A DNA stretch of 29,596 nt from a virus (lineage: Duplodnaviria > Caudoviricetes). The notes under the pieces are model-generated. The model saw only the letters and a list, made by a program, of their open reading frames with translations, ran no database searches and was not told where the DNA came from. Positions 1 through 29,596 of this stretch are shown here, in pieces. Numbering within the stretch: position 1 is the stretch's first letter; every line of letters starts with the position of its first letter. A program made the position numbers and the translations under genes. Where the stretch lies: the IMG/VR virus record IMGVR_UViG_3300008255_004732, positions 1-29,596 of that record; one strand, given 5' to 3'.

Positions 1-606
1 ATGATAACTATATTTCACGGAGAAAATACATCTCTAAGTAAAAAAAAACTACAAGAAAAAATATCCAAAATTGACTCTCGATGGATTGATGGAAGTAATT
101 TAAACATTAACACAGCTAGTAACCTTCTCGAAGTTAATGACTTATTTGGAAACACAAAAACCATAGTTATTTCAAACTATTTTAATATTAAATCTAGAGA
201 CTTATCGCAAATAAGCACAATAATAAAAAATAAAAGCACCGACATTGATATATACATGTGGCAGAGCAAGAAACTGACATTAAACCAAATTAAAATGTTT
301 CCTGACGCATCTGTCCATTGTTTTAATAAAAGCAACAGCGTGTTTGATTGTATATATTCCCTTAAACCTGGCAATACTAACCAGTTCATTGTCCACTATC
401 AAAACGTAGTTGAAGATAATATGTTTGATCTATTTCTGTATCTCGTCAAAAAAGAAGTTAAGAAAAAAATTAGTAACCCTAAATATAAAAAAACGTATTT
501 AAGTTTAATCGAACTAGACTTGTTAAACAAAACCGGAAAACTCGCTATAAAGAAAGAAACCGCCTTAAAGAGAACTCTTCTTCCTATCACCAAGAAAAAT
601 CTATAG
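1..606 (+). CDS. DNA polymerase III delta-like protein (short HolA-like)
   Basis: N-terminal 'MITIFHGEN', 'DLFGNTKTIVISN' and C-terminal 'LIELDLLNKTG' resemble the HolA pattern; shorter than canonical HolA. Confidence 0.55.
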   Translation: MITIFHGENTSLSKKKLQEKISKIDSRWIDGSNLNINTASNLLEVNDLFGNTKTIVISNYFNIKSRDLSQISTIIKNKSTDIDIYMWQSKKLTLNQIKMFPDASVHCFNKSNSVFDCIYSLKPGNTNQFIVHYQNVVEDNMFDLFLYLVKKEVKKKISNPKYKKTYLSLIELDLLNKTGKLAIKKETALKRTLLPITKKNL

Positions 607-641
607 TATTTTACATAAATATAGTCTATTATTTAAATATA

Positions 642-989
642 ATGACTAGCAGAAAAATACTAAAACCTTGGGGTAGCGAATTAAAATTCACAAAAAAATC
701 TTTACCTTACACCGGTAAAATAATCACCATAAAGAAGGGTAAAAGAATTTCACTTCAAAAACATTCTCAAAAAACTGAAACAATTCTATTACAGAAAGGT
801 GAGTCTTTATTAAGAATTGGCGACAAAGAAGTAAGAATGAAACCAATGTTCGGATACACTATTAAAAAAAACGTAGTTCATAGACTAACAGCCATCGAAA
901 CATCCCAACTAATCGAAGTCTCTACACCGGAAAAAGGAACAACCTTTAGAATTGAAGATGACTACAACAGAAAAAATGAAAAATTATAA
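642..989 (+). CDS. Cupin domain protein (mannose-6-phosphate isomerase type II C-terminal-like)
   Basis: 'KPWGSE', 'SLQKHSQKTET', 'VHRL' and 'EVSTPE...RIEDDY' cupin motifs. Confidence 0.8.
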   Translation: MTSRKILKPWGSELKFTKKSLPYTGKIITIKKGKRISLQKHSQKTETILLQKGESLLRIGDKEVRMKPMFGYTIKKNVVHRLTAIETSQLIEVSTPEKGTTFRIEDDYNRKNEKL

Positions 990-1004
990 TAAATTAAAAA
1001 CAAA

Positions 1005-3272
1005 ATGAAAAATATATTGTGGTTTAAAGAAGTAGGTACAGATGATATTGCTCACGTAGGTGGAAAAGGAGCAAATCTTGGAGAAATGTTCAAAATAGGT
1101 ATTCCCGTACCAAACGGATTTATAGTTACTGCAGACGCTTATTTCAATTTCATTAAAACAAATAAACTAGAAGAACCTATTAAAAGTATTTTAAAAACCA
1201 CAGATATAGACGACCCAAATCAACTTCTTTCCTCTAGCAACAAACTTAAGTCTCTAATTGTAAAATCTAAAATACCCACTGATATTGCAAGGGACATAAT
1301 GACCTCTTACAAAAAAATGTGTTCTTACGCAGGTTTAAAAAATACCCCGGTAGCCGTAAGATCTTCTGCCACAGCTGAAGATTTACCAGACGCCTCTTTT
1401 GCTGGACAACAAGAAACTTACCTCAATGTTGAAGGTGAATCTAACGTAATAAAAAGAGTTCAAGATTGCTGGGCTTCAATATTTACCCCTAGAGCTATTT
1501 TTTACCGAGAAAAAAAACATTTTGATCACTTGAAAGTAGGTGTAGCAGTACCTGTGCAGAAAATGATTAATTCAGATGTTTCTGGAATAGCCTTCTCAAT
1601 TAATCCAATAACAAACAACAAGAATCAAATAATAATCGAAACAATTTGGGGATTGGGAGAATATATCGTACAAGGAGTAGTAACTCCTGATCAACACGTA
1701 GTAGATAAAATCAATTGGGAAATTACTAGTCATAATAAAAATGAACAAAAAACACAGTTAATTAGAGCAAAGAGCGAAACTGCAAAAGCTTCTGTACCAA
1801 AATACAAACGAAACAAAACAAAATTAAGCGATGAACTAGTAATTAAACTTGCCAAAATAATTCAAAAACTTCAAGACCATTACAAAAAACCACAAGATGT
1901 AGAATTTGCTATCAAAAACAACAGTATCTTTATTGTACAAACAAGACCAATAACAACCATTGTTTCCAACAAACAAATAATTGATAAGCAGCAGTCCATT
2001 GATAAAAAAGAAGATATCCTAGGAGATCCAGCTAGTCCAGGAACATCTTCTGGAATTGTTGTAGTAATCAAATCTCCAAAAGAAATTAACAAGGTTAAAG
2101 AAGGACAAATACTCGTCACAGACATGACCACACCAGACTTTGTCCCGGCAATGAAAAAAGTAGCTGGAATAATAACGAACAAAGGTGGTCAAACATCTCA
2201 CGCAGCCATAGTATCTAGAGAATTAGGCGTTCCCTGTATTGTCGGAACAAAAAACGCAACGAAGTTGCTAAAAAATGGTGATATGGTTACGATTGATGGA
2301 ACCCAAGGCAAAGTGTGGAAAGGAGATCTGGTTGATAAGTCTATGACCCCCACAACTAAAAAAGAAAGTACGAAAAAAACTGCAACGAAAGTGTACTGTA
2401 ACCTAGGGGAACCAGATCTTGCCAAAGAAATCTCAGAAAGAAATGTTGACGGTATAGGGTTGTTGCGTGCAGAATTTATGATTGCCAATATTGGAATTCA
2501 TCCAAAAAGAATTATTTCAGAAAATAATCAGAAACTGTATATAAACAAATTATCTAAAGAAATTAAAAAATTCTGCGAAAGTTTCTCTCCTAGGCCTGTT
2601 ATATACAGGGCCACCGACTTTAAAACCAATGAATACAGACATTTAAAGTGGGGCAAGTTATACGAACCGATCGAATCAAATCCAATGCTAGGTTTTCGTG
2701 GAGCATCAAGATATATCAGCTCTCAAGATATCTTTAAAATGGAAATTGAAGCAATAAAAACAGTTAGAGACAAGTATGGCTACAAAAATCTATCCTTAAT
2801 GATACCTTTCGTCAGAACACCTCAAGAACTTGTGCAGGTAAAAAAAATTCTACACCAAAATGGACTGGTAAGATCACCCACATTCAAATTACTAATGATG
2901 GTTGAAATACCAAGTAACATCATATTGCTTGAAAAATTTATCGATGTCGGGATTGATGGAATATCAATCGGCAGCAATGATTTAACAATGCTCATACTTG
3001 GTATCGACAGAGATAACAGTGAAGTCGCAAGCTCGTTCAACGAAATGGACCCAGCAGTTTTATGGGCAATTAAGAAAGCAATTGTAACTTCAAAAAAGAG
3101 AGGTATTACAAGTTCAATTTGTGGACAAGCTCCGAGCAACCATCCTGAATTGGTAGAGAAACTAGTCAAATGGGGTGTTACTAGCATTTCAGTTTCACCT
3201 GACGCTATAACAAGAACTCGGGAAACTGTTTCCTGGGCCGAAGAAAAAATCGCATCTACAAAAAAACGATAA
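1005..3272 (+). CDS. ppsA: Phosphoenolpyruvate synthase
   Basis: 'VGGKGANLGEM', 'VAVRSSATAEDLPDASFAGQQETYLN', phospho-His motif 'GGQTSHAAIVSRELG', 'GIGLLRAEF', 'NPMLGFRG', 'SIGSNDLT', 'ICGQAPS'. Confidence 0.96.
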   Translation: MKNILWFKEVGTDDIAHVGGKGANLGEMFKIGIPVPNGFIVTADAYFNFIKTNKLEEPIKSILKTTDIDDPNQLLSSSNKLKSLIVKSKIPTDIARDIMTSYKKMCSYAGLKNTPVAVRSSATAEDLPDASFAGQQETYLNVEGESNVIKRVQDCWASIFTPRAIFYREKKHFDHLKVGVAVPVQKMINSDVSGIAFSINPITNNKNQIIIETIWGLGEYIVQGVVTPDQHVVDKINWEITSHNKNEQKTQLIRAKSETAKASVPKYKRNKTKLSDELVIKLAKIIQKLQDHYKKPQDVEFAIKNNSIFIVQTRPITTIVSNKQIIDKQQSIDKKEDILGDPASPGTSSGIVVVIKSPKEINKVKEGQILVTDMTTPDFVPAMKKVAGIITNKGGQTSHAAIVSRELGVPCIVGTKNATKLLKNGDMVTIDGTQGKVWKGDLVDKSMTPTTKKESTKKTATKVYCNLGEPDLAKEISERNVDGIGLLRAEFMIANIGIHPKRIISENNQKLYINKLSKEIKKFCESFSPRPVIYRATDFKTNEYRHLKWGKLYEPIESNPMLGFRGASRYISSQDIFKMEIEAIKTVRDKYGYKNLSLMIPFVRTPQELVQVKKILHQNGLVRSPTFKLLMMVEIPSNIILLEKFIDVGIDGISIGSNDLTMLILGIDRDNSEVASSFNEMDPAVLWAIKKAIVTSKKRGITSSICGQAPSNHPELVEKLVKWGVTSISVSPDAITRTRETVSWAEEKIASTKKR

Positions 3273-3894
3273 CTATCTCTCCTTTGTCGATATAAGAATC
3301 AGAAGGATCTTCAACGACTTCGTTCTTTTTCGTCATGTTTCTACAAACACGGATTTCAGCCCCCTCAAAAACCAATCTTATATCACTTAACGTTTTTGAT
3401 ACTCTATAAGGGGACTCAAAGCAAACCTTAATTCCGTCGATGTCCTTATATTTCTCCAATAACTTGATTCTCTGACCAGATTTCTTTGGGAGAAAACCTA
3501 AGAAGGAAAACTTTGAAACCGGAAGACCGGACAGTACAACAGCATTTATTACAGAACTAGCTCCAGGCAAAGAAGTATAGGGAAGATTTTCTGACTGGCA
3601 TTTTCTTACTAATAACCACCCAGGATCAGAAATAAGTGGAGTACCTGCGTCACTAACCAAACCCACTTTCTTATTATCTTTCAAATAAGACACAACCTCA
3701 GGAATTTTAGAAGACTCTACTTCTTCATAAAAAGAAATCAACTTGGGTTTATTCACTATTCCAAGTTTATTTAAAAGCACGCCTGTTACACGAGTATCTT
3801 CACATAAAAGATAATCTAGGTTTTTTAGCAATTCAATTGCTCTCAAACTAATATCGCCAATATTCCCAATTGGAGTAGAAATAATGTAAAGCAT
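3256..3894 (-). CDS. rsmI: 16S rRNA (cytidine1402-2'-O)-methyltransferase
   Basis: 'LYIISTPIGNIGDISLRA', 'CEDTR', 'LVSDAGTPLISDPG', 'FLGFLP', 'FESPYR', 'GEIVIV'; 3' end overlaps ppsA by 17 nt. Confidence 0.95.
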   Translation of the reverse strand: MLYIISTPIGNIGDISLRAIELLKNLDYLLCEDTRVTGVLLNKLGIVNKPKLISFYEEVESSKIPEVVSYLKDNKKVGLVSDAGTPLISDPGWLLVRKCQSENLPYTSLPGASSVINAVVLSGLPVSKFSFLGFLPKKSGQRIKLLEKYKDIDGIKVCFESPYRVSKTLSDIRLVFEGAEIRVCRNMTKKNEVVEDPSDSYIDKGEIVIVFL

Positions 3895-3967
3895 ATTTAA
3901 GAAAACTGTCTAATTATAGCTACCACGATAATATGACATTTCATCCATCAAGTGTACTGCAAAAAGT

Positions 3968-4216
3968 ATGTTTGATGCAAGTATATATCAAAGTAGATCA
4001 GAATACCAGAAGTTGGCTGATAATTTTCGCCCAAACTTCAACGTAAACAAACATTTGCAAATTGCAGATGAATATTTCAATCAGGGCATCAGGTCCTACA
4101 ATATCCTAGCTAGAAAACACGAGTGCAGTCCCACACGAATAAAGAAGATTCTAGAAGCCTTCCAAGAAAAAATATTGCCTGTTATTAACAGCATTAAAGA
4201 GGAGGATTCAAGATGA
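3968..4216 (+). CDS. Small phage protein, possible helix-turn-helix DNA-binding domain
   Basis: 'SYNILARKHECSPTRIKKIL' has HTH spacing; its stop overlaps the next start (ATGA). Confidence 0.5.
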   Translation: MFDASIYQSRSEYQKLADNFRPNFNVNKHLQIADEYFNQGIRSYNILARKHECSPTRIKKILEAFQEKILPVINSIKEEDSR

Positions 4217-4836
4217 GGTCTAGATTACAAAGGATCAATAGAAGGTCTTCTAACAAAGCGATTATTCTTAGCTTTCTGATTGTAACGTCACTACCCCTTA
4301 TATTCACCAAAATTGCAAATAACAAACATCTAAATTCTGGGGAGGTGAAGGGTAGCTATTCCGTCGGGGTTTCTCCTACACCTTCTCTTCCCCAGAGTGT
4401 AGACAAAACTCCTCAACTAATAATTGCAGTCAATGCTATCGAAAGTGAGGTAGACGAGCTCAAGGAGATCGACAACTATGTTGGTGAAGCAGTCGATGAG
4501 TTCTTCACACTTCCAGGTCAAAGAAGCGAAGTAAGAATGATAATGCACTGCCTCTTAAACAGAGAGTCAAAACACAACTACTCAAAAGGTAAAGGGGATG
4601 GAGGAAAAGCCGAAGGAATACTTCAATATCATGAAGGTACCTGGATTGGATATAGAAAAATAATGATCGAAAAAGGTCTAGCCACAGAAATAGGGTCTCA
4701 ATACGACAATAAGGAAGCTATAAGAACCACAGTCTGGGCAATCTCAGACAAAAGGGCCACTGCTTGGGGCCCAATATTAAGGTGGAAAAATGGCAGATAT
4801 ACAGAAGCCAGCTGTCCACTACCAAGTTTTTATTAA
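4213..4836 (+). CDS. Membrane-anchored lysozyme/lytic transglycosylase-like protein
   Basis: N-terminal hydrophobic helix; C-terminal 'CLLNRES' (catalytic Glu-Ser) and 'GDGGKAEGILQY..TW' (GLxQ-like motif). Confidence 0.65.
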   Translation: MRSRLQRINRRSSNKAIILSFLIVTSLPLIFTKIANNKHLNSGEVKGSYSVGVSPTPSLPQSVDKTPQLIIAVNAIESEVDELKEIDNYVGEAVDEFFTLPGQRSEVRMIMHCLLNRESKHNYSKGKGDGGKAEGILQYHEGTWIGYRKIMIEKGLATEIGSQYDNKEAIRTTVWAISDKRATAWGPILRWKNGRYTEASCPLPSFY

Positions 4837-4847
4837 TTAATTTCCTA

Positions 4848-5039
4848 ATGAACATAACGCACATAAACAAGGAAATGATCCAGATAGCAGAAAGGTATGG
4901 TGTAGATCCTCAAGATCTATGTCCCATCTGTTTTGGAATCATGGAAACAAAGTGGGAAAACAACGGGTTCAATTCACCCGAACCAACTCACTACGAAATT
5001 ACTAATTCAACCTGTAGCACTTGTGGCTACACAGCATAA
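4848..5039 (+). CDS. Small zinc-ribbon protein
   Basis: CPIC...CSTC; ATG at 4848 preferred over the track start, which lies inside the previous gene. Confidence 0.55.
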   Translation: MNITHINKEMIQIAERYGVDPQDLCPICFGIMETKWENNGFNSPEPTHYEITNSTCSTCGYTA

Positions 5040-5041
5040 CT

Positions 5042-5776
5042 ATGAAAAACAAGCAACTGTCCTTAAGAAAAAATTATTTTAATCCAACAGTCTGGCAACA
5101 GATGAAGGTAATGTCAGAGACATTAATACAGTCAAAGGCAATGCCTAAGAGCATTCAAAACGCACCACAAGCCATTATGATAATGCAAGCAGGGTACGAG
5201 ATGGGAATGAAGCCCCTCCAGGCACTGCAGGGTCTTACCATCATTAATGGAGTCATCACTACTCACGGAAAAGAAACCATAAGAAGACTTAGAGATCATG
5301 GATGGAAGATTAAATATGAAGAAAAGGAAAACGAGTGCACCGCTACCGTCACTAAAGAAAGAGAGAGCTACACCGATACCTTTAAATTTTCGGATGCCGA
5401 AAAATCAAAAAGGACCTGGAGCTACAGAAAAGACCAAAACGGATCTTATGTTAAGGACAGTAATGGATTTAAAAAAGATCTCAAGCCTGGGTGGTATGAG
5501 GGAGAGAATAGAACCGTAAAACTTAGATATGGAGTAATTTCAAAAATTCTCAAAACCTATATACCAGAGGTATTAGGAAGTGCTTCTGAGATAACTGAGA
5601 TTGCAGAAGACTATCCAGTGGATGACATTCCAACAATCGTAGAAAAAAAGGCAGATGAGGGTGTCATAGTTTCCGCTCAGAATGATAGACCAGATCTTGA
5701 ATCATTCATTGCAAACGCAAAAGCGAGAAAAGAAAGTCTGGGGAAAAAAGAAGTTAAGACGGAGGAGGTAAAGTGA
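5042..5776 (+). CDS. RecT/Red-beta-like single-strand annealing protein
   Basis: 'AGYEMGMKPLQALQGLTIINGVITTHG' and 'YIPEVLG...EIAED' resemble RecT-like proteins; sits directly upstream of a nuclease gene. Confidence 0.6.
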   Translation: MKNKQLSLRKNYFNPTVWQQMKVMSETLIQSKAMPKSIQNAPQAIMIMQAGYEMGMKPLQALQGLTIINGVITTHGKETIRRLRDHGWKIKYEEKENECTATVTKERESYTDTFKFSDAEKSKRTWSYRKDQNGSYVKDSNGFKKDLKPGWYEGENRTVKLRYGVISKILKTYIPEVLGSASEITEIAEDYPVDDIPTIVEKKADEGVIVSAQNDRPDLESFIANAKARKESLGKKEVKTEEVK

Positions 5777-7659
5777 ACAAAATCAGTCTGCCTATAGACC
5801 ACATCTCATATTCTGCCCTAAGGTCATTCTGTAGTAACCAACAAAATTTCTTCAAGCACTACATCCTCAGAATCTACGACGAGAAATCAAGTCCTTCAAT
5901 GGTAGTTGGAAAGTGTGCTCACCACTGTCTCGATGTTTACTATAAAACCGGTGACTTCGAAAAAGGTGTCAAAGAAGGAATGGATTTAATGGATAAAACT
6001 CCTAGCCAAAAAATTGATTTTGGCAAAACAGGATCCAGAGAGAAAATGATTAAGGATTATCATCAAGCTCTCCAATTCTATAGGCATGAAAAACCAGACT
6101 TAGGAAAAGTAATAGCCACTGAAGACGTTATTGTCACAGACAAGGGCTTTGATGGACTGTTACCTTTGCCAATTAAAGTGGTAAGCGACGTTGTTTCAGA
6201 GAGAAACGGCAAGTTAGTTATTTCGGACTATAAATTCACCGACAAGATTGTAAGCCCAGACGAAGAGAACGCAAATTTTATAGTCCAAGCAATGTTTAAT
6301 TATATTGGTGTCAAAGCTAAATATAATAAAGAGCCAGACTGTATGGACTTTATACAGATCAAGAAAAGTCGAAATAGCGATGGCTCTCCGCAAGTAGTCA
6401 TTTACACCATAGATTTTAAGAAACACCCAGAATATCAAAGCTACTTTAACCAACTATATGCAGATGTTTTGTATACGATAGCTGATCCTAATCACAAATA
6501 TTTACCTAACTTTGGGGATATGTTAAACGGTGAAGCAAGTTGGAAGGACTACACAAGTGAGATTGTAGATCAATCATCTCTTAAGAAGGTTAGCCATATG
6601 AGTCATCTACAAAAAAGTGAGAGGATGGTTCAGTTTGTAGAGTCAAGCTTGGAATCAGATCAAACATTAAGTAATGAGGACAAAATTAGGGTGAAATTAC
6701 AAGAATTCGGTATCCCGGTTCAAATGGAAGAGACCTACAAAGGTCTAAACGTAACACTTTACACAATGAAGCCATCAAGGGGGATAAGAATGAGTCAATT
6801 CCTGAATCATGCTCCGGACGTTGCTCTTGCTTTAGAAGCTAAGAGCGTAAGAGTTCAAGCACCTATTCCAGGAACGGGGTTAGTTGGTTTTGAAATATCG
6901 AATGAGGAACAAGGAATTGCCAAATGGAGCAAGGATGTTCTTAACAATGGAACACTAAAAATTCCAGTAGGAGTAGATGTTTATGGAAAAACCACGTACC
7001 TGGATCTGTCAAAAGCCCCACACTTAATGATTGGAGGAACAACCGGTTCAGGTAAGTCTGTATTCATGAATGTGCTTATAAGCACATTGATTAAACAGAA
7101 TACTTCTGATGACCTGCAGCTTGTCTTAATAGATCCTAAGAGAACCGAATTTTCCAATTTCAGTGATGAGAAACATCTCGTGGGTGGAGTCATAACCGAA
7201 ACAGAAGATGCAGATATTACTCTTGAGTGGGCAGTAGAAGAAATGGAGAGACGATACAAACAACTCCAAAGAGCAAAACTAAAAACCATCCAAGACTATA
7301 GAAAAAATTATCTAGATATGCCCTATATTATCATTGTAATAGATGAACTGGCCGACTTAATGTTATCTGGAGATCTCAAGGCAAATATTGAGAAAAAGAT
7401 AGTTAGGTTAGCTCAAAAAGCTAGAGCCGTAGGTATTCACTTAGTGGTAGCCACTCAAAGACCATCCGTAGACGTCATCACAGGGCTTATAAAAGCTAAT
7501 TTTCCATCAAGAGTTAGTTTCATGGTTTCTTCTTCTACTGATTCCAGAGTCATCTTAGATGAGGTAGGCGCTGAAAAGTTAATGGGCAACGGAGACCTAC
7601 TTTTAATGAATCCAAGAAATCAAGGATTAGAACGCTTACAAGGTTATTACCTAGACTAG
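5773..7659 (+). CDS. Fusion of N-terminal PD-(D/E)XK nuclease and C-terminal FtsK/SpoIIIE motor (alpha and beta domains)
   Basis: N-terminal 'HISYSAL', 'GKCAHHCL', 'SDVV...ISDYKF', 'Q...Y'; FtsK-alpha 'DVALALEAKSVRVQAPIPG...GFEISN'; Walker A 'GGTTGSGKS', 'IDPK', Walker B 'IIIVIDELADLM', 'ATQRPSVDVITG', 'GAEKLMGNGD'. Confidence 0.88.
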   Translation: MNKISLPIDHISYSALRSFCSNQQNFFKHYILRIYDEKSSPSMVVGKCAHHCLDVYYKTGDFEKGVKEGMDLMDKTPSQKIDFGKTGSREKMIKDYHQALQFYRHEKPDLGKVIATEDVIVTDKGFDGLLPLPIKVVSDVVSERNGKLVISDYKFTDKIVSPDEENANFIVQAMFNYIGVKAKYNKEPDCMDFIQIKKSRNSDGSPQVVIYTIDFKKHPEYQSYFNQLYADVLYTIADPNHKYLPNFGDMLNGEASWKDYTSEIVDQSSLKKVSHMSHLQKSERMVQFVESSLESDQTLSNEDKIRVKLQEFGIPVQMEETYKGLNVTLYTMKPSRGIRMSQFLNHAPDVALALEAKSVRVQAPIPGTGLVGFEISNEEQGIAKWSKDVLNNGTLKIPVGVDVYGKTTYLDLSKAPHLMIGGTTGSGKSVFMNVLISTLIKQNTSDDLQLVLIDPKRTEFSNFSDEKHLVGGVITETEDADITLEWAVEEMERRYKQLQRAKLKTIQDYRKNYLDMPYIIIVIDELADLMLSGDLKANIEKKIVRLAQKARAVGIHLVVATQRPSVDVITGLIKANFPSRVSFMVSSSTDSRVILDEVGAEKLMGNGDLLLMNPRNQGLERLQGYYLD

Positions 7660-7693
7660 CAGGTCGTTAGGTGTTGTAGAGGAGCCCAACACA

Positions 7694-8557
7694 ATGAAAT
7701 CAAAAAAACCATTTATCAAATTTAACTCTCAAAACGAAAAGGTATCACTTTTGTTAGCTAGGAGACCACAAGCATTTGCTCTATTGGCTCTAATAGCTAA
7801 GAGAGCAAAAAGAAACGATGATCCGTCTACTGGACTAAAAAAAGGAGAGGCCATTGTAAGCGATTTTAAGTCTTATGGAGCAACCCGTCAGTCACACAAA
7901 ACTAACCTCTCAACTCTAAAAATCAATCAACAAATAACCACTCGAATAGTCAGACTATCAACCAGTCAAGTAACTGTGGCTAAACTGGTAAGTAAGGATA
8001 TTTTTGATATTAACCTAGATATTGATAACCAGTCAACCAAACAGTCGACTAATCTCTCACCAACCAGTGAAGTCAAAAAATCAATCCCTCACCATGCTGT
8101 CAACCAACCACAAACTAAGAATATAAGAAATAAAGAAAAAGAATATAAGAATACAAAGGCAATAGAAATTTTCATATCTCACTTTAACGACAAATTTGGA
8201 AGTTCTCACAGAGTTCTCGACGGCAGAAGGATGAAGTTAGGTTCTAGGTTGAAAAAATTTAGTCTAGAAGAAATGCTCCGTGCAATAGACAACTGTTCCA
8301 AAGATAGGTTTTGTCGTGGGGAGAATGATAGAAGGTGGATCGCTAACCCAGATTATCTTCTTAGAAGTGACGAGCAGATAGACAAATGGTTAGTAACCAA
8401 GAACGATCTTAAACGCCCACAGAGTAACTTACCAAGCGAAGTGCCTAAACAGACTCCAGAGGAAAAGAAGATGGCTCTGGAAGCTCTTGAAAGAGTCCGG
8501 CAGGCCACTAGTTTTCTAGCAAGTTCAAAATCAGTTAATAATTTATCATCAAAATGA
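7694..8557 (+). CDS. Phage replication initiator-like protein
   Basis: N-terminal winged-helix-like region, S/T/Q/N-rich linker encoded by repeats, and C-terminal 'FCRGENDRRWIANPDYLLR' typical of phage replication proteins. Confidence 0.7.
   Translation: MKSKKPFIKFNSQNEKVSLLLARRPQAFALLALIAKRAKRNDDPSTGLKKGEAIVSDFKSYGATRQSHKTNLSTLKINQQITTRIVRLSTSQVTVAKLVSKDIFDINLDIDNQSTKQSTNLSPTSEVKKSIPHHAVNQPQTKNIRNKEKEYKNTKAIEIFISHFNDKFGSSHRVLDGRRMKLGSRLKKFSLEEMLRAIDNCSKDRFCRGENDRRWIANPDYLLRSDEQIDKWLVTKNDLKRPQSNLPSEVPKQTPEEKKMALEALERVRQATSFLASSKSVNNLSSK
7960..8151. repeat. Iteron-like repeats plus AT-rich repeat; candidate phage replication origin
   Basis: AACCAGTCAA at 7960 and 8027, AACCAGTGAA at 8062, further CAACC units up to 8110, then AAGAATATAAGAA at 8117 and 8139. 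Confidence 0.6.
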
Positions 8558-8844
8558 TTGAGTCAAAACAAATAGCTTTCAATCTATTCGAGACAAACAG
8601 GAGGGAATTTCTTGATTATGCTCGATGGGTAGCTAAAAGAATTTATAAAATCAAAGGTAACGTATCCACCGACGACATAAGGGGAGAAATAGGATTGCCA
8701 AAGGACCTTGACGGCAGAGTTTTTGGAGCCGTTTTTAATAGAAGGGAATGGGAGAAAGTAGGTTACAAAACAACAAACATCCCAACAAGCCACGGACGAC
8801 CCGTAGCTGTATGGATTTTAAGGAGTACTTATGAAAAAAATTAG
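8554..8844 (+). CDS. Phage hypothetical protein, possible winged helix
   Basis: 'VSTDDIR...VFGAVF...SHGRPVAVW'; coupled to neighbouring genes. Confidence 0.65.
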   Translation: MIESKQIAFNLFETNRREFLDYARWVAKRIYKIKGNVSTDDIRGEIGLPKDLDGRVFGAVFNRREWEKVGYKTTNIPTSHGRPVAVWILRSTYEKN

Positions 8845-8950
8845 AACTTTCTACAAAAAACAGGTTTTATCGAAATCAGAGATTCACCTTTCACTGTTAG
8901 CACTAAACCTTTCTCTAATAATTTTAATTATTACCTTGATAAGAAAATGA
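8831..8950 (+). CDS. 39-aa single-transmembrane peptide (not in ORF track)
   Basis: AGGAG upstream; MKKIRTFYKKQVLSKSEIHLSLLALNLSLIILIITLIRK; stop overlaps the next ATG and fills the gap exactly. Confidence 0.55.
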   Translation: MKKIRTFYKKQVLSKSEIHLSLLALNLSLIILIITLIRK

Positions 8951-9417
8951 TTAAACTTGGAAAGTGGTCGAAAATCAACCTAGAGGCAAATAGAGAGATT
9001 GCCAGGATTCGCTCCGAAAAGCATATTCATTCTTGTGAAATAAAACTAGATGAAAGGTGCTGGGGAAATACAGAAAACCATCCTTGCCATAAACACAAGA
9101 GGAATTGGTACAAGAGTGCCCCTTACCTTCTTTCTGATTACTCCCAATGGGTAATCGGATGCCCATATTGCCATGACATTATTGAAAAAGATCCGGAATT
9201 AACGCAGAAAGTCTTTAAGAGACTTAGACCAAAAACTTTATCAGAGCTTAATATTAAATCCAAGACAAAAGAATATATGAAAAATAAAACAAAACTTCCA
9301 AAGGCAACAGCACAAAAAAATAAAAAGGCAGACTGGATGAGAGAACACAAATGTATCAACTGCAAGAAGACACTCACAGGATTACTTTGTACCTGTGGGA
9401 AATTATCTGTTAAATAA
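8947..9417 (+). CDS. HNH/His-Cys nuclease-like protein with C-terminal zinc ribbon
   Basis: 'CEIKLDERC', 'HPCHKH', 'GCPYCH'; C-terminal CxxC...CxC. Confidence 0.55.
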   Translation: MIKLGKWSKINLEANREIARIRSEKHIHSCEIKLDERCWGNTENHPCHKHKRNWYKSAPYLLSDYSQWVIGCPYCHDIIEKDPELTQKVFKRLRPKTLSELNIKSKTKEYMKNKTKLPKATAQKNKKADWMREHKCINCKKTLTGLLCTCGKLSVK

Positions 9418-9421
9418 AAAA

Positions 9422-9667
9422 ATGAAAACTATAACAAAACAAATTACTGAAATAAAAAGAAACTGGTTAGGAATGGAAGTCTCCAGGGTCACTTACGATA
9501 TAGAGGTGCCCCAGAGCTTGGCTTGTGACCACCACTTTGTTTATAAAGATAAGCACGGTGTGGAAAGAACTTGTGAATTGTGTGGACGACATCAAGCATG
9601 GACTGGAGGCGCTAGACCAATATTTGAACAAGACTATCTATTTAATACTTGGATAAATATTATCTAA
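9422..9667 (+). CDS. Phage hypothetical protein (Cys/His motif)
   Basis: 'CDHHF...CELCG'; ATG at 9422 follows the previous stop. Confidence 0.55.
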   Translation: MKTITKQITEIKRNWLGMEVSRVTYDIEVPQSLACDHHFVYKDKHGVERTCELCGRHQAWTGGARPIFEQDYLFNTWINII

Positions 9668-9712
9668 AGGTCAACCCCTAGACCTGTTATAAGAGGGGAT
9701 AAGGAGAAAAGA

Positions 9713-10012
9713 ATGGAACAAGCAGACGTAAGGAAAGATCAACTAACTCCAATGCAAATTAAAATGTTAGAAAAAATGTTGGAGTGGGATAGTGAGTACT
9801 CATACCCTTATTATTATTTTGATGATTTAGCACCACAAAAGGTTTTAAGTAAAGAAATGAAAGGATTAAGGGAACTTGGATATGTTCGCATGTGTAGAGG
9901 TGGGTTGGACGATTATGATGGAACTCTTATTGGTGGAACAAGTTTTATTATTGAGTGGTCAAAAAGGCAAGAAATAAAAAATTTAATAGCAAAATATTAT
10001 GAAAACCTATAA
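9713..10012 (+). CDS. Phage hypothetical protein, possible winged helix
   Basis: AAGGAG RBS; 'LTPMQIKMLE...MKGLRELGYV'. Confidence 0.65.
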   Translation: MEQADVRKDQLTPMQIKMLEKMLEWDSEYSYPYYYFDDLAPQKVLSKEMKGLRELGYVRMCRGGLDDYDGTLIGGTSFIIEWSKRQEIKNLIAKYYENL

Positions 10013-10301
10013 AGAAAAGAGACTAGAAGAGTTTGATAAATTATTAATAAAGTTCGGAAGGGATACTTTGCTGAGTAAAGAAGAGGCCAAACAATTCCTA
10101 TCAGAAACTATTGATGAATCAGATAATCGTGTCATTAAGAAAATAAAAAAGGATTTGAATGTTGGATGGAAAAAACTTTACGATGAGTTGAGGGATGAGT
10201 ATGTTGACGATTATTCGATTGATTATAAGGGTGGAATTTTAAGGGGATACGTTATCATCTTAAGATTCCTTGAATCTCTCTCACATAAGGAGAAAAAGTG
10301 A
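9999..10301 (+). CDS. Phage hypothetical protein
   Basis: ORF in a tightly coupled + strand array. Confidence 0.6.
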   Translation: MKTYKEKRLEEFDKLLIKFGRDTLLSKEEAKQFLSETIDESDNRVIKKIKKDLNVGWKKLYDELRDEYVDDYSIDYKGGILRGYVIILRFLESLSHKEKK

Positions 10302-10381
10302 ACAATGTACTTTTAGCAATTAACGTAACCATATTTATTTGGTTTATCATTAGAGTTATTTATTTCTTTAAGCAAAAATGA
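10298..10381 (+). CDS. 27-aa hydrophobic peptide (not in ORF track)
   Basis: AAGGAG RBS, GTG start overlapping the previous stop; MNNVLLAINVTIFIWFIIRVIYFFKQK; stop overlaps the next ATG. Confidence 0.55.
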   Translation: MNNVLLAINVTIFIWFIIRVIYFFKQK

Positions 10382-10674
10382 AATCAATAGACCCAAGTAA
10401 AGATACAAGTGAAGTGAGGAAACTTGAATATCACAGAGAGGGAGATGTTCTATATGAAGTAGAGTTAATTGAAAAGAGCAGGAGAAAAGTAACGGATGAG
10501 GAAAAATTTATAGATGAAGTTACACAAATTTTGGGACGTACAAGGAGGTCTTATGGACACAATCACGGTGTTGATAGAATATCTGCCATTAACCTTGTCA
10601 GGTGGTTAAAGGAAAGACCCAATGATTACACAGAAAGACTCTCCAAATTATTAGAATTTATCCAAAACATATGA
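10378..10674 (+). CDS. Phage hypothetical protein
   Basis: ATGA coupling on both sides. Confidence 0.6.
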   Translation: MKSIDPSKDTSEVRKLEYHREGDVLYEVELIEKSRRKVTDEEKFIDEVTQILGRTRRSYGHNHGVDRISAINLVRWLKERPNDYTERLSKLLEFIQNI

Positions 10675-10958
10675 AATCACAAACAGAGGGAAAGAAAAGA
10701 CCAGCAATAAGATTTGGCGACCCAAATTCAATTGAAAGTGTGTCACGAGTAGTTGAGAGATATGGAGCAATTGAAGACGAAACTTTTAACGGAATTATTG
10801 AGTGGTTAGATAAACATACCGAAGAATATGAGTATGAAGTTATTTTTGAAATTGGTAACAGGGCAATAAAAACTCACCGTATCGGTAGTGCTATGTATAA
10901 AATAACTGACAATCAAAAAGATGCGAGTGATACGCTTAAAAATTTACAATCAAAATGA
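10671..10958 (+). CDS. Phage hypothetical protein
   Basis: ATGA coupling on both sides. Confidence 0.6.
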   Translation: MKSQTEGKKRPAIRFGDPNSIESVSRVVERYGAIEDETFNGIIEWLDKHTEEYEYEVIFEIGNRAIKTHRIGSAMYKITDNQKDASDTLKNLQSK

Positions 10959-11185
10959 AACCTAAATCAACAGAGGGAAAGGGGGTGAAGCAAAGATATA
11001 CATTCGCTAGCTATTACAAGTATTATTTCATTGTCGTGGGAGAGGATGGTGTGACTTATTACTTAGATGATGACTATTGTAACAGTGATGATATTTATAG
11101 ATTTGATATTAGAGCAAATGGTGAAATGGAATTTGTAGACGGAATTTGGACTATTGACGGTTTACCTTTTAGAAATTATGACTAA
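10955..11185 (+). CDS. Phage hypothetical protein
   Basis: ATGA coupling; Tyr/Asp-rich. Confidence 0.6.
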   Translation: MKPKSTEGKGVKQRYTFASYYKYYFIVVGEDGVTYYLDDDYCNSDDIYRFDIRANGEMEFVDGIWTIDGLPFRNYD

Positions 11186-11205
11186 CCAAAAAATCACTAG
11201 ATACC

Positions 11206-11910
11206 ATGAATAAAGTAAAAGAAAAGAACATGGTCTGTCCATCACCAGAAAATCCCTGTATGTGTGGTTGTCATCCTGGAGCTGAATGTTGGGAATGTAG
11301 AATGGGCAGACATAAGCCTATGACCAAAAACACTAAACCAGTTAACAAACTAGCAGGTATTAAGGCACAACCAAAAGTATTAGCTGGTGTTGGAAATGAA
11401 AATATCAACCACAACAAATACAAAGAGGTTGATGAGGAGTTTGATAAGTTAGATTATTTATTTCATGGAGTAGAAGATGGTGACTATTGTATGGGAGATA
11501 CCATAAAAGTTCCTATAAAAGTAAATGATACTGGTGGTGAAAGAATAGTTGGATATAAAATTGAAGAAGGCCAATGTTTTTGTGAAGGTGAGAAAAATAA
11601 GTTGAAAGTTTTAGACTTCCTCCACCAACAACTAGACAAAGCCTTAAATAAAGAAAGAGAATCAAACATCTCCCTATGCCCTAATTGTAACTGTATGACC
11701 CATAAAATATGTGGTAAATGTGGTTTAGAAAAAGCCTTAGACAAAAGAGATAAGGAGTGGGAGGCAAAGATTAGCACTCTTCTTAGGGGAGATCGTGCTA
11801 AACGAATGGCTGATAACTTAGAAATCTATTCTGGTAGGAGACACTGTGTTATTTGTGGAAGTGATCCAGAAAAAATGGAAGAATATGTTAAAAGTTTATT
11901 AAAACATTAA
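11206..11910 (+). CDS. Cys-rich mosaic phage hypothetical protein
   Basis: Several Cys clusters: CMCGCH...CWEC, CPNCNC...CGKCG, CVICG. Confidence 0.6.
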   Translation: MNKVKEKNMVCPSPENPCMCGCHPGAECWECRMGRHKPMTKNTKPVNKLAGIKAQPKVLAGVGNENINHNKYKEVDEEFDKLDYLFHGVEDGDYCMGDTIKVPIKVNDTGGERIVGYKIEEGQCFCEGEKNKLKVLDFLHQQLDKALNKERESNISLCPNCNCMTHKICGKCGLEKALDKRDKEWEAKISTLLRGDRAKRMADNLEIYSGRRHCVICGSDPEKMEEYVKSLLKH

Positions 11911-11922
11911 AAAGGAGATAGG

Positions 11923-12354
11923 ATGAAACTAAAAGATCAAGTCTGTAGTTTAGAGTTAGCCAAGCGACTTAAAGAGTTGGGAGTAAAGCAAAGAAGTTAT
12001 TTTTGGTGGGTTGAATTGTCACACGAACTTGTCACTACCCAAACAGCAGTAATCAGTGGGATAGAAGAAGAAAGGTGCGAATTAAGAGATATTGGCGTAA
12101 AAAGGATTTGTTCAGCCTTTACCGTGGCTGAATTGGGAGAGATGTTGCCATTATACCTAGAGATAGATGCAAACAAGGGAATTTCCTTTAGTGTAGAAAC
12201 TTGTGGCTTACAAATTTGGAAAACTTACGACAATAAAGGATGGGTTGTGGCATATGGTAATAGGATAACTAGTGACGACACCGAAGCCAACGCTAGAGCT
12301 AAAATGCTTGTGTACTTATTAGAGAATGATTTAATAATTAAAAAAGAAAAATGA
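11923..12354 (+). CDS. Conserved phage hypothetical protein
   Basis: AAGGAG RBS; 'QVCSLELAKRLKELGV', 'AFTVAELGEMLP', 'EANARAKML' is a pattern common in phage early regions. Confidence 0.75.
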   Translation: MKLKDQVCSLELAKRLKELGVKQRSYFWWVELSHELVTTQTAVISGIEEERCELRDIGVKRICSAFTVAELGEMLPLYLEIDANKGISFSVETCGLQIWKTYDNKGWVVAYGNRITSDDTEANARAKMLVYLLENDLIIKKEK

Positions 12355-12557
12355 AATATAATGAAAATGCGCTTTTTCTAGGTATAGACAAGGGGGTTTA
12401 TACTTTTAACTTTAAAAATTACTCTGTAAAAGACAGGGTGATGGTTTGCTTACTAATTCTGCTCAAGAAAGCGTATATCGTAGACAGTAATAAATTTCAT
12501 TTTGTTCAAGTCATGCCACCTAGACGTGGTAAACCAAAGAAAAATGAAAACACCTAA
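12351..12557 (+). CDS. Phage hypothetical protein
   Basis: ATGA coupling to the previous gene. Confidence 0.5.
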   Translation: MKYNENALFLGIDKGVYTFNFKNYSVKDRVMVCLLILLKKAYIVDSNKFHFVQVMPPRRGKPKKNENT

Positions 12558-12759
12558 ATTTACAGAAACAGAATGGATATTGCTCTTTGACGCTATAGGA
12601 GAGAAGGTATCGGAGTATGATGTGATTAGGTTTAACTCTAGGGAATATGAGGCCACCTATAATGCCTATGTGAGGATCTACGATAAAATGTATAAGATTG
12701 AGTTCTGCAGAAAACTCAAGAAGGTTGTTAAACAACTAAAGAAGGAGGTAAATCCTTGA
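12544..12759 (+). CDS. Phage hypothetical protein
   Basis: ATG at 12544 (MKTPKF...), last gene before a promoter and non-coding region. Confidence 0.55.
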   Translation: MKTPKFTETEWILLFDAIGEKVSEYDVIRFNSREYEATYNAYVRIYDKMYKIEFCRKLKKVVKQLKKEVNP

Positions 12760-12783
12760 CACTTTCCAACAATAATATATTAT
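12756..12783 (+). promoter_or_regulatory. Sigma70-type promoter
   Basis: TTGACA (12756-12761), 16-nt spacer, TATTAT (12778-12783). Confidence 0.55.
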
Positions 12784-12788
12784 TTTTA

Positions 12789-12991
12789 TAGATTAACAAT
12801 AAATCTACTGAGAAACCCGTTTTAGGCCCCGACACCTAGAATCAGAATAGAGCAGATGCAATAAGCATCAAATGCTCAATCAAAGCTACCGAACAGATTA
12901 CTTAGAAACACCCCTCAAAGGCCGCCACTTATATTTAGTAGGCGAAAATCCTAGTACTCCACAAGACCCTAGTTGCTTGGGGTCTTTTTTT
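12789..12991 (+). ncRNA. Candidate ~200-nt structured RNA or leader
   Basis: Gap between genes bounded by promoter and terminator; hairpins TAGATT/AATCTA, TTTAGG/CCTAGA, GAGCA-GATGC/GCATC-TGCTC and CGCC-ACT/AGT-GGCG. Confidence 0.45.
12963..12991 (+). terminator. Intrinsic terminator
   Basis: AAGACCCTAG-ttgc-TTGGGGTCTT, with a 7-T run at 12985-12991. Confidence 0.75.
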
Positions 12992-13190
12992 GGTTATAAG
13001 TTTTGTTTCCCAGATGGAACAAGTATTTAGAATTCTCATGGACTATCGAACACCCAGAACCAGGAGTAGAGGCGTCAACGTCAAATATACAGATGTTGGA
13101 ATATGTGGAATAAAACCAATACTAATCAATGAACAAAGAAACGTACTCCCAATAATTACAGATTTATTTATTAAAGAAAAAAATACAAAT

Positions 13191-13415
13191 ATGGATCAAC
13201 AAATACCATCAGTCGGACGAATAGTCCACTATGTTAATTCTAATAATTCAGAGAACAAAGACCATTTGGCAGCAGTCATCACCAAAGTGAATCTTGGATC
13301 TTTCACTGTTGGACTCTGTATCATTAATCCGACGGAAATTTCCTTTGAACAAGAAGTACCGATGTCACTTGAAACCAAGGAAGAAGGGACATGGCACTGG
13401 CCAGAAAGGTCCTAA
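13191..13415 (+). CDS. Conserved small phage protein
   Basis: 'PSVGRIVHY...AAVIT...GTWHWPER' pattern; the track start at 12990 lies within the terminator, so ATG 13191 is preferred. Confidence 0.7.
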   Translation: MDQQIPSVGRIVHYVNSNNSENKDHLAAVITKVNLGSFTVGLCIINPTEISFEQEVPMSLETKEEGTWHWPERS

Positions 13416-13434
13416 TTATTCGTTAAAAACATAA

Positions 13435-13617
13435 ATGTCAAAACAAAGATTCAGCTACAGACTAATAATACAGAAAATTAATGATCCTGTTAGGGATGAC
13501 GACAGGCTTACCCGTTACCATGGAACTGAATTAGAAATAGAGAACATTGAGCTAACCCCAGACGAAGCGGTATCAACGATGTCAATGTTGGCAAAAATCA
13601 GGGAGCATAATAGATGA
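13435..13617 (+). CDS. Phage hypothetical protein
   Basis: ORF track; fits + strand packing. Confidence 0.5.
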   Translation: MSKQRFSYRLIIQKINDPVRDDDRLTRYHGTELEIENIELTPDEAVSTMSMLAKIREHNR

Positions 13618-13778
13618 CGAAATCGAACATAGGATTATCAAGAATTGATGACCACAAGAGCCACATCAGTGGGAGAAGGTCATTAAGGTTCCTACAGAAA
13701 ATAGGTTTTCAAGAGTTTCAAGATAATTATTTAAATGGCTGGTTGAAGTCATACAAACAAGGAGTCGCAAATGAATAG
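13614..13778 (+). CDS. 54-aa hypothetical protein (not in ORF track)
   Basis: ATGA overlap with the previous stop, GGGAG upstream; MTKSNIGLSRIDDHK...KQGVANE; fills the gap. Confidence 0.45.
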   Translation: MTKSNIGLSRIDDHKSHISGRRSLRFLQKIGFQEFQDNYLNGWLKSYKQGVANE

Positions 13779-13953
13779 TGATTTAATTCTCTTAGACTCG
13801 GTGAAGATGGCCATTGATAATAATTTGTATTTAGACGGCCAAAAGGTCATAGACGCTTCCGCAAACGACGGATGTCTTTTCTTAAAACCTGCCAACTCCA
13901 ATACCTTCCAGGCAGTACCGATCTATCAATTCTTATTTAGTCACAACTTCTGA
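13771..13953 (+). CDS. Phage hypothetical protein
   Basis: AAGGAG RBS upstream. Confidence 0.55.
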   Translation: MNSDLILLDSVKMAIDNNLYLDGQKVIDASANDGCLFLKPANSNTFQAVPIYQFLFSHNF

Positions 13954-13977
13954 AAAGCATTTTTTGGAACCCTAGTA

Positions 13978-14175
13978 GTGTGCCCATTGTGTGGAAGTGA
14001 TCATGTTGAAATAAGGGATAATGACTCTACAGAGCTTGATTGGGAATGCAATGATTGCAAGTACGACAACTCCAGAGCAGGTTCTAATTTAAAACTAGCT
14101 TACCAGTGGCTATATCGCATGAGAGAAATGGCAGCCTCAGGAGATCCTATTAGCTATTTAAAAGGCTTTATATGA
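13978..14175 (+). CDS. Zinc-ribbon protein (start uncertain)
   Basis: CPLCG...CNDC. Confidence 0.5.
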   Translation: MCPLCGSDHVEIRDNDSTELDWECNDCKYDNSRAGSNLKLAYQWLYRMREMAASGDPISYLKGFI

Positions 14176-14399
14176 CCGAGATAGAGATAATCACAAAAGC
14201 CATAAGAAAAGCCGAAGTAAACGGTCTAGATACCAGATTTCTATATCAGTTCGGAGAGGATCCCTACTACCCCATGGAAATCATATTCAGACATGACTTT
14301 GCAAAAGCATTTTGGAAGAAAGAAGGTAATTGGAAATACCACCTTATGCAAGCGGTACTAAAGCGTAAACCAATTAATTATTTAAAGAAATTCTTATGA
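14172..14399 (+). CDS. Phage hypothetical protein
   Basis: 'IIFRHDFAKAFW...YHL...PINYLKKFL'; ATGA coupled. Confidence 0.65.
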   Translation: MTEIEIITKAIRKAEVNGLDTRFLYQFGEDPYYPMEIIFRHDFAKAFWKKEGNWKYHLMQAVLKRKPINYLKKFL

Positions 14400-14638
14400 A
14401 TACCAAAACAGGAAAAATAATTACTACGGACGAGCTGAACAAGCTCTCAGAAGAAGAGAGAAAAAATTATATCCAATTATCAGAAGAGCAGCTCAAGATA
14501 TTAGCTGGCTCTCAACCTGATATCAAGCTATTACCTAGTAAAGATATCTCAAATGTATTAATCAGTAAAAAGAAAAGGATTGAAAAGAGAAGAAGAATGA
14601 ATAAGTTAAAAAACAAAAACAGGAGACTACACAAATAA
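14396..14638 (+). CDS. Phage hypothetical protein with basic C-terminus
   Basis: ATGA coupled; K/R-rich tail. Confidence 0.6.
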   Translation: MNTKTGKIITTDELNKLSEEERKNYIQLSEEQLKILAGSQPDIKLLPSKDISNVLISKKKRIEKRRRMNKLKNKNRRLHK

Positions 14639-14639
14639 C

Positions 14640-15188
14640 ATGGATAACAAAATAGACTTCCCAAGAGTAGGAAGGCCACCCAAATTCAAAACAGTAGAGG
14701 AGTTTCAAGACAAGATAGCTGAGTACTTTAGGTCATGTTGGACACAAAAAATTGATATGTACGGCAATCCAGTGTTCGAAAAGGATAACAAAGGTATTAA
14801 AACAGAAGAGAGAGTAATGGTTCAAACAAAACCTTATACAATAACTGGTCTCGCAGTATTTCTCGGTACTACACGTGATTTATTACTTGATTATGAGAAA
14901 AAGAAGAAGTATTCCGACACGGTAAAAAGAGCTAAGAGTATCATTTATGCCTACGCAGAGGAGTTTTTATATTCTGGCAAGAACCCTACCGGAGCAATCT
15001 TCAACCTTAAGTACAACTGGAATTGGAGTGAAAAAACAGAAATTGACTTAACAACAAATGGAGAATCCATATTACAAAATATTTCAGATGAAAAACTTGA
15101 CCAACTCATCCAATCCAAGATCACAAAACTTGGTATTAATGGAGCTATTGAAGGAGAAGGAAAGAAGGATGGCACTAAATCCTCTTAA
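14640..15188 (+). CDS. terS: Terminase small subunit (P22 gp3-like DNA packaging protein)
   Basis: 'GRPPKF...YF', 'PYTITGLAVFLG', 'GAIFNLK'; directly upstream of TerL. Confidence 0.85.
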   Translation: MDNKIDFPRVGRPPKFKTVEEFQDKIAEYFRSCWTQKIDMYGNPVFEKDNKGIKTEERVMVQTKPYTITGLAVFLGTTRDLLLDYEKKKKYSDTVKRAKSIIYAYAEEFLYSGKNPTGAIFNLKYNWNWSEKTEIDLTTNGESILQNISDEKLDQLIQSKITKLGINGAIEGEGKKDGTKSS

Positions 15189-16608
15189 GTATCTCCAACA
15201 GCACCAAAAACAATACGAGGCCTCTTGTTCTGATAGATCAATAAGAGCTCTATTTTGGGGTAACCGTGTTGGAAAGACAGAGTGGGGAGGTCAAGAAACT
15301 GCTAGATACGTAACACCAGAGGCTCCTCTTGAAGTAGAAGTGATTGGTAAGGACAAGATTAGCCTTGGAAAAAAACCACTACCAAAGAGACCTAGACTGG
15401 GACCAGCAGAGATTTGGGTGGGATGTCCATCATTCGATTTGCAGAAAGATACTACCCAGAAGAAACTACAAATGTACCTTCCAAAAGAATCAATAGCACA
15501 TATAACCTATCTTAGGGGAGAAATATGGAAGGATGTTAGGCTAAAGACTGGAGACATTATCACCATGAAATCCTATGAACAAGGAAGAGAGAAGTGGCAG
15601 GGTGCTGGTAAGAGAGTTATCTGGTTTGATGAAGAGCCACCATATGACATTTGGGAGGAAGCTTCTGTGAGACAGGAAGCGGGTATTCCACTAGATATCA
15701 TTCTTACAATGACAGCTATTAAGGGTATGACTTGGGTCTACAACAAAATCTACCTTGCTACTAATAATCCTGATATTTATAGATCAGAAGCAGGGTGGGA
15801 TGATAATCCTTGGCTAACAGAAGATCAGAAAGAAAAAATGAGCCGTGGTAAGAGTAAAGAAGCTATTCTAGTACGTAAAGAGGGTAAATTCATTAAAAGA
15901 GTTGGGTTAATATGCCCATGGTTCTCGCAATCAACACACGTGAGACACTACGACACTCTAGATAGAAGCTGGACATGGTTTGACATCATTGACGGAGGAT
16001 TTAGCGATCCTCTTGCATACTTACTCATGGGTGTAGACGGAGATAACAATGTGCACTTCGTTAAAGGTTTCAGAGAACCCGGATTATTGACATCAGAGAT
16101 TAAGGCCAAAAGAGATGCTATCGTGTCAGGACTCACCATCAACGGAGGATTCTGTGATAACGACAACCCTAGATTAATGGAAGAGTTAAATGAAGGTGGC
16201 ATGAACCTAGTAGCTGTTGAGAAAAAACCAGGAGAAACAAAGAGTTGGGATGAAACTTTGGCCGAGAAACTAGCAGAGTATGGCCAAATACAGAAGGGGA
16301 CTGGTACGCCCAGATTATACATTTCAGACTCACTGATAAAGACAGACGAAGAGACTGGAGATGACTACAACTGGTTGCAACAAGAAATAGAGAACTTGAC
16401 TTGGTTAGAGGTCAGGTCAGGTGACGGGGAAGAAACTAGACCTACTTGGAATGACCATAGAAAGTTTGGACACCATTTTGACGGTGTTAGGGCCGTTGCT
16501 TATGGACTTATGAGCTATATTAAAGATATTAGTAGTGATCCAGACAGAGACCGAAAAGCAAGAGAGGCCGCTAGAGAGATTATGAAACAAATGAGGGGGT
16601 ATTACTAA
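15139..16608 (+). CDS. terL: Terminase large subunit (start uncertain: 15058, 15088, 15139 or 15169)
   Basis: Walker A 'GNRVGKT', 'SYEQGREKWQG', Walker B 'IWFDEEPP', 'DNPWL', RNase H-like 'IDGGFSDP' and 'HHFDGVR'. Confidence 0.92.
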   Translation: MELLKEKERRMALNPLKYLQQHQKQYEASCSDRSIRALFWGNRVGKTEWGGQETARYVTPEAPLEVEVIGKDKISLGKKPLPKRPRLGPAEIWVGCPSFDLQKDTTQKKLQMYLPKESIAHITYLRGEIWKDVRLKTGDIITMKSYEQGREKWQGAGKRVIWFDEEPPYDIWEEASVRQEAGIPLDIILTMTAIKGMTWVYNKIYLATNNPDIYRSEAGWDDNPWLTEDQKEKMSRGKSKEAILVRKEGKFIKRVGLICPWFSQSTHVRHYDTLDRSWTWFDIIDGGFSDPLAYLLMGVDGDNNVHFVKGFREPGLLTSEIKAKRDAIVSGLTINGGFCDNDNPRLMEELNEGGMNLVAVEKKPGETKSWDETLAEKLAEYGQIQKGTGTPRLYISDSLIKTDEETGDDYNWLQQEIENLTWLEVRSGDGEETRPTWNDHRKFGHHFDGVRAVAYGLMSYIKDISSDPDRDRKAREAAREIMKQMRGYY

Positions 16609-16916
16609 TGAGCAATTTACCGGTATTTTTAGGAGTAGATAAAGTCGTCAAGGCAATAGATCATGGAAAGGTGGTCCTCGATCTACAAGTAAGGGCGGGA
16701 AGAATAATTGGGGTAACTACGAATGGTACCAAAAAAACTTTATACAACACCTCTGAAAAAGACATCAACACTAACCAGTCTGCACTAGAGTACATGATTA
16801 AGCGTGTAGCCCAGCAACTAGAATCCGGAGTATCAAGTGAATTGGTTTTTCGAGTTAATAGTAATCAGAACAAGATCAAGAGCATAGAAGTTGAAAGCAA
16901 ACAAACACTAAAATGA
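16608..16916 (+). CDS. Small protein with two alpha-beta-beta repeats (YezD/DUF2292-like by eye)
   Basis: 'VVKAIDHGKVVLDLQVRAGRIIGV' and 'QQLESGVSSELVFRVNSNQNKIKSIEV' share a helix plus beta-hairpin pattern. Confidence 0.55.
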   Translation: MSNLPVFLGVDKVVKAIDHGKVVLDLQVRAGRIIGVTTNGTKKTLYNTSEKDINTNQSALEYMIKRVAQQLESGVSSELVFRVNSNQNKIKSIEVESKQTLK

Positions 16917-17083
16917 ACATAGAAACATCACTTTTACGAATAGAACAGATTAAGCAATGGATTGATAAAAACAAAGAATATCTCTGTCATGCACTCATCA
17001 CTGATAAGACTGAGCTAACCATTTCGATGAAAGGATCTTCGGTTAGATGCAAAGTCACTCAATTCCCAGATGAAGAAAAGTAG
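16913..17083 (+). CDS. 56-aa small protein (not in ORF track), helix plus beta-hairpin pattern
   Basis: ATGA overlap; MNIETSLLRIEQIKQWIDKNKEYLCHALITDKTELTISMKGSSVRCKVTQFPDEEK. Confidence 0.6.
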   Translation: MNIETSLLRIEQIKQWIDKNKEYLCHALITDKTELTISMKGSSVRCKVTQFPDEEK

Positions 17084-17092
17084 TCTGTAGAA

Positions 17093-17159
17093 TGTTATAA
17101 TTTTATTAGTTATCGTAACCAAATTTAGGGCGATCCCGCTTAAAGGGGTCGCCTTTTTT
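17093..17159 (+). promoter_or_regulatory. Leader element copy 1: extended -10 promoter, CGTAACC hairpin, overlapping terminator
   Basis: TGtTATAAT (17093-17101); ATCG-TAA-CC-aaattta-GG-G-CGAT; terminator AGGGCGATCCC/GGGGTCGCCTT with a 6-T run. Confidence 0.75.
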
Positions 17160-17166
17160 GTTGTCT

Positions 17167-19014
17167 ATGTCAGAAAAAATATCAAAACTAGTAGATCTTT
17201 ATCAGAACGATTTATCAGCTATTGAACTAACACATCAATCTTTTGATGAAAAAGAAAAGGTGTTGATGAGTTCTAGTGTTGACCAAATAACAGAAAAAGA
17301 AACCAGATCAAAAGTAACGGATCCTACCATGTTATCAGCCGTGCTTAAGCAAAATAATCAGGTCATGGCGCAAATGCCGTCTGGTAAGGTAACAGCCCTA
17401 ACCAAAGAAAATAAAGGTAAATCGGCTTTCATGGATGTAATCCTCCACAATCACATTTTACCTAACGCAAATAGTCAGTACGATCCATTCACCAAATTTT
17501 GGATGCTTTCCTTCTATAGGAAGGTGTACGGTTCTTTTGGTGTGTTGGTCGATTTCATGACTAATAAAAGTTATACTGGTCCTGATTTCACACTGTTACC
17601 AGCCAGATCAATTATTCCTCAGTCAGGAAAGGTGACGGTGGAAGATAGTGATAGGTTATGGGTAAGGTCTAGGGTAAGCAAAAGTTGGCTAGAGGATAGG
17701 GATCCAAAATACTGGAAAAATATTGACAAGATATTAGAAACTAAAGGTGATTCTTTTGATACAAATGCCCAAAGTTACGTAGAAAGGTCAAACAGTGGAA
17801 TAATGGTTAAGAAGGACGAGTTTGAATTAGTGACTTGTTATGAAGGTGACAGGTGGAGAACATTTCATGCAGCTACTAAGACGGAAATAAGAGACCTTGA
17901 TAAGTCAAAGGGTGATAACAAGATCCCTGTGGTTATGTGCCACTCATACCCATTACTCGATAGATTTTTTGGATTAGGTGATTTTGAAAGAGGTATGACA
18001 CTCCATTCCTCTCTTGGAAGTTTGATAAACCTTTACATGGATGGTGTGAAAATGGGTATATTCCCGCCAACTAAGGTAGATCCATCAATGGTGGAGAATT
18101 GGGATGATTTTAAGGATGGCGTAGGACCTGGGCAAATATATCTAATGAGAAAGTCTAACTTTGACGGTATCGAACAAATGACCGTCAATCCTTCTGGTAT
18201 CCAGTCATTTCAATCAACGTACCAATTCCTCAAGGCAGCTATTTTAACTGTTACCAATACTAGCGATACTAGTATCTCTCAGAAAATGGATCCTGGATTT
18301 GGAAAGACTCCTCAAGCACTTAAAATGCAAGCGTTCTCTCAGGGAATGCAGACTCAATTTGACAGAAGAATGCTAGAACTCAGTGTGGAGAAGATTTACG
18401 ACAGAATGATAGATCTTGTAGCCAGAAGACAGGAAAAACCAATGGAAATGTTCCTCAAGGGAGCAGATTTAGAGAAAATTAAGTCAATAAATCCTGATGT
18501 TGTCGAAATGTTCGAAGTCGGAGATATGGGCAAGGTTAAAATTAAACCACAAGACGTCAATAATGTAGAGTATCGTTATGAAATAGATCAAGGTTCCACC
18601 ACCAAGAAAGATGAGATGTTGGAAAACTCAACCCTCAGTGAAGTCTTGGCCTTTGTTGCCAAGATACCAGGCGCTATGGAGCTACTAGCCACCGGAAAGA
18701 GGCTTCCTCTTGGAAAGAATAAATCTCTTGATCTAGGTGAGCTGGTACAAAGATGGATGATTTCTGGAGGGACAACCGATTGGGATAAAATTATCGTAGA
18801 TGACGCAGCCATGGACCCACAAGCAGAAGAAGGTGGTGAAGGAGAGCAAGTTCAGCAAGACCAAGATCTCAACATGGAAGACCCGAATATAGCAAACGTA
18901 ACTAATCAGGCGTTAAGAGGGGCCCCGGAACAAACTAATCAGCCTATCAATCTACAAGACCCGGCAATATCGCAGGCATTCTCAGAATTACAAAATTTAG
19001 GAGCTAACCAATAA
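17167..19014 (+). CDS. Portal protein (alternative TTG start at 17158)
   Basis: About 615 aa, between TerL and scaffold/coat; 'KVYGSFG', 'RFFGLG', 'GKTP..L', acidic Q-rich tail as in podovirus portals. Confidence 0.82.
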   Translation: MSEKISKLVDLYQNDLSAIELTHQSFDEKEKVLMSSSVDQITEKETRSKVTDPTMLSAVLKQNNQVMAQMPSGKVTALTKENKGKSAFMDVILHNHILPNANSQYDPFTKFWMLSFYRKVYGSFGVLVDFMTNKSYTGPDFTLLPARSIIPQSGKVTVEDSDRLWVRSRVSKSWLEDRDPKYWKNIDKILETKGDSFDTNAQSYVERSNSGIMVKKDEFELVTCYEGDRWRTFHAATKTEIRDLDKSKGDNKIPVVMCHSYPLLDRFFGLGDFERGMTLHSSLGSLINLYMDGVKMGIFPPTKVDPSMVENWDDFKDGVGPGQIYLMRKSNFDGIEQMTVNPSGIQSFQSTYQFLKAAILTVTNTSDTSISQKMDPGFGKTPQALKMQAFSQGMQTQFDRRMLELSVEKIYDRMIDLVARRQEKPMEMFLKGADLEKIKSINPDVVEMFEVGDMGKVKIKPQDVNNVEYRYEIDQGSTTKKDEMLENSTLSEVLAFVAKIPGAMELLATGKRLPLGKNKSLDLGELVQRWMISGGTTDWDKIIVDDAAMDPQAEEGGEGEQVQQDQDLNMEDPNIANVTNQALRGAPEQTNQPINLQDPAISQAFSELQNLGANQ

Positions 19015-19334
19015 TGCCAGAAGAAGCAATACACGCAGGCAGCGATGCCATATTTGCTAGTTATAGGAAACTACAAGAGAAACCTCAAATTAAGAGAGAG
19101 AAGAGTAGGCAAGAACGAGTATCCAATTTAGACAAGTCCGATAGCTGGAAAGCAATATCAGAGACAATCGATATTTACATCCAAAGTCTAAAGGATCTTC
19201 GTGGTATAACCAGCAACGATACGGTGGAAGCTGTAGGATTCAGATTTCTTGCCTCCCAACTTGCCATAGAATACTTAGAAAACGTCAAAGAGCTGCCATC
19301 TAGAGCAGCCAAAGCTCTTAAAAAAGATGAGTAG
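19014..19334 (+). CDS. Small helical head-module protein
   Basis: TAATG coupling to the portal gene. Confidence 0.65.
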   Translation: MPEEAIHAGSDAIFASYRKLQEKPQIKREKSRQERVSNLDKSDSWKAISETIDIYIQSLKDLRGITSNDTVEAVGFRFLASQLAIEYLENVKELPSRAAKALKKDE

Positions 19335-19608
19335 AAGAAGAGATAGGTACATCGAACCAGAGATCATTAAAGTAGTTGAAGAAAAAGAAGAGGACTTGAT
19401 TGAGAATTTGGTCCCAGGTATATCAAAGGATGAGCTGGAGAGTCTAAGAAAAAATGCCATTGATAAGGCTAAAACTACAAGACACTCTTGGAAACAAAAA
19501 GGCTTTTGGTTGGTTTGCCGATCATGTGAGTACCCCCATTCCTCCTGGATAGGACCGGGAAAGGTAATGGTGGGTGAGCAAGATGATGGTACCCCAATCT
19601 TTCAATAG
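19327..19608 (+). CDS. Hypothetical protein with H..CxxC..H metal-binding motif
   Basis: 'HSWKQKG..LVCRSCEYPH'. Confidence 0.65.
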   Translation: MSRRRDRYIEPEIIKVVEEKEEDLIENLVPGISKDELESLRKNAIDKAKTTRHSWKQKGFWLVCRSCEYPHSSWIGPGKVMVGEQDDGTPIFQ

Positions 19609-19610
19609 CT

Positions 19611-19690
19611 TTGACAGACATTGTAGTTTTTGTTATTATTAATTATCGTAACCGAGACAAGGGCGACCAGAAATGGTCGTCCTTTTTTTT
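19611..19690 (+). promoter_or_regulatory. Leader element copy 2: near-consensus sigma70 promoter, CGTAACC hairpin, overlapping terminator
   Basis: TTGACA-17 nt-TATTAT with TG extension; TCG-TAA-CC-gagacaa-GG-G-CGA; terminator GGGCGACCA-gaaa-TGGTCGTCC plus T8. Confidence 0.8.
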
Positions 19691-19742
19691 GGTTTAGAGA
19701 AGTGCGGTCGACCCCACTTATTAGCGAGGTCAGTAACAAACT

Positions 19743-20555
19743 ATGGCAGAAAATGAAACCATGGGGGTAGTGGAAACCCCGCAGGCTACGCCACCTGCTC
19801 AAGGAAGTAATCCACCAGTAGATGATGAGGTCATCGAAACCTCAGAAGTCGAAAGTGAAGAGCAACCAGCCCAAACGAGTGAGAATCAGGACGGGAATCC
19901 TGAGGATCAAGCGGAAAAGCAAGAGGTAAAACCTACTAGATCTGAACGCAGAATCGGACAACTTTTAAACAAGTTGAAAGAATCTGGTAAAACAGAAGTA
20001 CAACCTAGTAATCAACGACCAGGAGAAGATCCTGGATCTCTTTTTACTCCAGAAGAGTTAGAAGAAGGAGTTGTAGATCCTGAATCCCTCGATAAGAGGA
20101 TATCCGATAGGATTAATTCAGGTATACAACAAGCTCTCCAGAAAGAGAAGGAAAACCAAGAAATGGCTAAAGTTAGACAAGAGTTTAACAATGCTGCCAA
20201 AGAACACGAGTCAGACTTAGAAGGAGTAAAGGATCTTGATCCTAGTATTGAAAAGCTAGCAGTCCAGCAATATAACGCTTTGAATTTTCAGTACAACCCT
20301 ATAACGGGCAAACAAATGTTCGTTCCTGCTGTTAAGTTCTCTGAGATTGTTAACAAGATCAACGAGACTGTCCAAAAAGTAGCGGGGGGTAATCAACCTG
20401 GAGAGGTCGATAGTTCTGAAGATAATAAACAATATTCTCAAAGTGTCTCTCAAACACAAGCTATTCCAACAAATGGTTCTATATCCTCACCTAAGAAAGT
20501 ACGGGAAGATACCACCGACTTTAGTGAGTTTGAAAAAACATTTGGCTCGAAATAA
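19743..20555 (+). CDS. Capsid scaffolding protein
   Basis: Acidic disordered N-terminus, 'SERRIGQLL' motif, coiled coil; directly upstream of the coat gene. Confidence 0.75.
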   Translation: MAENETMGVVETPQATPPAQGSNPPVDDEVIETSEVESEEQPAQTSENQDGNPEDQAEKQEVKPTRSERRIGQLLNKLKESGKTEVQPSNQRPGEDPGSLFTPEELEEGVVDPESLDKRISDRINSGIQQALQKEKENQEMAKVRQEFNNAAKEHESDLEGVKDLDPSIEKLAVQQYNALNFQYNPITGKQMFVPAVKFSEIVNKINETVQKVAGGNQPGEVDSSEDNKQYSQSVSQTQAIPTNGSISSPKKVREDTTDFSEFEKTFGSK

Positions 20556-20591
20556 TTCCCTTTATTAAATACTTAATATAAGGAGAAATAA

Positions 20592-21827
20592 ATGGCTAAT
20601 TCATTTACAACCGAACAGAAGGTAGCTAACGCTTTCCTTTTGCTCTTAAAAAATGCCCTTGTTATGGGCAAACTAGTTACTACCAAATTCGATAAAGAGT
20701 TTACTAACAGTGAAGTCGCAGTTGGCGATACTGTTAAAGTCAGAAGGCCTCCAGAATACACCGTCCGTGATGGTCGTGTAGCCAGTGCCCAAGACGTTAT
20801 CGTAGGTTCTGCAGATGTCACCATTGATAAGCAAAAAGGTGTTGATATCAGCTTTACATCCAAGGAAGAGACTCTCTCTGTAGACGAACTTCTAAAAGAT
20901 GAGAACTTAAAAGCTCAAGCTTCTGTCCTTGCTCAGCAAATTGATGAGGATTTAATCGCTCAAACGCTTAAATTCCCCAACTGGGTAGGTACTCCAGGTC
21001 AAACTGTTAGTACTGCCGCTAAGTTCTTTGCTGGTCCTCAACGCATGGATGAACTCGCAATCCCTCAAGAAGGTCGTGCTGCTGTCCTTTCACCTTCTGA
21101 TTACTGGGCTCTTGCCGCAACCTTCACAGGTCTAAACGCTTCTGATGGCACAGTTAAGACTGCTCTTGAGAAGGCTAAGCTTCCTATGCTTGGTAACTGC
21201 CAGCCTTACATGACCCAGAACGTGGTCAATTTGACTGTCGGTACTAGAACAGCCTCCGGTGCTGCAACAATCAATGGTGCAGACCAGAATGTTGCTTACG
21301 CAGACGTTAAAAGCACATACAAGCAATCTTTGTTACTTAAGACTTTAACTGCTGGTCACACCATTAAAGCTGGTGAGATCTTCACCATTGCTGGTGTAAA
21401 CGCTGTTAACCCAAGATCCAAAGCCGATCTCGGATACCTACAGCAATTCGTAGTTCTAGCCGATGCTACTGCAGATGGTAGTGGTTTAGCCACTGTCTCT
21501 ATCAGCAATCCTATTATCATTTCTGGTGCGTACAAGACTTGTACCGCTGCTCCTGCAAACGGTGCTGCTGTTACCTTCCTAGGTACTGCTTCTACCGCTT
21601 ATAGGCAAAATGCTGTCTTCCACAAGGGAGCCATTGCTTTAGTAGGTGCAAAACTAGTTACTCCTAGTGTAGGTAAAGTCGCTTTCGCTACTGATCCTGA
21701 AACTGGTATTAGCATCCGATACTGGAAGACCTCAGACGGTACCAATGACACTCATTTGAATCGATGTGATGTGTTATACGGAACTGCCTGTCTAGATCCT
21801 AGACTCGGTGTAAGATTAAGCGGCTAG
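20592..21827 (+). CDS. Major capsid protein, P22 coat (gp5)-like
   Basis: AAGGAG RBS; 'MANSF', 'GDTVKVRRP', 'GEIFTIAGV.AVNP', 'FHKGAIAL', 'RCDVLYG'. Confidence 0.9.
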   Translation: MANSFTTEQKVANAFLLLLKNALVMGKLVTTKFDKEFTNSEVAVGDTVKVRRPPEYTVRDGRVASAQDVIVGSADVTIDKQKGVDISFTSKEETLSVDELLKDENLKAQASVLAQQIDEDLIAQTLKFPNWVGTPGQTVSTAAKFFAGPQRMDELAIPQEGRAAVLSPSDYWALAATFTGLNASDGTVKTALEKAKLPMLGNCQPYMTQNVVNLTVGTRTASGAATINGADQNVAYADVKSTYKQSLLLKTLTAGHTIKAGEIFTIAGVNAVNPRSKADLGYLQQFVVLADATADGSGLATVSISNPIIISGAYKTCTAAPANGAAVTFLGTASTAYRQNAVFHKGAIALVGAKLVTPSVGKVAFATDPETGISIRYWKTSDGTNDTHLNRCDVLYGTACLDPRLGVRLSG

Positions 21828-21850
21828 TCAAAGCCTTAATTAGAACCAAT

Positions 21851-21887
21851 GGGGGAGTGGTCGTAAATGACTGCTCCCTCTTGTTTT
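21851..21887 (+). terminator. Intrinsic terminator after the coat gene
   Basis: GGGGGAGTGGTC-gtaaat-GACTGCTCCCTC then TTGTTTT. Confidence 0.7.
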
Positions 21888-21951
21888 GCTATAATTAAGT
21901 GTTAACCGTAACCAAATACAGGGCGGCCTAGAGATAGGTCGCTCTTTTTTT
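21887..21951 (+). promoter_or_regulatory. Leader element copy 3: extended -10 promoter, CGTAACC hairpin, overlapping terminator
   Basis: TGcTATAAT (21887-21895), ATGACT 17 nt upstream of the -10; CCG-TAA-CC-aaataca-GG-G-CGG; terminator GGGCGGCCTA-gaga-TAGGTCGCTC plus T7. Confidence 0.78.
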
Positions 21952-21977
21952 ATTATTAGTACTAAAAAGGAGATCAT

Positions 21978-22388
21978 ATGACAAATATGTTGTCAGTCAA
22001 CGAAAAAGAGCCAGTAAAAACTGGTACGCCAGGTTATAAAGAGTTCCCAAAGTGGATGTACGGTCCCAATGGTGAATCTCAAATCTTTAATAGTGAGGTC
22101 GAGATACTCGAAGGATGGCAAGATCATCCTAGTAAAGTTGAAGGGTTCAAAGAGGCAGTCTCTGAAACTCAGGAAGAGCTTCAGGAAGAAGTCGTGAAAG
22201 GAATAGACCCATCTGATGAAGCCATCACTCAAGAAGCCATTAAAGCTAATCTAGAGAAAACAGCCATGCCAAAGCTCTGGAAGATGTGCAAGGATTTAGG
22301 TATTAGCAAAGAAGGTAAGAAGAACGAAGTCGTAGACAGAATCTTCGCCACCCTTGAAGAAAGAGCACCTAAAGTTATCAGTGAATAA
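21978..22388 (+). CDS. Post-coat protein with C-terminal SAP/HeH-like domain
   Basis: AAGGAG RBS; 'EFPKWMY...EGWQDHP' N-domain; 'LWKMCKDLGISKEGKKNEVVDRI' helix-extension-helix. Confidence 0.75.
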   Translation: MTNMLSVNEKEPVKTGTPGYKEFPKWMYGPNGESQIFNSEVEILEGWQDHPSKVEGFKEAVSETQEELQEEVVKGIDPSDEAITQEAIKANLEKTAMPKLWKMCKDLGISKEGKKNEVVDRIFATLEERAPKVISE

Positions 22389-22423
22389 GTTGTCGTAAAA
22401 GTAAAATATTACTTTGTTCCAAA

Positions 22424-22457
22424 AGAGAAGGTCGCTTAACAGCGGCCTTTTCTGTTT
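22424..22457 (+). terminator. Terminator-like hairpin
   Basis: AGAGAAGGTCGCT-taac-AGCGGCCTTTTCT after the stop codon. Confidence 0.6.
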
Positions 22458-22462
22458 AATTA

Positions 22463-22491
22463 TTGCACTCAAGGCCTTGCTCTGCTAAAAT
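22463..22491 (+). promoter_or_regulatory. Sigma70-type promoter
   Basis: TTGCAC-17 nt-TAAAAT with TG extension. Confidence 0.6.
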
Positions 22492-22497
22492 GAATTA

Positions 22498-22653
22498 TCC
22501 TTAAAATTAGGTCAGGCAGAATGCCTTAGAGGGGGACACCACTTGCACCCCACTAAGGACTCTAAGGCAGTCTATCCGACCTAATTAAAAATAAAGCAAG
22601 TGACGTCTTGACTTGACGTACATCTCGCTTTGTATAGCGAGATTTTTGTTTTT
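22498..22653 (+). ncRNA. Candidate structured leader or sRNA ending in a switchable terminator
   Basis: AATTAGGTC/GACCTAATT and TGCCTTAGAG/CTCTAAGGCA perfect stems; ACGTC/GACGT hairpin; terminator ATCTCGCT/AGCGAGAT plus T-rich tail. Confidence 0.6.
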
Positions 22654-22723
22654 AATGGGAAGAGGAATCAGTTGTCTAAGAAACAATTACCCTAAAAAGT
22701 GTGATTCAGGAGACAATTAGATA

Positions 22724-23035
22724 GTTCTTTAAAAGTCAGGGTCAAAAGTACCTTGAAAGGTAACAGGTGGGGGAGGGGTTCCACATAAGGAGGTGCCGTT
22801 ATGCTTGAAAACATAAACGTAAACAATACCATCCCTAAAGAAGAATTTATATTCGTGAGATCCATTGTGAAGAATGGTGTACGAATATACCCCAAGAATT
22901 CATCAGTATTCAAAATACCAGTGAGTTCTTTAAAAAGAAGAAGTTAACCTTCTTCTATAAAAAAAATTAGAGCTTATTAGTTTAACTCCCTCACCTGTTA
23001 CCATTTAAGCAACAAGACCCTGATTTTAAAAGAGC
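22724..23035 (+). repeat. Imperfect ~50-nt inverted repeat enclosing the 48-aa ORF
   Basis: 22724-22743 pairs with 23016-23035, and 22759-22775 pairs with 22986-23002, with G-U pairs on the + strand. Confidence 0.8.
22801..22947 (+). CDS. 48-aa basic small protein (not in ORF track)
   Basis: Strong AAGGAGGT RBS at 22787-22794; MLENINVNNTIPKEEFIFVRSIVKNGVRIYPKNSSVFKIPVSSLKRRS. Confidence 0.7.
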   Translation: MLENINVNNTIPKEEFIFVRSIVKNGVRIYPKNSSVFKIPVSSLKRRS

Positions 23036-23158
23036 GATTATGATAATAAGTAACGAAGATTCTGAGTAGTTTTGTTCACTATTTGATACATTTGTTATAC
23101 TAAATAGCCAGGTATTATAACACAAAGTTTTTAAAATATTCCTCGAAAATGCTAATCA

Positions 23159-23188
23159 AGTATAGTAGTTTTTTGTGGGTGCCGTCAA
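23159..23188 (-). promoter_or_regulatory. Leftward sigma70-type promoter (antisense to the 48-aa ORF transcript)
   Basis: Minus strand TTGACG-18 nt-TATACT. Confidence 0.5.
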
Positions 23189-23229
23189 TATATCAAATTA
23201 CTTAATAGGTAGTAGTTAGCTCACATAAC

Positions 23230-23258
23230 TTGATATTTAAGTTCAACTATACTAAAAT
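23230..23258 (+). promoter_or_regulatory. Rightward sigma70-type promoter
   Basis: TTGATA-17 nt-TAAAAT. Confidence 0.5.
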
Positions 23259-23295
23259 TATATTAGTAAGTTCTTCTCCCACTATTGGGAACTGA

Positions 23296-23322
23296 GCCAC
23301 GATAATATTTCGTGGTTTTTTT
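23296..23322 (+). terminator. Intrinsic terminator
   Basis: GCCACGA...TCGTGGT with a 7-T run. Confidence 0.65.
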
Positions 23323-23367
23323 CGTTTTAATGGGGTGAGACGTTCTTCCTCCAAGATATGGAGTCTG

Positions 23368-23395
23368 AACCGCAGTGTAATGCTGCGGTTTTTTT
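23368..23395 (+). terminator. Intrinsic terminator
   Basis: AACCGCAGT-gtaat-GCTGCGGTT with a 7-T run. Confidence 0.7.
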
Positions 23396-23417
23396 GTTGC
23401 TCTTTAAAAAATTGGTT

Positions 23418-23687
23418 CTATTTCGCTAAGCCTCTTATTACGAGGTAAGGAAGTATTGTCAGGATTACAAGAATTAGGAATATTGTCGCACCACCAATTA
23501 TTGTAGACAAGCCCATTATTACAGATTGAAGTATCAGTCCAAGGATAAAGCTTATGAAATCACCGTTATAAGCCGCATTAAACAACTCCATAACCCACTG
23601 ATAAACAGCTACTATTCCACCTATGGTTACTGAAATTGTCCACAAGATAGAGAAATATCGACTATGCTTCTCAAAATACTTCTTCAT
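23418..23687 (-). CDS. Small integral membrane protein (moron)
   Basis: Two to three hydrophobic segments; coupled to the CAP gene. Confidence 0.7.
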   Translation of the reverse strand: MKKYFEKHSRYFSILWTISVTIGGIVAVYQWVMELFNAAYNGDFISFILGLILQSVIMGLSTIIGGATIFLILVILTILPYLVIRGLAK

Positions 23688-24202
23688 TATTTTTCTAAAT
23701 TACTAAATATTTGAACACTATAAGGAAATTCTACAACAATACACGAGTATTTAAAATCTGATTCAAGCGCAATCCTATGTGCCTCTGAATCTAGCCAAGA
23801 GTCCAACATTGTTACCGGGTCACCGGATCTACCAACATTCTCACTTAAACGAAAGTTTCTTAGTGGGGATCTTTCAGCATCATAAGAAAGTAAGTAATGA
23901 TCTCCTGGTTTAAATTTCTCTAAATTTGGATCTTCAACAACCCTTTTAATTCTCACCTTAGCAAAATCACACAACATTTGATCCTTAGTATAGGCCTGGA
24001 AACCATTCTGAGTCCTCCAGTTCTGCACTAAAGACCAAAGATTGTCCTCAGTAAGACGTGTATCCGACTCTACAACGGGAGTAGGGGTGACGATTGACTT
24101 ACCAAACGAGGGAATCTCTAGTCTTGAACCAATTAAAAATTCAGTTATTAAAACAAAACAAACGATAGTTGCCAGCAAATATACATATTTTTTCACTGGC
24201 AA
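23687..24202 (-). CDS. Membrane-anchored CAP (SCP-like) domain protein (moron)
   Basis: N-terminal TM; 'LVQNWRTQNG', 'LCDFAKVR', 'H', 'ENVG', 'WLDSEAHR'. Confidence 0.8.
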   Translation of the reverse strand: MPVKKYVYLLATIVCFVLITEFLIGSRLEIPSFGKSIVTPTPVVESDTRLTEDNLWSLVQNWRTQNGFQAYTKDQMLCDFAKVRIKRVVEDPNLEKFKPGDHYLLSYDAERSPLRNFRLSENVGRSGDPVTMLDSWLDSEAHRIALESDFKYSCIVVEFPYSVQIFSNLEK

Positions 24203-24237
24203 TATTATATCACTGTTTGTAAAAAAGGAGACAAATT

Positions 24238-25602
24238 ATGGGTATATTTGACTTTAGTAATGCATATTATGAGCAGACCAAGAATAATCAGCAACCCAGT
24301 ACACAACAGCTTCAAGGAAATTTCGATGGGGGGTTTAATGCCAATAAACCTGCATCAAGTGCAAAAAGCGGCTCCACCCAATGGAATGAAGCATGGAATT
24401 CCGGTTATACTAACGCAAATTCTAGTAGCAATCCTTTTTCGGGTAAAGTAGTTGACGGTTACGATTTAGGTTCTGGCTATTTACAAGGACAACAAAAGTA
24501 CTTTAGCGATAACAAAAAAACTGGCAACGACAATTATAGCCCAGCACCTCCATCAAATTACAATTCATCACCTTCCTCCTCAAACAACAACTCAGGCGGT
24601 CAAGATGCCCTTATCAGTGCCATGATGGCAAAAGGGCACAGTAGAGATAGCGCTTTAGCTGCTTTATCTGGTCGTGGATACGAATCTTTAGCTAATGAGT
24701 ACCTAGGAGCCAGCAATGGAGGTTCTGATGCCGCTCTCAAAGCGTGGCAAGATCAACAGAGAGGTGTCATTGAGTCAGGATACAACGAATATGAAAACAG
24801 GCTTAAGGGTATGCAAGGGGATATCAGTTCCTCTAGAGATCAACACATCAGCACCGCAGAAGATACTTACTCAAAGATTTTCGGTGGCTTAGATGAACAG
24901 AAAGGAGCCAATTTAGAGAAGCTAGGAGCAGGGAGACAAGCCGTCTCACAAAGACAATCAGAATCAATCGAAGACCTCAAAAAGAACCTCGCAGACGTCG
25001 TAAGAGGCACCAGTATGCAACTTGGAGCCATAGGAGCAGGTGATACCAGCGCAGCTAAGGTAATGATGCCTTACGCTTATACAAAGATAGCAGGCAATGA
25101 AGAAGGCGGAATCCGAAGACAAGCTAATCAACAATTCTTCGATATCGATCAAGAAGAAAGAGATACTAACCTCCAGTACTCTCAAATGTGGAAAGACACC
25201 GAAATCGAGAAAAACAACTCTATCCAAGAGATAAAAGACAAATATGGTGCAATGTTACAGAATATTCAATATTCACTTGCTCAAGCACCTTTAGACAAGC
25301 AAAAAGATCTTTTCAATCTTAATCAAGCAATTTTGGGCGAAGCTTACAACAAATTAGCCACACTTGAGGCAGAGGATAGGCAAAATAAGCAAAACTTAAA
25401 GACTTGGGCCACCAACAGGCTTTCCGAACTTAACAACGCCAAGCTCACAATGGCCAATAGCGCTAAGTTCACCCCAGAAGATATTTTGTACTCTGAGTTA
25501 AAAATGCCAGGGGCAATTCAAGCCAGCTCAGGCAATGAGAATATGGCAAACATAAATTACTCAGCACTCGCAAAAAAGATCAGAGAGGATTATTTATCTT
25601 AA
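24238..25602 (+). CDS. Probable internal virion/ejection protein
   Basis: AAGGAG RBS; N/S/G-rich N-terminus and Q/A-rich coiled coil with no Cys, as in podovirus DNA-transfer proteins. Confidence 0.6.
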   Translation: MGIFDFSNAYYEQTKNNQQPSTQQLQGNFDGGFNANKPASSAKSGSTQWNEAWNSGYTNANSSSNPFSGKVVDGYDLGSGYLQGQQKYFSDNKKTGNDNYSPAPPSNYNSSPSSSNNNSGGQDALISAMMAKGHSRDSALAALSGRGYESLANEYLGASNGGSDAALKAWQDQQRGVIESGYNEYENRLKGMQGDISSSRDQHISTAEDTYSKIFGGLDEQKGANLEKLGAGRQAVSQRQSESIEDLKKNLADVVRGTSMQLGAIGAGDTSAAKVMMPYAYTKIAGNEEGGIRRQANQQFFDIDQEERDTNLQYSQMWKDTEIEKNNSIQEIKDKYGAMLQNIQYSLAQAPLDKQKDLFNLNQAILGEAYNKLATLEAEDRQNKQNLKTWATNRLSELNNAKLTMANSAKFTPEDILYSELKMPGAIQASSGNENMANINYSALAKKIREDYLS

Positions 25603-25615
25603 AGGAGGCAACCTT

Positions 25616-28600
25616 ATGGCCAACTCGTTAGCAGACCTTATACAGAAGGTGAAAAAGTCGTGGCAGGATACTTTAGACAGTACCTCTATCGATGAACGTG
25701 TCTCTGGCCTTGTAAAAAGTCCCAAAAAGTACTTCACCGATCCTAACTATAATAAAGGTAATAACTTCTGGTCAGGTCCAGTAGCAGGTGCTGCTGCGGG
25801 AGTACAAAGAACCACTCAAAAACTAGAAAATATCCCCAGGATAAAGATACAAGCCCCTCAAGTAAAGACTGGTTCTAGAGCAGGTGACGTGGTCGTGAAT
25901 GCTATCCCTACACTACTTGCAGGAACAGCCGAGAGTATTGTAAACATTCCCGGTAACTACGTTAAAGGTGTTGCGAGAACAGGAAATTACATAGGAGAAA
26001 TGGCAAGAGGAGATTCTAAATTTGACGTAGGTAGATCAGTAAGGTCTATAGCTCCTGTGGCAGAATCAATCTTCGATGTCGCTTCCTTTGGAGTCGGAAA
26101 ACAGGCAGTTAAGAGCGCTGTTAAAGACCTAGGTAAAAAGACATTTACAAAAGCTGTGCTAGGTGGTGCCAAGCAAGGCGCTATTTATGGTGGAACCAGT
26201 GCTTTTCTTAGATCATCATCAGAACAGTCAAAAGAGGTCAACTGGAACGAAGTTTTTCAAGATACCCTCAGTGGAACTGTGGGAGGTGGTTTATTTGGTG
26301 GAGCACTAGGTGGTGCCTCTTTCGGACTGGGTGAAGCAAGAAAAATGCTCGCTAATAACTTAATGGAAAAAAATCCAAAAATGTCCGTCCAAGAAGCTCT
26401 AAAGAAAGTAGATGAGATACCAAGAGATCAGCTAGGTAGGTTCACAAAAAAGGCCGAACATAAAGTTAAATATCCAGGGTTAAGTGAAAGTGAATTTGCC
26501 GAAATTAAGGCATTTGAGAATAGAAGACTTGTGCAAGATCAGAATGGTAATTTGAGAGGTGTTGGTGGACAACCATCGATTAAATATGAACAAAACACTA
26601 ATCTAAAACAGGTTAAGCCTTTAGATGAGATGGGAACAGTCCTAAAGAACCCCAATAATAATAACTCTACCCCAGACTTAAGCAGATATAACTATTTATT
26701 GGAGAAAAATAAAAAAGCAGTACTGTCCCAACAGTCCGGAAAGATTGATCTTGACGCAAAAATAAGTTTAGGAAAAAATTCAAAATCCAAGACACAGGTT
26801 TCCACACCAAATAAGACAACCAAAGACCTGTTATTATCGCCACAAAATCAATCACAACCTAGTATATCTCAAAAAAAGATGAGTCTCACTCCCGACGGGA
26901 AAATCAAAATCAAGAGAAGTGGGGTGCAAGGTCCATATATAGACAAAAACGGAGAGCTTCAATTCCCCACAAACAAACAGTTCAATAAAGCTGTGCAAGT
27001 TGGAAATCCAGGCTATAACAAGTCAAAAGTTGCTCAACAGACATTTGAGGATGTTGATAACGCTGCAAACTTTGCACTACTTAAGGCAGAAGAGGACTCA
27101 CAATCGTTTAATAACATATTTGCCCAATGGGTAGGCAAAAGAGATTCTGCTAAAACTAAAGCGACTCGGGTAGCTTCTCAGTTCACAGAAATGCCAGGTA
27201 GGGATCCAGTCAAATTAATAAAAGCAATTGAAAATAAAGATGTCAAGGTTAGTGCTAAAGAACAAAAGTACATTGAGAATCTTCGTAAACAATACGATGA
27301 ATTATATAAATCTGCCAAAGAATCTGGCGTAGACATGAACTACGTTGAAGACTACTTAACTCACATCTGGGACAAACCTCTTTCGCAGGTCAAAACCGAA
27401 TACCAAACTGCCAAGCAAAAGTTTAAATTTGCATCAGAAAGAACGGTCCCAACATATGAAGAAGGAATCAAAATGGGACTAGTGCCAAAGTACAATAATC
27501 CAGCCCAAATATTAGAAGAATATATAAGAAGGCTAGAACAGACCAAAGCTAATATTGACCTGTTTAAACAACTTAAAAGAGAGGGATTAGTTGTGGGTGG
27601 ATCAAAGGTGTCAGGTAACCCAGAATTTGCAGCCATTAACGCTCCGGGTTTCCCAAAGGCTACATTCCAAATAGGGGGTAATCAGACTGTTATCAGTAAC
27701 TGGTTCGCACCTAAAAAAGTGGCCGATCAAATTAACCAAGTGTTCAGCCCTCAAGATTATGGAACTGTAGGAAAAATATTTAAAGCTGGTGCAAAAGCAT
27801 CCGGCGCTGTCCAAGATATAACCATGTCAGGCGGTCTACCAAAAACCCCATTAAACGCTTGGACTGTCGCACAGATCAACAAAGAAGTTTTGTCAGGAAG
27901 AATTAAATCGCCTGTTGCAAGCTTCTTTAGGTCCCTTAGTGGTAAAGCTTCTAATAAATATTTTGAAGAAAACGCTAACCAGATCATAAAAATGCAGGAA
28001 AGAAACATCCCTATCTCGACTACCTATGAAGTCAACAATCTTATTGATAAAGGAACGGTCAAGAATATTTTCGGAGAAGGTGTTTCCCAGAATTGGAACA
28101 AATTGATGAATGAACCAACTTTTAAAAGATTTATGCCCCAACTTCAAATTAACCTTTTTAACGATATTGAGTCTTCCTTATTAAAGTCCGGAAAAGGGGA
28201 GCAAGAAGCCGCCGACATTGCCGCAAAAGCTGTCAGAAACTTTTATGGAATTAAGGGGACTGATGCCATTGCCAAAAGTAATAGACTTGTGAGCGATGCC
28301 ATAACTACCGGTATATTTGCCCCAAGATACCGTGAGTCTATGATTAACTTCTGGGCAAACAATGTCAAAGCTCTAAAAAATCCTCTCGCACCTGAAAATA
28401 TAACCAACACTAAATTTGCTATCGGAGCCGTTATCACCTACCTGGCCATGAATGAAATAAATAAGTCGAACACAGGTAAGAATATGTGGGAAAACCCATC
28501 AGGGAAAGAAGACAAAATGCTAGTAAAGACAGATGAGGGCTATATGGGAGTACCTTTCTTATCATCTATAGCCACTATGCCTCGTTTTGGAGCAAAGCTT

Positions 28601-29596
28601 GGAAAACACGTAATTGAGGGTAATTTCCCAGAAGCCTCAAGAGACCTAAAAACCCTAGCTTCATCAGGAATAAGACCTGTGTTAGATGTAATGACTAACG
28701 AAGATTACTTTGGTGGCCAGATTTATGACCCAAATAGTGAGAAAAAATGGGGAGATATCGGTCTTTATATGGCTGGACAATACAATCACCCTTATATCAG
28801 AGAGGGAATGAATGTCTTTGCACAGGGTCTACCTGCAGATGTAAAGTCAAAAATGGGAATCAGTAAAACTCCTGTTCCTACCTACCAAACAATCTCTAAA
28901 GCACTGGAGCTACCTTTCAGATTCTATAACAACAAAAACGGAAGAGATGCCCTGCAAACTGCCTACTACTTCGATGACAGGGACCAAGTAACGAAATCCC
29001 TAGACTCAGGTTCATTGTCAGCGTGGAATATGCTCCACCCAAAGACTTCTAACGGTAGGGAAGTCGTCAACAAAGCCCTATCATCACAACAAAAAGCAAT
29101 TATCTTACTAAGTAATCCTGCCGTTCAAGAAGCCGAAGAAGTGATGGCACTACAACAGCAACAAAGAGGAGAAAAAGTCGATCCGTTATGGCAACTACCA
29201 CCACAATGGAGAAAGGTAGTCTGGGCCTCTAGAGTTCAACTTCCAGGACAGAAAAACACATATGACACTCTCTTATCACAACAACCATGGTATGGCGAGT
29301 TTAAACAAGCTCAAAACGAGTTTTATGACTCAATAGGAGCTAGTAGTAATGACAGCCAGCAAAGCTCAACTATGGCTTATCCTGAACCTTCTGAGTACGT
29401 GCAAAAACAAATGGATGCCAAGAATTGGAGTGACCCTCAAGTACAAGCTTGGTTCGACGCAAAAGATCAATATAACAACCAACTCCTCATTTCAATGGGC
29501 CTTCCACCTATTGGCGGAGGATCATCTTACGGATCAAAATCAAAAAAACTAAAAATCAACTTTACTAAGTTATCTGAGAATAAGGTCTCAGCACCA
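25616..29596 (+). CDS. Large probable ejection/internal virion protein, at least 1327 aa, truncated by the window end (not in ORF track)
   Basis: AAGGAGG RBS, ATG at 25616 (MANSLADLIQKVKK...); frame appears open to the last base (...KVSAP); Gly-zipper 'GTVGGGLFGGALGGASFG', 'PRDQLGRF', 'FAPRY'. Confidence 0.75.
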   Translation, partial: MANSLADLIQKVKKSWQDTLDSTSIDERVSGLVKSPKKYFTDPNYNKGNNFWSGPVAGAAAGVQRTTQKLENIPRIKIQAPQVKTGSRAGDVVVNAIPTLLAGTAESIVNIPGNYVKGVARTGNYIGEMARGDSKFDVGRSVRSIAPVAESIFDVASFGVGKQAVKSAVKDLGKKTFTKAVLGGAKQGAIYGGTSAFLRSSSEQSKEVNWNEVFQDTLSGTVGGGLFGGALGGASFGLGEARKMLANNLMEKNPKMSVQEALKKVDEIPRDQLGRFTKKAEHKVKYPGLSESEFAEIKAFENRRLVQDQNGNLRGVGGQPSIKYEQNTNLKQVKPLDEMGTVLKNPNNNNSTPDLSRYNYLLEKNKKAVLSQQSGKIDLDAKISLGKNSKSKTQVSTPNKTTKDLLLSPQNQSQPSISQKKMSLTPDGKIKIKRSGVQGPYIDKNGELQFPTNKQFNKAVQVGNPGYNKSKVAQQTFEDVDNAANFALLKAEEDSQSFNNIFAQWVGKRDSAKTKATRVASQFTEMPGRDPVKLIKAIENKDVKVSAKEQKYIENLRKQYDELYKSAKESGVDMNYVEDYLTHIWDKPLSQVKTEYQTAKQKFKFASERTVPTYEEGIKMGLVPKYNNPAQILEEYIRRLEQTKANIDLFKQLKREGLVVGGSKVSGNPEFAAINAPGFPKATFQIGGNQTVISNWFAPKKVADQINQVFSPQDYGTVGKIFKAGAKASGAVQDITMSGGLPKTPLNAWTVAQINKEVLSGRIKSPVASFFRSLSGKASNKYFEENANQIIKMQERNIPISTTYEVNNLIDKGTVKNIFGEGVSQNWNKLMNEPTFKRFMPQLQINLFNDIESSLLKSGKGEQEAADIAAKAVRNFYGIKGTDAIAKSNRLVSDAITTGIFAPRYRESMINFWANNVKALKNPLAPENITNTKFAIGAVITYLAMNEINKSNTGKNMWENPSGKEDKMLVKTDEGYMGVPFLSSIATMPRFGAKLGKHVIEGNFPEASRDLKTLASSGIRPVLDVMTNEDYFGGQIYDPNSEKKWGDIGLYMAGQYNHPYIREGMNVFAQGLPADVKSKMGISKTPVPTYQTISKALELPFRFYNNKNGRDALQTAYYFDDRDQVTKSLDSGSLSAWNMLHPKTSNGREVVNKALSSQQKAIILLSNPAVQEAEEVMALQQQQRGEKVDPLWQLPPQWRKVVWASRVQLPGQKNTYDTLLSQQPWYGEFKQAQNEFYDSIGASSNDSQQSSTMAYPEPSEYVQKQMDAKNWSDPQVQAWFDAKDQYNNQLLISMGLPPIGGGSSYGSKSKKLKINFTKLSENKVSAP

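Follow-up and report, generated by a model that had tools for sequence, protein, structure and literature searches.

Phage-encoded pairs of an exonuclease and a single-strand annealing protein (annealase) form the basis of recombineering. The classical phage exonucleases are ATP-independent and owe their processivity to their own ring, and, to our knowledge, all characterised exonuclease partners of annealases work without ATP. In RecBCD, AddAB, AdnAB and Dna2 the motors are SF1 helicases that unwind DNA, the nuclease being C-terminal in RecB and in AddA/AddB, while HerA-NurA is a cellular system linked to Mre11-Rad50 and not to an annealase, and the NurA fold differs from that of the RecB/Cas4 family. 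Single-chain fusions of a restriction endonuclease-type (REase) domain with a HerA/FtsK motor have already been described in DndH-type defence, some versions carrying the alpha domain of cellular FtsK, as stated in a passage of PMC10853773. Phages also encode FtsK-like proteins of their own; a 2013 phage genome paper, in its passage on the FtsK gene, stated the role of this gene as not known.

The locus described here lies in a window (the whole stretch of DNA analysed) of 29,596 nucleotides, a prophage from an aquifer metagenome. In this window, a gene joining a predicted nuclease to an FtsK motor directly follows a putative annealase gene (Table 1). No description of a nuclease-FtsK fusion beside an annealase was found in print by full-text literature searches, although a mention in an older paper or a supplement is possible.

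Table 1. Coordinates of the fusion gene, its domains and the other genes of the window considered in the text
Feature	Position	Strand	Remarks
Single-strand annealing protein gene (putative; divergent RecT/Red-beta superfamily)	5042..5776	+	244 aa from ATG 5042
Coupling junction	5761..5776	+	SD-like GGAGGAGG 5761-5768; GTG 5773-5775 over TGA 5774-5776
Nuclease-FtsK fusion gene	5773..7659	+	GTG start; 628 aa plus stop
RecB/Cas4-like PD-(D/E)XK nuclease domain (predicted)	5773..6585	+	residues 1-271; PDDEXK_1, AF2, Foldseek
Invariant nuclease residues	E117 6121-6123; D139 6187-6189; D152-x-K154 6226-6234; Q172 6286-6288	+	alignment
Flexible tether	6586..6645	+	residues 272-291; pLDDT <50
FtsK alpha domain	6646..6903	+	residues 292-377; PF17854, Foldseek
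FtsK beta (RecA-like ATPase) domain	6904..7656	+	residues 378-628; FtsK_SpoIIIE, alignment
Walker A (G422-S429); Walker B (D524-E525); TQRP (561-564)	7036-7059; 7342-7347; 7453-7464	+	all invariant
DnaD-like helicase loader or O-like replication initiator	7694..8557	+	phrog_10469 1.8e-9, phrog_345 3.7e-5
TerS	14640-15188	+	phrog_606 1.4e-29, PF16677
TerL	15058-16608	+	phrog_2 2.7e-15, Terminase_6N

Domain architecture and conservation of the fusion protein

The initial annotation, made from the sequence alone, had described a single 628-aa ORF with an N-terminal PD-(D/E)XK nuclease and an FtsK alpha/beta motor, and this was borne out by three Pfam domains: PDDEXK_1 (PF12705), spanning residues 10-233 (E 6.9e-10; 39.7 bits, cut-off 22), FtsK_alpha at residues 292-377 (E 1.2e-17, 64.4 bits against a gathering score of 22.9) and FtsK_SpoIIIE at residues 392-566 (E 1.3e-44, 152.8 bits against a gathering score of 24). 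The full-length AF2 model reached a pLDDT of 89.2 with a disordered link at residues 272-291, and the N-domain modelled separately gave a pLDDT of 90.8 and a pTM of 0.88. Among solved structures, the best Foldseek matches of the N-domain were ACE1, 3l0a, AdnAB, MGME1, RecE (3h4r), AddB, Dna2, Cas4 and Exo5, with E values from 1e-6 to 1e-3, while no solved structure was matched by sequence at E<=10 with the N-domain profile. In the model, D139 is located on strand 2 and D152-x-K154 on strand 3, with Q172 on the helix that follows; an Asp, a (D/E)xK and a following Gln-bearing helix make up the core motif of the RecB/Cas4-like PD-(D/E)XK nucleases. The N-domain, which models confidently, is therefore assigned on AF2 and Foldseek evidence to the RecB/Cas4 family as a predicted PD-(D/E)XK nuclease, in line with the fold anticipated earlier. 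Unlike Cas4 proper and AddB, it has no conserved Cys: none of the alignment columns reached 50% Cys among 36 homologues, and the four-Cys iron-sulphur cluster is missing.

The motor matched E. coli FtsK (2ius) in Foldseek at E 1e-34 with a TM-score of 0.77 normalised to the target, and P. aeruginosa FtsK (2iuu) at E 2e-108 in a profile search, being 37-39% identical to both in the fold alignments. The HerA-NurA structure 9x1m was among the weak fold matches of the motor, and Dna2 was a weak Foldseek match to the whole fusion model. The motor is thereby a member of the FtsK/SpoIIIE translocase family; with only 236.8 bits against the cut-off of 1566 for the NCBIfam equivalog PRK10263, it does not qualify as an orthologue of cellular FtsK. 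Both the transmembrane anchor and the gamma domain, a winged-helix domain that reads KOPS and activates XerD in cellular FtsK, had been reported as missing, and the present analysis agrees. Neither FtsK_4TM nor FtsK_gamma (PF09397) was among the 11 Pfam families listed in the fusion scan; the same scan did detect PF09397 in motor-only proteins encoded on viral contigs (8 of 13). The Kyte-Doolittle mean over 19 residues peaked at only 1.33, at the Walker B strand, and the fusion therefore has no membrane-like segment. The protein terminates with RLQGYYLD, short of the gamma domain and also of the final helix of the beta domain, and its alignment to 2iuu ends at about residue 445 of the 491-residue construct.

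An assembly chimera was ruled out by more than 100 full-length homologues and by contigs from other samples crossing the domain junction. The best 120 homologues listed were mostly 586-699 aa long, with one of 436 aa, and PF12705 was present in 101 of them by our own count. A 4519-nt contig assembled independently from run X1, which may be the source sample of the window, matched positions 5000-7780 with zero differences, and a contig from another sample (X3 record 11, 6435-6690) spanned the whole linker, likewise with zero differences. The five nuclease residues listed in Table 1 were invariant in 36 full-length homologues of 42-76% identity, and the nuclease invariant columns were also seen in a second alignment of 33 sequences. 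In the motor, G422-x-T-G-x-G-K-S429, D524-E525 and T561-Q-R-P564 were invariant in the same number of homologues (n=36); these correspond to Walker A and Walker B and to the arginine region with the TQRP motif. The active-site residues of both nuclease and motor are thus intact and invariant in the alignments. The tether (region aligned to residues 262-296) was 33-42 residues long in all 36 homologues, its sequence being variable.

The nuclease profile recovered 172 representatives at E<=1e-30; among the best 150, 59 were full fusions and 65 were of stand-alone size, at least two of the latter being truncated fusions. Approximately 550 stretches of viral contigs encoded a relative of the whole protein, a count that includes motor-only proteins. 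All 57 fusion motors, together with 3 fusions cut by contig ends, formed one clade with an SH-like support of 100. The fusion family was not found in 50,697 deposited phage records, placing it wholly in uncultured viruses, and the N-domain gave zero tblastn matches to deposited phage proteins at E<=0.01, which is counted against the reading preferred below. In a scan of genome contigs (1/64 parts), cellular FtsK dominated and 80 of 80 loci were motor-only. No longer proteins carrying the N-domain were found at 1e-5, which is weak evidence.

The annealase gene and the genomic neighbourhood

The GTG start of the fusion gene overlaps the TGA stop of the preceding gene, as can be read directly from the sequence and as the initial annotation had it. 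For the latter gene, an alternative upstream TTG start at 5021 is possible. Taken alone, the window's protein is weakly RecT-like (phrog_561, 1.5e-5; phrog_4171, 1.1e-4), which is also counted against the preferred reading, and its assignment as RecT-like was upheld via its family: the family profile A3 matched lambda Red-beta (7ujl) at E 0.0049, and Pfam RecT was matched by 5 of 12 family members, the best at 2.1e-6. A strict [IV][IV]EGE motif occurred within the last 70 residues of 5 out of 25 annealases, representing all three families, and in none of the 166 other ORFs; the annealase of the window lacks it. The likely coding sequence of this motif, GAAGGAGAA (deduced from codons), would resemble the ribosome-binding site of the fusion gene.

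Among 59 full-length fusion loci in viral contigs, our own HMMs detected a same-strand annealase gene upstream in 58 (near-duplicates included), while the 59th locus had no DNA upstream; these upstream annealases belong to three different families. In the PHROG scan, annealing proteins from three PHROG groups made up 25 of the 30 dereplicated upstream genes. The same kind of search found an annealase gene at 0 of 16 motor-only phage FtsK loci. The link to an annealing gene, first noticed in the window, thus extends to the relatives and, judged from gene neighbourhoods, is nearly universal and fusion-specific. At E<=1e-6, none of 139 further ORFs (160-450 aa) flanking 31 dereplicated loci matched a PD-(D/E)XK or YqaJ-type exonuclease family, and the window likewise yielded no further Red/RecE-type exonuclease.

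The genes downstream of the fusion vary among relatives. The DnaD/O-like gene is the next gene of the early module in the window, a neighbour not conserved in relatives: of 31 relatives scanned, only four (L001, L007, L009 and L046) have initiator-like genes after the fusion, and some relatives encode a separate RusA or endonuclease VII. A stand-alone nuclease beside an annealase, which would have served as a 'Rosetta stone', was not upheld. The one stand-alone homologue whose neighbourhood was analysed, G539, adjoins genes for HisRS, thioredoxin, a Na/H exchanger and sigma-70, with no annealase, and because of this housekeeping setting the descent of the N-domain from a Red-type exonuclease is not demonstrable, a further point against the preferred reading. 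In viral contigs, the search for stand-alone nuclease homologues matched two loci, at least one of them being a known fusion contig (that of L017), and alignment A4 was too variable for use.

A flanking PpsA shares 56-57% identity with its top matches and was matched in 255 of 401 genomes of Patescibacteria, the only phylum searched; a Patescibacteria host is tentatively suggested. The window yielded no phage helicase.

Proposed function and alternative explanations

On comparative and structural grounds, we favour with moderate confidence the reading that the fusion is an ATP-driven exonuclease partner of the upstream annealase, similar to HerA-NurA in its working without being a member of that family. 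The motor would form a hexameric ring on double-stranded DNA, like FtsK, and would be loaded at DNA ends or breaks, since the gamma domain for reading loading sequences is missing. During FtsK translocation the DNA passes through the beta ring before the alpha ring, according to a passage of PMC7321959, and because the tether joins each nuclease to the N-terminal end of the alpha domain, the nucleases would be located at the DNA exit, occupying the place held by the linker and membrane anchor in cellular FtsK. One strand, probably the 5' strand as in the nearest structural relatives, would be digested as the duplex arrives, and the annealase would coat the leftover 3' single strand, leading to recombination, genome circularisation or recombination-dependent replication. 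Two further points are counted against this mechanism: FtsK moves on duplex DNA without unwinding it and RecB-type nucleases usually cut single strands, and fusions of REase and FtsK domains occur in defence proteins too. To the wider proposal of a widespread ATP-powered phage recombinase, in which the FtsK ring, threaded onto a DNA end, would pump duplex DNA into six tethered RecB-like nucleases and accept partners from at least three annealase families that look unrelated, we would give not quite even chances.

It is unlikely, in our view, that the protein serves instead to shred host or competitor DNA, with the motor reeling in DNA and the nuclease destroying it for host shut-off and nucleotide salvage. 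Bulk degradation would fit a fast duplex translocase tethered to a predicted nuclease with an invariant active site, and the PHROGs category of phage FtsK-like proteins is 'moron, auxiliary metabolic gene and host takeover'. Salvage might be useful in small-genome hosts, which are maybe poor in nucleotide synthesis; the fusion is carried by 2 of 401 genomes of the class that contains Saccharibacteria, and the resemblance of the flank to Patescibacteria genes points in the same direction. However, such a role leaves both the start/stop overlap and the annealases at 58 of 59 loci, from three families, unexplained, the gene is placed in a replication and recombination module, and no self-protection factor was identified. 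In T7, the gene 6 exonuclease combines a role in DNA degradation with one in recombination, and shredding could likewise coexist with the recombination function.

Processing of replication intermediates or concatemers without the annealase is quite unlikely. In that scheme the motor would track along phage DNA and the nuclease would trim branches, ends and stalled forks for replication restart or in preparation for packaging. The gene of the window has the annealase on one side and a DnaD-like or O-like initiator on the other, initiator-like genes follow it in a minority of relatives and no helicase was detected in the window, all of which is compatible with this, but across relatives it is the annealase that is conserved and not the downstream replication genes. 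Moreover, the nearest folds of the nuclease are end-resection enzymes and not branch nucleases, and RusA or endonuclease VII is supplied separately in some relatives.

A phage-borne defence or exclusion protein of the 'HerA/FtsK capture' type, where a DndH/SspH-like motor engages foreign DNA and a REase-fold domain cuts it, seems very improbable. DndH combines REase and HerA/FtsK in one polypeptide, including versions with FtsK-alpha (in a passage of PMC10853773), and the motor gave PADLOC matches to SspH (1.5e-56) and mad8 (3.6e-33). The SspH match, however, was limited to the motor (profile positions 1525-1736 of 1766), and the 628-aa protein has none of the DndF/G partners, SNF2 or HTH modules that the same passage describes. 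The fusion motors form a clade of their own with an annealase as their fixed partner, in an early replication and recombination block and not in a variable defence island.

That the protein is an ATPase for packaging or segregation whose nuclease is a decayed remnant can practically be dismissed: FtsK/HerA-class ATPases package DNA in membrane-containing phages, according to a published passage, but this phage has separate TerS and TerL genes as well as a P22-type coat, for which reason the motor is not the packaging ATPase, as the initial annotation had already argued from the normal terminase, and the nuclease motifs are invariant, not decayed.

Comparison with known systems

Compared to cellular FtsK/SpoIIIE, the fusion shares the alpha-beta motor and lacks the 4TM anchor and gamma. 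Mycobacterium phage LittleE gp198 is a motor-only FtsK-like protein whose gene is located near Ku and RDF genes, with no annealase. If the fusion acts as the exonuclease partner of the annealase, a function would be found for part of the poorly understood phage FtsK-like proteins. DndH and SspH are large multidomain proteins of host defence operons (SspH profiles have 1561-1766 positions), in contrast to the compact, phage-borne fusion of 628 aa; neither the DndH/SspH architecture nor DndF/G or SspF/G partners were found at the locus, and the neighbouring genes had no PADLOC match.

With RecBCD, AddAB, AdnAB and Dna2 the fusion shares the combination of a RecB/Cas4-family nuclease with an ATP motor in a single chain, an arrangement that serves end resection in those enzymes, AdnA/B, AddB and Dna2 being among its best fold matches. 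In contrast to these RecB-family enzymes, its motor, of the FtsK clade, would be a duplex pump that forms a ring, and its nuclease is N-terminal. HerA-NurA of archaea and Deinococcus is similar in having a hexameric duplex translocase of the FtsK/HerA superfamily (the hexamer being presumed for the fusion) with a nuclease on the DNA-output side, albeit as two proteins and not one chain. The motor of HerA-NurA belongs to the HerA clade, while that of the fusion carries the FtsK alpha domain and scored only about 20-21 bits with the NCBIfam HerA models (cut-offs 800-970); the nuclease is PDDEXK_1 with a RecB/Cas4 fold and not of the NurA type. The earlier comparison with HerA-NurA therefore holds for the working, with a ring translocase that would feed an exit-face nuclease, and fails for family membership, since the motor is FtsK-clade and the nuclease is not NurA. 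If the proposed function is true, the HerA-NurA design would have arisen again from different parts.

Close parallels are also the two-component recombinases: lambda Exo with Red-beta, Rac RecE with RecT, and YqaJ with RecT. They are likewise organised as a same-strand gene for a PD-(D/E)XK-fold nuclease adjoining an annealase gene, a pair that is located in the early region and in many cases has overlapping ends. RecE (3h4r) was one of the fold matches of the N-domain, and in both cases one kind of nuclease partner is combined with exchangeable annealase families. The fusion differs from these systems in the complete FtsK ATPase motor on the nuclease, and no match at the sequence level links its N-domain to deposited phage exonucleases. 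An exonuclease partner mounted on the fastest known duplex DNA pump would represent a different solution to end resection; if true, it could stand in for Red/RecET as a portable system with its own motor, and would be a candidate tool for recombineering in bacteria that are uncultured or difficult to engineer.

Domain architecture and prophage setting

The fusion, a single product joining a PD-(D/E)XK nuclease to an FtsK alpha-beta motor, gave Pfam matches, all above gathering scores, to PDDEXK_1 (residues 10–233), FtsK_alpha (292–377) and FtsK_SpoIIIE (392–566), and in PHROGs matched the FtsK/SpoIIIE-like protein (2.1e-92) and, with its N-terminal part, the 'exonuclease' families phrog_1218 and phrog_69, confirming the architecture described in the initial annotation. 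The transmembrane anchor and the gamma domain, both said there to be missing, were indeed not found: the Pfam scan of the fusion produced no match to 4TM or FtsK_gamma, no 19-residue window was sufficiently hydrophobic for a membrane helix, and the alignment of P. aeruginosa FtsK (2iuu; E 2e-108 to the fusion-family profile) stopped near residue 445 of the 491-residue construct. As first annotated, the fusion gene overlaps its upstream neighbor: its GTG start and the TGA stop of the annealase gene are read from the sequence as GTGA, with GGAGGAGG at 5761–5768 just 5' of the start.

Main features of the window
Feature	Position	Strand	Remarks
Host flank	1–3894		cupin protein, PEP synthase/PPDK-type enzyme, TP_methylase-family gene
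PEP synthase/PPDK-type enzyme	1005–3272		in host flank
TP_methylase-family host gene		−	last host-flank gene before phage genes
Phage genes	from near 3968
Annealase gene	5042–5776	+	244 aa
Fusion gene	5773–7659	+	628 aa, GTG start
Cys/His-rich ORF	8947–9417	+	156 aa; no family match in Pfam, PHROGs, NCBIfam
Small terminase	14640–15188	+
Large terminase	15058–16608	+
618-aa ORF	17158–19014	+	just 3' of large terminase; no family match
P22-type coat protein	20592–21827
ORF of at least 1327 aa	25616–29596	+	runs past window end; no Pfam or PHROG match

The IMG/VR provirus record (29,596 bases) starts with host genes, and phage genes begin directly after the TP_methylase-family gene, with the changeover at 3894–3968. 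No integrase was detected among the window ORFs scanned; it may lie beyond the window end, since the record is only 85% complete by estimate. The phage has its own terminase, as claimed initially. The two terminase ORFs, as called, share 131 bases (15058–15188), and the true start of the large one is probably further downstream. By position, the 618-aa ORF is suggestive of a divergent portal protein, while the terminal ORF presumably encodes a protein for the tail or for host contact. The PpsA of the flank showed 56–57% identity to the best of 255 matching genomes of Patescibacteria, the sole phylum compared, which is compatible with a host from this phylum.

Predicted structure, conservation and independent occurrence

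The full-length AlphaFold2 model (mean pLDDT 89.2, pTM 0.54) consisted of two confident domains with a disordered segment (272–291) in between. In Foldseek the motor matched FtsK of E. coli and P. aeruginosa (E ~1e-34, target-normalised TM 0.77, 37–39% identity). The N-domain (residues 1–271) modelled alone (pLDDT 90.8, pTM 0.88) had the PD-(D/E)XK fold expected from the initial annotation, and its best solved fold matches were all RecB/Cas4-family nucleases: the Argonaute-associated, Cas4-family ACE1, the putative exonuclease 3l0a, the AdnA/AdnB nuclease domains, MGME1, RecE (3h4r), AddB, Dna2, Cas4 and Exo5.

The positions invariant in 36 diverse full-length homologues included the nuclease residues E117, D139, D152, K154 and Q172, again invariant in a second set of 33 N-domains from viral loci, and in the motor the Walker A loop (422–429), D524-E525 and T561-Q-R-P564; by these residues both halves look active. 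The tether between them (residues 262–296, window 6556–6660) was the least conserved in sequence (mean pairwise identity among the 36 homologues 0.35 for the link, 0.43 for the nuclease and 0.54–0.55 for the motor), yet its length stayed within 33–42 residues in 36/36, which suggests a geometric constraint.

An assembly chimera was ruled out by homologues carrying both parts and by independent contigs. The best 120 matches of a word-indexed search with the fusion were 42–76% identical (the window's own product aside) and mostly 586–699 aa long (one of 436 aa), with 93–100% query coverage for most; PF12705 occurred together with FtsK domains in 101 of them by our count, and many were borne by contigs of 30–45 kb. 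In an independently made assembly of run X1, possibly the source sample, a 4519-nt contig was identical to window 5000–7780, and a contig from another sample, X3, was identical over 6435–6690, covering the whole inter-domain link. Furthermore, 554 of 599 pattern-matching IMG/VR stretches encoded a relative, and the 80 loci kept comprised 60 full-length matches, 4 cut by contig ends and 16 with the motor only.

Annealase partnership and distribution

The RecT-like assignment of the upstream gene was weak for the window's product singly, which gave weak matches to RecT-like PHROGs, and held at the family level. A profile built with 11 relatives from equivalent positions had lambda Red-beta as the best solved match (7ujl, E 0.0049), falling on the conserved W..P.RMLR.K region, and 5 of the 12 aligned members matched Pfam RecT; on this basis we accept the gene as a divergent RecT/Red-beta-superfamily annealase.

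ORFs were called in the 80 viral loci and the nearest upstream genes dereplicated to 30 representatives, 25 of which were annealing proteins in PHROGs belonging to three groups (phrog_561/4171, phrog_148 and phrog_2780/252), while another gene (e.g., a methylase) intervened in the remaining five. HMMs made from these groups detected a same-strand upstream annealase ORF in 58 of the 59 loci whose fusion ORF is full-length (near-duplicates included, e.g., one group of 14), against 0 of 16 motor-only FtsK loci, so the neighborhood search proposed initially upheld the coupling; at the 59th locus only 42 bases separate the fusion start from the contig end. None of 139 other flank ORFs (160–450 aa; 31 dereplicated loci) matched a PD-(D/E)XK or YqaJ-type exonuclease at E ≤ 1e-6, the set including one RNase_T and one endonuclease VII. 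With an annealase upstream and no other exonuclease of these types in the flanks, the fusion, judged by gene order, sits where Red/RecET-type modules have the exonuclease.

The genes 3' of the fusion varied and for the most part had no match; DnaD-like or initiator genes were seen at four loci, and RusA, HNH or WhiB at one locus each. Just 3' of the fusion at two loci (L043:8984–9949 and L067:8841–9128) were a KwaB-like (Kiwa defence) gene and a WhiB-like regulator; the latter hints at Actinobacteria hosts for some fusion-bearing phages. A motif [IV][IV]EGE near the C-terminus (last 17 residues) was present in 5 of 25 annealases from all three families (loci L009, L034, L033, L055 and L058) against 0 of 166 other ORFs, and the window's annealase lacks it. 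The motif could act as a docking peptide, or could simply reflect the ribosome-binding site of the following gene.

In a FastTree phylogeny of 153 motor domains (57 fusion, 78 cellular and 18 labelled motor-only, 3 of the latter being fusions cut by contig ends), the fusion motors formed a single clade with SH-like support of 100. The annealase families of the three groups switched at least 4, 6 and 2 times on this tree, indicating repeated swaps of partners. Since its root cannot be placed, no donor is named. An exhaustive N-domain profile search yielded 1918 representatives at E ≤ 0.001 and 172 at E ≤ 1e-30; the best 150 included 59 full fusions, 8 partial sequences with a motor, 8 fragments, 10 of other lengths and 65 of stand-alone size (230–345 aa) without motor, at least 2 of which were truncated fusions. 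At the one stand-alone locus looked at, in a Patescibacteria genome, the neighbors were housekeeping genes. The N-domain also occurred in a 731-aa frame in 2 of 401 genomes of a Saccharibacteria genome's class. In ten Patescibacteria genomes (L173–L182) the nuclease profile matched the first 160–200 residues of 947–1123-aa frames (E 1e-11 to 1e-14); such frames could encode cellular helicase-nucleases whose N-terminal nuclease is related.

Among 50,697 deposited phage records, no match covered 80% of the fusion; the 423 matching records had motor-only FtsK-like genes, mainly in Bacillus and Mycobacterium phages. In Mycobacterium phage LittleE (L168, ~110 kb; record 97290–101101) such a gene is found four small genes away from a gene for a Ku-like end-binding protein and immediately 5' of an RDF, with no annealase nearby; the Ku-like neighbor is a possible further link of phage FtsK motors with DNA ends.

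Proposed mechanism and comparison with known systems

FtsK alpha-beta is described as a hexamer on duplex DNA, which passes from the beta ring to the alpha ring during translocation (PMC7321959). Nucleases hanging from the alpha-domain N-terminus would thus be placed at the DNA exit, in the position of the linker and membrane anchor of cellular FtsK. Because the gamma domain is absent, the ring would have no means of reading loading sequences, and loading would take place at DNA ends. As the duplex end leaves the alpha face, a tethered nuclease would cut it, probably in the 5' strand judging from the nearest folds, and the remaining 3' strand would pass to the annealase. The proposed cutting has a weak point, as FtsK works without unwinding, while single-stranded DNA is the usual substrate of RecB-type nucleases. 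Directly shown are the parts with intact motifs, a flexible tether whose length is conserved, the pairing with an annealase gene and a terminase encoded apart. Comparative and structural evidence supports the fusion as a candidate ATP-driven resection partner.

The fusion of REase and HerA/FtsK domains as such is already known, since DndH-type defence proteins of this kind, some with an FtsK alpha domain, are described in PMC10853773 and the motor matched SspH in PADLOC; the compact, phage-borne, annealase-coupled nuclease-FtsK form did not turn up in full-text literature searches. The fusion belongs to both the PDDEXK_1 nuclease and the FtsK motor families and is not an orthologue of cellular FtsK. 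It is not a Cas4, because it lacks the iron-sulphur cysteines, no cysteine being conserved in the fusion family. The likeness to HerA-NurA drawn in the initial annotation does not extend to identity and stands as a proposed working principle, a ring pump feeding a nuclease, which we infer to be assembled here from other parts. The fusion would also work like the nuclease-helicase fusions RecBCD, AddAB, AdnAB and Dna2, in the role of the exonuclease of Red/RecET.

Follow-up and report, generated by a model that had tools for sequence, protein, structure and literature searches.

A small hairpin overlapping a terminator recurs before the virion genes of a CPR prophage and may form an antitermination switch

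The virion genes of a prophage of an ultra-small (CPR) bacterium are preceded by three copies of one short element. Judged by its sequence and predicted folds, the element is likely transcribed as a leader roughly 45 nt long. A strong terminator in it has bases in common with a weak, bulged hairpin. We tentatively favour a local, factor-dependent antitermination switch that would hold each virion cassette off until a phage RNA-binding factor stabilises the small hairpin. The analysed DNA, hereafter the window, comprises all 29,596 nt of the record.

A pattern search for CGTAACC-N7-GGGCG returned three sites without mismatch (Table 1) and no further ones at up to two mismatches; in 100 shuffles the mean was 0.37 and three matches were reached in 2. 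Counted over the whole record, there were three forward, no reverse and no control matches to the motif. As the preliminary description had it, the copies precede the portal, the scaffold and coat, and the post-coat genes, and each lies behind an extended -10 box and within a strong predicted intrinsic terminator. The gap between the end of the -10 box and CGTAACC is 12, 7 and 11 nt in copies 1 to 3, within the 7-12 nt reported there. Likewise, the GC-rich stems with tails of six to eight T were recovered, with 11 pairs in each stem. The account of the outer pair also proved correct: the motif is flanked by T and A in copies 1 and 2 (TCG/CGA) and by C and G in copy 3 (CCG/CGG), where the flanking G stands opposite a U in the terminator stem.

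Table 1. Leader elements and neighbouring genes, in window coordinates
Feature	Position	Strand	Basis and remarks
p102, 102-aa protein	16608..16916	+	always encoded beside the putative portal leader in this clade
p56, 56-aa protein	16913..17083	+	candidate reader; 30 nt lie between gene end and copy 1
Copy 1 extended -10 box TGTTATAAT	17094..17102	+	read from sequence; no -35 hexamer
Copy 1 small hairpin U-CGUAACC-AAAUUUA-GGGCG-A, antiterminator candidate	17113..17133	+	exact pattern match (17114-17132); MFE fold of nascent part, -3.6 kcal/mol
Copy 1 intrinsic terminator	17127..17159	+	stem 17127-17155, T6 run 17154-17159; -20.0 kcal/mol
Putative portal gene, behind copy 1	17167..19014	+	position and size; weak match to phrog_1216 (portal protein), E 0.0011; no Pfam and no PDB sequence match
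Copy 2 promoter TTGACA-17-TGTTATTAT	19611..19639	+	11/12 hexamer matches; TG ahead of -10 box
Copy 2 small hairpin U-CGUAACC-GAGACAA-GGGCG-A	19646..19666	+	exact pattern match (19647-19665); fold -3.7 kcal/mol
Copy 2 intrinsic terminator with T8 run	19659..19690	+	stem 19659-19684; -19.7 kcal/mol; ahead of putative scaffold and coat genes
Putative scaffold gene, behind copy 2	19743-20555	+	position only
P22-type coat gene, behind copy 2	20592-21827	+	phrog_283 3e-87; PF11651 8e-46
Plain terminator closing coat transcript	21851..21880	+	13 pairs; motif absent
Copy 3 promoter ATGACT-17-TGCTATAAT	21867..21895	+	overlaps 3' half of plain coat-gene terminator
Copy 3 small hairpin C-CGUAACC-AAAUACA-GGGCG-G	21906..21926	+	exact pattern match (21907-21925); outer pair C-G; fold -4.8 kcal/mol
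Copy 3 intrinsic terminator with T7 run	21920..21951	+	stem 21920-21945; -17.9 kcal/mol; ahead of 136-aa gene 21978-22388

A search of phage contigs with a covariance model built from the copies had been suggested beforehand. With model R1 (E <= 0.001) it returned 17 copies in five related phage contigs, namely three in the window (W), three in A, six in B, four in C and one in D, which points to a real, selected unit. All 17 lie upstream of virion genes in the same orientation, so the position described for the window copies holds throughout. CGTAACC is exact in 14 copies and GGGCG in 15, beside a distal terminator stem that varies freely and an A-rich, unconserved loop of 7-8 nt (a tetraloop in divergent variants). 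The coat proteins of the motif-bearing phages are just 68-71% identical, and their proteins overall share 40-70% identity.

Within the small hairpin, 94 of 94 cells form pairs. Of the 16 distinct rows, 11 have U-A as outer pair and 5 have C-G, with a score that none of 500 shuffles reached; the covariation first seen among the window copies thus stands. The divergent copies of B and C (CGTAACT/CGTTACT...AGGCGA) keep the lower stem and the bulge, have a longer upper stem and carry U-A in place of C7-G1', a second pair changed on both sides. Covariation is confined to these two pairs and to few independent events, the other four pairs being invariant. Four C-G copies in B are near-identical, with an identical 38-nt core, and were probably homogenised by gene conversion. 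In the terminator, 93.7% of cells are paired, five of nine pairs show two-sided changes and G.U is tolerated. Since its 5' arm is fixed in sequence, while the 3' arm need only pair, the 5' arm has a second job. On this comparison of sequences, the element is under selection. The preliminary description had not recognised the motif, and Rfam 15 gave no match at the gathering threshold across the whole window. In E-value mode around the three copies, four matches appeared (E 0.07-0.34), all below the gathering threshold, the best being MicC (29.8 bits against a gathering score of 90) and L20_leader (25.1 bits against 58.7). We found no published description of the element in the literature.

Could the element be no switch at all? 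Constitutive, partly leaky terminators, acting as attenuators or insulators, might set transcript ratios, with the 5' motif tuning termination or RNA stability, or the unit might have spread by duplication and gene conversion. The shared core of the four B copies is a sign of conversion, and the copies are located at mosaic module boundaries: only 16608-25602 is common to W, A, B and C, and the boundaries holding copies are mosaic joints too. Moreover, the reader is known as a candidate only. However, hitch-hiking leaves unexplained why CGTAACC and GGGCG are invariant beside free loops and stems at such protein identities, and it does not account for the paired changes. Strong stems with T runs are expected to terminate efficiently, and the coat gene is normally the most expressed late gene; a coat gene behind a stem of the class found here (-14 to -20 kcal/mol, 5 to 8 T) is hard to square with mere leakage. 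We consider this explanation unlikely.

The switch that we favour draws on two alternative folds. The nascent 5' part folds as Y-R, C-G, G-C, U.G, AA bulge, C-G and C-G, which is its minimum-energy fold. For what had been described as a UAA/G loop, a U.G pair with an AA bulge is the better reading: with U3 paired to the third G and AA alone bulged, the folding energy is lower in all three window copies (Table 1) than that of the internal-loop version (-1.4, -2.2 and -3.3 kcal/mol in copies 1 to 3). This small hairpin is the minimum-energy fold of the nascent RNA in 15 of 15 standard copies (-2.9 to -5.7 kcal/mol). In two of these, W17114 and A3977, the fold contains one additional outer pair. 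In 17 of 17 copies, GGGCGR (AGGCGA in variants) serves both folds, as 3' strand in the small hairpin and as 5' arm in the terminator, and the mutual exclusion of the two folds, as originally proposed, extends to every copy. By sequence, the terminators have the G+C-rich stem-loop and immediate U run of intrinsic terminators, with folding energies of -14.1 to -20.5 kcal/mol (15 copies) and T runs of 5 to 8. Because these energies greatly exceed those of the hairpins, termination would be the default state. As a control, we inspected 11 plain terminators of W, A, B and C, none of which has such a competing hairpin; upstream of the plain coat terminator, a hairpin of -2.2 kcal/mol takes 4 of 7 arm bases and is no strong competitor.

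A -10 box lies 7-31 nt upstream in 13 of the 17 copies. The other four have none, and two of them (in B and C) begin at the stop codon of the preceding gene. The promoter, initially regarded as part of the element, is therefore present in all three window copies but not obligatory. These numbers bear on the idea that the terminated RNAs, about 45-55 nt long and driven by strong promoters, are small RNAs in their own right, which act in trans as a protein decoy or by base pairing. The many copies with their own -10 box would suit it, and bacterial small RNAs have a similar layout, with a hairpin at the 5' end and then a terminator hairpin and a U tail. The promoter-less copies do not suit it, no conserved complementary target is apparent (GGTTACG occurs 2, 0, 1 and 0 times in W, A, B and C, in unrelated places), and each copy is directly ahead of a virion gene of the same orientation, whose start codon can adjoin the T run. 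Such a role is improbable.

We regard it as very improbable that the conserved bases form a DNA site for a late activator or a Q-like factor near the promoter, with the hairpin potential being incidental. The motif does lie just downstream of the -10 boxes in most copies, and Q-type systems pair a constitutive promoter with a nearby terminator. Yet a site at such variable distance from the -10 box, or with no promoter, is not expected, the Y..R and C7..G1' changes preserve a pairing that is needless in DNA, and Pfam scans of the 45 window ORFs found no Q-family protein, nor any N-like, NusG-like or ANTAR protein. The lambdoid late gate consists of PR', the 6S RNA, tR' and Q, which acts processively via a DNA site fixed at one promoter. 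It shares with the arrangement described here a strong promoter followed by a terminator within tens of bases, before capsid genes that wait for an antiterminator. In contrast, the present motif recurs with each cassette, at no fixed distance from the -10 box or with no promoter at all, and its paired changes are of the RNA type. BrrG, a Q21-like protein of the Bartonella gene transfer agent, is an example of a Q-type late gate (bioRxiv 10.1101/2024.11.20.624540).

The gene order bears on how far antitermination would extend. The ATG of the putative portal gene follows the T run after 7 nt in W and 0 nt in A, and in the promoter-less copies of B and C an ATG stands directly after it. No further promoter would fit into the stretch from the terminator to the start codon of the putative portal gene. 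Because start codons sit 0-7 nt past the T run, read-through is needed. After the coat gene, a plain terminator is followed by a fresh promoter and a new motif copy, which fits the needs of a local, non-processive device.

Alternatively, the element might be a nut/boxB-like loading site, where a protein on the bulged hairpin would ride with RNA polymerase and antiterminate processively, the terminator overlap being compaction only. One loading site would be needed per promoter-bearing cassette, as with nutL and nutR. Related phages lend this some support: ahead of the putative portal gene they retain a promoter, a leader hairpin and a terminator (in 20 of 23 putative portal leaders scored, the terminator lies 0-35 nt upstream of the ATG), and their hairpins, subgroup-specific and covarying, stand beside the terminator without overlap, at 8 nt in L338/L363, at 5 nt in the L339 type and abutting in L373-L376. 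Overlap is also absent from another hairpin-terminator family, present in W, A and B. However, a complex loaded at copy 2 would pass the plain coat terminator and make the new promoter and copy 3 unnecessary, four copies lie within operons without a promoter, the presumed loading hairpin would be lost in 17 of 17 copies once the terminator forms, and the Pfam scans revealed no N-like or NusG-like protein. We judge this reading rather unlikely. Like lambda N with nutL and nutR (boxA, boxB), the element is a short phage-specific RNA hairpin soon after a promoter, found at several places in a genome and presumably read by a small phage protein. It differs in sharing bases with a terminator, in occurring also without a promoter, in having no recognisable boxA-like element or N-like protein, and in a gene layout (plain terminator, new promoter, copy 3) that, as layout evidence only, argues for local over processive action. 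Since the relatives' hairpins adjoin the terminator without overlap, competition may not be the conserved principle. Pure hairpin-terminator competition may then not be the whole mechanism, and hairpin recognition may be what is conserved. The layout of promoter, specific hairpin, terminator and start codon is found ahead of the putative portal gene at 20 of 23 related loci, and the principle behind it therefore probably reaches well past the present motif.

A local switch of the favoured kind has parallels in RAT sites, which function with the CAT-PRD proteins BglG, SacY and LicT. There, a weak, imperfect hairpin of about 29 nt with two asymmetric loops overlaps the terminator 5' arm, and the protein stabilises it, relieving default termination. 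Here too an antiterminator-type hairpin overlaps the 5' arm (17/17 copies), is weak, has unpaired bases and occurs once per terminator, and local action with default termination is what we propose. The hairpin is smaller, however (about 21 nt, six pairs, one AA bulge), and it stands in phages before virion genes, in 3-6 copies per genome in several contigs, where a sugar/PTS input is implausible. Furthermore, the 45 window ORFs include no CAT or PRD domain protein, and no antiterminator family, CAT_RBD and PRD included, was found in their Pfam scans at E <= 0.01. The putL and putR RNAs of HK022, two larger stem-loops of about 70 nt that act on polymerase protein-free and processively, are likewise cis-acting leader structures downstream of phage promoters, but a hairpin of about 21 nt and -3 to -6 kcal/mol is far too weak to beat the terminator unaided. 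ANTAR (AmiR/NasR/EutV) targets comprise two hexaloop hairpins in tandem, of which the second overlaps the terminator, and are read by an ANTAR-domain protein. The single hairpin, its loop of 7-8 nt (tetraloop in variants) and the absence of an ANTAR domain from the scanned ORFs rule against such a target.

Genomic context makes p56 the best candidate reader of the hairpin. Genes of its family end 1-48 nt ahead of a motif copy in 6 of 6 cases, and none was found in 24 related contigs without the element. The association could be mere common descent of four related phages. In the protein database, p56 has 17 clusters and belongs to no Pfam family; 2 of 19 homologues weakly matched (E 0.02) a PHROG named transcriptional regulator. 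On inspection, its sequence is not notably basic. From its constant neighbourhood, p102 may be a second, weaker candidate. No Pfam family was detected among the 19 p102 members scanned, and its AlphaFold model was unusable (pLDDT 42). Assignment of p102 to DUF2292 (PF10055) was rejected, as 0 of 19 homologues match at E <= 1; the sole support for it was structural resemblance among low-confidence Atlas models (TM score 0.63-0.65).

In the switch that we favour, host RNA polymerase would start at the extended -10 boxes and stop at the U runs by default. The weak bulged hairpin Y-CGU-AA-CC / GG-GCG-R would take the terminator 5' arm as its own 3' strand. Binding of a factor, with p56 as best candidate, to the AA-bulged hairpin would let transcription continue, and antitermination would be local, not processive.

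To our knowledge, there has been almost no study of how phages of CPR (Patescibacteria) bacteria regulate their genes. We know of no phage or host of this group in routine culture, and regulatory devices derived from sequence are therefore the main way in. It is possible, though doubtful, that the element represents an undescribed family of phage RNA switches, opened by a dedicated RNA-binding phage protein of about 56 aa and new fold, and that CPR phages time their virion programme cassette by cassette, from host-type promoters throttled by hairpin-terminator switches, with no single master late promoter. If true, late-gene timing by distributed, local antitermination on host-type promoters would be a third logic beside lambda N and Q. 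The RNA operator would be very small (about 21 nt), and the protein that reads it possibly so too. A hairpin and reader of this kind could be examined directly in vitro and might provide a compact orthogonal switch.

In the window, the sequence CGTAACC-N7-GGGCG occurs at three sites, all without mismatch, and no further site was found there when up to two mismatches were allowed. The anatomy given in the preliminary description was borne out: each copy is preceded by TGnTATAAT or TGnTATTAT at a distance of 7–12 nt, and its GGGCG begins a GC stem of 11 pairs that is followed by 6–8 T. The folding energies of these terminators range from -17.9 to -20.0 kcal/mol. The element is real and conserved; its mechanism we infer.

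Positions of the features of the window
Feature	Position	Strand	Remarks
Host flank	1-3894		First 3.9 kb; cupin, phosphoenolpyruvate synthase and methyltransferase genes
Cupin gene	642-989		Host flank
Phosphoenolpyruvate synthase gene	1005-3272		Host flank
TP_methylase-family gene	3256-3894	-	Host flank
Mosaic block	16608-25602		p102 through 454-aa gene
p102 gene	16608-16916
p56 gene	16913-17083
Copy 1, motif	17114	+	Followed by 615-aa putative portal gene (by position; weak phrog_1216 match, E 0.0011)
p93 gene	19327-19608	+
Copy 2, motif	19647	+	Followed by putative scaffold gene and P22-type coat gene
Site in scaffold-gene 5' UTR	19700-19740	+	After copy 2 terminator
Plain terminator	21851-21880		Closes coat transcript
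Copy 3, motif	21907	+	Followed by 136-aa gene (p136), SAP-like C-terminus
Stretch of about 1 kb	22389-23417		No long + strand ORF
Terminator-like sites in this stretch	22424, 22622, 23294, 23367	+
Second leader family	23230-23397	+	Two tandem units
GTTCTTC of the two units	23270, 23343	+
Terminators of the two units	23294-23318, 23367-23391	+
Two ORFs after the stretch	23418-24202	-

Scanning IMG/VR and JGI metagenomes with the pattern and with proteins yielded four more contigs that carry the element: A (L210+L211, 30,183 nt), B (L212+L213, 34,094 nt, complete with terminal repeats), the 14,799-nt fragment C (L214) and D (L343, 2,336 nt). A covariance-model search, as had been proposed, was run with a model built on nine copies. 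It detected 17 copies at E <= 0.001 in five contigs (three in the window, three in A, six in B, four in C and one in D), with the upstream hairpin kept among the homologues. Another 19 loci from the wider clade contained none. The copies lie at syntenic joints, namely upstream of the putative portal and scaffold genes and downstream of the coat gene, and extra copies in B precede a tail-fibre-like gene, a 427-aa gene and a glycosyltransferase-like gene. A blastn search of window positions 14600-22400 against 50,697 phage records gave no match, and only one (L123) of 109 loci from an exact-pattern scan of IMG/VR (14 fixed bases) was real. When 185,579 species genomes were scanned for the pattern, the architecture was present in none of at least 120 loci, which were chance terminators, and a host prophage copy was not found among the matches listed. 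Metagenome scans added only the small contig D with the coat alignment and no new contigs with that of the small protein p106.

Overlapping the terminator, each standard copy encodes a small hairpin that shares GGGCG with the terminator's 5' arm. CGTAACC is exact in 14 of the 17 copies (the others read CGTTACC, in A, and CGTAACT and CGTTACT, in two divergent variants from B and C), and GGGCG in 15, with AGGCG in the two variants, whereas the distal terminator stem and loop vary. Terminator pairing is nevertheless retained in 93.7% of cells, with two-sided changes in five of nine pairs and G.U tolerated. Thus, the 5' arm of the terminator keeps its sequence and the 3' arm only its pairing. All 15 standard copies give the same nascent-RNA fold (Y-R, C-G, G-C, U.G, AA bulge, C-G, C-G) at -2.9 to -5.7 kcal/mol, with one extra outer pair in the window copy at 17114 and the A copy at 3977. 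The loop is A-rich and not conserved, measuring 7 nt in six copies and 8 nt in nine. Among 11 plain terminators from the window, A, B and C, none had a competing upstream hairpin, defined as one taking at least five of seven arm bases at -2.9 kcal/mol or better; two took enough bases, yet reached just -1.4 and -1.7 kcal/mol.

On the model-based alignment, 94 of 94 cells of the small hairpin are paired, and sliding the partner by 1–3 columns lowers pairing to 22–64%. The covariation claimed for the outer pair was confirmed: it is U-A in 11 and C-G in five of 16 distinct rows, and none of 500 shuffles reached the observed score. These events are only partly independent. The four C-G copies of B are near-identical and the C copy at 8485 is their orthologue; the C-G change in window copy 3, whose outer-pair G stands opposite a terminator U, seems to have arisen separately. 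The remaining four to five pairs are invariant and therefore uninformative on covariation either way. Both variants keep the lower stem and bulge, carry a tetraloop on an extended upper stem and replace the apical C7-G1' by U-A, a second informative pair that rests on folds and stands outside the alignment test, since the model-based alignment puts the variant bases in different columns.

The logic of the element is that of RAT/BglG-type attenuation and its setting is similar to that of a lambdoid late gate; it could be assigned neither to an Rfam family nor to CAT-PRD, Q or ANTAR, and our literature searches turned up no account of a comparable phage device. Two other readings were considered. 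CGTAACC might be the specificity box of a phage RNA polymerase promoter, followed by an AT-rich melting region and a +1 GGG, but no RNA polymerase gene is present and the transcript would start within its own terminator, so we rejected it. A trans-acting complementary RNA was likewise rejected, there being no conserved GGTTACG site.

What could read the hairpin? Pfam scans of the window ORFs revealed no known antiterminator family. All six genes of the p56 family, of which the window and A have one apiece and B and C two apiece, end 1–48 nt upstream of a copy, and the family HMM found nothing at E <= 10 in ORFs of 24 related motif-less contigs. In a set of 5.8 billion proteins the family makes up no more than 17 clusters, all of 55–62 aa and without a Pfam family; p56 matched no PDB sequence, and only two of 19 members had weak PHROGs matches. 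The neighbouring p102 is encoded beside the putative portal leader across the clade, even in locus L362, where the leader terminator is absent; an association of p102 with the leader is thus inseparable from synteny. It has no family, membership of DUF2292 did not hold, its AlphaFold model was unusable (pLDDT 42) and profile comparison found no relation to p56 (probability 0.3%). By association within one small clade, p56 is the better candidate.

The window is a complete IMG/VR provirus record of 29,596 nt. The synthase of its host flank shares 68–70% identity with proteins attributed to Candidatus Shapirobacteria, Microgenomates or Patescibacteria; the window is therefore a prophage of a CPR bacterium. 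Among the public sequencing runs listed for the phage, none was an RNA run. Protein-level relatives in A, B and C exist for the mosaic block only, and the repeated leaders are located at its joints; the large terminase and all early genes have no protein relatives in these contigs. Common to the window, A, B and C are p102, p56, the putative portal, p106, p93, the putative scaffold, the coat, p136 and the 454-aa protein. Among the small head-module proteins p93 is the most conserved (E 1e-20 to 4e-29 for distant relatives); it belongs to no family and has invariant H53, W55, C64, C67 and H71, a zinc-knuckle-like H-x10-C-x2-C-x3-H.

Further possible RNA signals accompany the scaffold gene. Its 5' UTR carries a conserved GTG(c)GGTCGACCCC ... 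G-N-GGTCAG in the window and all four contigs, with a candidate local hairpin of GG-TCGA-CC tip and an outer stem that varies by phage (AAGTG/CACTT, GAG/CTC, CTAG/CTAG); RNAalifold gives an alternative pairing of GACC with GGTC. This may be a second regulatory site, e.g. for scaffold autoregulation. Within about 15 nt past the terminator, the scaffold copies of A and D (L210:6591-6620 and L343:92-115) carry GGTTAC, the complement of GTAACC, and B and C retain GTTAC or TTAC there. In read-through RNA the two sequences could pair over a long range, giving a helix that encloses the terminator.

Another family of repeated leaders is present in the window, in A (10515, 15265, 21897, 24655) and in B (at 2140 and 26168 in reverse-complement coordinates). 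Its members are built from GTTCTTC, a 5–6-bp hairpin whose stem varies while pairing is kept, one base, CTGAACC(G/A)C as terminator 5' arm, and a run of about seven T. TTGATA-17-TAAAAT precedes the first tandem unit of the window. In this family the hairpin adjoins the terminator without overlap, similar to the putative portal leaders of loci L373–L376. The window's stretch of about 1 kb that has no long + strand ORF may hold several small transcription units.

Scanning with p93 gave 26 wider-clade loci, of which 23 were scored after identical ones were dropped (L356 and L357 equal L355; L361 equals L360). An intrinsic terminator lies 0–35 nt ahead of the putative portal ATG in 20 of them, in 19 with a sigma-70-type promoter 58–101 nt ahead of the T-run end; L362 and L377 have no terminator and L372, its start mis-called, was unscored. 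Each subgroup has its own leader hairpin with stems that covary within it, giving at least three types beyond CGTAACC: UC(UAA)CCAGA...UCUGG(C)GA (L338/L363), GGYGUAGUC...GAYUACRCC (L339-type) and CGUUACA/UGUAGCG, CAUUACA/UGUAAUG and CUCAGCA/UGUUGAG (L373–L376). A near-consensus promoter precedes and a terminator follows the hairpin in L338/L359, L363, L339-type and L373–L376 leaders, and CAUAG joins the two in L338, L363 and L364. These hairpins adjoin the terminator or sit 5–8 nt upstream, complete overlap being confined to the CGTAACC type. Simple competition between hairpin and terminator is thereby weakened, and a nut-like role of the hairpin, as loading site for processive antitermination, stays alive.

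The layout around the coat gene is more readily explained by a local than by a processive device: a plain terminator closes the coat transcript, and a new promoter and copy 3 follow directly. One copy's terminator also stands upstream of the coat gene itself, as a rule the late gene with the highest expression. The putative portal ATG follows the T run after 7 nt in the window and 0 nt in A; in the variants the element begins right behind the preceding stop codon and the ATG comes immediately after the T run. As this leaves no space for a promoter between terminator and ATG, these genes would be expressible only through terminator read-through.
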